Virus record (IMG/VR): IMGVR_UViG_3300028400_000003
Location: 1 to 64,000 of that record
Length of the DNA: 64,000 nucleotides
DNA from: a virus
Reading direction: 5' to 3' (one strand)
Made by a program: the position numbers and the translations under genes
The notes under the pieces: generated by a model
What the model was told of the DNA's origin: nothing
Database searches by the model: none
Seen by the model: the letters and a program-made list of their open reading frames with translations, nothing else
Shown: piece after piece, positions 1-64,000 of the stretch
Layout: each line of letters opens with the position of its first letter
How positions within the stretch are numbered: position 1 is the first letter of the stretch

Positions 1-121
1 GGCCGTGGTGGAAAGACCCTGATCTTTGCGAGCAATGGCGCGTCGAGCACGGTATTGACCGCCGTATGCGGTGCAACCATGCGGCAGCGGTACAAGCCCT
101 TGAGCAGCTTATGGGTTTCGG

Positions 122-1069
122 GTGGCGAGGATGAGGCCCACCTTTCGCATTCACACCTTTGGCGGCGTTGGGGTACCCGTTGACCCGCCGCCGCCCCCGG
201 CCAGCCTCACGGAAGTGCTCACCTACCAGAAGGCCATGCACTACGGTGCGTTCCTCGCCATGTACGGGTCGCATATTCCCCGGGTGACCGTAGCTAAGTA
301 CCTTGGACTCTATACCCCGACCGGCAAGCCCTTGGAGGTCTACCGCAAGGTGCTTGAGGGCTACCGCAACCTGATGCGCCGGTTGAACAAAACCCATCCG
401 GTTCAGCCCCCGGAGTGGGCGGAGTGGATTGACGAGATGAAACGAGAACTGGTAGCTTTCGATCTGCTCGTTCGCACCACTAGCTGGGGCCGCCTTCCCG
501 TCATAGCCTTTGCGGGACCGGATCGGGTTGGCAAGAGCACGCTCGCGGCTGAGTTTCAAAGCCACATGGGAGGACGGATCATCGGTTTCGGGGATGCCGT
601 CAAGGAGATGGCGCATGAGTTGGGCCTGGCCGAAAACGTAGGCCGGGGCGATAAGGGTTGCTGGGAACGGGCGGCGTATGTTTCTGTAGCTCAGACCATG
701 CGCGAGAAGGTGGACCGTGCGTACTGGATCAAAGCGCTGGCCCCCAAGGTTGACCCGGACCGGTGGAACATTATTGACGATCTGCGCTTCCAGAACGAAG
801 CTGATTGGGTTAGACGCATGGGCGGCATTATTGTTCGCATTAACCGGCCAGGGGCTCAGTATCATAAGTCCCAGCGCAACCCGTTTACCCTGAGCGCTTA
901 CAGTGAGATTCCGCGCCAGACGAACGCCAGCAAACCGATTATCGCGTTTCTAGATAACGACTCTACCTTCGACGTGTTCAGGAAGAGGGCGGCTGAGCTT
1001 CTGAGGTACATCTACCGCGCGGGATCAGCCACGCTCGCGCAATACCAGCGTAAACGCAGGCTTGAGTAA
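122..1069 (+). CDS. deoxynucleoside monophosphate kinase (C-terminal) with unknown N-terminal domain
   Basis: P-loop AGPDRVGKST, then IIDDLRFQNEADWVRRMGGIIVRINRPG, typical of phage dNMP kinases. Confidence 0.75.
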   Translation: MARMRPTFRIHTFGGVGVPVDPPPPPASLTEVLTYQKAMHYGAFLAMYGSHIPRVTVAKYLGLYTPTGKPLEVYRKVLEGYRNLMRRLNKTHPVQPPEWAEWIDEMKRELVAFDLLVRTTSWGRLPVIAFAGPDRVGKSTLAAEFQSHMGGRIIGFGDAVKEMAHELGLAENVGRGDKGCWERAAYVSVAQTMREKVDRAYWIKALAPKVDPDRWNIIDDLRFQNEADWVRRMGGIIVRINRPGAQYHKSQRNPFTLSAYSEIPRQTNASKPIIAFLDNDSTFDVFRKRAAELLRYIYRAGSATLAQYQRKRRLE

Positions 1070-1090
1070 TATCGTGTGGTCATATATAAT
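1062..1090 (+). promoter_or_regulatory. sigmaA-type promoter (variant)
   Basis: TTGAGT-17bp-TATAAT, then GAAAGGG RBS. Confidence 0.65.
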
Positions 1091-1104
1091 AAGGGTAGAA
1101 AGGG

Positions 1105-1311
1105 GTGAAGACGGTGGGCGCATTCAGGTATCGGGTTACAAGAAAGAGCGGACAGCATGTGCATGTGGCCTTGTCGAGCCGCCAGCCGAATGGCGAGTAC
1201 GTCAGCAATGGGATGGTGGCTTTTACCGTTGACGAGTGGGAGCGCCTGAAGCGGGCGCTCAAGTCGGCTCCGGGTGACTTCGAGGTGGTTGACCGTGTAT
1301 CCGATCATTAG
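1105..1311 (+). CDS. small hypothetical protein, paralog of 9221-9427
   Basis: First ORF after the promoter; shares the RYR...G.l.l.v.EWE.L pattern. Confidence 0.6.
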   Translation: MKTVGAFRYRVTRKSGQHVHVALSSRQPNGEYVSNGMVAFTVDEWERLKRALKSAPGDFEVVDRVSDH

Positions 1312-1321
1312 AAAAGGGCAG

Positions 1322-1708
1322 ATGCGCAACTTCAGGCAGGCGGAAAGCATCGCCTCGCGCATCGTCTACCGTGAAAAGGTTGGGGAAAGCACGGATGGGC
1401 AGGAGATCGAGGCCGCTATCGCCATTAATCGCGAGGGTACCCGCAACACGTGGTTCGTTGCGCTGGTCCTGATTGACGCCGAGGTATGGGCACGCTCCCC
1501 CTTCGGCCAGGCCATGAAGTTTGTGCAGGTAGACAAGGCGCTTCGCGCCTGGCAGAGGGCCATCGGGTTTCAATTCAAGATCATGATGGATGAGCCGGGG
1601 CGCTACATCTGGCGCTCGCAGCATCCTGAGAAAGCCGCCGATGCGTTGCGTCGGGTATGGCCTGAGCACCTGTTGCAGTTGGCGGGCAGTGTGGAGGCTC
1701 AAAAATGA
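1322..1708 (+). CDS. hypothetical protein
   Basis: GAAAAGGG RBS; stop overlaps the next start. Confidence 0.55.
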   Translation: MRNFRQAESIASRIVYREKVGESTDGQEIEAAIAINREGTRNTWFVALVLIDAEVWARSPFGQAMKFVQVDKALRAWQRAIGFQFKIMMDEPGRYIWRSQHPEKAADALRRVWPEHLLQLAGSVEAQK

Positions 1709-2724
1709 TACACGGACTAGGCAAGCGGGCGAGTTTACAGCGTATTGGCAAGCTCCGGATCGGGGAGAAGAGTGAGCGCGGCCTGCCCCGTAGCATAGAC
1801 CACTTTCGGGTGGTCATGGATGAGGGGTTTGACGACGTGTTGGAGGCCATAGCGGAACAGTACGGCTCAGAACCCAAAGAGTTGATCGTTTATCTACCTG
1901 CCAACCCCGATTTCGATGAGGTCTGGAGCCCGTGGTATCGGCGTTACACCACCGCCGGTTTGGTGTGCAAGGGGGATGGCCTGACCGGTGTCGAGATTCA
2001 GCGGGGCGGTGAAAAGGTGGAGCGGCCATGCGCCGAAAAGGGGTGCCCGTTTGCGGAGCCTGACGAAAAGGGGCGGGTGGCCTGCAAGCCGGTTGGTATC
2101 CTGAGCCTCAAAGTTTACGGTATAGAGCACCCTGGGACATTGCACCTGACGATGGGCGGGTGGTTTCAGGTAGACCTCGCGCATAGGTTCCTGATGCTGC
2201 TAATGGAGAAGGAGGGCGGCGATGCGGCCGGCGTTCCCTTCAAGATTTCTACGGAGCGCATTAAGGGGCGCAAGGGGGTGTTTACCCGTATCAACTTTGG
2301 ATACACGAAGCTGCCGCGCATCGAGGTTGCGGTCGAAGCGCCACCGGTGGAGCCCGAACTTCCCGAACCTGAAGAAGGGCTAGAGCATGGTCCAGGCTCC
2401 GAGTTGGCCGAGGTGATCAACGAGGCCGTGGAAGCCGGGTTGCTCGTTGGGGTGGCCAAGAAGCGGGCGCTCGAAACCCTGTCACGCATACCGCTGATGG
2501 GGGCCGATGAAGCGGCCGCTCAGCTTGAGAGCGTCAGGAACTACCTAAATGAACTGCGGGCCACCTGGAACGAGCCGGTAAGCGAGCATGCTTCGGATAA
2601 GGCCCTGGCCGAAGCCGTATGGGAGAGGTACGGAGAAGAAGCCCTGCGTGAGCACGGCATCGCCTCACCCGAAGACATGACGCGCGGACAGGCCAGGGAG
2701 TTTTTGCGCGAACTTGGGGGATAG
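1705..2724 (+). CDS. Gp3-like / recombination-directionality-factor-like protein
   Basis: GKLRIGEK..LPRSIDHFRV, LVCKGDG, C..C...CKPVGIL motifs. Confidence 0.65.
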   Translation: MIHGLGKRASLQRIGKLRIGEKSERGLPRSIDHFRVVMDEGFDDVLEAIAEQYGSEPKELIVYLPANPDFDEVWSPWYRRYTTAGLVCKGDGLTGVEIQRGGEKVERPCAEKGCPFAEPDEKGRVACKPVGILSLKVYGIEHPGTLHLTMGGWFQVDLAHRFLMLLMEKEGGDAAGVPFKISTERIKGRKGVFTRINFGYTKLPRIEVAVEAPPVEPELPEPEEGLEHGPGSELAEVINEAVEAGLLVGVAKKRALETLSRIPLMGADEAAAQLESVRNYLNELRATWNEPVSEHASDKALAEAVWERYGEEALREHGIASPEDMTRGQAREFLRELGG

Positions 2725-2726
2725 TT

Positions 2727-3281
2727 ATGCGTAAGGCCAGGGAGGCGCTTTGGTCATTGGCCGGGGCCTGTTCCCTTGATCTGGGGGCGCTGGCCGAAAC
2801 CCGCATGGTATGCCCGCGTTGTGGCGGCGACTCCTGGGAAGAGTATACGCACGATAGCTGGAGCAGCACGTGGGTTTGTGACTATTGCGACGGCTATGGC
2901 AGCGTCTCCTTTGACAAGGTATTTACTGATCTAATGCACTCTCCGCCGTCTCCCGGTTCGCTTGCCAACGAAGCCGAGGTTTGGCAGGGGGTGTTCATAG
3001 ATGCGGATGACGTGATTAGCCTGACACGCAAGGTGGTGCACACCATACCTGAACCCAAGGAGGTGGCGGCTAGCCTGCTGGTAGCCTTCGTCTACCGGTT
3101 TGACGCCCGATCGGAGACCAAGGCTCCGGGTTGGTCATGGACCTGGCTTGCTCGCGCCCTCGGTCCGATTAACGCCGATACCGTCTTTAAGAGGGCTCGG
3201 TTGCTCAACGCTGCCATTGCGCTAAGGCATGCTAGCAGCCGCTCCAATGCCCGGCCCTCTGAGGAAGCGCTGCCTTTCTAG
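2727..3281 (+). CDS. Zn-finger hypothetical protein
   Basis: CPRCGG...CDYCDGYG. Confidence 0.5.
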   Translation: MRKAREALWSLAGACSLDLGALAETRMVCPRCGGDSWEEYTHDSWSSTWVCDYCDGYGSVSFDKVFTDLMHSPPSPGSLANEAEVWQGVFIDADDVISLTRKVVHTIPEPKEVAASLLVAFVYRFDARSETKAPGWSWTWLARALGPINADTVFKRARLLNAAIALRHASSRSNARPSEEALPF

Positions 3282-3284
3282 CCC

Positions 3285-3327
3285 TTGACATATATCGCCA
3301 TATCATATACAATGTAGGCAGGAGGTA
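3285..3327 (+). promoter_or_regulatory. sigmaA-type promoter + RBS
   Basis: TTGACA-17-TACAAT, AGGAGGT. Confidence 0.85.
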
Positions 3328-3331
3328 GGCG

Positions 3332-3532
3332 ATGAAGAAGATCAAGATGATCAGGGTTATTGACGAGCGCGGCCAGGTCATCACGGCCAAGGGTAGCCGG
3401 GCGGAGCGCCTTTGGGAGGCGCTGAAAGCCCGCTGCATCTATGACCACGTTAACAAGCGCGGTCAGATCGAGATGCAGATCCTCGACCGCCTTGGCCGTT
3501 TTCTGTTTCGCACGGTGGAGGTGGTGGTGTGA
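3332..3532 (+). CDS. hypothetical protein
   Basis: Strong RBS after the promoter. Confidence 0.6.
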   Translation: MKKIKMIRVIDERGQVITAKGSRAERLWEALKARCIYDHVNKRGQIEMQILDRLGRFLFRTVEVVV

Positions 3533-3900
3533 GCGCCGAACTTAACGCCGTCATGGTCAACGCCTTCGACGTTTCGCCGTTGTTTTACAGGATCACGGTG
3601 AGCGCCCTCCTCAACGGGGATACGGCCCTGGTCCGCGCGACGGGCGAGCATAAGACCCTGGAAGAAGCGGCCCGTATCGTGGCGAAGTATTGGGCGGGCA
3701 GCGGGTTGCCGTTTGACGGTCATGGCGAAAACCCCCGCGCCTTTATGCCGCCGGTCACGGTGGATGGCGTTGAGATTGCCTGGCTCCCTTCATCGTGGGA
3801 AACCGGAGGCATAAATGAACGCTGGTTGGCCATGAAGCCGCACCTGAGCGGCATTTACTGGGTTGCGGATGACGCCCTGGAGGTTGCTAATGACGCTTGA
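3529..3900 (+). CDS. hypothetical protein
   Basis: GTGA translational coupling. Confidence 0.55.
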   Translation: MSAELNAVMVNAFDVSPLFYRITVSALLNGDTALVRATGEHKTLEEAARIVAKYWAGSGLPFDGHGENPRAFMPPVTVDGVEIAWLPSSWETGGINERWLAMKPHLSGIYWVADDALEVANDA

Positions 3901-4939
3901 GGAGAAGATCAAGAGGTACATCGAGCTTGACATCCCCGTGCTGCTCAAGGGGCCGCCAGGGGTAGGTAAAACCGAGCGCATTAAGGACCTTGCCAGCGCT
4001 GAGGGCTGGCACCTTGAGGTGCTTCCCCTGAACGTCATGGAGCCGCCCGACGTTGGCGGCCTGCCGGGTATCGTCAACGGTGAAGCTGTTTTCTTCCCAC
4101 CCGAGTGGGCCAAGCGGGTAGAGCGGGCGGCGGCCGATGGTAAGCGCCCGGTGGTGTTTATTGACGAACTGAGCACGGTCCCGCCTGCCGTACAGGGACC
4201 GGCGCTCAAGCTCATTCGTGAGCGGTATGCGGGCACGATCAAGCTCCCGGAGAACACCCGCTTTATCGCGGCGGTCAATCCGCCCGATACCACGGCGGGG
4301 GCCTGGGATACCATCGCGCCGCTGGCCAACCGATTCGCCCACGTCGAGGTGCGGGCCGATCTGGATGAGTGGGTTGCGTGGGCAGCGCGTCAGTCACCGC
4401 ACCATGCCCGCATCGCGGCCTTCCTGAAAACGAAACCCACGCTGCTTTTCAACCAGCCTAGCGGCTCGACCCTGGCGGCCCAAGCCTGGCCCAGCCCCCG
4501 TACCTGGGATCACGTGGCCAAGCTGCTGCGGTTTGAACCCGAACCTGCGGAGCTTTATGAGATGGCCGTTGAACAGGTAGGCGAAGGGGCGGCGGCTGAG
4601 TTTGCGGCTTGGATCAAGAAGGCCGAACTGATTGACCCGCACAAGGCGCTGGCGCAACCCGACGCCTTCGCACTCCCCAAGCGCGAGGATGCGGCTTTCT
4701 CGCTTGTCTATGAGGCCGGGGCCATTCTCAGCAACGCGGATGACGTCACCCGCTACTGGGCTCCCTTCTGGCGGCTGCTCACCCGAGTGCTCGATGCGGG
4801 TTACCGGGACATTGCGGCCACCGGGGCCGTAGTGGCCGTAGAGGCCTTTAGGAAGAGCGGCGGCAAGCTGCCTATACCGCAAGAGATCACTCACTTCTCC
4901 GACTACGTGCAAAACGTTTTAGAAAAGGTACGCGGATGA
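3890..4939 (+). CDS. MoxR-like AAA+ ATPase
   Basis: Walker A GPPGVGKT, Walker B VFIDE, AVNP sensor, LANRF arginine finger, PSPRTW. Confidence 0.9.
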   Translation: MTLEEKIKRYIELDIPVLLKGPPGVGKTERIKDLASAEGWHLEVLPLNVMEPPDVGGLPGIVNGEAVFFPPEWAKRVERAAADGKRPVVFIDELSTVPPAVQGPALKLIRERYAGTIKLPENTRFIAAVNPPDTTAGAWDTIAPLANRFAHVEVRADLDEWVAWAARQSPHHARIAAFLKTKPTLLFNQPSGSTLAAQAWPSPRTWDHVAKLLRFEPEPAELYEMAVEQVGEGAAAEFAAWIKKAELIDPHKALAQPDAFALPKREDAAFSLVYEAGAILSNADDVTRYWAPFWRLLTRVLDAGYRDIAATGAVVAVEAFRKSGGKLPIPQEITHFSDYVQNVLEKVRG

Positions 4940-6117
4940 AGGCCAACGAGGTCTTAGAACTCCTACGGGCGGCCAGGCAGGTGGCCAGTCAACGCTACCC
5001 GTTCGTGGCTTCGATGATCTATGCCATGCATCTTAGGAGTGAGCCTACTCGCCACGAAGGTCTGGTAGCCGCCGTTTCCCAGCATGGAACGCTGTACTGG
5101 AACGATGAAGAGTTGCGCAAGATTGACCCCAAGCATTACCCTGGGATCATCTACCACGAGGCCAAGCACTTGTTGCTCAAGCATTTCAAGCGGGCGGAGA
5201 TCGCCGGTGTCGGTCCTGGGGGTCACAAGCCCTGGAACGTAGCGGCCGACATCGAGATCAACCAAGCGATACGGCGTGACCAAGCGCTTTCCCTACCTGA
5301 TTTTGCGTTGTACCCTGAAACGTTTGACCTTCCGCCTGGTCTGGTAGCGGAAGAGTATTACGACATGATCCGTGACCACGAAGACGCCCAAAGCGGCGCT
5401 CCTTCAGGGTCGGGTTCGGATGGGGTTGGGCGTGAGTGGGAGGGCGACTCCGAGGAGCCCCACCTTACGGAGGCCGACATCGAGGTGATACGTCACCAGG
5501 TGGCCAACGAGTATGTGGAGTGGAAAAAGCGCTATCAAGGTGCTACTCATGCGGACTACGAGCGCCTAGTCAAAGAGGTACTCAACCCGAAGGTTGACTG
5601 GCGGGTGTTGCTGGCGGGTCACATTCGCGCGGCCATTCAGGAGGGCTCGGGGGCTGACGACTACTCGTATAGCCGCCCAAGTCGCCGGTATGCAGGTAGC
5701 GGATTTGTTTACCCCAGGCTTCGAGGGCGTATACCAAAGGTGGCGCTGGTCCTTGACACTTCGGGCTCTATGAGTGCCCAAGACTTGAGCGTGGCTTTGT
5801 CTGAGGTGAAAGGGGTGATCGAAGCCGCCGGGGATGCTGTAGATTGGATCGCATACGACACCGAGGTCGCTTCGAGCGGGCGGACTCGAAGGCTCCAGGA
5901 CATTAAGCTGGCCGGGGGCGGTGGCACGGACATGAGTGCTGCGATCATGACCGCCGTTGAACGGAGCAGGCCCGATGTTATTGTGGTCATGACGGATGGG
6001 TATACGCAGTGGCCACCTGAGCCTGTTGGCCCTCACGTTATCGCCGCGATTATCAACACGAGGCAGACGCCGCCGGGGTGGATCAAGACCGTCTACGTAG
6101 GAGAGGAAAACGGATGA
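4936..6117 (+). CDS. DUF2201-type metallopeptidase + vWA domain protein
   Basis: HEAKH zincin motif, WNVAADIEIN, MIDAS DTSGS, GGGGT, TDG. Confidence 0.88.
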   Translation: MKANEVLELLRAARQVASQRYPFVASMIYAMHLRSEPTRHEGLVAAVSQHGTLYWNDEELRKIDPKHYPGIIYHEAKHLLLKHFKRAEIAGVGPGGHKPWNVAADIEINQAIRRDQALSLPDFALYPETFDLPPGLVAEEYYDMIRDHEDAQSGAPSGSGSDGVGREWEGDSEEPHLTEADIEVIRHQVANEYVEWKKRYQGATHADYERLVKEVLNPKVDWRVLLAGHIRAAIQEGSGADDYSYSRPSRRYAGSGFVYPRLRGRIPKVALVLDTSGSMSAQDLSVALSEVKGVIEAAGDAVDWIAYDTEVASSGRTRRLQDIKLAGGGGTDMSAAIMTAVERSRPDVIVVMTDGYTQWPPEPVGPHVIAAIINTRQTPPGWIKTVYVGEENG

Positions 6118-6362
6118 GTAGAAAAGCTAAGATCGGGCCGCTACAGGAAAAGATTCTGGTAAAGGTTGCCGAGGAGGGGTGCGTTTTTACGCGCGACCTG
6201 CTCAGCGTTCATAGCAACAGGGGGTCAATCAATTATGCGGTGCATGCCCTTGCTGATCGCGGTTTTGTTACTATTCAGTATCACGGGGTCAAGCTATACA
6301 TCTGCATCACCAAGCGAGGACTCGAGCACGCCGGACGTTATCGTGCTGGTGAAGAAGCCTGA
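6114..6362 (+). CDS. winged HTH (MarR-like) protein
   Basis: LQEKIL...INYAVHALADRGFV...ITKRG. Confidence 0.6.
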   Translation: MSRKAKIGPLQEKILVKVAEEGCVFTRDLLSVHSNRGSINYAVHALADRGFVTIQYHGVKLYICITKRGLEHAGRYRAGEEA

Positions 6363-6726
6363 GCCGCAAGTGCTCGAAGTACCGCAGCTTGGCCGCAGGG
6401 TCCGCGTAACGTTTTACCAGCCCGTGCACGGGCAGACGGACGATGCGCCTAGCATAGCTAGCTGCGGCCCCAACCGCGAGCCCTGGAGGCAGGTGGCCGT
6501 AAGCCGTGACTTGTTTTACACCCCAGACGGTCACAAGCGCTGCGGTGAAACCGTCGAAATCGTTTTGGACCGGCCGGTAGTAACGGCCTCCGGAGTCAAG
6601 GTCACGGTGGTGCGTGGCGTTATATGGGATACCATGCACCCGCGTTACCGCGATGCGGTTGACGTGTTGGTTGGTCCTGACGAGCCCGCCTTGCGCTACG
6701 GTGTTGTAGGCGGGTGGTTGCGGTGA
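6244..6726 (+). CDS. secreted 3D-domain (lytic transglycosylase-like) protein
   Basis: Signal-like MPLLIAVLLLF; VTFY..QTD..P...ASCG, VAVSRDL, DTMHPRY...VDVL. Confidence 0.75.
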   Translation: MPLLIAVLLLFSITGSSYTSASPSEDSSTPDVIVLVKKPEPQVLEVPQLGRRVRVTFYQPVHGQTDDAPSIASCGPNREPWRQVAVSRDLFYTPDGHKRCGETVEIVLDRPVVTASGVKVTVVRGVIWDTMHPRYRDAVDVLVGPDEPALRYGVVGGWLR

Positions 6727-7241
6727 GCCGCCTTGATCAGCAGGCGCTCGATAGAATTGACCTTTCCGTTAGGGTTATCGTCGGTCCTATCATGGATGCC
6801 GTTACCCCGATTCTTAACGTGGCCGCAGCCCTGTTTTCCAGTGCGATGATGATCGTGCTCACTTACACGTCACCCTCTCCCCTGCTTTATGCGGTGTTTA
6901 CCACGGTGGCCATGCTGTCTGTAGCAACCATAGGTATAGCTTTTCATTACTGGCCTGAGCGCGAGGCCCGTGCGTGGTTGCAAACGGCGCGATCCGCGAT
7001 GCGCGAGGTGGCCGCTCACCCGCCCTCTTTAAAACGCCACTTGGAACGGATAGGGCGTATGCGTCTTCTTCTTCTCCCCAAGACCCGCCGGCTCCTCGAA
7101 GCAGTGGAAGAAGAAGCCGAAGCCTATTTCATCATGGCGCGGCTTATTGGGATACCTGACGATGAAGCGGCCTATTCCGACTGGTTCGCACGCCAGAGCG
7201 TCGAGGCGCGTATGAGGCAGAGTGGTATATCATGGGATTAA
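6723..7241 (+). CDS. membrane protein
   Basis: Two hydrophobic helices; coupled start. Confidence 0.5.
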   Translation: MSRLDQQALDRIDLSVRVIVGPIMDAVTPILNVAAALFSSAMMIVLTYTSPSPLLYAVFTTVAMLSVATIGIAFHYWPEREARAWLQTARSAMREVAAHPPSLKRHLERIGRMRLLLLPKTRRLLEAVEEEAEAYFIMARLIGIPDDEAAYSDWFARQSVEARMRQSGISWD

Positions 7242-7693
7242 TGGATAAACCCACTACAGTACGTGTACATATCGCCATGCCGTCAGGGGAGCGAGTGCGA
7301 ACGTGTCACGGCCGCCGCTTCGCCTGTCCCCTATGCGGTACCGAGTTGCAGCTAAAGCGGTCGAAGATTAGTGAGTTTATGGAGGATGCCGCTGGAACCC
7401 CGGTAAACGTTTTCAAGCGAACCTATTATTGCCCATCATGCGAGTTTAAACTGCATAGTCAGGTATGGCGGCCTTACGGAGAGAACCCGTGCTGCCAGCA
7501 GCAGCTTTCCCATTTGAACCCGAGTATGACCAAGATCGTGGACATGTGGGTGGAGCGCGACGGCAACCTTACCATCTACCGTAAGCGGGAGGCGTTCGCG
7601 TGCACTTGCGGCATATATTACGAGTGGCCCGAGGGGGCCGTAATACCCTTCGACCGTGGAGCCGACGCGGGTGGAAACGATGAACCGGTCTGA
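7241..7693 (+). CDS. Cys-rich Zn-binding protein
   Basis: CPLC, CPSC, CTC. Confidence 0.5.
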   Translation: MDKPTTVRVHIAMPSGERVRTCHGRRFACPLCGTELQLKRSKISEFMEDAAGTPVNVFKRTYYCPSCEFKLHSQVWRPYGENPCCQQQLSHLNPSMTKIVDMWVERDGNLTIYRKREAFACTCGIYYEWPEGAVIPFDRGADAGGNDEPV

Positions 7694-8027
7694 CTGCAAG
7701 CTCCCCCCTCACCTGGCGGTAGCCCTGGCCAGCGCCGTTCGCACGTACTACTCCGGCCGCTGGCCCGATCACGTGGCCCTGCCGCAGCTTCGCGCCGTAG
7801 ACCACGCCTATGACGAGCCCGGTGGAACCACGCTGCTCGACACCATGACTAGGGAACAGATGCAGGCGGGACTCGAGCGGCTGAAGTTGTTTTACCCGCG
7901 CGATCATAGGATGCTACTTGCTGGCCTGGGCAACAAGCTAGACCCCAAGCGGGCGGTGGTGTTTTACCTTGCGCTTTGCAGGCTATGGACGGTGTTGAGG
8001 GCACTTGATAAGCAGGGAGGAGAGTAG
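7680..8027 (+). CDS. hypothetical protein
   Basis: ORF in a tightly packed operon. Confidence 0.5.
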   Translation: MNRSDCKLPPHLAVALASAVRTYYSGRWPDHVALPQLRAVDHAYDEPGGTTLLDTMTREQMQAGLERLKLFYPRDHRMLLAGLGNKLDPKRAVVFYLALCRLWTVLRALDKQGGE

Positions 8028-8028
8028 T

Positions 8029-8241
8029 ATGACAAGAAGCGGAGAGAGGGCTGGAAAAAGGATGCTGCTGGCGGTAAGGGCGGGCGGCCTCGAAGCGGGC
8101 ACGCGGGTTGTGGTGCTGCGGCCCGTCGGAGATGGCCAGGTGTTGGCCCTGGTTGAGGGGGAGGGCAAGAAGGTCTTGCTCCCACGCAACGTGCTCAGTG
8201 AGGTGGTGAATGGTGATGAGGCGCAGACGGAAGAAGGATGA
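8029..8241 (+). CDS. small beta-rich (SH3-like) protein
   Basis: GGAGG RBS; LEAGTRVVVL pattern. Confidence 0.45.
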   Translation: MTRSGERAGKRMLLAVRAGGLEAGTRVVVLRPVGDGQVLALVEGEGKKVLLPRNVLSEVVNGDEAQTEEG

Positions 8242-8716
8242 GAAAGCGAAGGCCGATCAGCAAACCAAGCCTGAAGCTCAAGGGCTCGAGTCCGGGGTGG
8301 CCGGTGGCGGTGCTCAGGGCGTTGAGGCTACGGTTGAGGAGACTACGCCTACCGCGCAAAAGGGGGTAGGTTGGGATAAGGAGTTCAACGAGGCCGCCGA
8401 AGCGCTCGATGAGATCGTGGCCTGGCTTCGTGAGCGCGGCTTCAGAGACCTCGACATGCTGGTTCCCTGTTGCCCGCAACAGATCAGCGGCAGGACGCCG
8501 GGGGGCTGGTTGTTTTACTACAGGGTTAGGAGTGGCGATGGGATGCTCGTTGCCGATCCAGCCGTGAAAGACCTGAACGAGTTAGTCGAGCGCTCCTTCA
8601 GTGAAACCAACCCCCCGGCGGTTAGCCTGACCTGGGTTGAAGACTCCAAGGCCAACGGTGGATGGTCTACCCTGCTCACGGCCACCCGCAAATTGGCCAG
8701 CCTGGTAGGTTTCTGA
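8210..8716 (+). CDS. hypothetical protein
   Basis: GAGGTG RBS; coupled to the next ORF. Confidence 0.5.
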   Translation: MVMRRRRKKDEKAKADQQTKPEAQGLESGVAGGGAQGVEATVEETTPTAQKGVGWDKEFNEAAEALDEIVAWLRERGFRDLDMLVPCCPQQISGRTPGGWLFYYRVRSGDGMLVADPAVKDLNELVERSFSETNPPAVSLTWVEDSKANGGWSTLLTATRKLASLVGF

Positions 8717-8907
8717 TGGCGGACATTACCAAATGCAGAGTTGATCAGTGCGACTTTAAGGAGCGGTGCTGGCGCTACCTGGCACCGGCAAGCGAACATA
8801 ATCAGGCCTGGTTCCTGCCGCAGCCGAACAAGACTGGAATCTTTTGCGAGTTGTTTTGGGATGTAAGCGATGCCAAAAACCGCAGGGCCAGACGTACCGC
8901 GCGTTGA
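8716..8907 (+). CDS. small Cys-rich phage protein
   Basis: MADITKC...C..KERCWRY...CELFW. Confidence 0.55.
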   Translation: MADITKCRVDQCDFKERCWRYLAPASEHNQAWFLPQPNKTGIFCELFWDVSDAKNRRARRTAR

Positions 8908-9172
8908 GTCTTCCGGTCGGAGGTGTTTGGTCATGGCCGCGTTAATGCCCCGGTTGATCATGCTGGCCCACGAGATTAGGCGGGTGTTGCCGGGTAGAAG
9001 CATCCACTTGGTTTACGAACCTGATGAAGATGGAACAATCTGGACGATGTATGTACTGCTAGCTGGTAATAACCTATACGACGACCTGTCCAAGCTTTAC
9101 TCCATCTATTACGACTTTCTACCTAGGCAGGGTCCGCAATTCAACCGACGGGTAGCCCTAGCCCCGTTGTGA
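8870..9172 (+). CDS. hypothetical protein (start uncertain)
   Basis: ORF track; fills the operon. Confidence 0.4.
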   Translation: MPKTAGPDVPRVESSGRRCLVMAALMPRLIMLAHEIRRVLPGRSIHLVYEPDEDGTIWTMYVLLAGNNLYDDLSKLYSIYYDFLPRQGPQFNRRVALAPL

Positions 9173-9180
9173 ACTAGGAC

Positions 9181-9209
9181 TAGACGTGTAGCGCGTTAAC
9201 ATGTATAGT
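9181..9209 (+). promoter_or_regulatory. variant sigmaA promoter
   Basis: TAGACG-17-TATAGT. Confidence 0.55.
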
Positions 9210-9220
9210 AGGCGTGAGGG

Positions 9221-9427
9221 GTGACTGGAATGACCATACGCTACCGCTTCGAGGCGCAACGCAAGGATACGGGCTACACCGTAAAGGTGAGCACGTCGCA
9301 CTATCCGTTTGCCTCCTGGCGGGATGCTGGCACCCTCAGCCTGAGTGTCGAAGAGTGGGAGGCGCTGCGTGACATGATCGGGCGCTTTACGGCCAGCGTC
9401 AAGCTGGACGAGTTGCAAGAGGTTTAG
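9221..9427 (+). CDS. small hypothetical protein, paralog of 1105-1311
   Basis: IRYRF...GTLSLSVEEWEAL. Confidence 0.6.
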   Translation: MTGMTIRYRFEAQRKDTGYTVKVSTSHYPFASWRDAGTLSLSVEEWEALRDMIGRFTASVKLDELQEV

Positions 9428-9440
9428 GTGCACCACAATG

Positions 9441-9462
9441 GCCCCGGCATGCCGGGGCTTTT
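9441..9462 (+). terminator. intrinsic terminator
   Basis: GCCCCGGC-AT-GCCGGGGC-TTTT. Confidence 0.75.
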
Positions 9463-9476
9463 AGCAGTCTTTGGGC

Positions 9477-9522
9477 TTGACAAATAGCGCAACCCCCTAT
9501 ATACTAAGGACAGGAGGTAGGC
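9477..9522 (+). promoter_or_regulatory. repeated promoter+RBS cassette
   Basis: TTGACAAATAGCG...TATACTAAGGACAGGAGGTAGGC. Confidence 0.9.
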
Positions 9523-9909
9523 ATGCTGAAGAACATGGAACATATCAGAAGCGCGTTTGACAAGGCGATCAAGGAACGCATCGTGCCTGACTGGGAGGCG
9601 TTCGCGCGTGAGCATGGCGAGGGCGATGCGGAAATGCTGGCGCATGACCTCTACCGCTTCGATCCCCGCTGGTGCGATTGCCCGGAGGAGACGAAGGTCT
9701 GGATCAACGAGACGCTTGCTCGGGCTGCTCGCGAGTACCTGGAGGCGCTGAAAGCCAAGGCGCAAGCCAAGCCGCAACCGCAACCTGACTACCCGGAGGG
9801 GCGGGAGCTGGACTGCGGGCACGTGGTCTACTACAAAACTGACGTTATGCGGGCCAGCCTCGGGACCGTTTGCCCCGACTGCTACGATGACCCCCGCTGG
9901 AGCGGCTAG
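9523..9909 (+). CDS. early hypothetical protein with C-terminal Zn finger
   Basis: LDCGH...VCPDC. Confidence 0.6.
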   Translation: MLKNMEHIRSAFDKAIKERIVPDWEAFAREHGEGDAEMLAHDLYRFDPRWCDCPEETKVWINETLARAAREYLEALKAKAQAKPQPQPDYPEGRELDCGHVVYYKTDVMRASLGTVCPDCYDDPRWSG

Positions 9910-9910
9910 C

Positions 9911-10204
9911 ATGGAAAGGCCGCTGATCGTCACACGACACCCCGCCCTCGTTGAGTATCTACGGGAGCTTGCGCCGAGCCTCCACGAGGCCGAAGTGCGA
10001 ACCCACGTGACGGAAGACGACGTGCGGGGCCGGGTGGTGTTTGGAACGCTGCCGCTTCATCTGGCAGCCCTTGCGGAAAAGGTAGTCGTGGTGCCGCTAA
10101 ACCTTCCTTACGAACTGCGGGGTAAGGAGCTAAGCCTGGAGCAGGTTCGCCAGTATGCGGGCAAACTTGAAGTCTATGTGGTGCAGAAGGAGGCGGTGGA
10201 ATGA
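9911..10204 (+). CDS. csx16: Csx16-like (Cas_VVA1548) protein, candidate viral ring nuclease
   Basis: IVTRHPALVEYL, VFGTLPLHLAA, L.LPYELRGKELSLEQ...Y.V match the Csx16 family pattern. Confidence 0.75.
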   Translation: MERPLIVTRHPALVEYLRELAPSLHEAEVRTHVTEDDVRGRVVFGTLPLHLAALAEKVVVVPLNLPYELRGKELSLEQVRQYAGKLEVYVVQKEAVE

Positions 10205-10560
10205 GCACCAAACAAGCAACGCAGATCGAGTGGATGGCCAGCTTTTTCTACAAGACCGTGGCGAGGGCGTGGTTGCACCTCTACCTTGCTGAGAGGAGCG
10301 TGGGCCTCGCCATCACAAACGGCGCTGCGGAGGAGGCCGTTCACATCAGCTTTGCTAGGCTAGCCCTCAAGCATGCGGAGATGGAGGTGGACAACGCACG
10401 GGTCATCATGAACGACCTGGTAGGGCTGATGAAGGAGCGGTCATGGGCGAAAGAGGAACGGGCCGAGGTGGAGGGTGTTTTCTATCAGCTAAGCGGTGCG
10501 TTCAGCAATTTAAAGCGGCGCGTGGCGCAGGTAGGGGGAGGTGATGGTGGTGAGCGGTAA
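10201..10560 (+). CDS. helical hypothetical protein
   Basis: ATGA coupling, GGAGG RBS. Confidence 0.55.
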   Translation: MSTKQATQIEWMASFFYKTVARAWLHLYLAERSVGLAITNGAAEEAVHISFARLALKHAEMEVDNARVIMNDLVGLMKERSWAKEERAEVEGVFYQLSGAFSNLKRRVAQVGGGDGGER

Positions 10561-10762
10561 GCACACGATCAAAGAGCTAATGGAGTTGTGGCAGGAGTAC
10601 AACCGTAAGCGTGACGAGTATGGCCGTCTGAGGTTCGGCCAATTCGTGTGCAACAGGTTCGGCTGGAGCGGGCGGGATAGGCTGTTCTACACCACGGACA
10701 ACAACGATGCCTTTAGAATGGCCTATGAAATTCTTCAAGGCGAAAAGGAGGTAGGCTGGTGA
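10541..10762 (+). CDS. hypothetical protein
   Basis: LRFGQF.CN...LFY motif, recalled from small phage proteins. Confidence 0.55.
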   Translation: MMVVSGKHTIKELMELWQEYNRKRDEYGRLRFGQFVCNRFGWSGRDRLFYTTDNNDAFRMAYEILQGEKEVGW

Positions 10763-11442
10763 GTGAGCCGATCAAGGACCACGTAGTGTTTTTCGACATC
10801 GAGACCGTTCCCTCGACGGATGAGGAGGTGCGGCGTGCGGCCCATGCACGGGCGACCCGCATTGCTGAAGGCAAAGGGGAGGAGGCCCCAACAGAAGAAG
10901 AGGCGATCCAGCGCTTCGCCATGAGCAATGGAATTTACAACGAGATTGTCAGTATCGCATGGGCCAAGGGCGAGGGAGAGGTACAGGTGGCCACGGCCAA
11001 GGACTTTGAAGAGGTTAGCCTGCTCACCATGTTCGCCACCGCGTTGGGCAACCCCAAGCGCGTGTTCCTGGTAGGCTACAACATCTTCGCCTTCGACCTG
11101 AAGGTCATGTTCCAGAGGGCGGTCATCCTTGGCGGCCCCAGTCATCCGGAGTTTGAAAACCTGTTCAAGGTCCTGCCCAAGCCATCGGTTGCGCCCTGGC
11201 AGGCCGGTAACGCGCTCGATCTGGCCACCTACTGGAACGGCGTTGCCGGTATCAAGGCCCCACTCTATGATCTGGCCGTTGGTTTGGGGCTGGTCAGTTA
11301 CGATGAGGCGGCGCGATACGACAACGGGGCCGACGTGGCCGGGTTCGTGCGGGATGGGGAGTGGAACAAGCTCCGCGAACACAACGCCTTTGACGTGCAC
11401 ATCACCCGCGAAATTTACCGGCGCGTGGTGCTCGGGGGTTAG
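10759..11442 (+). CDS. DEDD 3'-5' exonuclease (PolB-related)
   Basis: ExoI FDIET, ExoII GYN..FDL, ExoIII HN..DV. Confidence 0.85.
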   Translation: MSEPIKDHVVFFDIETVPSTDEEVRRAAHARATRIAEGKGEEAPTEEEAIQRFAMSNGIYNEIVSIAWAKGEGEVQVATAKDFEEVSLLTMFATALGNPKRVFLVGYNIFAFDLKVMFQRAVILGGPSHPEFENLFKVLPKPSVAPWQAGNALDLATYWNGVAGIKAPLYDLAVGLGLVSYDEAARYDNGADVAGFVRDGEWNKLREHNAFDVHITREIYRRVVLGG

Positions 11443-11443
11443 G

Positions 11444-11839
11444 GTGTCGCAGGTAGTGGTCAGGACCGAAATATGCGACATGGTGCTGCATCGAGAGCAG
11501 CGCTCGAAGGCCCGCAAGCGTCACCGGTGCACGTCCTGCGACGGCCCGATTCCACCGGGAGCCACTTACACGAGGCACGGGGTGCTTGAGCGGGCGGATG
11601 GCAGGTGGCATACCTATAAGGTTTGCGGCCGCTGCGAGGAGCTTTTCTACTGGAACCTTGACCAGGGGGCTTATGCCTGCGAAACGAGCTTTACCGATCC
11701 CGTAGAAGACTTTTTCGACAGCTACACAAAGGGAGACCTGCCCATGTTGGCCCGTAGCGCTATGCCCCGCGATCTGGCCAACTGGTTGGCGAGGTTATGC
11801 GGGACTACACTAGCAAGGCTTGAGAAAGGAGAGGAATGA
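11444..11839 (+). CDS. Zn-finger protein
   Basis: KARKRHRCTSC..I.PG..Y...C..C. Confidence 0.6.
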   Translation: MSQVVVRTEICDMVLHREQRSKARKRHRCTSCDGPIPPGATYTRHGVLERADGRWHTYKVCGRCEELFYWNLDQGAYACETSFTDPVEDFFDSYTKGDLPMLARSAMPRDLANWLARLCGTTLARLEKGEE

Positions 11840-12129
11840 GCAAGCCCAACGCGCAAGGCAGAAGGGGGATGACCATGAGCGTATCCGTGACCATCGAGGT
11901 GGGACCGCTGGCAGAGCCGCTTGGCAGGCAGCTTGAACAGAAAGGCATTGCCTACAACCGCAAGGGCGTGGCGGCGCTGGAAAAAGACCTTGAAGCGGTT
12001 CACCGGCTCAAGGTTCGTGGTTATCTGAACGATCAGACGGTAGCCTCCATCGAGGAAGAGATCGTCACGGAGAGGCTTGGCGGGGAAGTTTACACCGGCG
12101 AGGAGGAGGCGAAAAATGGAAAAGCCTGA
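11836..12129 (+). CDS. hypothetical protein
   Basis: Coupled ORF with RBS. Confidence 0.5.
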   Translation: MSKPNAQGRRGMTMSVSVTIEVGPLAEPLGRQLEQKGIAYNRKGVAALEKDLEAVHRLKVRGYLNDQTVASIEEEIVTERLGGEVYTGEEEAKNGKA

Positions 12130-12823
12130 CGCTCACACTTTGATCAAGCAGTTTCGCGAGGTCTACCCGATCCTGATCGAGACACAGATGCTACTCGATG
12201 CTCCGCGCATGGGCAACCCGCCGCCAGAATCCCTTCTCCGCGTGGCCCTGCTTGCTGAGATCGGGGAGATGCTGAATGCCCTAAAGCCTAGATGGGCATG
12301 GTGGAAGCGGCGGGACAAGACCTTTGAAGAGGGTGACGTGTTAGGCGAGTTGGCGGACATAATGCACTTCGCGCTTGGTCTCGACGTTCGTGTGCTTCAC
12401 TCGATCTACGCAGAGGCCGCGGTCGGGCATGGAAAGCACCCCGTAACGCTCAGCGGTTTTACCTTTGCCCATGCTAAGCCGCACATCGGCCTTCTCCTAG
12501 ATCACTACGCCGATGAAGGTCCGGCTCGCCGGTTGCTCGATTCCGCCATCGGAGAGTATGAAGCCTGCCTCGACGGGCTCGATGAAGGGCCGTGCGACAT
12601 CGTGGCGGAGCTGCTTTACAGGGGGTGGTTTACCTTTGATACCGCACCCTACATGCGCCTTCACTCCTACAGGACTTATGTTGAGATGATCGTTATGGCC
12701 GGGTTTAGCGTCGAGCGCCTGGTAGACGCTTATTTTAACAAAGCCCGGGAGAACATGGGGCGGTGGGAGCGTGACCCCAAGCAGGTTGACGAGGTGCTGA
12801 GGAGAGGGGCGGGCCATGAGTGA
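12116..12823 (+). CDS. dimeric (all-alpha) dUTPase-like protein
   Basis: EIGEMLN...WAWWK, ELADIMHF, Y..K...N..R. Confidence 0.8.
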   Translation: MEKPDAHTLIKQFREVYPILIETQMLLDAPRMGNPPPESLLRVALLAEIGEMLNALKPRWAWWKRRDKTFEEGDVLGELADIMHFALGLDVRVLHSIYAEAAVGHGKHPVTLSGFTFAHAKPHIGLLLDHYADEGPARRLLDSAIGEYEACLDGLDEGPCDIVAELLYRGWFTFDTAPYMRLHSYRTYVEMIVMAGFSVERLVDAYFNKARENMGRWERDPKQVDEVLRRGAGHE

Positions 12824-12982
12824 CGTGGACAAGAAGCTCAAGAAGTTGCGTGAGCAGATCGCGCGGCTTGAGCGTAAGCTTACTGAACTAGAGGGTGCGC
12901 TGGAGGAGGTCAGGGGCTCTCCACGGAAAACCGATGGGGCGAAGAAGGAGCCACGGGTGCCCGTCAAAACCTACAAAGAGTA

Positions 12983-13300
12983 TTGATCATGCTCAAGGCG
13001 TATTGGGTTGGCCCGCCGCCTCACTCGCCTATCTCTCCAGGCCATCTGATTTGGGCCGATGGAGAGCGCAAGGCCCGGCTTTTGTTTGCTCAACACGTGG
13101 AGTGGGCGGATGAGATTGCCTTCATGTATCCACCCTACATCAGCGCGAGGGCATGGCGGGCACCGGGCTATGACGGCATGGTGACAATGGCGATGCTATC
13201 GGATGACGTGGTGTACGTAGGGTCTGATGGCGTAGTCCCTAGTCATGACTTCTTGCGCGAGGTCGGGGCCTTTTCCGACGCGCTCGAGTCCCTCGATTGA
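12983..13300 (+). CDS. hypothetical protein
   Basis: ORF track. Confidence 0.45.
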   Translation: MIMLKAYWVGPPPHSPISPGHLIWADGERKARLLFAQHVEWADEIAFMYPPYISARAWRAPGYDGMVTMAMLSDDVVYVGSDGVVPSHDFLREVGAFSDALESLD

Positions 13301-13305
13301 ATTGC

Positions 13306-13334
13306 TTGACAAATAGCGTAATACCCTATATAAT
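13306..13334 (+). promoter_or_regulatory. promoter, leaderless transcript
   Basis: TTGACA-17-TATAAT, 6 nt before the ATG, no SD. Confidence 0.85.
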
Positions 13335-13340
13335 GCAGGC

Positions 13341-14630
13341 ATGGAACCGAAGGCGATCTACCTGGTAGGCGGAGCGGTGAGGGATGTACTGCTTGGTCGC
13401 CCGGTAAGCGACCTGGACCTGCTGGTAGAGGGGTTCAGTCAAGACGAGCTTAAAGCGACGCTCGGGGAGCCCAACGGCAAGAGCTTTCCCGTGTGGCGGT
13501 ACGGACCTTTTGAAGTGGCCGCCGCCAGGTTGGAAAGAAAGACCGGCGCGGGTCACAAAGGGTTCAGCGTCGAATGGGGAGAGCACGTGACCGCCAGGCA
13601 GGAGCTTGGCCGTCGCGACTTTACCGTCAACGCGCTGGCCCTGCTGATCTGGTCAGGCAACGGCGGCATGCCTAGCGTGAGAACACTAGAGGCTATCACG
13701 GCCGCCGCTATCGTTGATCTGAGCAAGCACGGCCGCAACGCCGTTGGCCTCCTGAACCCGTTTGGGGGACTCGAGGATTTGCTGGATCACAAGGTGCTCA
13801 GGGCCACGAACCGCAAGGCGTTCCGGGAAGACCCGTTACGGGTGCTGCGTCTGGCCCGCTTCGCGGCGCGGTGGCCCTGGATGAGCCTGGACGAGTGGAC
13901 GGTCGAGGCCGCCCGCAACGCGGTGCACGAGCTTAAAACCCTGCCTGCTGAGCGGGTGTGGAACGAGTGGGTTAAAGCCAGCAAGACCCGCCGCCCCGAC
14001 CGCTTCTTCCAAGTGCTTGACCAGGTGGGGGCGCTTGAGCACCTGCCAGGCTTCGCTTGGTTGAAAAGGGCTAAGCAGCTGACCCCGCCGAACCACTCGG
14101 AGAGTCTGTTTGACCACTCACTGCGTACCCTCCGGGCGGCGCGGCGGCTCGTTGGCGTGGACGTGGCCCTGCTGTCTGCGGCCCTTTGGCATGATCGGGG
14201 TAAGCTGGCGGGGTCGGTTGGGCATGACCGCCACGGGGTGGAAATGGCCCTCGAAGACCTCGACGCGCTCAAGGCTCCGCGCAACGTTCGGCGAACCGTA
14301 GCTACGTGGGTCCGTAACCATATGCGGGTTTGGGATGCCAAGCGGGCGGGCAAGTTGGTTCGGTTGGCCGCTGACCTGGATCGAGCGGGGTTTGACCCTA
14401 ACCTTGTTACGCGCATGGCGGCTGCGGATAGCCTGGGAAGCACCAAGCGTAAAAGCGACGCGCGGGCGATCTGCAAGATGCACCGCCGCCTTGCCCTGGC
14501 GTTCAAGTCGCTTAGTGCGGTGCGTGGTGACGACCCGGCCCTGGATGGAGTCAGTGGTCAGGATGTAGGGGTCAAGCTGCTAGGGCTTCGTGCTCACTGG
14601 TTGTCACGCAGAATGAGGGGAAGGCTATGA
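13341..14630 (+). CDS. cca: tRNA nucleotidyltransferase (CCA-adding, class II) with HD domain
   Basis: VGGAVRD..LG..DLDL, RRDFTVNA, EDPLRVLR, ER.W.E, H...HD.GK. Confidence 0.9.
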   Translation: MEPKAIYLVGGAVRDVLLGRPVSDLDLLVEGFSQDELKATLGEPNGKSFPVWRYGPFEVAAARLERKTGAGHKGFSVEWGEHVTARQELGRRDFTVNALALLIWSGNGGMPSVRTLEAITAAAIVDLSKHGRNAVGLLNPFGGLEDLLDHKVLRATNRKAFREDPLRVLRLARFAARWPWMSLDEWTVEAARNAVHELKTLPAERVWNEWVKASKTRRPDRFFQVLDQVGALEHLPGFAWLKRAKQLTPPNHSESLFDHSLRTLRAARRLVGVDVALLSAALWHDRGKLAGSVGHDRHGVEMALEDLDALKAPRNVRRTVATWVRNHMRVWDAKRAGKLVRLAADLDRAGFDPNLVTRMAAADSLGSTKRKSDARAICKMHRRLALAFKSLSAVRGDDPALDGVSGQDVGVKLLGLRAHWLSRRMRGRL

Positions 14631-14893
14631 CCTATTTCATGGCGTGTGAAGAGGTGTTGGACAAGCCGGCCTTCCTTGAAGGGGCTAAGGGAGGCTACTA
14701 CCGCGCCTTCGTTACGGCCGAGGCGCTGCTGGCCAGTTTCCAGGGCTCCGATGATACTCCTGTAGCCCTGTTTGACGGTAACGCTAAGCGTGATCCAGAG
14801 GGCGGCGCTGATGGGATGGTGCTGGTCTGGCCGGTTCGCCTGCTGGGTTGGACTACGGTTAGTGACCTGCGGGGTAAGGTAAAGCGGCGCTAG
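14627..14893 (+). CDS. hypothetical protein
   Basis: ATGA coupling. Confidence 0.45.
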   Translation: MTYFMACEEVLDKPAFLEGAKGGYYRAFVTAEALLASFQGSDDTPVALFDGNAKRDPEGGADGMVLVWPVRLLGWTTVSDLRGKVKRR

Positions 14894-14954
14894 GTGTACG
14901 GCATTTTGCCGCACATTTAAAAGTTTGACCGGGTACAAACATGGTTTATTGCGC

Positions 14955-15000
14955 TTGACAAATAGCGTAGTACCCTATATACTAAGGACAGGAGGTAGGC
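14955..15000 (+). promoter_or_regulatory. repeated promoter+RBS cassette
   Basis: TTGACAAATAGCGTAGTACCCTATATACTAAGGACAGGAGGTAGGC. Confidence 0.9.
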
Positions 15001-15001
15001 A

Positions 15002-15211
15002 ATGACTATGACTAAGGTTCAAATCGAAGCCCTTAAGACCGAAGCGATGATTAAAAGAGTCATTTACGAGGGCAAGCAAAAAACCCTCAAGGGCCTCTTG
15101 GACTACGGGTTTGAGGACCAGGAAGAAATCTCTGCCCTTCGGGCCGAGATCAAGGAGGCCATGCGCCAGTGGTTGGAAGCCGAAAAGGCGCTGAAGGAAG
15201 CTAAGCAATGA
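15002..15211 (+). CDS. early hypothetical protein
   Basis: After the cassette. Confidence 0.6.
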   Translation: MTMTKVQIEALKTEAMIKRVIYEGKQKTLKGLLDYGFEDQEEISALRAEIKEAMRQWLEAEKALKEAKQ

Positions 15212-15402
15212 CCAGGGCGGAGGCCGGTTTTAAGGCCGTTAAGGCCCTCGTTGAATGCGGCCGCAAGGAAGAAGCGGAGGCGCTGATGGACCTTCTGCAA
15301 TACGATAGCGTGTTTGACGCTATCTATTCCCTTGCGGAGCGTTCAGGACGGTACAAGGTGACGCTCAAGGCTGAGGACGACGCGGAGGCTGCCCTGCTCT
15401 AG
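15208..15402 (+). CDS. hypothetical protein
   Basis: ATGA coupling. Confidence 0.5.
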   Translation: MTRAEAGFKAVKALVECGRKEEAEALMDLLQYDSVFDAIYSLAERSGRYKVTLKAEDDAEAALL

Positions 15403-15419
15403 GGCGCATAGGGGGTTCC

Positions 15420-16076
15420 ATGAAAAAGCCTGTGGTAGTGGTTCAAGACGCTGAGGTGCTGGCCGAGGCTGGAAAACGCAGCATAGACGTACTCGCCCTT
15501 GGAGGGCGTATCCTCTGCATTGCCGATCCGGAAACCAGCATCGAGGTTGCGGCCTCCCTCGCCATGAGCGTGTACCTGCGTGACGTATCCACTAAGGGAG
15601 CGGATGCCAAGGTCTACAGCGCCATAGTGGCCGGACGACATGAACAGGGGTTCGTGGTTGCGGTCCTCGACCTACTCCCCTGGATCGGCTATCAGATCAT
15701 GACCGCCCTTGACAAGGGCGACAGTGGAATCATCGCCAGTACGGCCGTCAACGAGATGGCGCTCGCGGTATGGTCCGAGGTTACCTTTCAGCAGGTCGAA
15801 GAGTTCCAGGGGTGGATGGGTCTCGCAGCCGGTATCAAGGGCGGCGAAGCCAAAGCCATGTCTCCAGGATGGCTTAAGCCGTATATTGAATTCGCCGAAC
15901 ACGTGCGGTTCACCGGTAAGCTGGTTGGTCATCCGGCCTCGATCCTGTACACCCTGGGGCGCAACCCCGTTGCTGGTATCAAGGCTTTGGAGATGCTGGT
16001 TGATCATCTGATGAAGCAGCAAGGGGACGAGAAAGAGGATGGAGGCTTTGACGTGACGAAGGGGCTGAAGGCTTAG
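15420..16076 (+). CDS. hypothetical protein
   Basis: 218-aa ORF with RBS. Confidence 0.55.
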   Translation: MKKPVVVVQDAEVLAEAGKRSIDVLALGGRILCIADPETSIEVAASLAMSVYLRDVSTKGADAKVYSAIVAGRHEQGFVVAVLDLLPWIGYQIMTALDKGDSGIIASTAVNEMALAVWSEVTFQQVEEFQGWMGLAAGIKGGEAKAMSPGWLKPYIEFAEHVRFTGKLVGHPASILYTLGRNPVAGIKALEMLVDHLMKQQGDEKEDGGFDVTKGLKA

Positions 16077-16129
16077 CAGCCCAGCCTCCAGCGAAAAATT
16101 TGACCCGGTTCAGTCTTTGCCGTGTACCC

Positions 16130-16158
16130 TTGACATATATGGCAATGCCATATATACT
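16130..16158 (+). promoter_or_regulatory. promoter, leaderless transcript
   Basis: TTGACA-17-TATACT, 6 nt before ATG 16165. Confidence 0.85.
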
Positions 16159-16164
16159 TAAGGC

Positions 16165-16569
16165 ATGAAAACCCTGACCCTTCACCCCACTACCGGCCCC
16201 AAGACCAAAGCCACTATGGAAGCCAGGATCAGCTTTGACTGGGCCTGGGACCTGGTTCGTAAGTTCGCGAACAAGGCCGAAGGCGTCGGGCCGTTCATCG
16301 GCACGCGCATTCTCGATGAGATCATCATCGGGAACGCCGAGGCCGACGCGGATGCGGACACGCTCGCGGACCGGGCCTTTAGCGCCTGGGAGTCTGGGGC
16401 TGATTGGGCTTTGCACCTTACGGTGCTGGGTGCCCTTCAGCAGCTCCACAAGGCGAAGGCGCGGCCGAAGGACGGCGTTATCACGCTGCGGCTGCGTAAG
16501 GACTACACGCCCATCGAGTACGGTTTCGGCGCGGAGCCAGGACGCTGGCACAAGGCGGCCGGTGCTTAG
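16165..16569 (+). CDS. monocistronic early hypothetical protein
   Basis: Has its own promoter and terminator. Confidence 0.65.
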   Translation: MKTLTLHPTTGPKTKATMEARISFDWAWDLVRKFANKAEGVGPFIGTRILDEIIIGNAEADADADTLADRAFSAWESGADWALHLTVLGALQQLHKAKARPKDGVITLRLRKDYTPIEYGFGAEPGRWHKAAGA

Positions 16570-16584
16570 ACCCGACGTGGTGCG

Positions 16585-16618
16585 GGTGCCACCTGGAAGC
16601 GGGTGGCACCTTTCTTTT
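16585..16618 (+). terminator. intrinsic terminator
   Basis: GGTGCCACCT-loop-GGGTGGCACC-TTTCTTTT. Confidence 0.8.
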
Positions 16619-16660
16619 CCGTCTGAAAGTTTGATCGGGTACAAAGATGGCCCTATGTGC

Positions 16661-16705
16661 TTGACAAATAGCGTAGTACCCTATATACTAAGAACAGGAG
16701 GTAGG
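16661..16705 (+). promoter_or_regulatory. repeated promoter+RBS cassette
   Basis: Near-identical to the 14955 copy. Confidence 0.9.
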
Positions 16706-16707
16706 AC

Positions 16708-17157
16708 ATGAGCATCATCGCTTTCGGACAGAACGGACAAGCAAAACTGGCCTGGGCTTTCAACGTAGCGCTTCACGCTCACGACATGAGCATCACGGTT
16801 AAGGTTCCGAAGGGGGCGGAAGCTGCCCTGGAAAACCTGGTTGGCGTTGAGGTGCGTAATGGTTGGGCGCGGTTCAACCGTTATGACGATCTGGCCAAGC
16901 TGGTTGCGCTGGCCAATCTGGACAGCTACCGCCAGCGCTACGGTGAGGATGCCGGCGAGTACCACAAGGGCTACCTCACCGCTACCTCGGACGAGACGAC
17001 GGATGAGGAAAAGCTGGCGTGGAGCGTGTTGAGCCGCTACCGGAACAACATCTACCGCGAGGCCCTTAACGGCCTGGGAGCAGTAGCCCTTGACGCGCTG
17101 AACAAGGCCATGCACGCTATCGCCGAGGCTAAGCTTTACGCCTACGTGGAGATGTAA
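16708..17157 (+). CDS. early hypothetical protein
   Basis: After the cassette. Confidence 0.6.
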   Translation: MSIIAFGQNGQAKLAWAFNVALHAHDMSITVKVPKGAEAALENLVGVEVRNGWARFNRYDDLAKLVALANLDSYRQRYGEDAGEYHKGYLTATSDETTDEEKLAWSVLSRYRNNIYREALNGLGAVALDALNKAMHAIAEAKLYAYVEM

Positions 17158-17171
17158 ACAAGGAGGGCGGA

Positions 17172-17486
17172 ATGGGACGGTTTGAAACGAAGTACGGCGA
17201 AGTGGTGACCGGATACGACTCGGAGCTTGGTTACTATGCCGAGCTTCTGGACGAGGGGGGCGCGGTGATCGAGCAGGCAACCCGGGCCAAAAGCGAAGAG
17301 GAGGCCTTTGCCTTGCTCGTCAAGAAGGCGGGCCAGAGGGGGCGCAAGGCCAAGCGGGAGCTGCTGGAAGAGTACACCATGTGGCTCCTGAAGGCCGGGG
17401 TGCTCGACGGCTACACCGGCGAAGAGCTTAAGGGGCTGATCGAGGAGTTCCTGAAGCCGGTGAAAGGTAAGGGGTGGCCCAAGTGA
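17172..17486 (+). CDS. hypothetical protein
   Basis: AGGAGG RBS. Confidence 0.6.
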   Translation: MGRFETKYGEVVTGYDSELGYYAELLDEGGAVIEQATRAKSEEEAFALLVKKAGQRGRKAKRELLEEYTMWLLKAGVLDGYTGEELKGLIEEFLKPVKGKGWPK

Positions 17487-17854
17487 GCGCCAGCGCTGCG
17501 GTCTTGGAGGCCGCGCTGGAGTTGCAAACAAAGGTCAACGGCCTGATGCTGGCCGCCCTGTACACCAAGGATGCCAAGATCATCGAGACGATGAGCCGGT
17601 ATGCCGAAACCACAACCCACCTGATCCGGGCCTACGTTCAATACGCATGGGGACCAATGCCCCATATCAACGCTGGTAAGACTTCAACGCCGCAGGCGGT
17701 CAAGGACTCACTCAACCGCTTCCTTGAGCGGTGCGAAGCCAATGGAGATGACGTCCGTAAAGGTATCGCAGAAGCCATTCTGCGAACCGTTGTCGAGATG
17801 GTCATGGAAATGGCCCGGTTTAATCTGGAAAGGGGAGACGATGAATCAGTTTGA
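17474..17854 (+). CDS. hypothetical protein
   Basis: Operon packing. Confidence 0.5.
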   Translation: MAQVSASAAVLEAALELQTKVNGLMLAALYTKDAKIIETMSRYAETTTHLIRAYVQYAWGPMPHINAGKTSTPQAVKDSLNRFLERCEANGDDVRKGIAEAILRTVVEMVMEMARFNLERGDDESV

Positions 17855-18098
17855 TATCGAGTTGCGGGTTCATGCGTTTACTGTACCGGACGATGTGGTT
17901 GTGATTTTTACCAACGTGCCTACGCTAGTGGATGGCGATGGCGAGGTGGTTGGGTTCGATCCGGATGTTGCTGAGAACCTTACTCACCTGATGGCCCTCA
18001 CCAAAGCCTATAAAGGGTGCAAGTTTGTTTGCATAGACTACCAGACGGAAGACGCCTACGGATTGGTAAAGGTGCATGGTTGCCGTGAAACCGCTTGA
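17841..18098 (+). CDS. hypothetical protein
   Basis: GGGGAG RBS. Confidence 0.5.
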   Translation: MNQFDIELRVHAFTVPDDVVVIFTNVPTLVDGDGEVVGFDPDVAENLTHLMALTKAYKGCKFVCIDYQTEDAYGLVKVHGCRETA

Positions 18099-18324
18099 TG
18101 GCTCCGAGTTTAACCTGTGTGACGAGCACAAAGGGGCCTATATGATCGAGGCCAGATACACGGTTTGCACTTCCTGCGGCGAGCCGGTGGACTACCTATG
18201 CATCTGGCACAACGGACACAAGCAAGTGGCCCAACCCGTGGACTGCTGGGGCAATGCCGAAGAGGTGTGCCCACATTGCGGCGAGGGTGGAAGATGGTGG
18301 AAGGAGGAGAGCGGTGAGGCTTGA
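18076..18324 (+). CDS. Zn-ribbon protein
   Basis: CTSC...VDC...CPHCG.GG.WW. Confidence 0.55.
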   Translation: MVAVKPLDGSEFNLCDEHKGAYMIEARYTVCTSCGEPVDYLCIWHNGHKQVAQPVDCWGNAEEVCPHCGEGGRWWKEESGEA

Positions 18325-18799
18325 TCCGATTGACGTAGAGGAACTTGGCGGGCTTGGCGTCGAAACCGACGGGTGCAAAGTCATCGAGGCATGGATGACA
18401 GACGTCACTCCAGAAAGCCATGATGCGGCTCGGGTGGCGCAATGGCTTATGAAGGATGCGACGGCCCGTGATCAACTACAGGACATGGCCTTCATGGAGC
18501 AGGTGCTTGGGATCGCCATTATGAGCCTGGCGGACAGCGGGCTCCCGTGGTGGTTTAGCAAGATCAGATGGGCGCTCCCCCAGCGGGTCAGGGTCTACCT
18601 GCTGTATGTGGATGGGTGCGAACAAAACGGCAACGAACCCACCTTCGAGCTATGGATTCAGATCGAAACCGGCGAAACGAGCGATCCAATCACCATGATC
18701 TCGGAGATTAAAGCCGAGGGCATGGATATCAAGGCGCTGGCCAACGACATCAACTTGAACCGCACCATTCCCTTTACCAACTTTGAGATGCTGGGATAG
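18314..18799 (+). CDS. hypothetical protein
   Basis: AGGAGG RBS. Confidence 0.5.
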   Translation: MRLDPIDVEELGGLGVETDGCKVIEAWMTDVTPESHDAARVAQWLMKDATARDQLQDMAFMEQVLGIAIMSLADSGLPWWFSKIRWALPQRVRVYLLYVDGCEQNGNEPTFELWIQIETGETSDPITMISEIKAEGMDIKALANDINLNRTIPFTNFEMLG

Positions 18800-18815
18800 A
18801 CGAAAGGAGAGGGCG

Positions 18816-19109
18816 ATGAAAGAGGTGCATTGCGTGGTTTGGGCCGATGGGTTGATTGAGATCATGGATGAGGAGCCAAAAGGCGGTATCTCAATTGCTG
18901 AGGCAGATCGAGCAACTATGGAGAGCGCTATCGCGGCCACCGCCCGCCTGGCGTATGACGGCGAAAACTGGATTGTGCCAGAAGTGCGGAGTGCGTGGTT
19001 GAGTGGCGAGGATAAGGTTAAGGCGCTCATTGCCTACCAGAACCGCCTCGCCAAAGCCATCGAGCGCATCCAGAAGGAGGCCATTCATGGCGGTGGAACA
19101 CCCGAGTAA
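18816..19109 (+). CDS. resembles the Mu-like 'host nuclease inhibitor' family
   Basis: VWADGLIEI....GG..IA.....I...AR.AYDG....VP.V pattern, recalled from memory. Confidence 0.45.
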   Translation: MKEVHCVVWADGLIEIMDEEPKGGISIAEADRATMESAIAATARLAYDGENWIVPEVRSAWLSGEDKVKALIAYQNRLAKAIERIQKEAIHGGGTPE

Positions 19110-19494
19110 AAAGCACATCTGGGCCTATGCACAAAACAAGCCCTCGCTTGTAGCCGATGACCTAGAGACCTACGGCGTTCCGCGTGAGGCGGTACATGCT
19201 GCCCTCCTGCGGCGTGGCGTTTACAAGTGGCTTGCGGTTAGGCGTGACCTGATCCGTTACAAGGACGTGCTGAAACGAGAGATCAGGGGCTTGAACGAAC
19301 ATATCCGGACGCTGCCACGCAAGTCGGTTGAGCGTAGGGTGATGGCCGCGAGGCTAAAAGCCCTTGAAGAGGTGCGTGCGGCCATTCGCCAGATGACGCA
19401 CTCGGAGCGCTGGCGAGCGCCGGACAACGACCGTGAGGCCGCGCGGTTGCTGGTGATCTGGGATGATGAAGCCAAACCAGAGGTAAGACCATGA
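19087..19494 (+). CDS. conserved phage hypothetical protein
   Basis: RGVYKWLAVRRDLI...HSERW.APD.D. Confidence 0.6.
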   Translation: MAVEHPSKKHIWAYAQNKPSLVADDLETYGVPREAVHAALLRRGVYKWLAVRRDLIRYKDVLKREIRGLNEHIRTLPRKSVERRVMAARLKALEEVRAAIRQMTHSERWRAPDNDREAARLLVIWDDEAKPEVRP

Positions 19495-19814
19495 CCTACT
19501 TGATTGTGGCCTACAAGGCGGTTCCAAGGAGCAGGCGACCCCATGACCACTTTAAGGTTGAGGACATGGCCAAGCGCTTTCCAGGTGTACGTAACGGTTG
19601 GGCTACGGTGATTGCCAGGCGCAAAGATATTCCGGATGCAGCGGAGCTGCTATGGTTGAACCAACCGCTCGTCAGCCCCGAAGATCCTGGGAAGCTACAT
19701 GCCGGTTTCGGGGAAGCGGCATACCTGGTCCGTGGATGCGATGCATGGTTGGTGTGGTATCGGATGGCCGGCGAAAAGGAGGGGCGCTGGGTTCGCAGAC
19801 CTGGTGATGTATAA
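19491..19814 (+). CDS. hypothetical protein
   Basis: GAGGT RBS, coupling. Confidence 0.5.
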   Translation: MTYLIVAYKAVPRSRRPHDHFKVEDMAKRFPGVRNGWATVIARRKDIPDAAELLWLNQPLVSPEDPGKLHAGFGEAAYLVRGCDAWLVWYRMAGEKEGRWVRRPGDV

Positions 19815-19817
19815 GGC

Positions 19818-19862
19818 TTGACAAGTAGCGTAGTGCAATATATAATAAATCAAGGAGGTAGG
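19818..19862 (+). promoter_or_regulatory. promoter+RBS cassette
   Basis: TTGACA-17-TATAAT, AGGAGGTAGG. Confidence 0.88.
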
Positions 19863-19863
19863 T

Positions 19864-20304
19864 ATGCGTGAACAAGCAGAATTAAAGGCCTACAAGCGCG
19901 TCGTTCATGGGGACATGCTGGCCGTCACCCGCGCTTACAGCAACGGTGTCTTCGGCGTGGTGAGCAACCTGGTTGGCATGATCGAGCAGGGCGAAAACCC
20001 GCTGGCCGCGCTGGTCTCCTTCGTGGCCTCGCTTGAGCCTGGATACGCCGCTCGCAACCAGATTGGGCTCACGCTTATGGACAGCAATACGTGGCCGGGG
20101 ACAAGCGTGACCTTTCGGGATGGCGGGCATGTGCTCGATGTTCGGGTAGGCACCAACCACAAAGCCTTCAAGCTTAGCGGGGCGGCGCGTAAGGTGGTCA
20201 ATCGCTTGCTCCTTGCGGGCGACCTGATCGTTGGGGCTGCTCGGAGCGGGGCGCTCATGGCGACGCTCAAGGAGGAGACCCTTTACGGGGTTTTGTCTGA
20301 GTAG
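19864..20304 (+). CDS. early hypothetical protein
   Basis: After the cassette. Confidence 0.6.
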   Translation: MREQAELKAYKRVVHGDMLAVTRAYSNGVFGVVSNLVGMIEQGENPLAALVSFVASLEPGYAARNQIGLTLMDSNTWPGTSVTFRDGGHVLDVRVGTNHKAFKLSGAARKVVNRLLLAGDLIVGAARSGALMATLKEETLYGVLSE

Positions 20305-20307
20305 ATC

Positions 20308-20907
20308 GTGGAGGATGAAATGAAGACCAACACCAGGGTTCCTAGCTTAGACCGGGCGGCTGAAATACAAAAGGCGTTGTGGGATGCCTATCAGGCCAAC
20401 CTTGCGCTTCGCAGAACGGCCAACAACTGGGGCGGGTACGGTGAGCTTGAAGGCTATGATGACAAGGTAGGTGACTGCGTGGGCCTTGTGGCCGAAATGG
20501 AGCAGAAGTTCCGTGAAAGTGGCCTGCTTACCTGCAAGGAGCGCATAGATGGCGACGGTATTCTGCTCAGGCCGTTCCTCATAGCAGACCTTGAGGATGA
20601 GTTTGCACCTACTACGCCGGGTAAGGCTATGATCGGATGCTTTGCCTATGACGACCTACCCGAGTGGTTCAGGAAAATCGTGGATGACCGGCTAGGTCCT
20701 GAAGAGCTTAAGCGCGGCGATGGAATCGAGGTCTGCGTCATGCTGGATTACGAGAATGCCCGCACGGACATCTACGTCGAGGCTTCCGGCAACAACGGAA
20801 TCATCGCTGGTATTAGCTGGATAGCTTACGGCGCGGCTTCGCCGCTGGAGCTTGCTCAGGCTATGGCAGCTGACGTAAGCCTCGCCCTGGTCCTGCTTGG
20901 CCGATAG
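20308..20907 (+). CDS. hypothetical protein
   Basis: 199-aa ORF. Confidence 0.55.
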   Translation: MEDEMKTNTRVPSLDRAAEIQKALWDAYQANLALRRTANNWGGYGELEGYDDKVGDCVGLVAEMEQKFRESGLLTCKERIDGDGILLRPFLIADLEDEFAPTTPGKAMIGCFAYDDLPEWFRKIVDDRLGPEELKRGDGIEVCVMLDYENARTDIYVEASGNNGIIAGISWIAYGAASPLELAQAMAADVSLALVLLGR

Positions 20908-20935
20908 TTTCGTGCTGGAGCGGTATCATGGTAGC

Positions 20936-22051
20936 GTGACTGATGACCAGTACCGCATTCTCGCAGCTAGGTTCCTACAGGAGGCGATGTACACCAAGAA
21001 TAAGCGGACTGGGTACCGTAGCTTCAGGGCGTGGTTAAAGAACAATGGCTATCCGGCCCCCGGTACTGATCGGGGGTTGCGCATTTTGAAGAGCTTAAAG
21101 GCTGCTCGTATTCGCACCAACACATGGGAGAGCCCCGGCCCCGATGGACCGGTACAACTGAACCAGGTACGTATTGATTGGGATAGCGTCGAGTCTGATC
21201 TACGGGCCTCGATCCTCGACTTTATACGCAGGGAGGTTGAACCGGTTAGGATTAAACCGGCAAGGCTTGGAAACAAGTTGGGCGTTCTGTCCATACCCGA
21301 TATTCACGTCGGGAAACTGGCATGGGGTGATGAGGTAGGCAGTAGCTATGATACCAAGATCGCGGTAGCCGTTTACAGGGATGCAGCTTCACACCTGATA
21401 GGCGAGTTGCGGCGCAACGATGTAGGAGAGGTGGTCTATGTCGTTGGAAACGACCTGCTACACGTAGATGGCTTTGACAATGCCACTACCGCAGGCACCC
21501 CGCAGGATACCGACACCAGGTTCCAGAAAGCTTTTTTACGGGCCAAGGACATGATCGTGGCCACGGCTTGCGCCCTAGCCGAGTTTGCTCACGTTCACCT
21601 TGTGGTTCAGCCTGGAAACCATGACCGTATTCTTTCGTGGACCCTAGGCGAGGTGCTGGCCGCCTACTTCAAGGACTCGAAGGCGGTGAAGGTTGACAAT
21701 GCACCTGCCTATCGCCGGTACGTGCAAAAGGGGCGCATCTTGTTCGGCATCACTCACGGTGACAAGGTGAAACCAACCGACCTTCCCTCGATCATGGCCA
21801 CGGAGGCCCCGGACAGCTGGGGGAGTACGGTGTACCGCGAGTGGTTTCTTGGGCACCGCCACCGCAAGCAGGAGTTTACGACGTTGAGCATAACCGAACA
21901 GGGCGGCGTTCGCATTCGCTTCCTCCCAAGCTTGGCCGGTCAGGACCGCTGGCATTTCGAGCGCGGATACTACAACGTGCGTTCGGCCGAGGCTCACGTC
22001 TACGCTCCTGAAAAGGGGCACCAGCTGATGAGCTTCTACTACCATCTTTAG
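20936..22051 (+). CDS. calcineurin-like metallophosphoesterase
   Basis: DIHVGK, GNDLLH.D, GNHD, THGD, GHRH; likely leaderless GTG 6 nt after TATCAT. Confidence 0.8.
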   Translation: MTDDQYRILAARFLQEAMYTKNKRTGYRSFRAWLKNNGYPAPGTDRGLRILKSLKAARIRTNTWESPGPDGPVQLNQVRIDWDSVESDLRASILDFIRREVEPVRIKPARLGNKLGVLSIPDIHVGKLAWGDEVGSSYDTKIAVAVYRDAASHLIGELRRNDVGEVVYVVGNDLLHVDGFDNATTAGTPQDTDTRFQKAFLRAKDMIVATACALAEFAHVHLVVQPGNHDRILSWTLGEVLAAYFKDSKAVKVDNAPAYRRYVQKGRILFGITHGDKVKPTDLPSIMATEAPDSWGSTVYREWFLGHRHRKQEFTTLSITEQGGVRIRFLPSLAGQDRWHFERGYYNVRSAEAHVYAPEKGHQLMSFYYHL

Positions 22052-22178
22052 GCGGTATTGACAAAGCTATTACCTTTGTGTCGTTTTTACTCCTACCATA
22101 AATGCGTCTGTGGCCCTATTGTTTATGTTTGTATATTGACAAATGGCGAGCGCGTTAATAGTTTGTTGATTATTGCCC

Positions 22179-22207
22179 TTGACTTATTTATGCTGGCACG
22201 CTATACT
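22179..22207 (+). promoter_or_regulatory. tmRNA promoter
   Basis: TTGACT-17-TATACT. Confidence 0.75.
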
Positions 22208-22248
22208 GCGAGTAGGCGGTGAGGTTCAAGCCCAAGCCGCCGAAAACT

Positions 22249-22567
22249 GGGGGCGAACAGGGTTCGACGGAGCAGAAGGTAGCCGTGGCGCGGGGGCGAG
22301 GTGCCGGAGGCCTCGTAAAACACCGGCAAGCTGTAACTGGCAACGACACTTTTCTCGCCGCTGCTTAGCAAAGTCTAGGCAGCCGGGTCAGCGTCAGACC
22401 TGGGAACAGAAATGACGCCCTCGTGCAAGATGCCTACCTCCAAGGGTATACCGCTACCCGCTCGCACGGGCAAAAGGCGGTGTTAGTACGGCGTGTTCAT
22501 ACCCCCAACGAGTAGCGCCACGCCTACCCTGTTTCGGACGCGGGTTCAATACCCGCCGCCTCCACCA
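22249..22567 (+). ncRNA. ssrA: tmRNA
   Basis: 5' GGGGGCGAA..GGTTCGAC; 3' T-arm GCGGGTTCAATACCCGC-CGCCTCCACCA with G3:U70; tag ORF 22339-22368 GNDTFLAAA* after TAACT. Confidence 0.93.
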
Positions 22568-22570
22568 CTC

Positions 22571-22594
22571 GGGCCGCCTTCGGGCGGCCCTTTG
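22571..22594 (+). terminator. intrinsic terminator
   Basis: GGGCCGCC-TTCG-GGCGGCCC-TTTG. Confidence 0.8.
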
Positions 22595-22607
22595 CTTGTG
22601 TCAACAC

Positions 22608-22636
22608 TTGACAAAAATAGTAGGGTCATATATAAT
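22608..22636 (+). promoter_or_regulatory. tRNA-cluster promoter
   Basis: TTGACA-17-TATAAT. Confidence 0.85.
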
Positions 22637-22684
22637 ACAGCTGGCAGCCGCAGGCGGCCGGTGGAGCTTGAAAACCTAGATCGT

Positions 22685-22760
22685 ATAGGGGTGGCGCAAT
22701 TGGTAGCGCACCGGCTTTGGGAGCCGGGGGTTGCGGGTTCAAGCCCCGCCCCCTATACCA
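22685..22760 (+). tRNA. trnP: tRNA-Pro(TGG)
   Basis: Cloverleaf, anticodon loop TTTGGGA, encoded CCA; A1:U72. Confidence 0.9.
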
Positions 22761-22763
22761 TAT

Positions 22764-22806
22764 GGGCGGCATGGATGCAAGCTGGGTTCAAGCCCCAGCC
22801 CGCCCA
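22764..22806 (+). ncRNA. tRNA minihelix-like element (acceptor-like stem + T arm only)
   Basis: GGGCGG/CCGCCC stacked on GCTGGG-TTCAAGC-CCCAGC. Confidence 0.5.
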
Positions 22807-22810
22807 AGAG

Positions 22811-22994
22811 CGCGGGAGTTGCACCATGATGCGCAGAGCAGCCGATGGAAGGTGCAACAGGTTGCCGCCGAAGGCGGGGTCGGCGGTGGAAACAATGGAG
22901 CGGGTTTGGGAAGATGCGGCCAGCTACGCTGACCAACGCATCGGCCCGAGCGTAGGGGAACCCGCAGGGGCTACGGTAGGTGGGGACCGTAGCT
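22811..22994 (+). ncRNA. structured non-coding element A (two stem/AGGYGGGG-hairpin units)
   Basis: Four stems; linkers and loops are shared with element B while the stem sequences differ. Confidence 0.65.
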
Positions 22995-23000
22995 GTTTAT

Positions 23001-23076
23001 GGGCGCGTAGCTCCAACGGGAGAGCGGCCGGTTTGCACCCGGCAGGTTGCAGGTTCAAATCCTGTCGCGTCCACCA
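23001..23076 (+). tRNA. trnA: tRNA-Ala(TGC)
   Basis: Cloverleaf, G3:U70, CCA. Confidence 0.93.
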
Positions 23077-23079
23077 TGC

Positions 23080-23169
23080 GGTGGGGTGGCGGAGCCAGGT
23101 TTAACGCACCCGGTTGCTAGCCGGGCGGTCTGAAAAGGCCCGTAGGTTCAAATCCTACTCCCACCGCCA
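23080..23169 (+). tRNA. trnS: tRNA-Ser(GCT)
   Basis: Long variable arm, G73, CCA. Confidence 0.9.
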
Positions 23170-23172
23170 GAT

Positions 23173-23250
23173 GCCAGCGTAGCCCAATCAGGCAGAGGCA
23201 CCCGGCTTAGGACCGGGGTAGTGCAGGTTCAAGTCCTGCCGCTGGCACCA
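23173..23250 (+). tRNA. trnL: tRNA-Leu(TAG), short variable loop
   Basis: Anticodon loop CTTAGGA, A73, CCA. Confidence 0.85.
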
Positions 23251-23251
23251 T

Positions 23252-23326
23252 GCCCGGTTAGCTCAACGGTAGAGCGTTCGCCTTGTAAGCGAGGGGCTGG
23301 GGGTTCAAATCCCTCACCGGGCTCCA
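23252..23326 (+). tRNA. trnT: tRNA-Thr(TGT)
   Basis: Cloverleaf, U73, CCA. Confidence 0.92.
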
Positions 23327-23329
23327 GAG

Positions 23330-23536
23330 GGGCGTCTGCACGACGCATGCGGCCTGGCGCGGGCGGGGCGGGCCGTCGCGGGAGCCTGTTCGGAGCCGGA
23401 GGGCTGCACTAGATCATGGGAACAGGCAGGCTGCACCGGAGGTGGGGCCGGTGTGGAAGCGGAGCAGACCTAGTAGGCTTCATGCCTGCGGAGCGTAGGT
23501 GGGGTCTGCACATCATGATCGGCGGGGGTCATGATG
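23330..23536 (+). ncRNA. structured non-coding element B (three units), paralog of A
   Basis: Same linker and loop order as A, with compensatory stems. Confidence 0.65.
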
Positions 23537-23542
23537 ACTCGA

Positions 23543-23618
23543 TGGCCGGTAGTTCAAATGGCAGAACAACGGACTTTGGATCCGTGGGTTGCAGGTTCGA
23601 GTCCTGCCCGGCCAGCCA
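23543..23618 (+). tRNA. trnQ: tRNA-Gln(TTG)
   Basis: U1:A72, G73, loop CTTTGGA, CCA. Confidence 0.92.
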
Positions 23619-23621
23619 GAC

Positions 23622-23708
23622 GGAGGGGTCGCCAGTAGGTGCGGCAACCGGTCTTGAAAACCGGGGCGGGTAACACCGTTGCAGGTTCGAGTCCTGTCCC
23701 CTCCGCCA
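23622..23708 (+). tRNA. trnS: tRNA-Ser(TGA)
   Basis: Long variable arm, G73, CCA. Confidence 0.9.
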
Positions 23709-23711
23709 TAT

Positions 23712-23786
23712 GGCCCTGTCGTCTAATGGACAGGACATCTGCCTACGGAGCAGAAGATCGGGGTTCGAGTCCCTGCGGGGCCGCCA
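23712..23786 (+). tRNA. trnR: tRNA-Arg(ACG)
   Basis: Loop CTACGGA, CCA. Confidence 0.9.
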
Positions 23787-23806
23787 GAAAGAAAGGGGCG
23801 ACCGGT

Positions 23807-23986
23807 GTGGAAAGACCTTATTGCCTTCTCGTTGATAACTTTGTGACCGCCTGTGGAAAGTACAGGTTTGCCATCGTTGACTTCCCCTACGTCGCAAGAA
23901 CACTCGATGAGGTCACATGCGAAGAGTGCAAACGCTCCAAGGAATACCAGAAGTTGGTAGACATGGCCCCGTCGTCTAATGGATAG
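23807..23986 (+). CDS. small Cys-containing protein between tRNAs
   Basis: GAAAGGGG RBS; TACG...VTCEEC; stop lies inside tRNA-Arg(TCT). Confidence 0.5.
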   Translation: MERPYCLLVDNFVTACGKYRFAIVDFPYVARTLDEVTCEECKRSKEYQKLVDMAPSSNG

Positions 23987-24039
23987 GGCAGCGGGCTTCT
24001 AACCCGCCTGTGCAGGTTCGAGTCCTGCCGGGGTCACCA
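23965..24039 (+). tRNA. trnR: tRNA-Arg(TCT)
   Basis: Loop CTTCTAA, CCA. Confidence 0.92.
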
Positions 24040-24051
24040 GAAGGAGGGACG

Positions 24052-24522
24052 ATGACGAGGGAGATATGCAAGGCGTGCGGTCGGGTCAGTCGCGTAGGGT
24101 TCAGCGTCCCGGATGACCTTTGGGCCGAGGTGGTGCCCGAGGTCTATCGCGATAACGTCGTGTGCCTGGCGTGCTTCACGGAATGGGCTGATGAGTCGTT
24201 GAGGCCCTGGGACGAGAAGATCGAACTTTACCCGGTTTCCTTGAAGACGCTTCTATCCTATGAACAATCTGGCATAGTGGATACCCCAGAAGTAGGGCTG
24301 CGGCGCTTGCTCGACGAACTTGTTAGTCAGGGGCGCATCCTCAAGGCCACCTTTAATAGAATGCAACAACGCTACTGGAATGTTGTCCTTGAGGTTGACG
24401 AGGAACAGTACTACAAGGCAGGCTTCCGGCTTGGCATCATTTCCGAAATAACCGAAAAGATAGACCGGCAGTATGGAATCTACACGAACATCACCATGCA
24501 TCCAAAACGGGTGGAAACATGA
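24052..24522 (+). CDS. Zn-finger hypothetical protein
   Basis: CKACG...F.VPD.LW...CLACF. Confidence 0.55.
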   Translation: MTREICKACGRVSRVGFSVPDDLWAEVVPEVYRDNVVCLACFTEWADESLRPWDEKIELYPVSLKTLLSYEQSGIVDTPEVGLRRLLDELVSQGRILKATFNRMQQRYWNVVLEVDEEQYYKAGFRLGIISEITEKIDRQYGIYTNITMHPKRVET

Positions 24523-25178
24523 AACGGGCGCTTCGTAAGCATCATAGAACTTACCATCTTCCTTGGAGCGAAGGCGCGTCACGGGACGATCTGATTGTGC
24601 CAAGCGACGATCATTTTACCGGCCTGCCAGTCGTGGTAACGGAGAAGATGGACGGCGAAAACACATCACTCTACCGCCACACCGTACACGCGAGGTCGGT
24701 AAACAGCGGCCACCATCCATCTAGGGCATGGATCAAGGGCTTCTGGGCGAAGATCGCCCATGCCATACCGGACGGCCTGATCATTCGCGGCGAAAACCTT
24801 TATGCAACGCATTCCATCTACTACGCCGATCTACCAAGCTACTTCATGGGGTTCGCCGTCGAAACCGCAGAGGGGCTTGTGTGGTCATGGAGAAGGACCG
24901 TTGAGTTGTTTGAAGCGCTTGGCATCGAGCCGGTTCCGGTGATATATGAAGGGCTATACAATCGCGACGTGATACACCGGGCGGCTATGGAATATTTCGC
25001 CAAGACTGGCGGCCTTGATCGTCATGAGGGGTACGTCGTTCGGGTGAGCGGTGGATACCTAGCCTCAAAGCATAAGACGAGGATCAATAAATGGGTTCGC
25101 AAAGACCATGTGACCACGGACGGGCATTGGATGCATGGTAAGTTAGTGGTAAATGGGTTGGCAAAGGAGAGGGGGTAG
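24519..25178 (+). CDS. RNA ligase (Rnl2-like nucleotidyltransferase domain)
   Basis: TEKMDGEN, GENLYA.HSI.Y, EGYVVR, KWVR. Confidence 0.88.
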   Translation: MKRALRKHHRTYHLPWSEGASRDDLIVPSDDHFTGLPVVVTEKMDGENTSLYRHTVHARSVNSGHHPSRAWIKGFWAKIAHAIPDGLIIRGENLYATHSIYYADLPSYFMGFAVETAEGLVWSWRRTVELFEALGIEPVPVIYEGLYNRDVIHRAAMEYFAKTGGLDRHEGYVVRVSGGYLASKHKTRINKWVRKDHVTTDGHWMHGKLVVNGLAKERG

Positions 25179-25180
25179 GA

Positions 25181-25402
25181 GTGCGGCGAAGACGTAGAGG
25201 TCTAGCGGCAAGGAAGGCCAAGCAGGTGGCCAAGACGCTTATTGGCGGCATGTTAGGTACGGCCTTCGGGGCCGTGATGCTCCCATTGGAGGCGCTTCAT
25301 CGGGCCGAAACCGGCTTGACGGATGAACCCTATCTAGTCGAGGAGGGCTTAGGCAACTTGTTTGGCGGCCTCGTGGAAACCATGTTTGACTGGGAGGAGT
25401 AG
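25181..25402 (+). CDS. hypothetical protein
   Basis: RBS, operon packing. Confidence 0.45.
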   Translation: MRRRRRGLAARKAKQVAKTLIGGMLGTAFGAVMLPLEALHRAETGLTDEPYLVEEGLGNLFGGLVETMFDWEE

Positions 25403-25411
25403 GAGGATACG

Positions 25412-25678
25412 ATGACCAAGAAGGAGATGCAGAAACGCATTAACACCCTGGAAGAAGAGGTGGCCTTTCTGCGGGAGCTAGTGCGTATGCTGACGCATGG
25501 ACAGATGCCACAAACCCCAACCTATCCCACGCCTACGCCCTGGCAGCCGCTACCCAGACGAACGAATCCGGTATGGCCGCAACTCCCGTGGGACATCTGG
25601 GTTGGCGATAATACAGGCGGTAAGCCGAAGCACTGGAGCAGTAGCGCTAGCGGGGTTGAAGTCAGCGCCTTTCACTAG
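25412..25678 (+). CDS. hypothetical protein (coiled coil + Pro-rich)
   Basis: AGGAGG RBS. Confidence 0.5.
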   Translation: MTKKEMQKRINTLEEEVAFLRELVRMLTHGQMPQTPTYPTPTPWQPLPRRTNPVWPQLPWDIWVGDNTGGKPKHWSSSASGVEVSAFH

Positions 25679-25790
25679 TAGAATGGTCTTACATCCCCCT
25701 CGACGCTGCGGCGTTGAGGTGCACCCCCGCCGAACCGTCACCGTAGGTGGCTTGCCGAAGGGCTAGGCGGGGGTTGCGTTATGATCAGGT

Positions 25791-26345
25791 ATGAAACCCT
25801 TACGCGATGGAAAGATTGTAGGCGTTGATCCAGGCACGGGTAAGGTTCACGTGGCTGTCCTGCGAGTATCGGATGGCCGGCTTTACTATGAAACCAGTGG
25901 CTCCTACGGGGTAGGCGACCTTGAACCGGTCAAGGAGCTGCTAAGCACGGCCAAGAGGTTGGTTGTAGAGAAACCCGGCGGTACCCTGTACGGAAAGGTG
26001 CGCTACGATCACCTGGTAATGATCAGCGTCAACGCAGGCCGCGTGTTCCAAATGGGCATAGACCAGGGGCTCGAGTCCCGCCTGGTAAACGCGCATGGTC
26101 CTGGAGGCTGGCGGCCCGCATTGCTTAAGAGCGGAAAGGGCTACCGTCGAAAGGGGCAAGAGGTAGCGGAGCTTGAGGCCCTGCTGCCTTACCTGATCCG
26201 TGAGCTACCGCTTCGCAATGGTAGGTTGAAGGGGGTGGTGAGTGAGCACCAGCGGGACGCCTTGGGCATAGCCGTGGCGGGCGCGTTGGGGCTTAACCCG
26301 CTACCCCGTAGAGGCAAGCAGCGCCGTGGACCCATAGCTCAATAG
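25791..26345 (+). CDS. RuvC-like Holliday junction resolvase
   Basis: IVGVDPG, VVEKP, H.RDALGIA. Confidence 0.75.
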   Translation: MKPLRDGKIVGVDPGTGKVHVAVLRVSDGRLYYETSGSYGVGDLEPVKELLSTAKRLVVEKPGGTLYGKVRYDHLVMISVNAGRVFQMGIDQGLESRLVNAHGPGGWRPALLKSGKGYRRKGQEVAELEALLPYLIRELPLRNGRLKGVVSEHQRDALGIAVAGALGLNPLPRRGKQRRGPIAQ

Positions 26346-26404
26346 GTTAGAGCACCCGGCTCATAACCGGTAGGTTGCAGGTTCAAGTCCTGCTGGGTCC
26401 ACCA
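26328..26404 (+). tRNA. tRNA-CAT, probably Ile2 (lysidine type) rather than Met
   Basis: GGACCCA acceptor, CCGG-CTCATAA-CCGG arm, not initiator-like; CCA. Confidence 0.85.
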
Positions 26405-26460
26405 TTTTACACCGGTGCCTAGTTGAAAATTTGACTAGGCACATATTTAGCCGCATGCCC

Positions 26461-26506
26461 TTGACAAGTAGTGTAATACCCTATATACTAAGGACAGGAG
26501 GTAGGC
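26461..26506 (+). promoter_or_regulatory. repeated promoter+RBS cassette
   Basis: TTGACA-17-TATACTAAGGACAGGAGGTAGGC. Confidence 0.9.
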
Positions 26507-26507
26507 A

Positions 26508-26888
26508 ATGGCGAAGATCGCACATATACTGACTGATGACCAAGAGATCAGCATCTTCACCACTGGGGGCAACGTGGACGTAAAAGGGGTTTCTTCGTTC
26601 GCGGAAGGCGTTCAGCGGTCTAAGGAGCTTGCTGAGGAGTACCGTGAAGCCGGGTATGAGGTGACCGTGTACGTCAAGTTTGACTTGGGCGAGGACGGCG
26701 CTATGTACGCTAGCAGCTTCGAGTTTGGCCCTGAAGGCGCGGAGATCGCCGGTGTCTATGAAAGCCCCGAGGGTGAAATTCCGGGCAAAATTCACGTGTA
26801 CACGGTTCACGGCGGCGATGGTCTGCGCATTCCGGCCACGGTCGAGGACCTGAACAACGACTGGAACGAATGGGGGTTTAAAGAATGA
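26508..26888 (+). CDS. acidic early protein
   Basis: D/E-rich; first gene after the cassette. Confidence 0.6.
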   Translation: MAKIAHILTDDQEISIFTTGGNVDVKGVSSFAEGVQRSKELAEEYREAGYEVTVYVKFDLGEDGAMYASSFEFGPEGAEIAGVYESPEGEIPGKIHVYTVHGGDGLRIPATVEDLNNDWNEWGFKE

Positions 26889-27817
26889 ACGCACGTGACA
26901 TTGCCCGCTACTGGAATTGGTCTTCAACGGACCCAGAGGCCCGCGCTCAGGAAGCACTCGACTACATGCGTGGTAACCTGCGGCGCTTCCTTGAGCACGT
27001 CAATAAGCTGGCGGGTATGGATGGCGTGGACCCCAGCTTTGACCCTGCCGAAGAGTACGGACGCTTCGTGGCCAAACACAAGGAGCTTCACCGCGCCTAC
27101 TGGGAGGCCATCGGCCGCACGGCCAACCCGATGATCACGGGCCGCGCTAAGTTTCCGGTCGAGCGCAACCGACGGGCCAACGAGATCGCCGTTAAACGCT
27201 TCGAGGCCATCGAGGACCACCTGGAGAAGGCGATGAAAGCCGCTGAGCGCAAGGCGTTCCCTTACGGCATGAAGGGCGACCCGGTGAAAAACGAAGACCC
27301 GGAGGCCGTTAGCAAGCTCGAAGAGAGGCTTGAGCGGCTTAAGGGGTTGCAGGCCAAGATGAAGGAGGCTAACCGGCTGTTCCGGAGTGGTGATGACCAG
27401 GCCCTTATCGAAATGGGCTTCAGCCCCGAACAGGTCGAGGAGTGGCGGACGAGCACGGATATCTTCAAGGCCGGCCCTCCCTTCAAGAGCTTCGACCTGG
27501 CCAGCGTTCGCGGCAAGATCAAGCGGGTAGAGGAGCGCCTGGTCGTGCTCAAGCGTCGGGCCGAACGCCTTGAGCGCGAGGGCGGGAACCCAACTTACGT
27601 TGTTGTGCCCGGCATGCGCATCGTTGAAAACCTGGAGCTAGATCGTCTACAGTTGTTCTTCGACGGCAAGCCCAAGGACGAGGTTCGCGCGTTGCTCAAG
27701 CGCAATGGCTTCAAGTGGGCTCCCTCGAAGGGGGCCTGGCAGCGCAAGCTCACGGACAACGCTAAACGCGCTGTGCGTTACATCGTTGACGAAATCCTCA
27801 AGGGGGGTGGGCTATGA
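26885..27817 (+). CDS. polyvalent-protein-associated (DUF3560/LPD-like) protein
   Basis: MITGRAKFP..RN, RLQLFFDGKP...R..LKRNGFKWAPS.GAWQRKLT. Confidence 0.65.
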   Translation: MNARDIARYWNWSSTDPEARAQEALDYMRGNLRRFLEHVNKLAGMDGVDPSFDPAEEYGRFVAKHKELHRAYWEAIGRTANPMITGRAKFPVERNRRANEIAVKRFEAIEDHLEKAMKAAERKAFPYGMKGDPVKNEDPEAVSKLEERLERLKGLQAKMKEANRLFRSGDDQALIEMGFSPEQVEEWRTSTDIFKAGPPFKSFDLASVRGKIKRVEERLVVLKRRAERLEREGGNPTYVVVPGMRIVENLELDRLQLFFDGKPKDEVRALLKRNGFKWAPSKGAWQRKLTDNAKRAVRYIVDEILKGGGL

Positions 27818-28260
27818 TTGCCCACCCTCCGAAGGCTTACTATGTAGGCGTTCGCCAGCCTATGCGCGATCTATTCCAGCCCGTAAAAAACGCCATGCCC
27901 TATAGCGGGCTTCCGAAAAAACCGGAGGGCGGGTTGTGGATGAGCCCGTGGTCTTCATACGCGCCTGCGTGGGTTGAGTTTCTGCTAGACAGCGGACTCA
28001 GGTTTAAGGATTGGGATCGGTTGGGCGTGTGGGAGGTTGACGTGAGCGGGCTCAAGACGGCGCGTGTGGCCCCAACCGACCCGTACCCCGACTTCGAGGA
28101 GCTGGCCCGTGAATACGACCTGTTCTTTTTAATGGCCAGGGACGTTTGCGGCTGGACCTACACCTGGGACATACCAACCTTCGTGTTGCTCAGGTGGGTT
28201 GACGGACTCGAGTTCCGCAAGATCGCGGACAGCGTGAAGCAGTTTAAGGACAGGAGGTAG
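27814..28260 (+). CDS. hypothetical protein
   Basis: KP.GGLW.SP...W..F, DFE.LA..YD, WD..T. Confidence 0.55.
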   Translation: MIAHPPKAYYVGVRQPMRDLFQPVKNAMPYSGLPKKPEGGLWMSPWSSYAPAWVEFLLDSGLRFKDWDRLGVWEVDVSGLKTARVAPTDPYPDFEELAREYDLFFLMARDVCGWTYTWDIPTFVLLRWVDGLEFRKIADSVKQFKDRR

Positions 28261-28263
28261 GCA

Positions 28264-29190
28264 ATGAACCGAACGGCTATCAAAGGAGCAGGCAGGGTGA
28301 GCGTGCACCAGGGGTTCCTCAAGGCCCTGATCGGCGATCTTGAGGTTGACTGGCTTCTTCCGGAGGTCAGCGGTGAGGGGCACCTGGTCAGCCTGAACGA
28401 CTGGAAAAAGATCAACGCTACTGTAGCCTTCAAAAAGGGTGAGGTCTTTACCGCTGGAAGTACCCTCAACTTCAAGCACGGGAAAGTCACCGTCAAAGCA
28501 GAGGTCTTTGAAGACGCGGTGGATGGCGAGCCCTTGCCGCGTGACTCCAGTGAGGCCATGCCGTGGGAACCCGGCATCATGGAGGTAAGGGTTGCGTCGT
28601 CAAATCAGGACTATCGGGCCGTCTTCAGGGGCGTGCAGTTTGAGCCCAACCGCATCGTTGCCGCGGATGGGTTCAGGCTACATGCTATGGACGTCAAGAC
28701 GCCCGCGCGGTCCGCTATCATCATCGAGGGTAGGTTGCTCGACGCCCTTAACCGCCTCCGGCCTACCCGTTACTGGTTCGGGGAACACGGCATGTATGCT
28801 GCGGGTGAGGACTGGGTGGCCTTTGCGCCTAGCATGGGTGACGTGTACCCGGACTACATGCGCGTCGTGCCTTCCGAGTTTATCGAGCCGGAGGTGAGGC
28901 TGATAGCCGATGATTGGCTCGAGTCCCTGAAGACGGCCGCGCAAACCGTGGACAGCGAAAATGGGTATGTCTTCATCGGCGAGGATGGCTCGATCTTTCA
29001 CGACCGGATCGAGGTCGAGGGGGTCTTTAGCCGGATGCCGGTGAAGCAGGCCTACAATGCCAAGTACCTGATGGAGGCGTTGATCTTCACCGGAGGCCGG
29101 GAGGCCACGCTTATGACCAGCGGTCCTACGGGGTACACCCTGGTCCGGGGCGGTGACCGTTGGGCCGTACTCAGGCCCTATGCCTTTTGA
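28264..29190 (+). CDS. DNA polymerase III beta-clamp-like protein
   Basis: R.VFRGV.F....VAADGFRL, YPDY.RVVP, YNAKYL.EAL, L.P. Confidence 0.75.
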   Translation: MNRTAIKGAGRVSVHQGFLKALIGDLEVDWLLPEVSGEGHLVSLNDWKKINATVAFKKGEVFTAGSTLNFKHGKVTVKAEVFEDAVDGEPLPRDSSEAMPWEPGIMEVRVASSNQDYRAVFRGVQFEPNRIVAADGFRLHAMDVKTPARSAIIIEGRLLDALNRLRPTRYWFGEHGMYAAGEDWVAFAPSMGDVYPDYMRVVPSEFIEPEVRLIADDWLESLKTAAQTVDSENGYVFIGEDGSIFHDRIEVEGVFSRMPVKQAYNAKYLMEALIFTGGREATLMTSGPTGYTLVRGGDRWAVLRPYAF

Positions 29191-29219
29191 AGTCTTGACT
29201 GAGTACAACGCCACCCTAC

Positions 29220-29265
29220 TTGACAAGTATGGTGGCGCAATATATACTAAGGACAGGAGGTAGGC
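29220..29265 (+). promoter_or_regulatory. repeated promoter+RBS cassette
   Basis: TTGACA-17-TATACTAAGGACAGGAGGTAGGC. Confidence 0.9.
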
Positions 29266-29266
29266 G

Positions 29267-29614
29267 ATGAAGCGCACGCTGGTCTTCAAGTACACGGAGA
29301 AGGGGGTCACGGCCACGGGCTACACCTACCCGTACCGCGAGGCCCTGAAGCGCAACGGCTTCAAGTGGGACCCTGAGCGGAAGGCGTGGGTTCGCGATGA
29401 GTACCTTCGCCCTACCGCTGAGTTTTACGACGCGCTGGTTTACGCGCATCGTAAGGCGGGACTGGCCCGCAAGATGACCCGCGTCGAGGTCTACAGCAAC
29501 GCGCGTCTCAACCCTGATGAGCCCGCTATCGGCTGGGTCCACGGCTACGGCTACTCGCGCCCGCTCACGGAGAAGGCACATAAGCGTATTTACGGCGCTT
29601 ACAAGCGCCAGTAA
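29267..29614 (+). CDS. early protein with T..Y...LK..GFKWD...KAW motif
   Basis: Shares LKRNGFKW with the 26885 ORF. Confidence 0.6.
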   Translation: MKRTLVFKYTEKGVTATGYTYPYREALKRNGFKWDPERKAWVRDEYLRPTAEFYDALVYAHRKAGLARKMTRVEVYSNARLNPDEPAIGWVHGYGYSRPLTEKAHKRIYGAYKRQ

Positions 29615-29624
29615 GGAGGGTGTC

Positions 29625-29867
29625 ATGAGGAAGCGGCTCACTAAGCTGGTCAAGATGTTGGGAGGTATCGGCGGGGCGCGTGCGGCGTTCAGGGGTTGGG
29701 ACGAAGATAAGGAGACCGGCGTTTTGCAGCACGAAATCGAGGGCATCCCTGGTGACCTGATCGAAAAGGTAACGCTGAGGGCTGGGGATAAGCCTTGGGC
29801 CGTCATCGTGGTTGTCATCACGCTGAAGAACGGCAAGGAGATCGTTCGCACCATCGCGGAGGTCTAG
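29625..29867 (+). CDS. hypothetical protein
   Basis: AAGGAGG RBS. Confidence 0.55.
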   Translation: MRKRLTKLVKMLGGIGGARAAFRGWDEDKETGVLQHEIEGIPGDLIEKVTLRAGDKPWAVIVVVITLKNGKEIVRTIAEV

Positions 29868-30533
29868 GTGGTGTTCCTGAGCCCGGATCAGCTTATACGG
29901 GTTTGCAAGTGGCATGACGCCGCTATCAACCTGTTCCACGACTTTGGGAGCCGGTATGAGTCCTACAGCATAAGTATGACCCGTAGGCAGTCGGATCTCC
30001 AGGTATATATCAACGATATTGGCATAGAGTTGTACCATCTTGCATATACTAGAAGCACTTCACCGGTATGGCTAGTCAAGCCGCCACGCGTGGATGGATA
30101 TGACAACGAGGAGTACATAATTAGGCAAATCTACCTTGGCCGCTTTCACGGAATGATGCCAACGTCACAGAAATGCGGGTTTGAGACTAGATACGACACC
30201 AGATACTTGCTTGACCAGGTATACGAAGAGGGCGTGGATCGGTTCATCATGGAGGCAACACGGGCCTATCTGGACTATGCCAGGCATATCAAGCACCTAT
30301 GGTTTATGGACCCAGCCCTACCCGCCCTCAAGGGCTTTGCTGAGATGATGCGGCTGGCGGGTGTGACGGATATCATACCCGAAGATACCTTTTCCCTGGG
30401 CGACTTCGTGCGGGCGGTGGCGAAGGCGCAGGGGATAAAAATGAACCAGAGGATGCAAGTCACCTTCAATGGAATGACGCCCTCCAGGGCCATAGAGCGG
30501 CTAAGGGAGCTTGGGATCGAGGTGGTGGTGTGA
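29868..30533 (+). CDS. paralog family member 1
   Basis: AYLDYA..IKHLW..DPALP.L. Confidence 0.7.
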   Translation: MVFLSPDQLIRVCKWHDAAINLFHDFGSRYESYSISMTRRQSDLQVYINDIGIELYHLAYTRSTSPVWLVKPPRVDGYDNEEYIIRQIYLGRFHGMMPTSQKCGFETRYDTRYLLDQVYEEGVDRFIMEATRAYLDYARHIKHLWFMDPALPALKGFAEMMRLAGVTDIIPEDTFSLGDFVRAVAKAQGIKMNQRMQVTFNGMTPSRAIERLRELGIEVVV

Positions 30534-31180
30534 CCAGTATGCCGACTAGGGGGTTATGTAACCGCATTAAGGAGGCAAACACACTCTATGACCGGTATGG
30601 AAGCCCGTGGATTAACTACAGCCTGGTTATAAACCACTACAAAGTGCCCATCTCCGTAAGGGTTAGCGTCCTTGGTGTTGAGATTCTTGAGCGGCGGACC
30701 ATAGTAGGAAAGCTGGAGTTTCGCCATACGATCAACCTGCATGCCGAACACCGGCTGGATTTGCTAATCGGCGTGGTAGAGGATGACGACGGTGGGGCAT
30801 GCAGGCTAAGACCAACCAGGCTCCGCCCTCTAAACGCAACGGCGGATGAAATCTGGATGTGGCTTAAGGTCGAGCTTAGCGTTAAGGATATGATCTACGC
30901 GGCGGTGGAAGAATACTATGCCTATGCCGATCATCTCCGCCACCTGTGGGTTAATGACCCCGCCCTCCCGGCCTTGCAGCGCTATGCGGTGATGATGCAG
31001 ATAGCGGGGATCAGTTGGTTTCCAAAAGACAAAAACACGCTGAGCGGGTTTATGATTGACCTTGGAAGACTCCACAACCACAAGCCGTGGGAAAAAGAAA
31101 CGATGGCCGCCTTCATGGACCTTACACCATCGGAGGCCGTGGAAAAAATCAAAGAGCTAGGGGTGGAGATCATTCCATGA
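30530..31180 (+). CDS. paralog family member 2
   Basis: YYAYADHLRHLW.NDPALP.L. Confidence 0.7.
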   Translation: MTSMPTRGLCNRIKEANTLYDRYGSPWINYSLVINHYKVPISVRVSVLGVEILERRTIVGKLEFRHTINLHAEHRLDLLIGVVEDDDGGACRLRPTRLRPLNATADEIWMWLKVELSVKDMIYAAVEEYYAYADHLRHLWVNDPALPALQRYAVMMQIAGISWFPKDKNTLSGFMIDLGRLHNHKPWEKETMAAFMDLTPSEAVEKIKELGVEIIP

Positions 31181-31845
31181 CGCGCTTACAGCAGCTTTGC
31201 AGCAAAATGAAGCGGGCTCACGACCTGATCGAGCGCTACGGAAACTTTTACGATGACCACACGGTGGCCCTATCGCACTATCGGCCTTCGTTCAGGGTTG
31301 CGGCAACTGAAAACGGCTTGCAGGTGTACCTACTGTACCCGCTTAAGTGGCCTTGGTTTGAGCCCTATGCTCCACGATACTTTAGTCTGGTTTACCCTAT
31401 GGCCAGGCACCGTGACGGGCGTTACTTCCTGGGGGCTATCAAGGATGATGGAGACGGTTGCCGATACTGGCCGGTAAAAGAGGTGGAGCGTAAGAGGTTC
31501 AGGGAGCTTGTACGGGAAAACCCTAAGTTGGCCGATCTTATGGCGCTCACCGCCAGGGCCTATCTTGATTATGCCGAACGCCTTAAGCGTGAATGGGAGG
31601 CTAACCCGCTGCTGCCTCGATTGCAGGGGTATGCCAGGATGCTCAAGCTTGAAGGTGTGGTGCATACGGTTCCGGAAGATAGGCCTACGCTCGACGCTTT
31701 CATAAATGAGCTAGTCGAGAGCAGCGACGTTTTACAGGCTATGGGTTACGGAGGCTACCGCATGCACGATGTTTCCCCTAAGATGGCCGCTGGGCTTCTT
31801 AAGCGTATCGGCGTTGACCTGGACCCAGCTATCCTTGACAAATAG
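31177..31845 (+). CDS. paralog family member 3
   Basis: AYLDYAERLKREW.ANPLLP.L. Confidence 0.7.
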   Translation: MTRLQQLCSKMKRAHDLIERYGNFYDDHTVALSHYRPSFRVAATENGLQVYLLYPLKWPWFEPYAPRYFSLVYPMARHRDGRYFLGAIKDDGDGCRYWPVKEVERKRFRELVRENPKLADLMALTARAYLDYAERLKREWEANPLLPRLQGYARMLKLEGVVHTVPEDRPTLDAFINELVESSDVLQAMGYGGYRMHDVSPKMAAGLLKRIGVDLDPAILDK

Positions 31846-31863
31846 AGCAGGGCAATATATAAT
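31835..31863 (+). promoter_or_regulatory. sigmaA promoter
   Basis: TTGACA-17-TATAAT. Confidence 0.85.
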
Positions 31864-31891
31864 AGGCGAGAGGGGAAGAAAGGCGGTGAGT

Positions 31892-32104
31892 ATGGGAAAG
31901 CCGAAACTAGAGCTTACGGGTGAAAACGGCAATGCCTTCGCCATTCTTGGCCGTGCTCGGGCCGCGCTCAAAAAGCACCTGCGTGAGCAAGGCAAGACGC
32001 CTTTGCAGGTCAAGGATGAGGTCGAGCGCTTCACGCGCGAGGCCACTAGCGGGGATTACGATCACCTGTTGATCGTGGTCAATCAGTGGTTTGAGGTCGA
32101 GTAG
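31892..32104 (+). CDS. conserved small phage protein
   Basis: LTGENGNAFAILG...ATSGDYDHLL. Confidence 0.7.
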   Translation: MGKPKLELTGENGNAFAILGRARAALKKHLREQGKTPLQVKDEVERFTREATSGDYDHLLIVVNQWFEVE

Positions 32105-32109
32105 GTATG

Positions 32110-32141
32110 AAGCGCCCCTAGCCCCCTCTAGGGGCGCTTTT
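32110..32141. terminator. terminator between convergent genes
   Basis: AAGCGCCCCTAG-loop-CTAGGGGCGCTTTT. Confidence 0.75.
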
Positions 32142-32708
32142 GCTTAGGAGGTGGAAAGTGCGGGAGCGGCGGTCTTTGGCCCTACGGCGGTCTATCGCGC
32201 TCGGACCCACTCGATGATCGGCCGGGTTGGGCAAGCAAATCCAAAGGCGCTCCTTACGCGACTTCAGAAAATCGGAGACCATAATGTCTACGCCGGTCGG
32301 GTCTTTATCAAACCCCGGCCATACTGGGAAATAGGATAGCAGCTGCTTTGAATAGCCCTGCGGGAGGTAAAAGCAAAGGGCACCCCAAAGCTCGCGAGTC
32401 CACCGCCCGCCAGCGGTGAGGTGTTTGGGGTTGAGGTCTTCCTTGCGTCTGGAAAAGAAGTTGATCACGGTTTGAGGGCGTTGCTCGATGCAGGCCGAGG
32501 CGATCCGGTCGAAGCCTGGGGCAAGGATAACGTCGTCTTCGAGGTGCAAGGCCGGGCCGTCGCCTGCTGCGGCCAGCGCGGCGATGAACGTATCCATAGC
32601 GTTGCGCGTCTTGTCCCAAACAACCTTGGCCTCCGGGATTCGGGCCGTAAGTTCTGACACCATTTCGCGCCGTTCGTCTATGGCCCTGATGATGGTCGGG
32701 ATGTTCAT
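32118..32708 (-). CDS. glycosyltransferase (GT-A, GT25-like)
   Basis: LHLEDDV.L DxD motif, GALC..LP, DH...S; leaderless, 6 nt after TATCAT. Confidence 0.65.
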   Translation of the reverse strand: MNIPTIIRAIDERREMVSELTARIPEAKVVWDKTRNAMDTFIAALAAAGDGPALHLEDDVILAPGFDRIASACIEQRPQTVINFFSRRKEDLNPKHLTAGGRWTRELWGALCFYLPQGYSKQLLSYFPVWPGFDKDPTGVDIMVSDFLKSRKERLWICLPNPADHRVGPSAIDRRRAKDRRSRTFHLLSKSAPRGG

Positions 32709-32759
32709 GGGACCATGATAGCACCGGCCCTATATGGCGTAGTCGTATATAATGGGCGC

Positions 32760-33359
32760 ATGGGCCAGGAACAGGTGGTGTACAGAACGGCGCTGCGGAA
32801 GAGGGGGCCGCTGAGCCGTCAGGCACCGGGCTCAAGTGTTGAGATCGTTCAGCGGGTCGAGTTTGACCGTGGCGTTGTTTTTAAGCACGATCTAAGCCAC
32901 GGGCTGCCGCGTGAGTACCGCGAGGTCGAGGCCGTTTACTGTGAGGTTCCCTTCAGGGGAGGCTATGAAGGCGATCAAGCCTATACGGATTTTATCAGCG
33001 TAGTGGCCTCAATTTACGATACATTAGGGGTGCCAACCATCGTTGCTGGACCGCGTGCCATCGAAAAAGCGGGTGAGCCGCACCGCAAGCTAGATGAGTA
33101 TCAAGTGGTATCATCCGTGATACCGCTTTACGCTTGGGGTTGGGATGGGCCGCTGCCTGACCGCTGGGACAAAATGCTGATCATGCTATCAGGTCACTTC
33201 GAGTCCATAGGGGACCCCGTGTGCGGCTTCGGCAATACCGGGTTGGTGTTCGCGTTGCGCGGGAAGGGGTTCGTTATGTCGGACGTGAATGCGGTAGCCG
33301 TATCTGTAACGGCCAAGCGCATCGAGGAAGCTTTAAGGAGGCAGAATGACGCTAGATGA
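32760..33359 (+). CDS. DNA methyltransferase-like protein (atypical motif IV)
   Basis: VYCEVPF in place of DPPY, then DPVCGFGNTG and SDVN; leaderless after TATAAT. Confidence 0.55.
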   Translation: MGQEQVVYRTALRKRGPLSRQAPGSSVEIVQRVEFDRGVVFKHDLSHGLPREYREVEAVYCEVPFRGGYEGDQAYTDFISVVASIYDTLGVPTIVAGPRAIEKAGEPHRKLDEYQVVSSVIPLYAWGWDGPLPDRWDKMLIMLSGHFESIGDPVCGFGNTGLVFALRGKGFVMSDVNAVAVSVTAKRIEEALRRQNDAR

Positions 33360-33618
33360 GTTTCGCGAGTTTGTCAAAGCGGGCCGGTGGCACTTCGCCA
33401 AAACGATGCCTAAGCATCCCCACTTCTACGTGCGAAAGCGCGAGTCTGACCCTAAGCGGTTCATGGAAGCCGCGAGGTTCGTGTGGGAAAACGGGACGCC
33501 GCGCAAGTGGTTCAACCGCGTTTATCGTTACCTTGAGGTGGATGGGTATGAATACTGGTTGGCCGCGCCGTTTCAGAAGGATACCGTGATTATCAACCGA
33601 AGGCCACTCGATGAGTAA
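33346..33618 (+). CDS. conserved hypothetical protein
   Basis: WHFAKTMP..PH.Y...Y.YL.VDGY.YW. Confidence 0.65.
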   Translation: MTLDEFREFVKAGRWHFAKTMPKHPHFYVRKRESDPKRFMEAARFVWENGTPRKWFNRVYRYLEVDGYEYWLAAPFQKDTVIINRRPLDE

Positions 33619-34762
33619 ACCACGCCTCCCTGACAGCCGCATTACCCTGCCGCTCACCGTTTACGAGGCGGCTCAGCGCCGGATTGCGTATGTGTTTGAC
33701 GAGTTTGACCACGTGGTTGTGGAGATGAGCGGCGGTAAGGATAGCACGGTGGTCTTCAACCTTGCGCTCCAAGAGGCGCAAAGGCGCGGGAGGCTACCGC
33801 TTACCGTAAGATGGCTTGACCAGGAGTTCGAGTGGCAGGCCACCGTGGACTACATGACGGCCATTTTCGAGCGTGATGATGTAAGGCCCGAATGGTTCCA
33901 GGTCGAAATGATTATGAGCAATGCGTCTTCTTCCTCAGAAGACCAGATCGTGGTTTGGGAAGAGGGCATGGAGGACAGGTGGATTCACCCGAGGCACCCG
34001 CTTTCGATCAAGGACAAGAGCCTGTTCCCAAAGCTCGACCGGTTCCACGCCTTCCTGAAAAAGGTAGACCGCTTCTTAAATCCTAACAACCCGGTGGCCG
34101 TCTTCACTGGAATGCGGGCGGAAGAAAGCGCTGGCCGTAAAGCAGGGCTGACCACTCCCAGTTACAAGGGATGGGTTAGTTGGGCTAGCGCCCTTGACAA
34201 GCGGCGCAACCACTACGCTTTTCACCCGATATACGACTGGTCCGTGACGGATGTTTGGGGGGCCATTGCAAAGAACGGGTGGCCGTACAACCGTGTCTAT
34301 GATTACCTGTTCGCCACCGGGAGGCCGCTCAGTCGTATGCGTGTCAGCAACCTAATCCACGAGAACGCCATTATTGACGCCCCCGTGTTACAGGAGTTCG
34401 AGCCTCGCACCTATGAGCGCATCGTGGCCCGCACCGGCGGTATTGACGCCATCGGCAAGGTTGGAAACGACTTCTTTAAGGTCGAGTTGCCGCCGATGTT
34501 TGGAAGCTGGGAAGAGTACACGGAATGGTTAGCGCCGAAGCTGATCACTGACCCGAAAAAGCTTGCCCGGTGGAAGAAGGAGGTAAGGACGTTCAGGGAG
34601 AAGCTTAGCGGCGCAATACCTGACGAGGCCATTAACAAATTCATCGTCAAGTCGTTGATACGCAACGACTGGGAAGGTGCCTGGTTGAAGATCAAGATGT
34701 CGCAGTGGTATTACAAGGCCCGGCAACGGGACCGTGGCGAGCTAGAGGGGGTCAATCAGTGA
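33611..34762 (+). CDS. PAPS reductase-family (IbrA/DUF3440-like) protein
   Basis: PP-loop SGGKDS, LDQE.E, GMRAEES..R, PIYDW...DVW, N..YD, MRVS. Confidence 0.88.
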   Translation: MSKPRLPDSRITLPLTVYEAAQRRIAYVFDEFDHVVVEMSGGKDSTVVFNLALQEAQRRGRLPLTVRWLDQEFEWQATVDYMTAIFERDDVRPEWFQVEMIMSNASSSSEDQIVVWEEGMEDRWIHPRHPLSIKDKSLFPKLDRFHAFLKKVDRFLNPNNPVAVFTGMRAEESAGRKAGLTTPSYKGWVSWASALDKRRNHYAFHPIYDWSVTDVWGAIAKNGWPYNRVYDYLFATGRPLSRMRVSNLIHENAIIDAPVLQEFEPRTYERIVARTGGIDAIGKVGNDFFKVELPPMFGSWEEYTEWLAPKLITDPKKLARWKKEVRTFREKLSGAIPDEAINKFIVKSLIRNDWEGAWLKIKMSQWYYKARQRDRGELEGVNQ

Positions 34763-35442
34763 GCAGCAAGGCGGCGATGGAAAAGGCTATAACGCAGTAT
34801 GTGCAAGATGACCCTGACCGGCTGCAAGAGGTTCGTGACCTGCTTGCCAGGCTAAGCCCGTTCAAGGTCATGCCCGTGGACGCGGTGCGGTGGGTTCCGA
34901 TTGGCAAGCTGGTTGCTAACGACTACAACCCCAACGCGGTGCCTCGCAGGGAGATGGCGCTGCTCTACCGCTCGATCAAGGAAGACGGTATCACGCAGCC
35001 GATTGTCACGTTTTACGACTCCGATAAGGACCGCTACATCATCGTGGATGGCTTTCACCGTTATACGGTCATGCGGATGCATCCTGATTTGCTCAAGCAT
35101 ACGCAGGGTAGGGTTCCTGTTGTGGTCATTCAGAAGCCGCTCGTTGAGCGCATGGCCTCGACGGTTAGGCACAACCGGGCGCGGGGGAAGCATAGCGTGG
35201 CCGGTATGGCCAACCTGGTTTTCAAGATGCTAAGCGAGGGCGTAACCGATGCCGAGGTCTGCGAAAAGCTTGGACTCACCAGTGAGGAGCTTGTTAGGAT
35301 CAAGTACGTTACCGGTTTTGCCAAGCTATACGAGGATGTGGAATATACCAACGCTTGGGAGCTTGATAGAATGACGAAGGCGCGTACCGCCGCTGAAAAG
35401 AAAGGGGAACAGAAGATTTATGGGAAAAAGAGCCGTAGCTGA
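34759..35442 (+). CDS. IbrB-like ParB/Srx domain protein
   Basis: ANDYNPN, DG.TQPIV, IVDGFHRY, STVRHNRARGKH. Confidence 0.88.
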   Translation: MSSKAAMEKAITQYVQDDPDRLQEVRDLLARLSPFKVMPVDAVRWVPIGKLVANDYNPNAVPRREMALLYRSIKEDGITQPIVTFYDSDKDRYIIVDGFHRYTVMRMHPDLLKHTQGRVPVVVIQKPLVERMASTVRHNRARGKHSVAGMANLVFKMLSEGVTDAEVCEKLGLTSEELVRIKYVTGFAKLYEDVEYTNAWELDRMTKARTAAEKKGEQKIYGKKSRS

Positions 35443-36082
35443 GAATATCGAGGTCTGGCCGCTGGACAAGATCAAGCCGTACTGGAGGAACCCGCGTAAG
35501 ATTGACCGCAAGGCCATCGAGGCCGTTAAGGCCTCCATTGCTGAATACGGTTATGTACAGCCGATTGTTGTTGACGCCGAGGGGATTATAGTTATTGGAC
35601 ACGTTCGTTATAGGGCCTTGCAGGAGTTGAAGGTCAAAGAGGTTCAGGTGATCGTTGCCGATCTTCCAGAAGAAAAAATCAAGTCGCTTAGGCTCGTTGA
35701 CAACCGGGTTGGCGAGTTGAGCCGTTGGGATGAAGACAAGCTGTTCCAGGAGCTTGCAGAGCTAGTGGGCGAAGCTACTGAGGTCACCGCCTTCTTTCCG
35801 GAATTCGACCTTCCAGACGTTGACGCTATTGTGGACACTCTAGGCGACATCGGGGCCGATCTTGTACAAGCGCAAGAGGGCGAAAGCGCCGGCTCCGACG
35901 ATGACCCGTACTCCGTTAGCAACGCCGATATCGTCAACGCCGAGGTGAAGCTGGAAACCGCCCCGGCTTCACAGAAACCGGCCGATCACACCGTACAGGT
36001 CACATGCCCGCATTGCGGCGAGGAGTTCGGGGTTGACGTGAAGCGTCTGATGCTCATCCTCGAGTCCCAGAAGCAGCGCTAG
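35420..36082 (+). CDS. ParB N-terminal domain protein with C-terminal Zn ribbon
   Basis: PY.RNPR, SI.EYG..QPIVVD, GH.R, DNR..E...WD, CPHCG. Confidence 0.85.
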   Translation: MGKRAVAENIEVWPLDKIKPYWRNPRKIDRKAIEAVKASIAEYGYVQPIVVDAEGIIVIGHVRYRALQELKVKEVQVIVADLPEEKIKSLRLVDNRVGELSRWDEDKLFQELAELVGEATEVTAFFPEFDLPDVDAIVDTLGDIGADLVQAQEGESAGSDDDPYSVSNADIVNAEVKLETAPASQKPADHTVQVTCPHCGEEFGVDVKRLMLILESQKQR

Positions 36083-36094
36083 CCTCAAGCATTG

Positions 36095-36125
36095 GGCGGG
36101 TGGTTAATGGCCGCCCGCCTTTATT
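36095..36125 (+). terminator. intrinsic terminator
   Basis: GGCGGGTGGT-loop-GCCGCCCGCC-TTTATT. Confidence 0.65.
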
Positions 36126-36141
36126 GTTGTAATATACAGGT

Positions 36142-36675
36142 ATGACGAGAAAGGGCGGGAAGCCTAGGAAGAAAGCCAAGGACTCGCTTGATCCACAGGC
36201 ACGTGAGGGCATACGCCTGGAGTACGTAACGCGCAACGCGAGCCTGAGCAGCCTGGCCAACCGTCACAACGTACCCCTGGAAGAGCTACGGAGCATAGCC
36301 GATGAAGAGGGCTGGCACGGTCAGCGTGATGAGTATTGGCGCGGGGTGTACACGGACGTCATTCACGCTACTCGCGCGGCTACGGCCAACCTAATGGCCG
36401 GTACGGTTAGCTCCGCCGATAGGTTGGTGCGTTGGGCCAAGGAGCAGATGGCGGTCAACGAAAAGACGGGCGAGGTCAGAATTGGCCCTGACCAAGTAAT
36501 TGATATCGCCAGGGCGATCAGGGTCTCCCTTGACGTGCTCAAGTTTACACTTGGAGAGCCTGACAGCCTGGTAGTTTCCACAGGGGTTGAACCGGCGGTA
36601 AAAAGTTACGTCATGGAGGAGGCGGCTCGCGCGTTGAAGGACATTATCGGCGAAGACGACGGTGACGATGAATGA
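36142..36675 (+). CDS. terS: terminase small subunit
   Basis: N-terminal HTH (EYV...SL..LA..H...W...R), directly before terL. Confidence 0.7.
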   Translation: MTRKGGKPRKKAKDSLDPQAREGIRLEYVTRNASLSSLANRHNVPLEELRSIADEEGWHGQRDEYWRGVYTDVIHATRAATANLMAGTVSSADRLVRWAKEQMAVNEKTGEVRIGPDQVIDIARAIRVSLDVLKFTLGEPDSLVVSTGVEPAVKSYVMEEAARALKDIIGEDDGDDE

Positions 36676-38207
36676 AGTGGTTCCTGGAAGAGCTAGCCCG
36701 CAGGGGCGACGTATCCCTAGACAAGATCGCCGAAGCCCTGGAAAACCCGCACAAGGTCGAGGAGCTTGTGCGGCTGGCCAGTCACTTCGACGCCGTGGCG
36801 TTCGGGTTGCGCTTCCTACCTCACCATTTTCGTTCTCCGCCAGCGCCCTTTCATTACGTTATCAGTGAACGATTGGCGAAGCGTGACTACTATGCCGTAG
36901 CCGCGCCGCGCGGTCATGCTAAGTCAACGCTGGTAGGTCTAGCCCATCCGCTGCTTGAAGCGGCTTCGGGGCGGGCGAAGTTTATCTTGCTCATCGGGGC
37001 TGATGCCGGGGCGGCAGAGGACCGCCTTGAGGATGTGCTTAACGAGTTGGCCGATAACGACGCATTGCTCGATGAATTCCCACACCTGCGGCCGCCTGAT
37101 CCCGGCGAGTTGAAAAAATGGGCCAAGGCGCGAAAGAAGTTTAAGCAAAGGCGCTCCGACTTTGTGTCCGTAGGCGGCATCCGCTTTTCTGCAAGGGGTG
37201 CGGGCCAGGCGCTACGTGGCATGAAGCAGGGAGCGCAGCGGCCCGATCTGATTATCCTCGATGACGTTGACACGGATCAGCGCTGCGACAGCCCCCGCCA
37301 GCTGGTCAAGCTAGCCCGGTGGTTTGATACGGTGATCATGAACCTGGAAGGGGTCGAGCGGGCACGTATTCGTATTGCGGGAACAAAATTGTGCCACCGG
37401 GCGTTGATATCGCAGCTGGTTGAAAGGTGGCACGGGGACACGTTCAAGGCCATTGTTGACGAGGAGCGAGGCAAAACGTTATGGCCTGCGGTATGGCCGT
37501 ATGAGCGCCTGATCGAGAAACGGGATGGCGGCTATGATGATGATGGTTCATGGGTCCAGGGTATCGGTCCGCGCCGTTTTGCACGGGAATATCAGAACGA
37601 CCCCGCGTCCGAAGATGAGACGTTTTTGACGGAAGAACAGGTAACGTTTGTGGCCACGCCGCCACCTGGCTATCCCAAGTCTGGATACTACACAGCAGGG
37701 CTTGACCTGGCAGTAGGTATGAGTGAAAAATCATCACAGAATGCGATAGTCCTAATGTGGCACAGCCCGGCAAACGTTACCTACATCATTGCCGCTGAAA
37801 GATGGCGCGGTGTGGCGGGACTCGAGGACCGGGTGCGTCGCTTCATCGAGGAGAACGCCCTGCAAACACCACGGTTGATTGCCGTCGAGGCCGTACAGTA
37901 TCAGATGAAAGCCGTACTCGATCTTACCAGCGCCATGCCCTACCGTTTCGTTCCCGTGCATCCGGACCGCAGCAAATCGGCGCGGTTTGCGCTCATAGCG
38001 GACCGCTTCGTCAACGGCCAGATCACGATGCTCAACGGCCTTCCCACCTGGTTCAAGGAGGAGCTGTTTTCGTTCCCTATTGGAACCTTCACCTGGGACG
38101 GCATAGACGCTACGGTATACGCCTATCTAGCTAAGTTTGAAAAGGGGAGGAGCAAGAGGATGTCAACGGCCATACTGCAACCTAGCGGAGGGGGTGACTG
38201 GCAGTGA
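36672..38207 (+). CDS. terL: terminase large subunit
   Basis: APRGHAKST, RPDLIILDD, F.REYQNDP, GLDLA, VEAV.YQ, D.IDA. Confidence 0.92.
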   Translation: MKWFLEELARRGDVSLDKIAEALENPHKVEELVRLASHFDAVAFGLRFLPHHFRSPPAPFHYVISERLAKRDYYAVAAPRGHAKSTLVGLAHPLLEAASGRAKFILLIGADAGAAEDRLEDVLNELADNDALLDEFPHLRPPDPGELKKWAKARKKFKQRRSDFVSVGGIRFSARGAGQALRGMKQGAQRPDLIILDDVDTDQRCDSPRQLVKLARWFDTVIMNLEGVERARIRIAGTKLCHRALISQLVERWHGDTFKAIVDEERGKTLWPAVWPYERLIEKRDGGYDDDGSWVQGIGPRRFAREYQNDPASEDETFLTEEQVTFVATPPPGYPKSGYYTAGLDLAVGMSEKSSQNAIVLMWHSPANVTYIIAAERWRGVAGLEDRVRRFIEENALQTPRLIAVEAVQYQMKAVLDLTSAMPYRFVPVHPDRSKSARFALIADRFVNGQITMLNGLPTWFKEELFSFPIGTFTWDGIDATVYAYLAKFEKGRSKRMSTAILQPSGGGDWQ

Positions 38208-39568
38208 GGATAAGGGAGGGCATTACGATACCGCAGCCCCTTGGCGAGTCAACCCTAGACTCCGTTGGGTTTACCGTCTACCGTGGAACGCTCACGCAGA
38301 ACACCATGACGCTCGCCCAAAACATGCTGCAAGCGTACAAGGCTGGCAGCACGATCAGCCGGGTGGTCAACCAGATCGTTGAGCAGGTCATGGCCGATGG
38401 CAATATTGCGCCGGCCATCCAGGCACCCGAAAAGATCAGTGAACCCTTGCAGGGGTGGTGGAATAGCGAGAGCATCACGCACCTGCTACGCCAGTCGTTC
38501 AAGGAATACCTGTTAAGCGGTGAGGTGTGGTTGTACGTGCCTCGCCGAAACAAGAAGGAAGGTGTCAAGGTCTACACGCTGGTTCCGTGGTATATCAACA
38601 CCGTTGAGGGCACCAGCGCTCGGGCATGGAGCAAGGCGAGTTACGTCAACGCCAAGACCGGCGAAAACTATCCGCTCACCCCTGAAAACACCGTTTTCGT
38701 TGCGCACGATGCCCTGTTCGGCGAGTTGCGCGGCATCACCCCGTTCGCCTCACTCTACTTCGCCACGCAGACGTATGAGGACTGGTTGCAAGGCCGCATC
38801 AGGATTAACCGGCTATCGGGCAACATTATCGGCAAGATGCATTTCCCGGACCTTGAAAGCGCCGCGTCGAGCCTACTCAACGCGCGGGTGGTGCATGATC
38901 CCGATGGAGACTACCTTGAGGTAGATGGCCCGGTGGAAATACCTAAGCCGGGCACGATGGCCGTATTGATCGGCGAGGGCTCGGACTTTCAACTGGTGAC
39001 GCCCAACGTCGGCGCTTCGACGGCTAAGGACGACGGTGAAGCCATATGGCGTATGGTGATTGAGGCCACCCGCCTGCCTGAGTTTTTGTCTGGTTGGGGT
39101 AGGGGCGTTAACGTGGCCACCGCACGGGTACAGTACCCGTTCGCCGTTCGCATGATGCTGGCCCTCCGGGATGAGTTTGACGATGCCATCCAGATGATGG
39201 TGCGACTGGTGCTACAACGCTTTGCGCAAAACCGCATCATACCCCCGACGTGGCGCGATGATAACGGCAACGAGTGGACCCCGGCCACGGTTCCAGTGCA
39301 CATTAGCTGGCCCGAGGTTCGCGAGCTTGACTTCGACGCTATCAGCCGCACGGTGCTGGAGCTGCTAAAGCTTCAGGTGATTGATCCTTCGGCCGGGTTG
39401 TACATGCTCGGGTGGAGCAAGGACGAGCTAGAGCAGATCGCAATGGCGAACGAGGCCGTAGGCGGCGCAACCGATCCCAGCAAGATAGCCCAAACGATAC
39501 AGGAGGCGCTAAATGCCTGGCTTGAGCAAAAGCTTAACGAAGGGGCACCTGATACTAGCGCTGACTGA
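38204..39568 (+). CDS. portal protein
   Basis: Follows terL; 454 aa; L.GE..L, RG, LP..L...N.ATA. Confidence 0.8.
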   Translation: MRIREGITIPQPLGESTLDSVGFTVYRGTLTQNTMTLAQNMLQAYKAGSTISRVVNQIVEQVMADGNIAPAIQAPEKISEPLQGWWNSESITHLLRQSFKEYLLSGEVWLYVPRRNKKEGVKVYTLVPWYINTVEGTSARAWSKASYVNAKTGENYPLTPENTVFVAHDALFGELRGITPFASLYFATQTYEDWLQGRIRINRLSGNIIGKMHFPDLESAASSLLNARVVHDPDGDYLEVDGPVEIPKPGTMAVLIGEGSDFQLVTPNVGASTAKDDGEAIWRMVIEATRLPEFLSGWGRGVNVATARVQYPFAVRMMLALRDEFDDAIQMMVRLVLQRFAQNRIIPPTWRDDNGNEWTPATVPVHISWPEVRELDFDAISRTVLELLKLQVIDPSAGLYMLGWSKDELEQIAMANEAVGGATDPSKIAQTIQEALNAWLEQKLNEGAPDTSAD

Positions 39569-40358
39569 ACGCAGACCGCCGCCGCGAAAGGTGGCCAAGG
39601 AGCACAAGCGGGTTCGTGAGGTCTATGACCGGACGGCTGAGCGGTTTGTTGGGGTTTACGAGCGCCAAGCCTACCCTACGATCCTCGACTACATTGCGCG
39701 GGGGTATACGGATGACGCCCTGCTTCAGTCGCTTGCTGTTAGCCTCATGACAGACTGGCCAGCCGAACGGCTGGCCGCCCTGGATGACTTCACTAAGGTT
39801 TTCCTCAGTAACCTGCTTTACGGGTACAACTACGGGGCGCAAATTCAGTACCGCGCGATTGGGGGCAAGGGTAAGTTTGAACTAAAGAACCTTGCCGAGC
39901 TTGAGCGCCTGGAACGGCGGGCCGTTTCCATGTCCAGGTACGCCGTCGTTCGCACGCTTGAGCGCAAGCTATTCATGTGGACCACATCGGGGGTACTGGC
40001 CGGTTACAAACCCTCAGAGGTCCCCATGAATTACGGCTACTTGGTTGACGTGAGTCATAAGGTTGGGATACTCGGAGGCTACAACGAAGGGCGTAGCCGG
40101 GTGGTTAAGAAGTCTTGGAAAGGGGGTGAGATGCAGAAAACATGGGCACACGCCGGGGCCGATCTTAAGAGGCGGGATAGCCACGTGGCCGTCGAGGGCA
40201 TGACCATTGGCCTCGAAGAGCTTTTCCCAGTGGCCAACGGGGTGAAATACCCGCACGACTGGGAGAATGCGGGGTGTGACGAGTGGTGCAACTGCCACTG
40301 CTATGTTGAGTACGTTCCTGGCCGCAACGCTACCGTTGAGCCGTGGAATGGAGAATAG
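39513..40358 (+). CDS. minor head / head morphogenesis protein (gpF/gp7-like)
   Basis: KTW..A.....R.SH...G.....E.F....YP....NC.C. Confidence 0.75.
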   Translation: MPGLSKSLTKGHLILALTERRPPPRKVAKEHKRVREVYDRTAERFVGVYERQAYPTILDYIARGYTDDALLQSLAVSLMTDWPAERLAALDDFTKVFLSNLLYGYNYGAQIQYRAIGGKGKFELKNLAELERLERRAVSMSRYAVVRTLERKLFMWTTSGVLAGYKPSEVPMNYGYLVDVSHKVGILGGYNEGRSRVVKKSWKGGEMQKTWAHAGADLKRRDSHVAVEGMTIGLEELFPVANGVKYPHDWENAGCDEWCNCHCYVEYVPGRNATVEPWNGE

Positions 40359-40370
40359 GGGGTTAGTAAT

Positions 40371-42020
40371 GTGAGCAAGGGAAGAATCTTGAAGGAGCAG
40401 GCTATCGGCTACGTCCTGCTAGAGCAGGAGGGCAACGGTAGCCCGGTGGCCAAAGTTACCCTAATCAAGGCGGGGCTTTCCCTGAACAATGTGAATTACC
40501 CGCCTGACGTGCTGGCCGCAGCCGCTCACCTGTACAACGACAAGCCTTGCATGCTGGATCATAGCTGGTCACCAAGCGTGCGTGACATTGCGGGTTGGTT
40601 CCGAAATGCCCGCTGGAACGCACAGGATCAGGCCATCGAGGCCGATCTGTACCTGCTCGACACGCAGGCGGGGCGGGTGCTGCTTGAGCTTGCGCGTGAG
40701 GAGCAGCGGCTTCGTGCTGAGGGTAACATTGGCGAAGGCAGCCGGTTGTTCGGGCTCAGTCACCAGGTCTTTGGCGACGTGGAGGTTGTAACGGACGAGG
40801 GCGGTAACGAGTACGTAAACGTCCGTGAGATCACTGAGGTTATGAGCGTTGACGCCGTGGCCTTCCCCGCCGCCAATGGCGAGGTTAAGGAGTTGCACGA
40901 AAGCGCCGATAACCCCGAAAAGACCTGCATGAGCGCCGAACAGTTTGGCCGAGTCCTAGAGGAAGCCATGAAGCGAGCTACCGAAGGTGGGGATCGGCTT
41001 GCCGAACGCGCCACCCGGTTCCGTGACCTGCCGCTTGCCGAACGCGCCCGCCCCTGGAACGGAGCGGCAGCCCGTCAGCGTCTCCGCAAATGGGCGAGTG
41101 AAGACGGCTCGGGTAACACGGATACGATTGACTGGCGCAAGTACCGTTGGGGCTTCTTCTGGTATGACCATACCGATCCCGAGAGGCTTGGCAGCTACAA
41201 ACTGCCTTTTGCTGACGTGCTCGGGGGCACGATCCGCGCTATTCCACGGGGCATCTTCGCCGCTGCCGGGGTAGTGAGCGGGGCGAGGGGCGGCCCCGAC
41301 ATACCGGAAGAAGACATGGCGGGCGTCAAGCGCCACATTTCGGCCTACTACCGCAAGATGCGGGACGAGTGGGACGACCCCAACCTGATGCCGCCGTGGG
41401 AGCGCGAAGAGTCGAGGCCAACCGATGAAGAGGCTGCGGCCTTTATCGAGGCCTTTGGGCTCGATGCGTTCGTTGAAACCTTCGGCTACTCTCCCAGCAC
41501 TAGCGGGGGTGAAGCAATCGAGGAGCAGCACGATGAGAGTAAGGAGGAAGAAGCCATGAGTGAAGCCAACAAGAATCCGGAAGCAAAGACACCTGAAACC
41601 GCGCCGATGCCTGACGAAAAAGGTATCCGCGAGCAGGTGGCCGAGGAGTTCGCCGAAAAGCTTCGGGGGCTCGTTGAGGAGAACAAGCAGCTTCAGGAAG
41701 AGGTCGAGGCCCTGAAGGAGCAGATCAAGGCCTTCGAGGAGGAGAAGGCGGCGGCCGAACGCGCGGCCAAGCTCGAAGAGATGTTCCTGGCGGCCGGGAT
41801 CGAGGGGGCCGCTCGCGAGGTGCTTGAGGGCGTCGTGAGCGACCTTCCGCTTGAAAAGGCCGAAAAGGTCATTAAGCTGGCCGCTGGAACCGAGCCCAAG
41901 GAAGCTGACCCCGCGCCCAAGAAGCGGGTTCAGGAGGGCACGGAAGAGGCGAGCCCAACCGACCTTGGACGCAAATACGCTGAGCAGGTCTTCGGCCTCA
42001 AGGTCGAGGAAGCAAACTAA
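40371..42020 (+). CDS. prohead protease-scaffold with inserted domain
   Basis: G.S.N...Y, DH, SVDAV.FPAA.G; acidic coiled-coil C-terminus. Confidence 0.78.
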   Translation: MSKGRILKEQAIGYVLLEQEGNGSPVAKVTLIKAGLSLNNVNYPPDVLAAAAHLYNDKPCMLDHSWSPSVRDIAGWFRNARWNAQDQAIEADLYLLDTQAGRVLLELAREEQRLRAEGNIGEGSRLFGLSHQVFGDVEVVTDEGGNEYVNVREITEVMSVDAVAFPAANGEVKELHESADNPEKTCMSAEQFGRVLEEAMKRATEGGDRLAERATRFRDLPLAERARPWNGAAARQRLRKWASEDGSGNTDTIDWRKYRWGFFWYDHTDPERLGSYKLPFADVLGGTIRAIPRGIFAAAGVVSGARGGPDIPEEDMAGVKRHISAYYRKMRDEWDDPNLMPPWEREESRPTDEEAAAFIEAFGLDAFVETFGYSPSTSGGEAIEEQHDESKEEEAMSEANKNPEAKTPETAPMPDEKGIREQVAEEFAEKLRGLVEENKQLQEEVEALKEQIKAFEEEKAAAERAAKLEEMFLAAGIEGAAREVLEGVVSDLPLEKAEKVIKLAAGTEPKEADPAPKKRVQEGTEEASPTDLGRKYAEQVFGLKVEEAN

Positions 42021-42029
42021 TGGAGGTGA

Positions 42030-42383
42030 ATGAGCATGGCAACCAAGACATACATTAGCGGTCCCGTTGCACACGTTCGCGTCAACGTCGGCGCGGCCAG
42101 CTACTCGAAGGGTGACTTTTACAAGGCCGGGCGTCTTAGCGGCTTTGTGGTCACGGAACCCGACAGCAGCGGCGATATGATTATCGCCGTCGAGGGCGTT
42201 TTCATCGTGCCCTTCCTTGGCACCAACGCGGTGGTTGCGGGTGACGTGGTTGAGTACAACTCCGGAAGCGCGGCCTTCGAGAAACCCGCCACCCCTACCG
42301 CCGCAGACGCCATTGTGCTTGAGGACCACGCAGCGGCCAATGGAACCCTCAAGGTTCTGCTTGTTCCCGGACTGAAGCTCTAG
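42030..42383 (+). CDS. capsid decoration/cement protein (DUF2190-like)
   Basis: Small beta protein before the MCP; EGVF, GD.V.Y. Confidence 0.65.
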   Translation: MSMATKTYISGPVAHVRVNVGAASYSKGDFYKAGRLSGFVVTEPDSSGDMIIAVEGVFIVPFLGTNAVVAGDVVEYNSGSAAFEKPATPTAADAIVLEDHAAANGTLKVLLVPGLKL

Positions 42384-42407
42384 GTTGAGTGAGAGGAGAG
42401 TAACGAC

Positions 42408-43337
42408 ATGAAAAACATTACAAGCCTGCGAGAAATGGCAACCCTGGCCGATGCCCCGGTTGCCCTGGGTACCGCCGTCAACCTGCTTGTGCTTGACGCT
42501 TATCAGCGTGCCTCGCATGACTGGCAGAAGTACACCAAGATTGACACAGTTCCCAACTTTAACGACGTGAAGCGCGTCATCGTGGACACCGGCGATGATG
42601 ACCTGGAAAAGGTGCTTGAGGGTGAATATTACCCCGAGATGGGCATCACGGAGACAACCAACACCTGGCGCGTGGTCAAGTGGGGTCGTCTCCTAAAGGT
42701 CACCTACGAGATGATCGTCAACGATGACAACCGTAAGCTGCGTGACCTTGCGGCCGGTGTTGGGCGGCTTGCCGCTATCGCGGAAAGCAAGCTGGTGACC
42801 AGTCAGTACAGCGGCCTTTCCGTTAGCACGGGCTATGACGGTAACCCGCTTTCGGGCACGATGGACACCACGCTGATGGATAAGGCGATGGCGACTTACG
42901 CCCAGCTTACGGACAGCAACGGTAACGCGCTTGAAATCGCGCCTGCCTACGTGGTCACCCCGCCCGCCTACCGCTCGTTCCTGGAGAGCTACTTCCGCCC
43001 CAGCACCGCGCTCGACTTCAACCCATACGCCGGGGCCGCTGAGGTGGTTGAAAACCGCTACCTGACCGGCAACAAAATCTTCATCTTCCCCAACCCCAAC
43101 GACTTCCCCGCGCTGGAACTTGACTACCTGAAGGTGCCCGCTGATCCGCGTGAAGACTACAGCCGTGGCCCCCGCGTGCTCGTTGACCAGGCCAGCAGCG
43201 CCGCCGCTGTGCTGCCCGGTGACGTTGGCACTTCGGGTGACGGCTTCCGTTACGACAGCATCTCTTACAAGGTCCGCCACGTGTTCGGCGCTGGTGTCGT
43301 TGAGTCCAACGCCATCCTCGTTGTTGAGTTTGTCTAA
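42408..43337 (+). CDS. major capsid protein (Mu gpT-like HK97 fold)
   Basis: L.KV.E..Y, KWGR....T.E.IVNDD, P.Y...PP, YKVRH.FG. Confidence 0.85.
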   Translation: MKNITSLREMATLADAPVALGTAVNLLVLDAYQRASHDWQKYTKIDTVPNFNDVKRVIVDTGDDDLEKVLEGEYYPEMGITETTNTWRVVKWGRLLKVTYEMIVNDDNRKLRDLAAGVGRLAAIAESKLVTSQYSGLSVSTGYDGNPLSGTMDTTLMDKAMATYAQLTDSNGNALEIAPAYVVTPPAYRSFLESYFRPSTALDFNPYAGAAEVVENRYLTGNKIFIFPNPNDFPALELDYLKVPADPREDYSRGPRVLVDQASSAAAVLPGDVGTSGDGFRYDSISYKVRHVFGAGVVESNAILVVEFV

Positions 43338-43357
43338 TGATCCATTAGAATAGGGCT

Positions 43358-43825
43358 ATGGACTTCAAGGAAGCCTACAGCCGGTTCAGGTCATTTGACA
43401 CCAAACGGCGCGTCACGGTACGCGAGCACCTGTTTGATTACATCACGGAGGTGCTCGCGTACTATGGCGGCGTTGAGGAGGCGCGGCCACCTTCGGATGA
43501 AGCGCTTGAGCAGGTGCACGCTGAGCTAAACCGTCGGACTTTCGATAGCCTGCAAAAGTCGCGTGACGAAATCACCCTTGCAGGGCTCCGCAGGGTCAGG
43601 GATGACGCCTTGCCACCCGATCTTAAGAACGCCCTCAAGGGCATCGGAATAACGACACCAGGCCATCTGCTCAGCGCCATTCGGGAGAAGTCGTTACCCG
43701 ATGACGCGTTCAAGTCGGTCCTGGACTACCTTGGGTTGCAGCGCAAGGGTGGGCGTCCGCGGAAGGCCGGCCAAGAGGGGAAGGAGGTAGAGGTTGCAGG
43801 TAACGCTGGAGGAAATAGCGGCTGA
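43358..43825 (+). CDS. hypothetical protein
   Basis: Leaderless after TAGAAT. Confidence 0.55.
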   Translation: MDFKEAYSRFRSFDTKRRVTVREHLFDYITEVLAYYGGVEEARPPSDEALEQVHAELNRRTFDSLQKSRDEITLAGLRRVRDDALPPDLKNALKGIGITTPGHLLSAIREKSLPDDAFKSVLDYLGLQRKGGRPRKAGQEGKEVEVAGNAGGNSG

Positions 43826-44201
43826 TACCCTACCGGGCGCTGACGGGCCAGCCGGTCCGCTGCCCGCCTCCCCGCTTGGGGTTAAGCCAGACACGGACGA
43901 GTACCGGGAAATCGTTGAGAACGTCAAGCGGCAAATCGAGGCTCACCTGGCCGCGTTTTCCGCCCCAACTACCCTGCTCAAGCTGGCGCTCATACGATAC
44001 TACGCGGCACAGGCCGTATTGTCCCGAGCACGCACAGGCAGCGTCAAAGACCCGAGCGGCGCTTCCATCACGCTTAGCGGTAGTGACTTAGCTCCCTGGC
44101 AGAACATGAAGGAGGAGGCCGCCGCTGAGATCAACCGCTACGTGCCAAGCCGGAGCCGGGGCGGGGTTTACTTCGCCGAAATCGAAGTCGAGGATGACTG
44201 A
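43794..44201 (+). CDS. head-tail adaptor
   Basis: Synteny; size; GGAGGT RBS. Confidence 0.5.
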   Translation: MQVTLEEIAADTLPGADGPAGPLPASPLGVKPDTDEYREIVENVKRQIEAHLAAFSAPTTLLKLALIRYYAAQAVLSRARTGSVKDPSGASITLSGSDLAPWQNMKEEAAAEINRYVPSRSRGGVYFAEIEVEDD

Positions 44202-44203
44202 CC

Positions 44204-44872
44204 ATGCCGTTACCAGATGATCGGTTTGACGAAATGCTGGCGCGTGTAATGAGCGCCCTGCCGCCTAGCACGTTCACCGTTACTCGTGGTTCAACTACGG
44301 AGAGCGTTGAGGGATACCTGCGTGAGCGGGCCTCGAAAAGCGAAAGCGGTATGGGCGAGGTTGGCCGTTCGGCCACCTTCTACATTACCAGCGGTTCCCT
44401 ACAAACCGGTGACCTCCTCGATGGCGCTGACGAAGACTACGTGGCTTACGACACGGCTCCGTCACACGGCTTCGCTTCGGCGTGGAGGCTGATACGCATT
44501 CCTCCCTTTAGCGCCATGCAGACCTACAGCCTCGACTTCGAGGCTCAGGGCACTACATGGAGCACAGACCCCGACACCGGCAACCGGGTACCCTCGCGCT
44601 CAACCCAGACCGTAGAGGCCGTCCTTAAGGCTTCGCGTGATCCTAAGCTGGCCGATGTCCTTGGGGTTAGGCCTGGGGAGGTAGTGCTTGAGGGCTACTG
44701 CGTCAACCCAACGACGCTTCCAAGCGGAGTGAGTGAAGGTTCGGAGGCCACCCTGACCATCGGCGGCGTGGCGGGTACGTTCGTGCTGGGGCCACGCGTG
44801 CCTGACCCGATGACCGCTAAACAGGTCGCGTTCGGCGAGTACCTGGTTGGGAGGTGGTCATGGCAAAGCTAG
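44204..44872 (+). CDS. head-closure/stopper-like protein
   Basis: Synteny; DP.TG motif. Confidence 0.45.
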   Translation: MPLPDDRFDEMLARVMSALPPSTFTVTRGSTTESVEGYLRERASKSESGMGEVGRSATFYITSGSLQTGDLLDGADEDYVAYDTAPSHGFASAWRLIRIPPFSAMQTYSLDFEAQGTTWSTDPDTGNRVPSRSTQTVEAVLKASRDPKLADVLGVRPGEVVLEGYCVNPTTLPSGVSEGSEATLTIGGVAGTFVLGPRVPDPMTAKQVAFGEYLVGRWSWQS

Positions 44873-45276
44873 TTTGGCATGGCCCCAAGTTTAAGGAGGC
44901 CATGATACGGGCGTTCATCGAGGCTCAGCCCAAACTGGTGCGTAGGTTCACTGAGGAGGTCAACGCCGATAAGTGGACCTGGCCTAACCCACCTTCTCCT
45001 CGCGATATCGTGGACACCGGCCGTCTGCGTGACAGCCTGAACAACCCCAACCACACTGGACCTAGAACGCCGACGGTGGAGAAAACGGGCGACCTGGTTC
45101 GGGCCGTGCACACCTGGCACGTTCCTTACGCCGTTTATGTGCATGAAGGGTACACGCTGAGGAGCGGCTTCTTCGGCCCCCCAAGGCCGTGGACCGAGCC
45201 CGCAGTCAAGGGCTTCAAGTGGCGTGAGCACTTGATCGGCGTGCTTCATGAGCAGCTGCGGAGGACAAGCCAATGA
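44860..45276 (+). CDS. neck protein (HK97 gp10-like)
   Basis: VDTGRLRDS, YA.YVHEG, RPW..PA. Confidence 0.75.
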   Translation: MAKLVWHGPKFKEAMIRAFIEAQPKLVRRFTEEVNADKWTWPNPPSPRDIVDTGRLRDSLNNPNHTGPRTPTVEKTGDLVRAVHTWHVPYAVYVHEGYTLRSGFFGPPRPWTEPAVKGFKWREHLIGVLHEQLRRTSQ

Positions 45277-45662
45277 GTGAAGTGCTCGATCTACGCCAGG
45301 AGCTTGAAACCTTGCTAAGCGACCTGCTTGGAACCTACACCTACCCTGACGGGGCCACAACCCCGGCGATCAACGTAGGCTTCAAGGTTCCAGAGGGGGT
45401 TACCGCTACGGGGCTCGAAGTGGTCATATCGCCTGAGCCGTCGTCGCAACCTATGGCCATGCAGGGTGACAAGGGGGTGTACCGCGAGTGGTTGGTTGTG
45501 CTCAGGCAATGGGATGACGCTGACGTAGACTCCCTGCGGCTGGCGGTGGAGCGCATGATCGCGAGGTGGCCCGAAATGACGGCTCCGGTTGTGGTTCCGG
45601 CCACATACGAAACCCTAGCCCAAGCGAGGGTGAGTGTACCCCAGAGGGTACAGGTGAAGTGA
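45273..45662 (+). CDS. tail terminator-like protein
   Basis: Synteny before the tail tube gene. Confidence 0.5.
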   Translation: MSEVLDLRQELETLLSDLLGTYTYPDGATTPAINVGFKVPEGVTATGLEVVISPEPSSQPMAMQGDKGVYREWLVVLRQWDDADVDSLRLAVERMIARWPEMTAPVVVPATYETLAQARVSVPQRVQVK

Positions 45663-45675
45663 AAGGAGAACAAGC

Positions 45676-46353
45676 ATGCCCTGGAAAGACGACTTCGTTC
45701 TTGGAAAAAGCCAGGCGCTTTACGTCTACCTGCTTCCAGCCGGTAGCCGTGACGCACCTAGCAGCGTGACTTTTACGGTTAGCAACGCCGGCTCCGACGT
45801 GGCGGCTGGCAGTACGAGCATCCCGCTGGCTTCGGCCACGGGGGTAATTGTCCCGGAGGGGACGATCCTTACCTTTGGCAGCGTTGAGGTCTACGTCGCA
45901 CAGACGGCCCAAGCCACGGACACCAGCCTGACGGTTGATCCAACTTCGGCCGCGATTACGGACGGCTCGACGGCCACCTGGGACCAGATGGTGCGGGTTC
46001 ACGGTGGCACCAACAGCCCGTTCCAGGGGTCGAGCAACGAGCAGACCACCAACACTTACGAGTCGGGCGGTTGGACTGACGGTAAGGTGGTCAGCAACAC
46101 GTGGACGATCAACTGGTCAGGAAATTTCCGGCCCGATGACTACGGCTACAAGTACGTGCGGGATGCCTGGATGAACCAGCAAGAGCTTTACGTTCGCCAG
46201 GTACGTACCCGTGAGGATGGCAGCACCGCTGAAAAGCGCGAGGGGGTTTGCGCCGTCACCAGCTTCCAAGACGACGCACCCGCCGATGGCGTGGTCACCA
46301 CTAGCTTTACGCTAGTCGGGCGCGGTTCTCCGACCATCACGGAAACACCCTAG
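45676..46353 (+). CDS. major tail tube protein
   Basis: W.I..SG, G...VTSF....PADG..T.SFTL.G.G. Confidence 0.8.
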   Translation: MPWKDDFVLGKSQALYVYLLPAGSRDAPSSVTFTVSNAGSDVAAGSTSIPLASATGVIVPEGTILTFGSVEVYVAQTAQATDTSLTVDPTSAAITDGSTATWDQMVRVHGGTNSPFQGSSNEQTTNTYESGGWTDGKVVSNTWTINWSGNFRPDDYGYKYVRDAWMNQQELYVRQVRTREDGSTAEKREGVCAVTSFQDDAPADGVVTTSFTLVGRGSPTITETP

Positions 46354-46357
46354 TTCC

Positions 46358-46387
46358 AGAGGGGGCTTCGGCCCCCTCTTTTCTTTT
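46358..46387 (+). terminator. intrinsic terminator
   Basis: AGAGGGGGC-TTCG-GCCCCCTCT-TTTCTTTT. Confidence 0.88.
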
Positions 46388-46398
46388 GGCCTATACAC

Positions 46399-46427
46399 TT
46401 GACAAATAGGGCAAAGTCATATATAAC
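46399..46427 (+). promoter_or_regulatory. sigmaA promoter
   Basis: TTGACAAATAG...TATAAC, 17 bp spacer. Confidence 0.75.
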
Positions 46428-46448
46428 GAAATTAGAAAGGGGGCAGAG

Positions 46449-46640
46449 ATGGAAAAGAGGTTATTGGTTTACGAGGGGAATGTCAGGGAGGCACGCGAGG
46501 AGGCCCGTGCCGCGCTCAAGGCCGGGTATGTCGTCACCCTGGTCTTCGTTGGAACCGGTAAGAGCATCGAGGTCGAGCGCGTTCAGGAACTCGAGAATGC
46601 CCTGGCCATCTTTGAAGGGCGAGCGCTGGAGGTCGTGTGA
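46449..46640 (+). CDS. hypothetical protein
   Basis: RBS after the promoter. Confidence 0.55.
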   Translation: MEKRLLVYEGNVREAREEARAALKAGYVVTLVFVGTGKSIEVERVQELENALAIFEGRALEVV

Positions 46641-46879
46641 TGATCAAGGTGCTGGATCAAAAGGGTAGGCTGCACCTGTTTGGGCCTCACACGGTGTTTG
46701 AGCGGACAGGCACCCAGGTCGTGGCCCATGTGCTTGCTGGACTGGCCGTGCTCCACGGGGTTGGTGATCCGCACTACCACTCGATCACCCTTGCCGAATA
46801 CACTTCGGAAGCCGCTGCCGAAAGCGCCGTCATGAGCCTGGCCAGCGCCCAACCCACGGAGTTTGTCTACTTGGCGTAG
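46637..46879 (+). CDS. hypothetical protein
   Basis: Translational coupling. Confidence 0.5.
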   Translation: MMIKVLDQKGRLHLFGPHTVFERTGTQVVAHVLAGLAVLHGVGDPHYHSITLAEYTSEAAAESAVMSLASAQPTEFVYLA

Positions 46880-46886
46880 GTGTAAC

Positions 46887-47117
46887 ATGATACTGCTTTC
46901 ATTCTTCATCCTGTTGTTTCTGGCCCTGGTGCTCGTGCTACGCGCCGAGTTATCGCCTATGGACAAGGGGCGGCTGGCGCTTTTCATCGGCGTGCTGGCC
47001 GTTGCGGGTATGGTGTTCGCACTTCTGTTTGCCACGATCAACGCGATTGACCAGCACGAAAAAGAGGTGGACCGCCTGCTCATACAACTTGAGTCCGAGT
47101 TGAACCAAGGGCGGTAA
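46887..47117 (+). CDS. small membrane protein
   Basis: Two TM helices. Confidence 0.55.
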   Translation: MILLSFFILLFLALVLVLRAELSPMDKGRLALFIGVLAVAGMVFALLFATINAIDQHEKEVDRLLIQLESELNQGR

Positions 47118-47126
47118 CCCCTTGAC

Positions 47127-47172
47127 TTGACAAATAGCGCGTTACCATATAAGATAAAGGCAGGAGGTAGGT
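47127..47172 (+). promoter_or_regulatory. promoter+RBS cassette
   Basis: TTGACAAATAGCG...TAAGAT, CAGGAGGTAGG. Confidence 0.85.
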
Positions 47173-47508
47173 ATGCGAGTAAGCAAAATGCAGGTTGACC
47201 CCAAACTTGTTGCTAAGCTGGCCAAGATGAACTACGGCCCACACCTTCCGCTCAACATGAGGCGGGTGGAGAGCACAGAGGCCACGTTCATAGGGGCTAT
47301 GTTCCCCGAGTATCGGGTGACGCGCGGTCTGGCCGGTGAGGTGGTCTTTCACGAGGATGGCAAGATCGTGTTTGTTACCGCAGCCTACAACACCTACACC
47401 GGCGACCTTGAGATCAAGGGGCTTGCTGGCTTGGGGCCACGGGCAAGAGGGACCGTCGAGCGTCTGGCAAGAGCAGCCCTTGGGTTGAAGCAGGAGGTGA
47501 GGTCGTGA
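47173..47508 (+). CDS. early hypothetical protein
   Basis: After the cassette. Confidence 0.6.
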   Translation: MRVSKMQVDPKLVAKLAKMNYGPHLPLNMRRVESTEATFIGAMFPEYRVTRGLAGEVVFHEDGKIVFVTAAYNTYTGDLEIKGLAGLGPRARGTVERLARAALGLKQEVRS

Positions 47509-47825
47509 AGCACCGGCATAGGTACGTCTATGAAAGCCCACGTGGCTTCGCCAACGAGTTTGTGATCTATGTGGTCCCGGAGAGTTGGAAGGTTGCGAGC
47601 ATCTTCAGTTTTTCAAAGGCCGGGCGGTCGCTTCATCCCATCACTCGCAAGAAGGCCGTGGAGTCTTTACGCGGCTATCGCGGCAAGGATAGCCGGCGCT
47701 CGTTGTATGCGTGCCCGGTGTGCGGCTATGTTCCGGAAGGGGTGGCCGCAGGCGAGGTTGAGCGGCCGTGGTGGTCCAAGGCTGGCGATCTAAAGGCCTA
47801 CCTTGATAATGGCAGTTACTACTGA
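47505..47825 (+). CDS. hypothetical protein
   Basis: PRGFANE motif; CPVC. Confidence 0.55.
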   Translation: MKHRHRYVYESPRGFANEFVIYVVPESWKVASIFSFSKAGRSLHPITRKKAVESLRGYRGKDSRRSLYACPVCGYVPEGVAAGEVERPWWSKAGDLKAYLDNGSYY

Positions 47826-47833
47826 GGGCGGTC

Positions 47834-48877
47834 ATGGAAAAGGATTTCAGCTTTAGCTTGGTAGACGATATTCGCAACGACGGTAACGCGTTGCTGCTGA
47901 TCACGCGGTACGGTTCCCATCTGTACGGGACAGCAACAGAGGACTCAGACGAAGATTACGCAATCCTTTACGCCCCACCGCTTGGTGATATCCTGCTTGG
48001 CACAGAAAGGCACTCCTACCGGTACAATTCCAACGCGGACGGCAAGAACCACGCAGGCGACGTTGACATACAGGCGTCAAGCGTTAACGGGGTGGTCAAG
48101 CGGTTCATGAAGGGAGAGCTTGTAGCGCTCGATCTGCTTCATGCTCCAACCAATCCGCATGCGTTAATCTACATACACCCCGCCTTCATGCAGTTTCTAG
48201 AGGGCTACATTTGGAACCACCGGTTGACACCGGTACGCATGGCGGGCGTGCTCGGTTACATGCGCAACCAGGCTAACAAGTACGGGATGAAAGGCACCAA
48301 GCTTGGTGTAGCGTTGGAGCTTGATCGGGCGGTCAACCGCTTGATCGAGCGCTACGGTGGGGATACACTTATCAGCGCCGTAGCTAACGACATACCCGTA
48401 AACAAGCCGCATGTGCAATGGGCATGGATGGACGCCCTCGGAAAGGGCGGTTCCCATAAGAAGGTGCGAGCCCTGAACGTGTTCGGCCGCTTTGCCCCTG
48501 AATACTGGACGCTCGATCAGTTGAGCGTAGCCGTGCGTAGGGTGGTTGACGGTTATGGACACCGCTCACTCAAGGCAATGGAGCAAGAAGGCGTTGACTA
48601 CAAGGCGCTAAGCCATGCGCTCCGGGCCGCGCATGAGTATGAGGCTTACATCGGCGGCCACCTACGCTTCCCGCTGCCGCCGAACGTGGTAGACACCGTG
48701 CGGGCCATTAAGGAAGGTAGGATGGATTTTGCTCAGGCCAAGGCGGTAGTCGAAGCGGCCGTTGATCGGGTCATGCGGCTGCATGAGGCCAGGCAGGCGG
48801 ACAACGAGGCGGTGGAAGAAAATTATGCGCTGGCCAAGCAGGCGTTGAAGAACCTGTATGCCGCGCTTTGGGGGTAG
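47834..48877 (+). CDS. Pol-beta superfamily nucleotidyltransferase (T4 NrdC.11-like)
   Basis: GSHLYGT...SD.D, GY.R.QA.KYG.KG, YG.R, DYKALSHALR. Confidence 0.82.
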   Translation: MEKDFSFSLVDDIRNDGNALLLITRYGSHLYGTATEDSDEDYAILYAPPLGDILLGTERHSYRYNSNADGKNHAGDVDIQASSVNGVVKRFMKGELVALDLLHAPTNPHALIYIHPAFMQFLEGYIWNHRLTPVRMAGVLGYMRNQANKYGMKGTKLGVALELDRAVNRLIERYGGDTLISAVANDIPVNKPHVQWAWMDALGKGGSHKKVRALNVFGRFAPEYWTLDQLSVAVRRVVDGYGHRSLKAMEQEGVDYKALSHALRAAHEYEAYIGGHLRFPLPPNVVDTVRAIKEGRMDFAQAKAVVEAAVDRVMRLHEARQADNEAVEENYALAKQALKNLYAALWG

Positions 48878-48879
48878 CT

Positions 48880-49164
48880 ATGAAGTCCGGAAAGGTGCTC
48901 GGGTACAGGGTGACGGTAGACGGTCAGACGCTCACCGTAAACGACTGCCAGTTTTCGCCGTCGAGAGCCAGTTTTGGACCAGCGGCGAGCGGCATCAGGG
49001 TGGAATGCGCCGATGGTATCAAAGCCAGCTTCATGCTTGGGCGGTCCTTCTTCGTGGTAACCGTCAACGAAGCAGGTTGGAGAGTGGTGGCCAAACGCGC
49101 TCAGATCGTGCCTCGCGTGTTTGGGGGCGAGTGGGAGAGCGAGCGGAAGGCAAAGGTTACTTGA
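48880..49164 (+). CDS. hypothetical protein
   Basis: Operon packing. Confidence 0.45.
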   Translation: MKSGKVLGYRVTVDGQTLTVNDCQFSPSRASFGPAASGIRVECADGIKASFMLGRSFFVVTVNEAGWRVVAKRAQIVPRVFGGEWESERKAKVT

Positions 49165-49189
49165 CAAATATAACCAGGCAATATATAAT
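49161..49189 (+). promoter_or_regulatory. sigmaA promoter
   Basis: TTGACA-17-TATAAT, AGGAGGT downstream. Confidence 0.85.
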
Positions 49190-49301
49190 CAGGCAGGAGG
49201 TGCGAGGTAATGGCGAAGTTGATCTGGGGGGCCGTAGGGATTCTGGCCGTGGCCGTGGCGTTGTGGCTTGACATCAGGCGTGAGGGTTTGCCGTAGGGGG
49301 A

Positions 49302-49844
49302 GTGATGAAGGTTTATCTCGTAACGACTGAGCACATAGAAAATTGGGAGGGTATGGTAACCCGGGTGTGGGTTGCGGCGCAAAATGAGCGGCAGGCTGCC
49401 GCCATCGCCGCGCTCGCCTTCGATAAGATGCTTGGTAACTACCAGCCGGGCATCATCGGCAGCGATCCTCTAGACCCCTATGTCTATCCGCTGAGGGCTT
49501 CGTCTTATGCCCTTCTGGGCATCCTTGGCCAGAACCAGGTTTACGACATCGGAAAGACCCCGCAGCTGATCGAGGTAACCGAAGAGCAGGAAAAGCAGCT
49601 GATGAACCTGTTTTGGGGAACGCCGCCCGGTTCCGTGTATGAGCGTGGCGGCTTCACCCAGCCTGCCGAAGACTACATCTGCAAGAACTGCGGAACCGAG
49701 GTGGACTGCTTCGGGAGCTATCGGGAAGATGGGGAAGACGTTTGGCTTGCCGTTGACTGCGAAAACGGAGCACCGCTCGAAGCCTGCCCGCATTGCGGCC
49801 ACGGTGGAGTTTGGTGGAGGAAGAGGGGCAATGTCAAGAATTGA
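49302..49844 (+). CDS. protein with C-terminal Zn ribbon
   Basis: CKNC...VDC...CPHCG.GG.WW. Confidence 0.55.
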   Translation: MMKVYLVTTEHIENWEGMVTRVWVAAQNERQAAAIAALAFDKMLGNYQPGIIGSDPLDPYVYPLRASSYALLGILGQNQVYDIGKTPQLIEVTEEQEKQLMNLFWGTPPGSVYERGGFTQPAEDYICKNCGTEVDCFGSYREDGEDVWLAVDCENGAPLEACPHCGHGGVWWRKRGNVKN

Positions 49845-49985
49845 GCAGATCTTCGACTTTATTGGCAAGGCCATTCTGATCGCAGCGGCGGCCTGGATCA
49901 TCTTTTACATCGTCTACGTATCTATCACGGTGGCGGTGGACTGCAACATCGAGGCAGGACCATGCATTGAGGAGGTGAGCAGACC

Positions 49986-50372
49986 ATGACGGTCAAGAGC
50001 ACCACGGGTAGCACTCACCCACTCAAGCATCTTGATCTGGCCATACAAACCCTACGGGATGCACAGAAGCGCGTGCGTGAGCGTGGTTGCCACGAAGAGT
50101 ATGACCTGGCGAATGTGGAGTTTGACATTGGCACGGCCATGTTACAGATCAAACTGGCAGAACAAGCCTTCAAGTGGAGAGAGGTGGACAAGGTGGCCCC
50201 GCCAAAGGACGGGTCGCTTTTGATTATCGAGGAAGGGGGCGGTGAGTATGCGGTAGTACGGTGGAGTGAGAGGGACGGTCTCGAAGCCTGGCACAATGCC
50301 TATGGAGGCCCGGCAACCTTCATGAGAGACGAAGACATCGAGGGGCTGCGGTGGAGGCCGCTCACCCCCTAG
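49986..50372 (+). CDS. hypothetical protein (DUF551-like C-terminus)
   Basis: W.....PPKDG...W...WRPL. Confidence 0.5.
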   Translation: MTVKSTTGSTHPLKHLDLAIQTLRDAQKRVRERGCHEEYDLANVEFDIGTAMLQIKLAEQAFKWREVDKVAPPKDGSLLIIEEGGGEYAVVRWSERDGLEAWHNAYGGPATFMRDEDIEGLRWRPLTP

Positions 50373-50382
50373 GAGGTCACAT

Positions 50383-50850
50383 ATGCATGTTATCGAGAAA
50401 CCAGACGGCTCGGGCTTTTACATTGCCACACTTGAGGTGTTTGACGAAGGCGAGTGCGGCGTGAAAAGCCTGTTCACCTACGTGGGCTCGGGCCGCAACC
50501 CCGAGGAGGCCCTTGAGGAGGCTAAGAAGCAGCCCTGGTATGCATCGTTCGCTCCAAACCGCCATCTTCAAAGGGGAGACAGCGGCCCGCTCTTCGCCCC
50601 ACGGTCCATCAGCCTCAACATCTTCAAGGCCAAGCCGTGCCCATCCTGCGGCAATCATCATCTCACCTACGTTGCAAGTCAGAGAAACTGGATCGCGGTG
50701 ACCTGCGAGAACTGCCTTCTGATTGGCCCCAAGGTAGGCGGATACACCATCAACGATCCAGCTACCACACCATCGGCCAAGCTACGGGCGGTCCTAACTT
50801 GGAACACTTGGATCAAAACGTTTAAGGGAGAGAAGAAGGATGAAAGTTGA
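50383..50850 (+). CDS. Lar-like (restriction alleviation family) Zn-finger protein
   Basis: KPCP.CG...V.C..C...GP.....A...WN. Confidence 0.55.
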   Translation: MHVIEKPDGSGFYIATLEVFDEGECGVKSLFTYVGSGRNPEEALEEAKKQPWYASFAPNRHLQRGDSGPLFAPRSISLNIFKAKPCPSCGNHHLTYVASQRNWIAVTCENCLLIGPKVGGYTINDPATTPSAKLRAVLTWNTWIKTFKGEKKDES

Positions 50851-51217
50851 TCGGCGCATCTACTTGATTTTCGTGAATTACGCCCCTGACAAGGACCCTC
50901 CGGTTGAGCTTGACCTGACCAAGCGCTACCTTCACCCCCTCGGCGAGGCCGGATTCACGGTGGATCCGAGGATGGTCAACTACCGCGCCGAGGACTACGC
51001 CAGGCATGTTTGGGCCAGCATGCATGATCCGGACCCTTACCAGGGCCTCGACTTCGCGGCCTACATGGTGACCGGCCCTAGTACGGCTGCTTTGGTTTGG
51101 TGGAAACGGGCAGGTCGTGTACGCGGACGGTGGGCATCGTGGCACGGCAACCCGTCACACAAGCGGATCAAAGGTAAGTGGATCAAGAGTGAGGTAAACG
51201 AAGGGAGTGACGCATGA
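50840..51217 (+). CDS. hypothetical protein
   Basis: RBS, operon packing. Confidence 0.5.
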   Translation: MKVDRRIYLIFVNYAPDKDPPVELDLTKRYLHPLGEAGFTVDPRMVNYRAEDYARHVWASMHDPDPYQGLDFAAYMVTGPSTAALVWWKRAGRVRGRWASWHGNPSHKRIKGKWIKSEVNEGSDA

Positions 51218-51561
51218 GCGATCAGACGGCAGGCACACTTATCGAGGAGCTTAAGGAAGCGACGCAACGGTACAGCAAGGCGAGGGAAGAGTACATGAAG
51301 GCGGCCATCGAGCACCGCAAAGCTAAGGCGTGGCTGAAGGAGCTTGAAGCTAACCTGCTCATCGAAGGATCGGTGACGGGCAAGAATGCACAAGAGCGCG
51401 AGGCCTCACTGATGGCGCTCACATCGGATAAGCGGGATCAGGTCCTCGCGGCTGAGCATATGCTGAGCAAGGCATCCGCCAAGCTGGACATCGCCAGCGA
51501 GGAGCTGAAGACGGTGCGTGCGGCCATGAACTTTCTGGCCGCTAAAGAAGGTGGTAAGTGA
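51214..51561 (+). CDS. coiled-coil protein
   Basis: GKNA..R.A motif. Confidence 0.55.
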   Translation: MSDQTAGTLIEELKEATQRYSKAREEYMKAAIEHRKAKAWLKELEANLLIEGSVTGKNAQEREASLMALTSDKRDQVLAAEHMLSKASAKLDIASEELKTVRAAMNFLAAKEGGK

Positions 51562-51965
51562 TGGTGAAAAAGGTACTGCTTCTTCTGCTGCTCATGATTC
51601 CACTTGGGCTGTTTGCGGCTTGCAGTCAGGCTGACGTAGTTTCCAGCAACATCAGCCGAAAGGCCGATCAGTTTCAGGTTTACCGCCGGATCATCTTCTA
51701 CAACGGCATCACCGGCGAGTACATGCTGAACATCGAGGGCTACTGCTCGCTTGGGAACTACGATAAGGATGGCGAAGTATCGGTTACCTGCAAGGTAGGC
51801 CGGGGCAAGTACGTCAAGCACTACCTTGGACTAAGCGATAACGTGACCTACTTCGCGGAGCAGACCGTGGCCACCCCTGAAGACCCTTACCACTATGTGG
51901 TTTACTTCAGGCCAACCACCATCGTCCCCAACTTTGAGCTTGACGTGCCAGGGAGCCAGCGTTGA
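51558..51965 (+). CDS. conserved phage lipoprotein
   Basis: Lipobox FAAC; AD.F...RRI.F.NGIT, KHYLGLSDNVTYF. Confidence 0.75.
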   Translation: MMVKKVLLLLLLMIPLGLFAACSQADVVSSNISRKADQFQVYRRIIFYNGITGEYMLNIEGYCSLGNYDKDGEVSVTCKVGRGKYVKHYLGLSDNVTYFAEQTVATPEDPYHYVVYFRPTTIVPNFELDVPGSQR

Positions 51966-52171
51966 GTGGCAAGCGCCAGGTCTATGCCGTTTTGCGGCTT
52001 ACGAACGGGATCGTGGTTGAGGTGACGGGCATAGACGGCCACGGCCGCGAGGCGGTGGTGAACCTGCCGGAAGGAAGGTACCTTATACCGGTTTTTGATT
52101 CACTGGAAGAGGCGCGAGAGCAGTCCGAAGGTGGGAAGTACGATATCCTGGCGCTTGAAGTAGGCGAATGA
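51962..52171 (+). CDS. hypothetical protein
   Basis: Translational coupling. Confidence 0.45.
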   Translation: MSGKRQVYAVLRLTNGIVVEVTGIDGHGREAVVNLPEGRYLIPVFDSLEEAREQSEGGKYDILALEVGE

Positions 52172-52209
52172 CAACCTAGGAGGTACTGCGTGCTGTGGTA
52201 GGCTAAGCT

Positions 52210-52461
52210 ATGGTCTACTACAGCACGCATAAACGTGGCGGAGAGCCAGTAGTGTGCTTGTTTGGGGCCAGAAGGTTGACGGATGGAACGCTGGCCGTTG
52301 ACATACTCGCCGTTGCTGAGCGTTGGTCCCAAGCTGAAGTCGAGGTGCAAACACCACCCGATCACTCGCGCTCGCAAAAGATGCGTATACGCCTTCCGGA
52401 AGATGCCCTGAACCGCAGCGTGCCCATCATGATGCGGGAGGTTAGAATAGAGCAGATATGA
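52210..52461 (+). CDS. hypothetical protein
   Basis: Possibly leaderless after TAGGCT. Confidence 0.45.
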   Translation: MVYYSTHKRGGEPVVCLFGARRLTDGTLAVDILAVAERWSQAEVEVQTPPDHSRSQKMRIRLPEDALNRSVPIMMREVRIEQI

Positions 52462-52877
52462 GCCTACCGTTCAAAACACCAAAGCCGCAGCAAACGATTG
52501 AGGTTGGAGACAAGGCCACCGGCAAGGTCAAGGTCCCCGTTTACGGAGGCCTTCTTACCGGCGAAGCCATCGAGATTGCCAAGCTATTCCAGCAGGTGAG
52601 CAACGAACTTGGCAAGAGCGTTGACGACATTACGGATCAAGACCTGGTAGCCTACAAGGACGCGCTGGCGCTGATTGCGCTGAGGTATCGGGTCAAAGGT
52701 GGAGAACAGGCCACCCTTGAAGACCTGCAAACGGCCCCGTGGTCCGTAGTGGATGCACTGGCCAAACTAATGATCAACGAACTAAACGCCGAAGCCCTCC
52801 GGAACTTGCAGGCTGTCATCGCGGAGGAAGACGAGGGCGGTGAAACAAAAAAAGAAAAAAGCCAGCCGCGCAGCTAA
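52458..52877 (+). CDS. tail assembly chaperone (gpG)
   Basis: Upstream of the TMP; ends in a slippery A-run. Confidence 0.75.
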   Translation: MSLPFKTPKPQQTIEVGDKATGKVKVPVYGGLLTGEAIEIAKLFQQVSNELGKSVDDITDQDLVAYKDALALIALRYRVKGGEQATLEDLQTAPWSVVDALAKLMINELNAEALRNLQAVIAEEDEGGETKKEKSQPRS

Positions 52878-53254
52878 CGGATGACGATTGGACCCAGCTA
52901 TTTGCGCGGCTGGCCTACCACTATCCAAGCATCATTCACCACGAAAACTTCGCCTGGCTTCCGCTTGGGCTTGTCATGGCCCTCGACCACGCACTCCAAA
53001 CAATAGAATACGACCGGGCACAGCTATTGTCCTGGGGTGATGCGATGGTGGCCTACATAGTAGCTAAAACGGGTTTCGCAAACATACCCGATGCGAGGTT
53101 GGAGGACTTCAACCCGTTTGCCGTCGCACAGAAACGCTGGCCGCGCAAGGGAGCCAGGGAGTTTATACGCGAGGTCAAGGCCGGGCGTGTGCCTAGGTGG
53201 TTGCTAGGGTTCGCGCCTATCAACGAGCTTAAGTATGCTGCGGGGAATGATTAA
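52458..53254 (+). CDS. tail assembly chaperone gpGT via -1 frameshift
   Basis: A AAA AAA at 52847-52853; -1 frame open to 53254. Confidence 0.7.
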
Positions 53255-56200
53255 TGGCGAGTTACTCTCTTGGCCGCGCCATATTTGAAACCGGAGTAGA
53301 CCTAACCGGGCTGAACCGTGGCCTCACGAAGGCGGAGCAGCGGGTCAAAGCCTTTGGGCTGAAGATCGAGCGTCAGGTCAAGGGCGGGAAGGCGTTTAGC
53401 TTCACCGCGCCGCTCGAAAAGCAGACCGCAGCTATCAATAAGTTTTCCAAGCAGGCCGAGCAGTCGCTTGGGCGGGTCAAGCGAGCAAGCGCTGGAACCA
53501 GTAACGCCCTTGGCAAGATGGTGACCAAGTACCTGGCCGCCGGTGCGGTCCTATACGGCGTGCAAAAAGCCTTCCGCGCCACTATCAACGCCGCAAAAGA
53601 CTTTGAGGTGGCCATAACGAATATTGACACCCTGGCCGCCAACACTACGGAGCAGATGGCTTTGCTCCGTCAGGGCGTGCTCGATCTTGCTTCCGTGGTA
53701 GGCGAGGGACCAACGAAGCTCGCGAGCGCCCTTTATGACGTAGTTTCAGCCGGGTACTCCGGAGCCGAAGGGCTGAAGGTGCTTGAGGCATCGGCTAAGG
53801 CCGCTCGCGCTGGTTTGACCACAACGAAGGTGGCGGCCGATGCCGTGACGACTACCCTCAACGCCTACGGACTGGCCGCTGAGCAGGCCACGCACGTTAC
53901 GGACGTTTTGCAGACCACGGTCAAGTACGGTAAGACCACCTGGGGTGAACTGGCTCCCGTGATAGGTCAGGTGATTCCACTGGCCGCCGCAGCGGGGGTG
54001 AGCATCGAGGAGCTTGGCGGTGCCCTGGCCGTGCTAACCGGCAACGGTGTGCAAACGTCTCAAGCCGTCACGCAGGTGCGTTCCCTGATCGCCGCACTCC
54101 TGAAAGACACTTCGCAAGCTCGCGAGGTGATGGATAAGTACAACTTCAGTATTTCCGCCAGCACCCTACAGCAGAAGGGGCTGATCGGAACCCTCAAGGA
54201 GCTTCAAGGGGCTATCGGCGGCGACACGGAAGCCCTGTTCAAGTTCCTAGGCCGCGTCGAGGCCGTCAACGCAGCCCTCGCCCTGACCACGGATCAGGGG
54301 TTCAAGAAGCTGGTCAGCGTTACGGAAGAGATGCGGAAGGCCGGGGGTGTGGTTGACGAGGCCTTTAACAAGCAGCTAGGAACGGCTCAGGGGCAGATTG
54401 ATCGGTTTACGGCGGCCCTTGACGCCCTTAAGATCACTCTTGGAAACGAACTTTTGCCTACCATCGGCATTGTAGCCGGGGCGCTTGCCGGGTTGATCGA
54501 AAAGATCAACGACCTTGCCAACCCTCGCCTTGCTGCGGCCAAGAAGCTGGTACTTGAGGCGGGCGTGGCGGAAGAGCAGGTTTCGCCCGAGCAGCTAAGC
54601 AAGATCGCCGGTATCCAGGAGCAGCTGCGTGAATTGCGCGAGGTCGAGCGCCGCCTTAAAGACCTGGATACCGTGATGCGTACATCCGGGGTTGGGGCCT
54701 TCATCTCCGGGCTCGAAACCGTGGCCGCCCGCCTTGGTATGACCAAAGAGGAGCTAGCCGAGGTTCACAAGGAGGCACGTAAGGCGCTTCGCGAGGGGCG
54801 TGGTGAAGAGTTTGCTGCTCAGTTTGCGGCTCGCGTCAATCAGATGCTCCAGTCTCAGAAGTCAGAGCTACAGGCGTCCCTCGATGAAGCGCTCAAGCCG
54901 GGGCCTGGGGCCGAAGACCTTTCGCAGAAGATCGAGCAGATCAACCGCAGCCTGAACAACGCTCGCCAGCAGGCGCAACAGCTAGGTAGCGCCGACATCT
55001 TCAAGACGGCGGCGGCCAAGGCCGTGGAAAGCCTCAAGGCGTTGAGGCAGGAATTTGCCAGCAACGAAGAGGTTGTACAGAATATTGACAACCTTATCAA
55101 GTCCATCGAAACCGAGGCGGCTAACTTCAAGGTGGCCCCGCAGGCCCCGAGTGAAGCTGAGGCCGAAGACTTCCTTAAGCCCTACCGCGACGCCTTGCAG
55201 AACATCACCCTGAAAAGCAAGCTTGGGTTGATTGACGAAGGGACGGCGCGGCGGCAGCTTGAGGACATACGCAACCGCCTGCAAAAGGTGCTCGAAGGTA
55301 CCGGGGATCAGGCTAAGCAGAACAGCATCATGACCTTGATCCTGAGCCTCGATCTGGCCATGAAGGGGTTGCAAACCCAGGCCAAGAGCACGGATGATGC
55401 CTTCCAGGCATGGTTGCAGAAGCTTGAGGTACAGGCCAAGCGAGGGCTCCGGCCCGTGTCTGAGATCAAAAACGAAGTGGCCAGCGCCCGCCAGAAAATA
55501 CTTGAGCAGATACGAGCCCTTGGGCCGCTGGACACTCGCGAAAAGGTGGAAATACTCTTTGAGCTAAGCGCAAAGCTTGACCGGCTCGATGGGCTAAGCG
55601 AAACGCTTAAGGGGGCCACGGACAGGCAGCTTGAGGCGTATCGCGAATACTACCGCTCCCGCGTCGAGGGGCTGGGTTATGAGATGGCCGATGAAGCACG
55701 GGCGGCCATGCAAACGCTGGCCAGCGCCCTTAGTGGTGAAGCCGATTTCTCCCAGGGGCTCGCCGCCGCAGAAAAACTGCGTGGCTTGATCGAGCAAAGC
55801 GTTGTCCCGATACCGGATGCGGTCAAGACGGCGGCGTTGGAACTTCTTGACGCCTTCGATGCCTACGGCGCGGCCATAGCGGATGGCTTCGAGAAAGCTG
55901 CACGAGCCGTCAATCAGGCCCGCTTCGGAGAGGGCATACTGGCCACCGCTGACGCCTTCAGGCGCTCCTTCGATACCGTAGGCGAGGCGCTGGTTTACCT
56001 TGGTAAGAACGGTCAGCTTACGGAAGAAAACATGCGGGCTTTGGGGGTGGCCTATGGTGAGGTTGGCCAGACCCTAGAACAACTTTTTACCGGGGCTAGC
56101 GCCCTCAACCTGGCCTTCAAGCTTGGAATCATCAGCGCGGACGACTACCGCAAGCGCCTATCCGAGGCGCGTGATGTGTTGCAAACCATAATCCAGACCG

Positions 56201-57798
56201 TCGAGGTTGGCAGCCCCGCCTTTGATCAGCTGGCCGATGCGCTCCTGCGGGTTAACGAGGCCCTTAACCGGCTTGGGCGGGATGCTGGTGACCCGTTGCA
56301 GGGCATAGACGACCTAAGCGAAGCGCTAAGCACTTTGGCCGCAGACGGGGCCATATCGCGTGAAGAGGCCGTGCGGCTGGCCAAGGGGTTCGGCGGTCTT
56401 GGCGAGGCGGTGGCCGGGGCCGTTGGCGGCCTTGGCACCTGGAACGCAAGGTTGCAGGCGGGCTTGATCACGGAAGACGAGTACCGCACTAAGCTAGAGA
56501 TGACCCGCGACATACTGCAAGAGCTTGCTCAAAGGTACAAGGACGACCCAGTGCTCCTTGAGCTTTATGCTGGGGCATTGGATAGCGTAAACCAGCAGCT
56601 TGCCACCTTGAGTGACACCGGCGGGCAGCTGAGTGACGACAGCCTCTTGCCTGAAGAACTTGACCGCAGGGCGTCCCTGCTATCGGCCAGATTCCGGGAG
56701 GTTGGCGAGGCGCTGGCGAGCCTGGCCAAGGATGGCCGGCTAACCGAGCAGGAGATGAGCCTACTCAGCCGTGCTTTTGGTGACCAGGGGCAGGCTATAC
56801 TCGACGCCTTTGACGGTTTTCGCGAGATACGAACGGCGTTTGAGATTGGTCAGATCGGAGCCGAAGAGTTTCGGAGTGCGGTAGAGGGCATACTGCCTCA
56901 GCTGGAAGAGGCCATCCAAAACGTCGAGCGGGGTACCCCAGCATGGTATATGCTCGCCGAAGCGATCAAGGCGGCCAAGAGTGCACTAGGCGATGGCGGT
57001 AGCGAAGCGTTTGACCTTGGCAAGGAGATTGCGTCAGGGCTCAGTAACATATCAAGCCGGGCTCAAGTCGGGCTTCTAGGCAACGGCCTTGAGCAGCGTA
57101 GGCAGGTGCTCGAAGAAACGGCTTCCTTGCTCCGGGAAAAGATCGCCGAGGGCCTAAAGAACGGCCTAGACCCTGACAATCCAGAGATACAGGCGGCGCT
57201 GGAAAAGTTGCAGTCCACGGAGATTGAGTTGAAGCTGGTCACCGCCGGGGCCAAGATTGCGGACGCCTTCGTTGACGCGGCGGCTTCGGTTGGTCAGGCG
57301 TTGGGCGAGTACCTGGTCAACGGTGGCGCTGAGGCCGGGGCCAGACTTTACGACGCCCTGGTTTCTGCGTCAGAAACCTTTTCCAATGTGCTCAAGTCTA
57401 CCCTCACGGACCTTGGAGCCGACCTAGGCGGCAAGCTAGGGCAGCAGCTAGGTGAGTCCATCGGCGGGGCCGTTGGCGGGGCGCTCGGGGCCGCAGGCGG
57501 GCCGCTTGGCATGGCCATAGGTACGGCTATCGGGGCCGCCGTGGGTTCGTTGCTTGGGAGCCTGCTCGATTTCATCTTTAAAGCTCCCAAGGCAAAGCCT
57601 GAACCTGATACCCTGGACAAGAGGGTGACGACAAGCGTGTCGGAGGTCAACTACACCGCCATTGCCAACCTGAACGTAACCGAGGGGGCCAACATGCGCG
57701 ATCCACAATTCCGGTCTGAGCTACGTGGGTTCGTCAGGCAGACGGCTACGGAACTGCTCGATCAGTTAGGGCTCGTCAAGGGAGGCGCGAATGCCTAG
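53254..57798 (+). CDS. tape measure protein (TP901-type core)
   Basis: 1514 aa, helical; ALYD..SAG, LNAYG, D.L..TV..GKTT..EL. Confidence 0.92.
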   Translation: MASYSLGRAIFETGVDLTGLNRGLTKAEQRVKAFGLKIERQVKGGKAFSFTAPLEKQTAAINKFSKQAEQSLGRVKRASAGTSNALGKMVTKYLAAGAVLYGVQKAFRATINAAKDFEVAITNIDTLAANTTEQMALLRQGVLDLASVVGEGPTKLASALYDVVSAGYSGAEGLKVLEASAKAARAGLTTTKVAADAVTTTLNAYGLAAEQATHVTDVLQTTVKYGKTTWGELAPVIGQVIPLAAAAGVSIEELGGALAVLTGNGVQTSQAVTQVRSLIAALLKDTSQAREVMDKYNFSISASTLQQKGLIGTLKELQGAIGGDTEALFKFLGRVEAVNAALALTTDQGFKKLVSVTEEMRKAGGVVDEAFNKQLGTAQGQIDRFTAALDALKITLGNELLPTIGIVAGALAGLIEKINDLANPRLAAAKKLVLEAGVAEEQVSPEQLSKIAGIQEQLRELREVERRLKDLDTVMRTSGVGAFISGLETVAARLGMTKEELAEVHKEARKALREGRGEEFAAQFAARVNQMLQSQKSELQASLDEALKPGPGAEDLSQKIEQINRSLNNARQQAQQLGSADIFKTAAAKAVESLKALRQEFASNEEVVQNIDNLIKSIETEAANFKVAPQAPSEAEAEDFLKPYRDALQNITLKSKLGLIDEGTARRQLEDIRNRLQKVLEGTGDQAKQNSIMTLILSLDLAMKGLQTQAKSTDDAFQAWLQKLEVQAKRGLRPVSEIKNEVASARQKILEQIRALGPLDTREKVEILFELSAKLDRLDGLSETLKGATDRQLEAYREYYRSRVEGLGYEMADEARAAMQTLASALSGEADFSQGLAAAEKLRGLIEQSVVPIPDAVKTAALELLDAFDAYGAAIADGFEKAARAVNQARFGEGILATADAFRRSFDTVGEALVYLGKNGQLTEENMRALGVAYGEVGQTLEQLFTGASALNLAFKLGIISADDYRKRLSEARDVLQTIIQTVEVGSPAFDQLADALLRVNEALNRLGRDAGDPLQGIDDLSEALSTLAADGAISREEAVRLAKGFGGLGEAVAGAVGGLGTWNARLQAGLITEDEYRTKLEMTRDILQELAQRYKDDPVLLELYAGALDSVNQQLATLSDTGGQLSDDSLLPEELDRRASLLSARFREVGEALASLAKDGRLTEQEMSLLSRAFGDQGQAILDAFDGFREIRTAFEIGQIGAEEFRSAVEGILPQLEEAIQNVERGTPAWYMLAEAIKAAKSALGDGGSEAFDLGKEIASGLSNISSRAQVGLLGNGLEQRRQVLEETASLLREKIAEGLKNGLDPDNPEIQAALEKLQSTEIELKLVTAGAKIADAFVDAAASVGQALGEYLVNGGAEAGARLYDALVSASETFSNVLKSTLTDLGADLGGKLGQQLGESIGGAVGGALGAAGGPLGMAIGTAIGAAVGSLLGSLLDFIFKAPKAKPEPDTLDKRVTTSVSEVNYTAIANLNVTEGANMRDPQFRSELRGFVRQTATELLDQLGLVKGGANA

Positions 57799-58195
57799 CG
57801 TAACGGTTACACCACTGAGTGGCGGGTCAGCCGTCACCCTGCCACAGTTTAATGACATATCCTACGGGTCGCAGCGCGAGGTATCCTTCGGCTGGCAGAC
57901 TCCGCTTAAGGACATCTACGCCGATATCGTTGGGCTTGCGGCCACGAACGTACAGGTCGAGCGCAACCGCAATGGAACCTACGTGGCCATAGCTGATCCA
58001 GGTGCTCAGGCCGTGGAGGTCAGCTGGACGGAGTACGAGCTTGATACTAGAGTGCCACTATCCAAGACGGCCAAGGGTGTGATCACGCTGAGCGGGACGA
58101 CGTACCGCAACCTGGCCGAAACGACAACCATGACCCTATGGCGGGTGCAATGGTTGTTCATCAGGGCCACGGGTGAATCCTATGAACTGGTGTAG
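57791..58195 (+). CDS. distal tail-like protein
   Basis: Synteny after the TMP. Confidence 0.5.
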   Translation: MPSVTVTPLSGGSAVTLPQFNDISYGSQREVSFGWQTPLKDIYADIVGLAATNVQVERNRNGTYVAIADPGAQAVEVSWTEYELDTRVPLSKTAKGVITLSGTTYRNLAETTTMTLWRVQWLFIRATGESYELV

Positions 58196-58202
58196 GTGAG
58201 GC

Positions 58203-60359
58203 ATGGATCCCAAACCGCTTACGCCCTCTACCAAAGTGGTTCCAGACCCCAAGCCGTTGTCACTTTCGGCTCAGCTGCCGGTGGCGGCCTTGGGCTCCTA
58301 CAACCACTTCTACGGGAGCGCCGGCGGCTACTCGGTTTACTACCCCGATCTGAATTCCTACACCTGGTTTGAGGCGGCGCGGCTCAACGACCCCGTAAGG
58401 GTCCACCTAGGTGAGTCTTTGGGCGGGCGGTTCGTTGATTCGGATATTTCGTTTACTTACCTATCCGTAGCCCCGCTTGAGGTTGGAGATACACACTTCA
58501 TCGGGGCCGAGATAACCCCGAACGAACCACTACGCACCTTCTGGATTACCACGAAGGCGGAGGAGGCGGGCCTGATCACCTACGGCGGGGCTACCCTGCT
58601 ATCCAGGCTTCACTCAACCGTGGCCCCCGAGGTAGTCGAGAATGGGCCGTTTACCCCGCAAGAGGCGCTGGAAAAGATACTTACCAGCTGGCGTGACGCC
58701 GGGCATGACTGGCTTGTGTGGGAGCCGATACCTAGCATTGGCATCAGGGTCGAATCGGGCATCTACATTCCAACGATCAACGCGCTGGCCCTATTCCAGG
58801 ACAAAGACCTTGCGATTGAGCAGAAGACGATGCGGCAATGGCTTGAAGAGTTTATTGCCCCATTCTCCGACTATTACTTCCGCGTCACGAGCGCTGGCAA
58901 GCTGCAACTGGTTAGGCTTGGCGAGGGATACGAAACCGGAGGGGTGCTGAGCAAAGACTGGGGCGTCAGCGGCAATGCAAGCGATACCTTCACTTCATCC
59001 GCAACGAGCCTGACCATTAACCTTACTCCGCGCATCTACAGGTATGAAACCCTTGTGCTCGCCCCTACACCTGCTAGCATAACCGTACTCAACGACGGCG
59101 TGGCCGTATCCAACACATTCACGGGCACAGGTACGGATGGAAACGCTTACGACTTGACCGTTGAGGCCACACTTGACGCGGCAGGCAATGGCACCATAGC
59201 CGTCACCTCCTTCAAGCTCAACGGGGTCGAGGTTACCCGCGAGGCGGTCGGGTATAGGGTTGACTGGACGGCTTCGCCTACGGATCGGGTGCTCAAGGTG
59301 CTTGGCAACGATGACCTGACCCCGGAGGAAACCCTAACCACGCTCACGGATGAGATCGTCAACATCTGCAAGGTGACGAGCAAAGGATACGACTTCGTGA
59401 GCACCACGGACATTCTTGAACCTGCGTGTGGGATCATGAACGTCCAATGGTGGTGCGGCGGCGGCCAGCAACTCCTCTCCCCGACCCCTTCGACGGTATG
59501 CCCCACGGGCCGCTACAATTTGGGTACGGGCACGACATCATGGCAGGAGCGGGCAACCCGCTACGTAGTGCTACCCGAGGTGTGGAAGGTAGCGGCCAAC
59601 ACGCTGGTAGGTGGAACCACGATTGACGTTAGCACGCAAGTGCATTGGTATTTTGACCGCTGCGGCGATACCGCCCCGCAGGGGTACTACACCTCCCAAA
59701 CGGTTACTGGAACGGCTCAGATCAACAACGGGGACTGGCAGCTGGTTGGAAACGCCTACCTTGACCCGAGCGCCTGGGGCGACCTTAACGCCTATGTCTA
59801 TGTGCAAAGCGTGTTTGACGCTGATGGCACGTTCCAGGGTTTTAGGGTGAAGCTTGGTTTGCGCATGGGCGATCTACAGAGCGTTTGGGCTTTCGGGGTG
59901 CAGCTGAACGCCGATGGCACATCGTTTAGTGAACGCCAGGAGAACATCGTGGCCGTGTACGGCGAGGCCACGGAAGACCCCGGCGTTGGAGGTAGTCAAC
60001 AGGTCTACGGTAGGCGCATCCGCGAGATTGACATGGGCTGGTTCCCGGTTAGTTACGATGACGCCCTCTCCATTGCCCAAGCGGTGGTCACCAACAACTA
60101 CAACCCGAAGCGCGAGTACACGCTTGAGCTTATGCCGCCCTACACGGCACTTAAGCCCGATGACATTGCCGCACCGGTGAAGTTTAAGGACATCGAGGGG
60201 GTGCTTTGGGCCTGGAAGTATACGGAGATTCATAGCGCGGCCACATCGCGCTCGCGCATGGAGATCACGGTTCGCGAGACCAGTCACGTGCTCAGTGACG
60301 TACTCGATGAAACAGCCTACGGGGATGCCGTGTATACTGTGTCTAAGTACCTGGAGTGA
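58203..60359 (+). CDS. tail tip/hub protein
   Basis: 718 aa, beta-rich; SQ..YG.R motif. Confidence 0.6.
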   Translation: MDPKPLTPSTKVVPDPKPLSLSAQLPVAALGSYNHFYGSAGGYSVYYPDLNSYTWFEAARLNDPVRVHLGESLGGRFVDSDISFTYLSVAPLEVGDTHFIGAEITPNEPLRTFWITTKAEEAGLITYGGATLLSRLHSTVAPEVVENGPFTPQEALEKILTSWRDAGHDWLVWEPIPSIGIRVESGIYIPTINALALFQDKDLAIEQKTMRQWLEEFIAPFSDYYFRVTSAGKLQLVRLGEGYETGGVLSKDWGVSGNASDTFTSSATSLTINLTPRIYRYETLVLAPTPASITVLNDGVAVSNTFTGTGTDGNAYDLTVEATLDAAGNGTIAVTSFKLNGVEVTREAVGYRVDWTASPTDRVLKVLGNDDLTPEETLTTLTDEIVNICKVTSKGYDFVSTTDILEPACGIMNVQWWCGGGQQLLSPTPSTVCPTGRYNLGTGTTSWQERATRYVVLPEVWKVAANTLVGGTTIDVSTQVHWYFDRCGDTAPQGYYTSQTVTGTAQINNGDWQLVGNAYLDPSAWGDLNAYVYVQSVFDADGTFQGFRVKLGLRMGDLQSVWAFGVQLNADGTSFSERQENIVAVYGEATEDPGVGGSQQVYGRRIREIDMGWFPVSYDDALSIAQAVVTNNYNPKREYTLELMPPYTALKPDDIAAPVKFKDIEGVLWAWKYTEIHSAATSRSRMEITVRETSHVLSDVLDETAYGDAVYTVSKYLE

Positions 60360-60369
60360 GGTGTAGCTA

Positions 60370-61083
60370 ATGGCCCAGAATCCGATTTACACCACGATAA
60401 GCTCCCTGCCTGGTAGCACCACGGGCAAGGTGCGGGTGGTCAAGTTTCACCTGGACGATAACCATGACGTGCTCAATCAGGCCATCGAAAATGCTATCCT
60501 CGCGACCTACAGTCAGGGCGGGGTGACCAAGCAGGGGACCACTTCGCTTTCGGGCACCACCTTTTCAATCACGGATCATGCCGGTATCAGCATAGACATG
60601 ACGGCGGCGGGCTACATCACCTCCGCAAGCCATGATGTAGCTTCGGCCGCGGATGGCAAGCATCGGCTCGTCATGATGATCACTCCCTCAACGACCGCCC
60701 GCACCTACACGGACCCTGAAACAAGCGAAACGATCACCCACGACATGGCCACGGCCATTGGGGTGCTCGGGGTGATTGAGGGCGACGCTACCAACTACCC
60801 CACCCTCACCGGCAACGTCGTTCCGATTATCAAGTTTGAGATGAGCAGCGGGACGGTGACTACGTGGTCTGATGACGGCGACTACATTGCCACGGCCTAC
60901 ACCGTAGACAACCACGAAGCGGCAAGCGACCCGCACCCGCAGTATCAGAAGGAGCAGGCTGGGGCTACGGCTAGCCGCCCGGCCAGCCCGGCCACCGGCG
61001 AAATGTACTTTGACACTACCCTAGGCAAGCCCATCTGGTATGACGGTAGCAACTGGGTTGACGCAACGGGGACAACAGTCTGA
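60370..61083 (+). CDS. tail fibre/baseplate protein
   Basis: H.AA.DPHPQY; RP..P.TG.MYFDTTLGKPIWY.G..WVDA.G. Confidence 0.7.
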   Translation: MAQNPIYTTISSLPGSTTGKVRVVKFHLDDNHDVLNQAIENAILATYSQGGVTKQGTTSLSGTTFSITDHAGISIDMTAAGYITSASHDVASAADGKHRLVMMITPSTTARTYTDPETSETITHDMATAIGVLGVIEGDATNYPTLTGNVVPIIKFEMSSGTVTTWSDDGDYIATAYTVDNHEAASDPHPQYQKEQAGATASRPASPATGEMYFDTTLGKPIWYDGSNWVDATGTTV

Positions 61084-61097
61084 TGATGGGGGGGAAG

Positions 61098-62147
61098 ATG
61101 AACCCGAGAGTTAGCAAGCGCGGAGATCGGTACATACCGGAGCTTGCCCTTGCTCAGGGGCCGGTGGCGATTGGAACCGGCTCGACCTATGCTGAACTGT
61201 TCGGGTACATCTGGGCGGTAGAAGTCAGCGAAGCCGACGAGGTGGTGCTGTATCAATACGATGAGGCGACTTCGGCATGGGACGAGAAGCATACGATTGC
61301 GGATGCTCCCACCCCACCGGAGAAGATGCGTCACATCAGCCTCGCTTTTGATCAAGCCGCGCGTCCGATTATCGCTTACGAGCACAAGGACACGCAGCAG
61401 ATCTACGTGAGGCAATGGGATGGACTTAGCAACACATTTGTCTACCGGGGGCCATTCGACGGGGTTGATCCGGTGCTAATCAACGACGTTGTGGTTCATT
61501 ATCAGATAGGACAAAGCGACATTCTGTGCTATCACCTGACAAAAGACAGGCAAACATTGGTTGCTCGGGTACAAAGCGAGCAGTATGGCACTCAACATGA
61601 TCAAACAACCTTTACCGCTCAGGTATACCTTGATCAGATTGCCAGCTACGATTATCGGCTGGCCGTCGTGGGAAGCTATTGTTCAGACCAGGACTCAACC
61701 GACGTAGTGCTTGATACTGGTCCATATCCACAATACTTGTCGGATGTCGTTCACCAATCAAGCTACATTGCCGGTACCGGGAATTATATACCCAAGATTG
61801 TCGCCGAAGATGTAGGAACCGACAATGTAGCGGCCGCATCCTATACGGTTGGAGCAGGCAACTATATCCCACTAACCGTGATTATTGACGTTGGAAGTGA
61901 TGGCGTAGCATCGGTGGCTTATATTGTTGGAAATACCGATTATGCAACGGTCGTGGTTGTTCATGACCTTACGGCCTCGCAGTATACATCACCAGACGCC
62001 GTGACCACAGCATCGTTTATTGCGTCTACGGTCATATATTCCATTGTCGTGGTTGTTCATGACCTTACGGCCTCGCAGTATACATCACCAGACGCCGTGA
62101 CAAGCTCAAGCTACATAGTTGGAGGTGGCACCTATGCAACAGCATAG
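61098..62147 (+). CDS. tail-tip protein, copy 1
   Basis: MNPRVSKRGD; SLAFDQ..RP.IAY; C-terminal repeats. Confidence 0.65.
   Translation: MNPRVSKRGDRYIPELALAQGPVAIGTGSTYAELFGYIWAVEVSEADEVVLYQYDEATSAWDEKHTIADAPTPPEKMRHISLAFDQAARPIIAYEHKDTQQIYVRQWDGLSNTFVYRGPFDGVDPVLINDVVVHYQIGQSDILCYHLTKDRQTLVARVQSEQYGTQHDQTTFTAQVYLDQIASYDYRLAVVGSYCSDQDSTDVVLDTGPYPQYLSDVVHQSSYIAGTGNYIPKIVAEDVGTDNVAAASYTVGAGNYIPLTVIIDVGSDGVASVAYIVGNTDYATVVVVHDLTASQYTSPDAVTTASFIASTVIYSIVVVVHDLTASQYTSPDAVTSSSYIVGGGTYATA
61950..62101 (+). repeat. 56-bp perfect direct repeat x2 (61950-62005, 62046-62101)
   Basis: GTCGTGGTTGTTCATGACCTTACGGCCTCGCAGTATACATCACCAGACGCCGTGAC. Confidence 0.9.
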
Positions 62148-63264
62148 CAGATTTGAGAAAAGCGGCAGATTCTACCTTCCAAAAGTTAGAGTGCTTGGCG
62201 AGAGAAGACCGCCAGCGCCCAAGCAACATGTTCGCATGCTTGGACCACAGGAGATGTTCTGGCAGATCATCGAGGGCAATGATGTCGTTAGGGAGGCCGA
62301 AAGCCCTGTACATAACATCGTGCTTACCAACTCCCTTGATCTTGCTGCATCCTATGGTTTTACGGGCCAGGCCAACTACGCCGTTGTGGGTACCGGCTCC
62401 AGCACCCCCGCAGCTTCGCAGACCGGACTAGACAACGAAGTAGCGAGGACCAACTACCTACCTGACGGCGAAACGGTTACGGTGACCCGAAATGCAGACG
62501 GCGATTACACATTCCAAGTCGTAAGGGAGTTTACGGAGGCTGAGGTTGGCGGCCAAAACCTTACGGAGTGGGGCTTTAGCGGGGGCGGAACCGCTGGAAA
62601 TAATCTGATGAGCCGCGAATTGTTCAGGGATGGCAGTGGAAATCCGATTACGATCACCCTTGCTTCAGATCAAAAACTTCGACTGATCTATGCGACCAGA
62701 TTTACGGTTGGGCCAGTGACGGCTACCGCAACCGACTTGACGATTAGCGGATATGGAACGGTGAGCGGGAAAAGCATTGCCTTTAAAAGCGCTTCAATCT
62801 TTGGGCTTACTCAAGGGGCGGTAGATATTTATACTGCCGACATGGTGGCCAAAGCATCGAATGGTACGCCATTTTCTCGTTATATTCCATCTGGCGACCC
62901 AGGATATGAACTGAATTTATATCTCATGTTTTGGATTACATCTTCATTGTATACAGCGGATTATAACACCAACGCTGCGGCGCAAAGCGCTGGTACCATG
63001 CGCTCCATTGACGACGGCAATCTGCCTTTCAATGCCTATACATCGGGTTCATACCAACGAACGATCAGCTCAGCACTCTTCGGCACCACTGAAGCAAACT
63101 ACAATATAGCAAGTATTGGATTTGCAGTTTCGGATTCATCTACTGAGTCAAACAGGGGATTTGGTTGGGCATGGATAGCTAACGATAGCAACAACACCAT
63201 TAATAAAGACAACCTGCATAAGATAGACTTCTCCGGCTGGGGTATTTCCTGGAGCGCCCTGTGA
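62134..63264 (+). CDS. tail fibre-associated protein
   Basis: N.V...G..VGTG...P....T.L..E..R, NLTE.G, SR.L.RD..GNP.TIT. Confidence 0.65.
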   Translation: MQQHSRFEKSGRFYLPKVRVLGERRPPAPKQHVRMLGPQEMFWQIIEGNDVVREAESPVHNIVLTNSLDLAASYGFTGQANYAVVGTGSSTPAASQTGLDNEVARTNYLPDGETVTVTRNADGDYTFQVVREFTEAEVGGQNLTEWGFSGGGTAGNNLMSRELFRDGSGNPITITLASDQKLRLIYATRFTVGPVTATATDLTISGYGTVSGKSIAFKSASIFGLTQGAVDIYTADMVAKASNGTPFSRYIPSGDPGYELNLYLMFWITSSLYTADYNTNAAAQSAGTMRSIDDGNLPFNAYTSGSYQRTISSALFGTTEANYNIASIGFAVSDSSTESNRGFGWAWIANDSNNTINKDNLHKIDFSGWGISWSAL

Positions 63265-63273
63265 GGTACATGG

Positions 63274-64000
63274 ATGAACCCTAGAGTATCCAAGCGTGGC
63301 GACTACTGGTTCCCAGAGCTAGCCCTAGCTCAGGGGCCGGTGGAAATAGCCGTTACTGGTTCAGATTACGCAAGCCTTTTCGGCCATGTTTGGGCCGTAG
63401 CGCTCGAAGAGGCAGGCGAGGTGGCGTTGTATCAATACGACGCTGCGGCCACAACCTGGAACAAGAAGAGCACGATCACGGATGTACCTACACCGGTCAA
63501 TAAGATGCGCCACATCAGCCTGGCTTTCGATCAGGCAGCCCGGCCCATCATTGCCTATGAGCACGTAGACACGCAGCAGATTTACATCCGGCAATGGGAT
63601 GCTACGGCCAGCGCTTTTGTCTACCGGGGACCGTTTGACGGGGTTGATCCGGTGCTGGTCAACGATGCCGTAGCCCACTATCAAGTGAACGACAGTGATA
63701 TTTTGTGCTACCACTTAACAAAAGATAGGCTTACGTTGGTAGTGAGGGTTCAGCGTGAGCAATATTCCACCGCATACACACAGGAAACGCTTGCAGAGGC
63801 GGTATATCTAGACCAGGTGGCGGCGTTGCCGCTTCGGCTTGAGCTTGCTGGCTCCACCCTTGACGCACCTAATACCACAGGCTATGCACGTGTCACCGGC
63901 CTGTATCCTTATAACGCAGATGACCTGTTAGCTACAGCTAGCTATGTACCTGCACAATCCGCAATCTACCATCCGATAGTCGTTGTTGTTGACGTTGGCG
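63274..64000 (+). CDS. tail-tip protein, copy 2 (runs off the window)
   Basis: MNPRVSKRGDYWFPELALAQGPVEI, paralog of 61098. Confidence 0.75.
   Translation, partial: MNPRVSKRGDYWFPELALAQGPVEIAVTGSDYASLFGHVWAVALEEAGEVALYQYDAAATTWNKKSTITDVPTPVNKMRHISLAFDQAARPIIAYEHVDTQQIYIRQWDATASAFVYRGPFDGVDPVLVNDAVAHYQVNDSDILCYHLTKDRLTLVVRVQREQYSTAYTQETLAEAVYLDQVAALPLRLELAGSTLDAPNTTGYARVTGLYPYNADDLLATASYVPAQSAIYHPIVVVVDVG

Follow-up and report, generated by a model that had tools for sequence, protein, structure and literature searches.

The locus described here raises the question of what a virus does with a small stand-alone gene of the Csx16 family. Point mutations hardly allow phages to evade type III CRISPR immunity, so that enzymes destroying its second messenger are a main viral answer; to our knowledge, AcrIII-1 is the only one so far shown to work by second-messenger destruction in viruses. 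The window, i.e. the whole stretch of 64,000 nucleotides that was analysed, corresponds to bases 1–64000 of an IMG/VR virus record that is linear, 84,085 bp long and estimated by CheckV to be 82% complete. The gene under study, csx16, and the features surrounding it are the following:

9440..9463, + strand: putative terminator of the upstream unit, formed by a G+C-rich hairpin of 8 bp (stem 9440–9459) followed by UUUU, from the fold
9477..9505, + strand: sigma-70-like promoter TTGACA-17-TATACT, matching the consensus at 11 of 12 positions and heading the operon
9523..9909, + strand: first gene of the operon (ORF), encoding an orphan protein of 128 aa whose C-terminus is rich in Cys; AGGAGG precedes the ATG
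9911..10204, + strand: csx16, encoding a 97-aa stand-alone Csx16 (PF09652), candidate cA4 ring nuclease, from the ORF, profile matches and alignment
10201–10560 and 10541–10762, + strand: small orphans downstream of csx16
10759–11442, + strand: PolB-type 3'-5' exonuclease
12077–12823, + strand: dimeric-dUTPase-like protein
10201..13300, + strand: remainder of the csx16 transcription unit, with further orphans up to the promoter at 13306

The csx16 frame starts with the ATG at 9911 and ends with a TGA at 10202–10204 (97 codons). Its translation contains T8-R9-H10, G45-T-L-P-L-H-L-A-A53 and L65-P-Y-E-L-R-G-K-E-L74; the length of 97 aa and the three motifs given in the original prediction (TRH, GTLPLHLAA and LP.ELRG.EL) are thus all found. 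An alternative ATG at 9887 could be used and would lead to a protein of 105 aa. The start at 9911 is favoured because, in the family alignment, the relatives begin about five residues before the V-T-R-H motif, and a GGAG located 9 nt 5' of this ATG also fits. With a GC content of 60.2% and a GC3 of 0.67, csx16 resembles 11 other genes of the record, whose GC3 is 0.65–0.79, and has therefore not been inserted recently.

As had been predicted, csx16 is the second gene behind a strong promoter: the site at 9477–9505 is followed by the ORF 9523–9909, and csx16 starts one base past the stop of this ORF. The region harbours six promoter-like sites versus 1.9 ± 1.4 in shuffled sequences, and the next equally strong promoter on the + strand is found at 13306–13334. 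The hairpin stretch at 9440–9463 is weak, as the fold of 51 nt is no better than those of shuffled sequences (z –0.32) and as it is absent from the terminator scan. The 128-aa orphan belongs to no Pfam or PHROG family, and the zinc-ribbon leads obtained for it in the ESM Atlas are weak and sub-threshold (score 0.83, model pTM 0.30). The possibility that it is a split-off N-terminal zinc ribbon of a longer Csx16 protein was considered and rejected, since it does not match the N- or C-terminal extensions carried by other members of the family (best E 0.26). PHROGs contain no family for the Csx16 protein or its three small neighbours, the ORF downstream of csx16 retrieves only generic helical bundles in the ESM Atlas, and Rfam finds nothing in 8000–14000. 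No RNA sequencing run is listed as containing 7000–15000; a single DNA run is.

Does the 97-aa protein belong to the Csx16 family? The HMM check against PF09652 (Cas_VVA1548, i.e. Csx16), which had been set beforehand, gives the only Pfam match of the protein, with an E-value of 4.3e-19, a score of 68.9 bits for a cut-off of 25 and an alignment that covers positions 2–90 of the 91 positions of the profile. TIGR02620 from NCBIfam, a stricter model of the type 'hypoth_equivalog_domain', is aligned over positions 2–92 of 93 with a score of 30.7 bits, which is under its cut-off of 46.35. A word-indexed protein search retrieved 169 homologues at E<=1e-3; PF09652 is present in all of the 120 homologues listed among these 169, the best identity being 81%. 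The closer relatives (up to 81% identity) are all metagenomic among the matches listed, and the one at 81% lies on a contig of 2.1 kb. An exhaustive search among representatives at 50% identity extended this set to 1430 clusters at E<=1e-3, including 540 at E<=1e-10.

The residues conserved in the family are also present. An alignment of 269 domain sequences includes 16 columns that are conserved at >=90%, all of which are kept in the protein (V7, T8, R9, H10, L13, L17, H32, V43, G45, L47, P48, L51, R70, G71, E73 and L74); a smaller alignment agrees. The columns conserved at 75–90% are kept in 14 of 16 cases, the exceptions being A21 instead of G and T46 instead of V. Six of the residues kept at the >=90% columns are polar (T8, R9, H10, H32, R70 and E73). 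They are of the kinds named in PMC8284326, where His, Arg and Asp/Glu are described as residue types compatible with a ring-nuclease function in Csx16. Judged from its sequence, it is nearly certain that the 97-aa protein is a genuine and intact member of the Csx16 family.

The organization of the family was analysed with a profile built from 27 members, which served to cut the Csx16 domain from 260 family proteins. The domain was found in all 260. Stand-alone proteins like the one studied here are the most frequent (150), followed by proteins with a C-terminal extension of at least 35 aa (55), proteins with an N-terminal extension of at least 35 aa (42), tandem two-domain proteins (12) and a single protein with both extensions. 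The two-domain chains could possibly be single-chain pseudo-dimers. Some of the extensions may be over-long gene calls; at least two CxxC motifs are found in 8 of the 43 N-terminal extensions. A search of the PDB with the family profile found no solved Csx16 by sequence.

The record that carries csx16 displays the following functions in the window, which include those of a tailed phage:

1705–2724: Gp3-like recombination directionality factor domain
13341–14630, 22249–26404 and nearby: CCA/poly(A) polymerase with an HD domain, tmRNA and ten tRNAs
36672–38207: large terminase (Terminase_6C), from Pfam and tblastn matches to annotated terminases

The record also encodes a protein of 1514 aa with a phage minor-tail domain of the tape-measure type. 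The tag encoded by the phage tmRNA is GNDTFLAAA. The last 20 kb of the record encode a RecD2-like helicase, Mre11-like and SbcC-like proteins, a DnaC-like loader, ThyX and a dCTP deaminase. Elsewhere (3863–6117 of the window), a DUF2201 metallopeptidase-like/VWA protein comes after an AAA_5 (MoxR-like) ATPase, the two forming a conserved pair.

No Cas10 palm domain was detected in the whole 84-kb record, the same search being positive in 6 of 14 control genomes, and the window contains no CRISPR-like direct-repeat array, its short-range repeats being only tRNA arms and one 65-nt pair. The copies of this pair are 94% identical and 96 nt apart (61941–62101); they lie inside the ORF 61083–62147, in the tail-gene region. 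The statement of the original prediction that no cas genes lie in the window stands for the two features that were looked for, Cas10 in the whole record and CRISPR-like arrays in the window. The carrier of csx16 is therefore a tailed phage devoid of Cas10 and, in the window, of a CRISPR-like array, as is expected beside a viral copy of the gene.

Viral relatives of this Csx16 are rare among deposited phages. Megablast of 8000–14000 against deposited phages finds no relatives. Likewise, tblastn of the Csx16 protein against a collection of 50,697 phage records finds none at E<=1e-3 and, at E<=10, only Methanobacterium virus Drs3 (31.8% identity, E 5e-3; two records of one virus), and tblastn with a second member of the family (P0087) finds none. 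According to Hoikkala et al. (2025, PMC12409355), Csx16 occurs in 68 type III loci, and a survey of 28,114 phage genomes identified AcrIII-1 in 36 of them, Csx20 in four and Csx16 in two; our guess is that the two Drs3 records are perhaps these two genomes. In IMG/VR, by contrast, at least 67 other contigs encode relatives of the protein with 38–62% identity, a lower bound since a single peptide pattern was used. With at least 68 IMG/VR contigs for one deposited virus, viral Csx16 seems to be much more frequent among uncultured viruses than among deposited phages, an abundance that bears on the place of origin of the family. The Cas10 palm domain was found in none of these 67 records, 14 of which are estimated to be at least 90% complete.

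The genes that surround csx16 are not shared between these loci. When 125 crude ORFs of the record were compared by tblastn with 74 loci, only scattered single matches and no conserved partner were found. In blastp comparisons of the ORFs located within 4 kb of csx16 with the same zone of 72 other loci, csx16 alone matches. In an all-against-all clustering of the neighbours, no neighbour family is present in more than five loci, and the second largest cluster consists of csx16 shadow frames. Therefore, the gene travels alone among very different viruses, and its viral pattern is that of a solitary accessory gene.

Multiple copies per genome also occur. IMGVR_UViG_3300033153_013547 (261,124 bp, direct terminal repeats, 100% complete) carries three separate Csx16 domains and is thus a giant phage with three Csx16 paralogues. 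The MAG contig JAGGVC010000034.1 has three separate Csx16 domains too, and the copies of both pair one-to-one in the tree. It is possible that this 'MAG' contig stems from a related phage and was binned with a bacterial genome.

Csx16 is also found on plasmids and in cellular genomes. Four plasmid records match the protein. On pMESIL02 from Allomeiothermus silvanus, a tandem Csx16 lies between conjugative-transfer genes, without any cas gene within 9 kb. Six of eight cellular genomes that bear Csx16 have a Cas10 over the cut-off somewhere, a count that comes without a base rate, and Csx16 and Cas10 have different contig numbers in the cellular genomes tested, from which we draw nothing as to the adjacency of the two genes.

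The relationships between viral and cellular copies were examined with a quick maximum-likelihood tree. It started from 88 domain matches, matches of fewer than 75 model positions having been left out beforehand and exact duplicates being dropped, and finally included 72 rows (56 viral, 15 cellular and the window protein) and 95 columns. Viral and cellular labels are intermixed and the starred branches force at least six changes. The Csx16 of the window belongs to a supported set of eight rows that comprises six viral proteins, one long-branched protein from Bryobacterales and the window protein itself. With 95 columns and 38 of 69 inner branches unresolved, the tree leads us to claim neither a donor nor a direction of transfer. 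The proposal that the phage acquired the gene as an off-switch of its host is not retained, since those of its nearest relatives whose context is known are viral and no direction of transfer can be read from the tree.

A Thermus host, implied by the original prediction, is no better supported. Only one sequencing run is listed as containing the phage DNA; its label is hydrothermal vent metagenome, and it is possibly the sample from which the record was obtained. PF09652 is found in none of 14 control genomes, including that of Thermus thermophilus, and in 7 of 364 Deinococcota genomes. The named relatives of the CCA enzyme belong mostly to Pseudomonadota (31–40% identity), with a single one from Bacillota and one from Bacteroidota, and include no Deinococcota, among the 120 listed. 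The close relatives of the terminase are metagenomic proteins, and its nearest named homologue comes from a Planctomycetes MAG (29% identity). As CCA-enzyme relatives at 31–40% identity are too distant, no host is named. If the vent source reflects a thermophilic host, the phage Csx16 might be heat-stable.

What could this protein do in an infected cell? In vitro, Csx16 and Csx20 have proved to be ring nucleases specific for cA4 (Hoikkala et al. 2025, PMC12409355). In the assays reported there, one cellular Csx16 degraded cA4 and neither cA3 nor cA6, a result that bears out the link between Csx16 and ring-nuclease activity drawn in the original prediction. Ring nucleases are encoded by viruses and plasmids and can act as anti-CRISPRs (PMC13148439, PMC12830947). 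The following chain can be proposed. During infection, the host RNA polymerase would transcribe csx16 from the consensus-like promoter at 9477. The protein would most likely form a homodimer that binds the cA4 made by the Cas10 of a host type III CRISPR system and would cleave it to linear products. The cA4-dependent effectors (Csx1/Csm6, Can1/Can2 class) would then never be switched on, or would be switched off, and the phage Csx16 would be an anti-CRISPR with the mode of action of AcrIII-1 but from another protein family. We infer the activity of the protein, its dimeric state, the 'early' timing of its expression and its anti-CRISPR effect, together with a cA4-signalling type III system in the host of the phage. 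This full chain, in which a cA4 ring nuclease counters type III CRISPR, has in our view a probability of roughly 65%. What stands of the anti-type III reading first proposed is the membership of the Csx16 family, the location on a phage and the lack of Cas10, and what is not supported is the Thermus host and the capture from a host.

Other activities of the protein would give a different picture. It could be a cA4 sponge, i.e. bind cA4 tightly with little or no turnover, and still be an anti-CRISPR. PMC12409355 cites phage proteins that act as sponges of cyclic nucleotides, and Csx15, a related member of the wider group, is described as mostly a cA4 sponge (PMC13148439). However, the Csx16 assayed in PMC12409355 degraded within 1 h all of the cA4 supplied in 100-fold excess, the phage protein retains all the highly conserved polar residues of its family, and Csx15 was seen in no phage genome (PMC13148439), all of which makes a sponge improbable. 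Even less probable is a decayed or repurposed Csx16-like fold devoid of cOA function, for example a protein-binding module built around the ankyrin-like G-x-L-P-L-H-L-A-A. This motif resembles the ankyrin motif G-x-T-P-L-H-L-A-A and, when the family profile is compared with PDB sequences, it retrieves designed ankyrin-repeat proteins with a best whole-sequence E-value of 6e-10; the score below the TIGR02620 cut-off would also fit some decay. Yet, in the two alignments inspected, the scores of the designed ankyrins are sums of weak stretches of the short motif, each of which reaches at most 8.4 bits with an E-value of its own of at least 21, and the full 91-position Csx16 model is matched by the phage protein with every highly conserved column kept. 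An ankyrin-repeat protein proper was rejected, as no Ank family is found at E<=1 in the Pfam scan and as the protein has a single copy of the motif and not tandem repeats of 33 residues. The mimicry of the ankyrin consensus by the Csx16 signature is a trap for automatic annotation.

A ring nuclease could also serve the phage for something besides counter-defence, such as the tuning of a cyclic-nucleotide pathway, the damping of self-targeting in a lysogen or the processing of another signal, for example of the CBASS type. According to PMC12409355, the role of ring nucleases in cells is probably to reset signalling or to damp it, the Gp3-like recombination directionality factor domain is compatible with a temperate lifestyle, and the record is, by estimate, only 82% complete. 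Against such roles, the 10 large ORFs scanned in 64–84 kb include no integrase, the Cas10 search revealed no cOA-dependent effector or cyclase in the record, and the Csx16 assayed in vitro kept its cA4 specificity at a 10-fold higher enzyme concentration (PMC12409355). This possibility therefore appears about as improbable as the sponge.

Starting from the preferred reading, a cA4 ring nuclease directed against type III CRISPR, a broader picture can be drawn that we consider improbable. Csx16 would be chiefly a counter-defence family of mobile elements, far commoner in uncultured viruses than the two cases in 28,114 phage genomes indicate, and the phage studied here would respond to cA4-activated RNases at two levels. 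The signal would be eliminated by Csx16, and the tRNA set, the tmRNA and the HD-domain CCA enzyme of the phage would repair or replace the RNAs that have been cut.

The comparison with known systems places the phage protein close to cellular Csx16. Both share the Pfam family over the full domain, a size class of about 95 aa and the highly conserved residues, and the chemistry expected for the phage protein would be the same, i.e. the cleavage of cA4. They differ in that the phage copy has no Cas10 in its record or array in its window and scores under the TIGR02620 cut-off, and in that its expected role would be to subvert the signal instead of resetting it. On mobile elements, the Csx16 of pMESIL02 (WP_013159883.1) likewise has no cas gene within 9 kb, whereas it is a protein of 261 aa with two Csx16 domains per chain, 47.8% identical to the phage Csx16 over one domain. 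Among viruses, ORF3 of Drs3 (AXN53384.1, annotated as 'Putative CRISPR-associated protein (Cas_VVA1548)') is likewise a short gene of the Csx16 type that stands alone, and its virus is tailed, but this virus is archaeal and the identity between the two proteins is only the 31.8% given above.

Other ring nucleases are related to the phage Csx16 by context and not by sequence. The phage orthologues of Csx20 and Crn4b are also CRISPR ring nucleases found in few phage genomes, Csx20 in 4 of 28,114 (PMC12409355) and Crn4 in 11 of 28,137 (PMC12830947), and they are proposed to be anti-CRISPRs. They belong to other families, Crn4 having an unrelated fold and a broad substrate range. The idea of a phage Csx16 acting as an anti-CRISPR has been published before and belongs to a known kind; the excerpts of the literature on Csx16 that were available contain no activity, binding or immunity test of a viral Csx16. 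AcrIII-1/Crn2 (DUF1874, PF08960 STIV_B116-like) belongs to a sequence family that is not that of the phage Csx16. Indeed, as the original prediction had stated when it separated the protein from AcrIII-1, PF09652 is matched and PF08960 is absent, both from the matches of the protein at E<=1 and from the whole record. If its activity is proven, viral Csx16 would be a second anti-type III family, unrelated in sequence to AcrIII-1.

What the first reader, a model, noticed from the sequence alone, without database searches (positions are those of the whole stretch)
22811..23536. Two paralogous structured RNAs built of covarying units with AGGYGGGG loops, embedded in the tRNA cluster
Seen: spacers A (22811-22994) and B (23377-23536) align element by element although their stems differ. 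The shared order is: CGCGGGA; stem 1 (A GTTGCACC/GGTGCAAC, B GCCTGTTC/GAACAGGC); AGG; a hairpin with loop AGGYGGGG (A TTGCCGCCGA/TCGGCGGTGG, B CTGCACCGG/CCGGTGTGG); AA..GGA; stem 3 (A GCGGGTTT/GAACCCGC, B GCAGACCT/GGGTCTGC) enclosing an inner hairpin and GAGCGTAGG; A; and a hairpin with loop NGGYGGGG (A GGCTACGGT/ACCGTAGCT, B CATCATGAT/GTCATGATG). B has a further degenerate unit at 23330-23376, giving five units in total. Conserved loops on fully compensated stems are the signature of a selected RNA structure. Inference: RNase P and 3' processing of the flanking tRNAs would release abundant multivalent RNAs. These could sponge a host RNA-binding or defence protein, in the manner of CsrB, ToxI mimics or Racr decoys. 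From memory only (unverified), TGCACCGG...GGGCCGGTG resembles some Thermus CRISPR repeats. I recognise no known family.
Basis: partly seen in the sequence, partly recalled or inferred. Interest (0 to 1): 0.9.

Follow-up and report, generated by a model that had tools for sequence, protein, structure and literature searches.

The report
New folded RNAs in phage tRNA operon
Two related, strongly folded non-coding RNAs of an undescribed family sit between the tRNA genes of a hydrothermal-vent phage and display the same purine-rich loop on several different hairpins, but what they bind is still unknown.

Summary
Spacers A (22806-23000) and B (23372-42, plus a hairpin at 23349-76) share one four-helix plan. 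A covariance model built only from B and its homologue in a related vent metagenome contig (L084) finds A at 52.4 bits, E=2e-12. On A, B and L084-B, all 99 cells of 33 pairs are standard pairs. 18 pairs changed on both sides, against 1-2 with slid partners. 13 cells are G.U, so the RNA is read from the + strand, like the tRNAs.

No Rfam 15 family matches either spacer at E<=10. There is no BLAST match in phages or plasmids, no match in T4 rnaC/rnaD, no tandem repeat and no Ro60 gene.

The RNA is built of modules: GGA, a closing stem, AGG, then a hairpin with loop AGGYGGGG. Terminal hairpins end 4-6 nt before a tRNA or tRNA-like minihelix. That fits excision by RNase P.

I found the family only in this vent-phage clade: the window, L084 and contigs of other vent runs.

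Function is inferred, not shown. Most likely these are excised stable RNAs that offer several copies of one loop to a partner. No expression data exist. The scan has noted other, unrelated RNAs in phage tRNA clusters on other DNA.

The parts
22608..22636 (+). Promoter of the tRNA/ncRNA operon (TTGACA, 17 nt, TATAAT)
   Evidence: 12 of 12 consensus matches. No terminator-like site follows within the cluster.
22685..22760 (+). tRNA-Pro(TGG), first gene of the operon
   Evidence: ARAGORN; Rfam tRNA 68.4 bits.
22764..22805 (+). tRNA-like minihelix (acceptor stem plus T arm, no encoded CCA) just before RNA A
   Evidence: Folds as a 12-bp stacked helix. The same element is kept in L084 at 9969-9928 (-) and lies on the relatives' contigs that cover 22762-22992.
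22806..23000 (+). RNA A (core 22811-22994): 5' CGCGGGA; P1 22818-25/22851-58; AGG; P2 22862-71/22880-89 with loop AGGCGGGG; P3 22900-07/22958-65 holding GAGCGTAGG at 22948-56; AGG; P4 22969-77/22986-94 with loop AGGTGGGG
   Evidence: R1 match 52.4 bits, E=2e-12; R2 match 124.5 bits; pair counts.
23001..23326 (+). tRNA-Ala, Ser(GCT), Leu and Thr between A and B. tRNA-Ala starts 6 nt after P4 of A.
23349..23376 (+). Hairpin H0 (8 bp; 12-nt loop GCGCGGGCGGGG) that precedes B
   Evidence: Predicted in the MFE fold and listed. L084 has a hairpin with loop AGGTGGGG and a different stem at the same relative place (10460-10435, -).
23372..23542 (+). RNA B (core 23377-23536): CGCGGGA; P1 23384-91/23420-27; AGG; P2 23431-39/23448-56 with loop AGGTGGGG; P3 23464-71/23502-09 holding GAGCGTAGG at 23491-99; A; P4 23511-19/23528-36 with loop CGGCGGGG
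   Evidence: R1 match 202 bits. The stretch 23327-23542 folds with z -3.70. Homologue L084 10434-10265 (-) scores 199.5 bits.
23543..23786 (+). tRNA-Gln, Ser(TGA) and Arg(ACG). tRNA-Gln starts 6 nt after P4 of B.

Best explanation
A and B are two paralogous genes of an undescribed family of structured non-coding RNA, about 170-195 nt long. They are read from the + strand as part of the phage's tRNA operon.

Each RNA is a tandem of two diverged modules. A module is GGA, an 8-bp closing stem with a variable inside, AGG, then a 9-10-bp hairpin with the 8-nt loop AGGYGGGG.

I infer three further steps.
1. The RNAs are cut out of the precursor by the enzymes that mature the flanking tRNAs. RNase P, cutting at the 5' end of the next tRNA or minihelix, would leave a terminal hairpin with a 4-6-nt tail.
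2. This end would make them accumulate as stable RNAs.
3. They act in trans by offering several copies of the same purine-rich loop on different stems to one partner. The partner could be a protein or a pyrimidine-rich RNA. The design resembles multi-hairpin sponge or scaffold RNAs.

Shown: the structure, the strand, the paralogy, the modular build, conservation in a related phage, and the position relative to tRNA ends. Inferred: excision, stability, action in trans and the kind of partner.
For: Structure and homology:
- R1 was built without A and finds A at E=2e-12.
- 99 of 99 pair cells are standard pairs, and 18 of 33 pairs changed on both sides, against 1-2 when slid.
- 13 G.U cells fix the strand.

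Conservation:
- L084 carries a B homologue at 199.5 bits, with 3 compensated pairs against B.
- L084 also carries an A-like copy at 22 bits, E=6.7e-4.
- Contigs of other vent runs cover A and B with 6-11 differences. The listed ones keep pairing (C>T opposite G) or keep the loop Y (C>T at 22875, T>C at 23443).

Modules: D6 shows 71% ungapped identity between module II of A and module I of B.

Selection on loop rather than stem: 10 hairpins (5 in the window, 5 in L084) have 10 different stems. 7 of them carry AGGYGGGG exactly, and the other three carry CGGCGGGG, CAGGAGGGG and a 12-nt loop holding GGGCGGGG.

Excision:
- One consensus promoter and no internal terminator.
- All 5 terminal hairpins end 4-6 nt before a tRNA or minihelix 5' end. 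The downstream tRNA differs each time: Ala, Gln, Asn, Phe, or a minihelix.
- In L084 a minihelix separates the two modules, so each module has its own tRNA-like handle.

Precedent: T4 rnaC and rnaD are annotated small stable RNAs directly beside tRNA-Arg. Two papers say their roles are unknown (passages of PMC3014915 and PMC9697503).
Against: - There are no expression or end-mapping data. No listed run is RNA.
- Only three full-length sequences exist, and two of them are about 90% alike. The covariation therefore rests mainly on the A-versus-B comparison, on an alignment fitted to the model.
- No conserved neighbouring gene suggests a protein partner. Within 14.5 kb of L084 only the esterase and one small ORF are shared.
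- The constant 4-6-nt distance to the RNase P site would equally fit a role in cis.
- In one relative's contig A is followed by 85 other letters before tRNA-Gln (table 5), so adjacency to a tRNA may not be universal.
- The genome's + strand is G-rich throughout (skew about +0.1). That explains part of the purine bias of unpaired parts, though not the identical loops.
Confidence: 0.45

Rival explanations
1. The elements act in cis on the tRNA operon and are not RNAs with a life of their own. The hairpins just upstream of tRNA 5' ends would set the order or rate of RNase P cleavage, protect the precursor from nucleases, or keep RNA polymerase resistant to termination. The last idea is modelled on rRNA-operon and phage nut/put elements, which I recall rather than tested.
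For: - The spacing from terminal hairpin to the next tRNA or minihelix is a constant 4-6 nt in 5 of 5 cases.
- A passage of PMC11143913 says the RNase P protein contacts leader positions -8 to -3, which is where these hairpins begin.
- There are two copies in one operon that runs on into protein genes without a terminator.
Against: - Most tRNAs of the same operon follow one another after 1-5 nt, and one after 178 nt that hold a small ORF, with no such element. It is therefore not needed for processing.
- 5 of the 10 loop hairpins are internal and far from any tRNA end.
- The conserved loops and junction sequences (GAGCGTAGG, GGA...AGG) and the 170-nt four-helix build exceed what a leader hairpin needs.
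- In L084 the modules are individually bracketed by tRNA-like handles.
Confidence: 0.2
2. The loops pair with a pyrimidine-rich RNA rather than a protein. The partner would be the 3' end of 16S rRNA (the loops acting as detuned Shine-Dalgarno mimics) or a C-rich host regulatory RNA. The RNAs would then be RNA sponges or ribosome-binding stabilisers.
For: - The loop AGGYGGGG equals the full Shine-Dalgarno octamer AGGAGGUG except at positions 4 and 7.
- One L084 loop is AGGAGGGG.
- The phage's own genes use AGGAGGT-type ribosome sites. That pick of start sites was biased towards G-rich upstream sequence.
- All conserved unpaired segments are purine-rich and have no pyrimidine-rich partner inside the RNA.
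Against: - The two conserved departures from the Shine-Dalgarno sequence are mismatches to the anti-SD, and the Y at position 4 is kept as a mismatch in 9 of 10 loops.
- An 8-nt hairpin loop can offer only a few bases for pairing.
- The phage needs the same ribosomes.
- No candidate C-rich host RNA is known, because the host is unknown.
Confidence: 0.12
3. A and B are catalytic or ligand-sensing RNAs: a new self-cleaving ribozyme that helps release the tRNAs, or an aptamer.
For: - Variable stems join conserved unpaired nucleotides in junctions and loops, which is the usual signature of ribozymes and aptamers.
- HDV-like theta ribozymes next to phage tRNAs are known. I saw only the title and abstract start of PMC10879173.
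Against: - No hit to any ribozyme or riboswitch family of Rfam 15 at E<=10.
- The conserved parts are the same short motif repeated in hairpin loops, not one asymmetric core.
- There is no downstream expression platform.
- RNase P sites already lie 4-6 nt away.
Confidence: 0.06
4. The RNAs assemble with themselves. G-tracts of several loops form G-quartets, or the loops mediate RNA-only multimers, as seen for larger phage-associated RNAs near tRNAs.
For: - Each RNA has about four GGGG tracts.
- One canonical quadruplex motif lies at 23361-82, and one with longer linkers lies in L084.
- GOLLD and ROOL often lie near tRNAs and in prophages (passage of PMC5737381).
- RNA-only multimers are reported for them and for RNAs under 200 nt (abstracts of 10.1101/2024.12.08.627333 and 10.64898/2026.07.01.735769).
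Against: - The quadruplex motif at 23361-82 is not kept at the same place in L084.
- Folding with quadruplex energies left B unchanged and gave A only a two-layer quartet.
- The tracts in the loops are too far apart for the programs' models, so this is untested rather than contradicted.
Confidence: 0.07
5. The hairpins mimic CRISPR repeats of the host (an RNA anti-CRISPR), as the first reader half-remembered.
Against: - Ten hairpins have ten different stems, whereas a repeat mimic must keep the repeat's stem and flanks.
- BLAST of B against plasmids gave 11 records, each with one place, at E>=0.5.
- BLAST against phages gave nothing.
Confidence: 0.03

Closest known systems
Phage T4 RNAC and RNAD (rnaC, species 1, 139 nt; rnaD, species 2, 119 nt)
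   Same: They are small stable RNAs encoded inside a phage tRNA gene cluster, directly abutting a tRNA. They are made from the tRNA region, and two papers say their function is unknown (passages of PMC3014915 and PMC9697503).
   Different: There is no sequence or structure match: the best R1 hit in the T4 tRNA region is 3.3 bits, E=1.4, and BLAST to phages gives none. T4's RNAs lie at the end of the cluster. The RNAs here lie between tRNAs and are built of repeated modules with one conserved loop.
CsrB/RsmZ-type sponge RNAs (recalled, not tested against their Rfam models individually)
   Same: The design is the same: many hairpins with different stems, each showing the same short purine-rich loop motif, in one RNA.
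   Different: The defining GGA loop motif is absent. Only 1 of 10 loops holds GGA. No Rfam hit at E<=10. No CsrA partner is known here. These RNAs are phage-encoded and bracketed by tRNAs rather than ended by a terminator.
GOLLD and ROOL RNAs
   Same: They are ornate structured RNAs often found near tRNAs and in prophages, with unknown function (passage of PMC5737381).
   Different: ROOL averages 581 nt (passage of PMC5737381), and GOLLD is, as I recall, longer still, against 170-195 nt here. Neither Rfam model matches. Their architecture has multistem junctions and pseudoknots, not repeated modules.
Phage operator and antitermination hairpins (lambda boxB/nut, HK022 put; recalled)
   Same: Hairpins whose loop is the recognised feature, present in two copies per genome within early transcripts.
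   Different: Those elements have one or two hairpins close to a promoter and keep nearly the same stem. Here there are four to five hairpins per operon with unrelated stems, embedded in a larger four-helix fold. No such family was hit in Rfam.

Membership tests
Any family of Rfam release 15 | Covariance-model match at or near the gathering score | tested here: not met
   cmscan of 21500-27000 at E<=10 gave 25 matches, none within 22806-23000 or 23344-23542. L084's copies also gave none at E<=1.
CsrB/RsmZ-type CsrA sponges | GGA motif in most hairpin loops | tested here: not met
   GGA lies inside 1 of 10 loops, the L084 loop CAGGAGGGG. The others are AGGYGGGG, CGGCGGGG and GCGCGGGCGGGG.
CsrB/RsmZ-type CsrA sponges | Several hairpins with unrelated stems and one shared loop motif | tested here: met
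   5 hairpins in the window and 5 in L084, all with different stems.
ToxI-type antitoxin RNA (type III toxin-antitoxin) | Tandem, nearly identical direct repeats of about 36 nt | tested here: not met
   Tandem Repeats Finder found 0 arrays in 22600-23800 at score >=30. The modules are only about 70% alike at best.
RNA anti-CRISPR (repeat mimic) | Hairpin stem and flanks copy a host CRISPR repeat | not testable with these tools
   The host and its repeats are unknown. Indirectly against: all stems differ, and no multi-place BLAST hit in plasmids.
Phage tRNA-cluster stable RNAs (T4 RNAC/RNAD kind) | Gene lies within a phage tRNA cluster and abuts tRNA genes | tested here: met
   A lies between the minihelix and tRNA-Ala, and B between tRNA-Thr and tRNA-Gln. 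T4 rnaC and rnaD lie beside tRNA-Arg.
Phage tRNA-cluster stable RNAs (T4 RNAC/RNAD kind) | Homology to rnaC or rnaD | tested here: not met
   R1 with filters off on T4 68000-76000: best hit 3.3 bits, E=1.4.
Phage tRNA-cluster stable RNAs (T4 RNAC/RNAD kind) | Accumulates as a discrete stable RNA during infection | not testable with these tools
   No RNA run is listed among 9 runs of 4 studies.
Bacterial Y RNA (YrlA) with Ro60/Rsr | YrlA model match and a TROVE-domain gene in the genome | tested here: not met
   YrlA hits fall on tRNAs only (26.2 bits against a gathering score of 69). PF05731 gave 0 matches in the 84-kb record, while the control genomes responded. The record is estimated 82% complete.
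Small self-cleaving ribozymes (hammerhead, twister, pistol, hatchet, HDV-like) | Match to the family model | tested here: not met
   None at E<=10 in either spacer. Self-cleavage itself was not testable.
tRNA / tmRNA | Cloverleaf or tRNA-like domain detected | tested here: not met
   ARAGORN tRNAs and 1 tmRNA, none inside A or B.

The most novel reading that the evidence does not exclude
A and B found a new class of phage counter-measure RNA. They would be cut out of the tRNA operon in large amounts and act as a multivalent decoy. Their AGGYGGGG loops would be detuned ribosome-binding-site look-alikes. The loops would soak up a host factor that recognises purine-rich loops or their pyrimidine-rich partners, such as a defence nuclease aimed at the translation apparatus or a C-rich regulatory RNA. 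This would fit the phage's neighbouring kit of tRNAs, tmRNA, CCA-adding enzyme and RNA ligase.
Probability: 0.15. Interest if true: 0.8.

Novelty: new variant of a known kind. Interest (0 to 1): 0.58.

Why it matters
Phage tRNA clusters have been known since T4 to hide small stable RNAs whose roles are still unknown. This pair is a clean new example. It has a four-helix fold with full compensation, a modular build, and a single loop motif kept on ten unrelated stems, which points to one specific partner. The anatomy gives a directly testable design: loop mutants against stem swaps. It also suggests that tRNA-like minihelices serve as processing handles for non-tRNA RNAs. If the partner is a host defence or translation factor, this would add an RNA-based layer to the tRNA, tmRNA and RNA-repair kits of phages from hot vents.

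Tried and rejected
Searches for more members
- Pattern scans of IMG/VR gave 0 hits or only chance hits. Searches gave 0. One search gave L083, a G-rich spacer with no tRNA. One search gave L132 and L133, which have no model match at the site and no tRNA.
- Pattern and protein scans of the species genomes gave 0.
- R1 found nothing in 83 viral loci. 82 of them were fetched through the esterase and the RNA ligase, and the other is the chance pattern hit L083. 9 of the 83 hold 3 or more tRNAs. R2 also found nothing there.
- R2's weak hits in L101 and L108 (E 0.24 and 0.82) carry many mismatched pairs, so I treat them as chance.

Expression
- No RNA holder is listed among 9 runs of 4 studies, so nothing can be said about expression.

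Replication-origin idea
- Cumulative GC skew rises steadily through the cluster with no turn. I dropped the idea.

DUF3800-IX link
- Its GGCGGGGG is the 3' strand of that motif's own closing helix and is unrelated to the loops.

Protein partner by synteny
- Only the esterase and one small ORF are shared with L084, so there is no lead.

Other ideas considered from the sequence and not pursued
- Likeness of the loop to the RfaH ops element, to a conserved 16S rRNA stretch, and to T-box codon and UGGN elements. Each fits only some of the hairpins, and each rests on my recall.

Literature
- Five text searches turned up no description of this RNA. None could search by sequence motif, so prior description cannot be excluded.
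- Supplementary files were not consulted. The Weinberg 2017 supplements list 224 motifs that I could check only through Rfam.

Limits
The 50-60% identical esterase homologues on long contigs and the Logan contigs of runs X2, X3 and X8 could therefore not be fetched.

Full report
**Setting**

The window is the first 64 kb of an 84,085-bp phage record. The record is classed as linear and about 82% complete. Its DNA is held by hydrothermal-vent metagenome runs.

A tmRNA gene (22249-22567) has its own promoter and terminator. A perfect sigma-70-type promoter at 22608-36 (12 of 12) then opens an operon with no terminator-like site inside it. The order is:
- tRNA-Pro
- a tRNA-like minihelix (22764-22805)
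- spacer A
- tRNA-Ala, Ser, Leu and Thr
- spacer B
- tRNA-Gln, Ser and Arg
- small ORFs, one more tRNA, and an RNA ligase gene.

**The observation**

A plain MAFFT alignment of A and B fails in the 3' half, so I tested the likeness differently.

A related phage contig from a vent metagenome, L084, was found through the esterase gene upstream of the cluster (60% identity). It carries a close homologue of B on the strand of its own tRNA cluster. I built covariance model R1 from B and this homologue only, with the four helices given as structure.
- R1 finds A over its full length at 52.4 bits, E=2e-12 in 115,821 bases.
- On the resulting three-row alignment, all 99 cells of the 33 pairs are standard pairs.
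- 18 pairs changed on both sides. The shuffled mean is 6.3, and 0 of 500 shuffles reach 18. Partners slid by 1-3 columns give 1-2.
- 13 cells are G.U. These would be A.C on the other strand, so the RNA is read in the direction of the tRNAs.
- B and its L084 homologue alone already differ by three compensated pairs.
- The whole genome has only these two copies.

Caveats: there are only three sequences, two of them close, and the alignment was fitted to the model. The fold of 22761-23000 (A with the minihelix before it) is not exceptional on its own (z -1.49). The stretch holding B gives z -3.70.

**Anatomy**

Each RNA is a tandem of two diverged modules. A module is GGA, an 8-bp closing stem around a variable inside, AGG (or A), then a 9-10-bp hairpin with the loop AGGYGGGG. 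Module II of A aligns without gaps to module I of B at 71% identity (family D6).

A fifth hairpin (23349-76), with GGGCGGGG in a larger loop, precedes B. L084 has a hairpin with loop AGGTGGGG and an unrelated stem at the same place.

Together the window and L084 show ten loop hairpins with ten different stems. GAGCGTAGG inside P3 is kept in A, B and L084-B. It can pair with different upstream partners in A (CTACGCT, giving the pseudoknot noted by another reader) and in B. I therefore read it as conserved for its own sake.

All conserved unpaired segments are purine-rich. None has a pyrimidine-rich partner inside the RNA.

**Processing**

The last hairpin of each RNA or module ends 4-6 nt before the 5' end of a tRNA or of the minihelix, in 5 of 5 cases. 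The tRNA differs each time: Ala, Gln, Asn and Phe.

Model R2, built from A, B and L084-B, shows that L084's second spacer is an A-like copy (22 bits, E=6.7e-4). Its two modules are separated by the same minihelix that precedes A in the window. Every module is therefore bracketed by tRNA-type handles.

RNase P cutting at the downstream handle would leave a GC-rich terminal hairpin with a very short tail. From what I recall of bacterial 3' exonucleases, such an end resists them. This is inference. No RNA run was available.

**Distribution**

- R1 and R2 find nothing in 83 viral loci, 9 of which hold tRNA clusters.
- Among 48 metagenome loci only L084 matches.
- Contigs of three other vent runs cover A (6 and 10 differences) and B (10-11 differences) in rearranged tRNA orders.
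- The listed differences keep pairing or keep the loop's Y.
- Pattern scans of IMG/VR and of one genome per prokaryote species gave only chance hits.

As far as these tools reach, the family is confined to one clade of vent phages.

**Comparison with what is known**

- No Rfam 15 family matches either spacer at E<=10.
- Phage and plasmid BLAST finds nothing.
- There are no tandem repeats, so this is not ToxI-like.
- No TROVE/Ro60 gene is present, so it is not the Y-RNA arrangement that the scan saw in other phages.
- The closest known kind is T4's rnaC and rnaD. They are small stable RNAs beside tRNA-Arg with unknown roles (passages in PMC3014915 and PMC9697503). R1 does not match them.
- In design the RNAs resemble CsrB-type sponges, with one loop motif on many stems, but they lack the GGA motif.
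- GOLLD and ROOL share the tRNA and prophage neighbourhood (PMC5737381 passage), but not size or fold.

**Mechanism**

I commit to excised, stable, trans-acting RNAs that present several copies of one purine loop to a single partner (confidence 0.45).

The partner is unknown. The loop differs from the full Shine-Dalgarno octamer at two positions, and the phage's genes use AGGAGGT-type sites (a biased pick of starts). A pyrimidine-rich RNA partner is therefore a real alternative to a protein.

The rivals are a role in cis in tRNA processing or read-through, a ribozyme or aptamer, self-assembly through G-tracts (one search was inconclusive), and a CRISPR-repeat mimic (weak).

**Verdict**

This is a real and well-supported new structured-RNA family in a phage tRNA operon. 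Its functional idea remains open, and its CRISPR-repeat recollection is not supported.

Noticed in passing
window 25721-25781 (+): A DUF3800-IX RNA (Rfam RF02968) matches at 48.9 bits, above the gathering score of 36.8. It lies just upstream of ORF 25791-26345, which has no Pfam hit at E<=0.01.
   Followed up: partly
window 22764-22805; L084 9969-9928 (-): A tRNA-like minihelix (acceptor stem plus T arm, no D or anticodon arm, no encoded CCA) is conserved between the window and L084 but sits at a different place relative to the RNA modules. The phage also encodes a CCA-adding enzyme with an HD domain at 13341-14630.
   Followed up: partly
L084 about 10185-10066 (-) and 9519-9414 (-): Two further tRNA-like elements lie in L084's cluster. 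Each has an acceptor-like stem and a T arm around a long insert. ARAGORN does not call them, and one gives a weak tmRNA hit (13.2 bits).
   Followed up: no
window 9506-9522, 16691-16707, 26491-26507, 28247-28263, 29250-29266: Nearly identical ribosome-site words ((C/T)TAAG(G/A)ACAGGAGGTAG, then ATG) precede at least five genes, three of them letter for letter.
   Followed up: no
window 25412-25678; L084 9325-9239 (-): A small ORF of the window is 79% identical over 29 residues to an ORF that lies inside L084's tRNA cluster. Besides the esterase, it is the only protein shared within L084's 14.5 kb.
   Followed up: no
window 22249-22567: The phage tmRNA (108.8 bits) carries the tag GNDTFLAAA and has its own promoter (22179-22207) and terminator (22571-22590).
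   Followed up: no
window 22600-23800 against runs X2, X3, X4 and X8: Relatives in other vent metagenomes carry the same tRNAs and RNAs in a different order. For example tRNA-Gln is joined to tRNA-Pro, and A is followed by 85 other letters before tRNA-Gln (tables 5 and 8).
   Followed up: partly
window 23361-23382: The only canonical G-quadruplex motif of the cluster (four G3 tracts, linkers 1, 1 and 7 nt) spans the loop of hairpin H0 and the 5' CGCGGG of B. It is not kept at that place in L084.
   Followed up: partly
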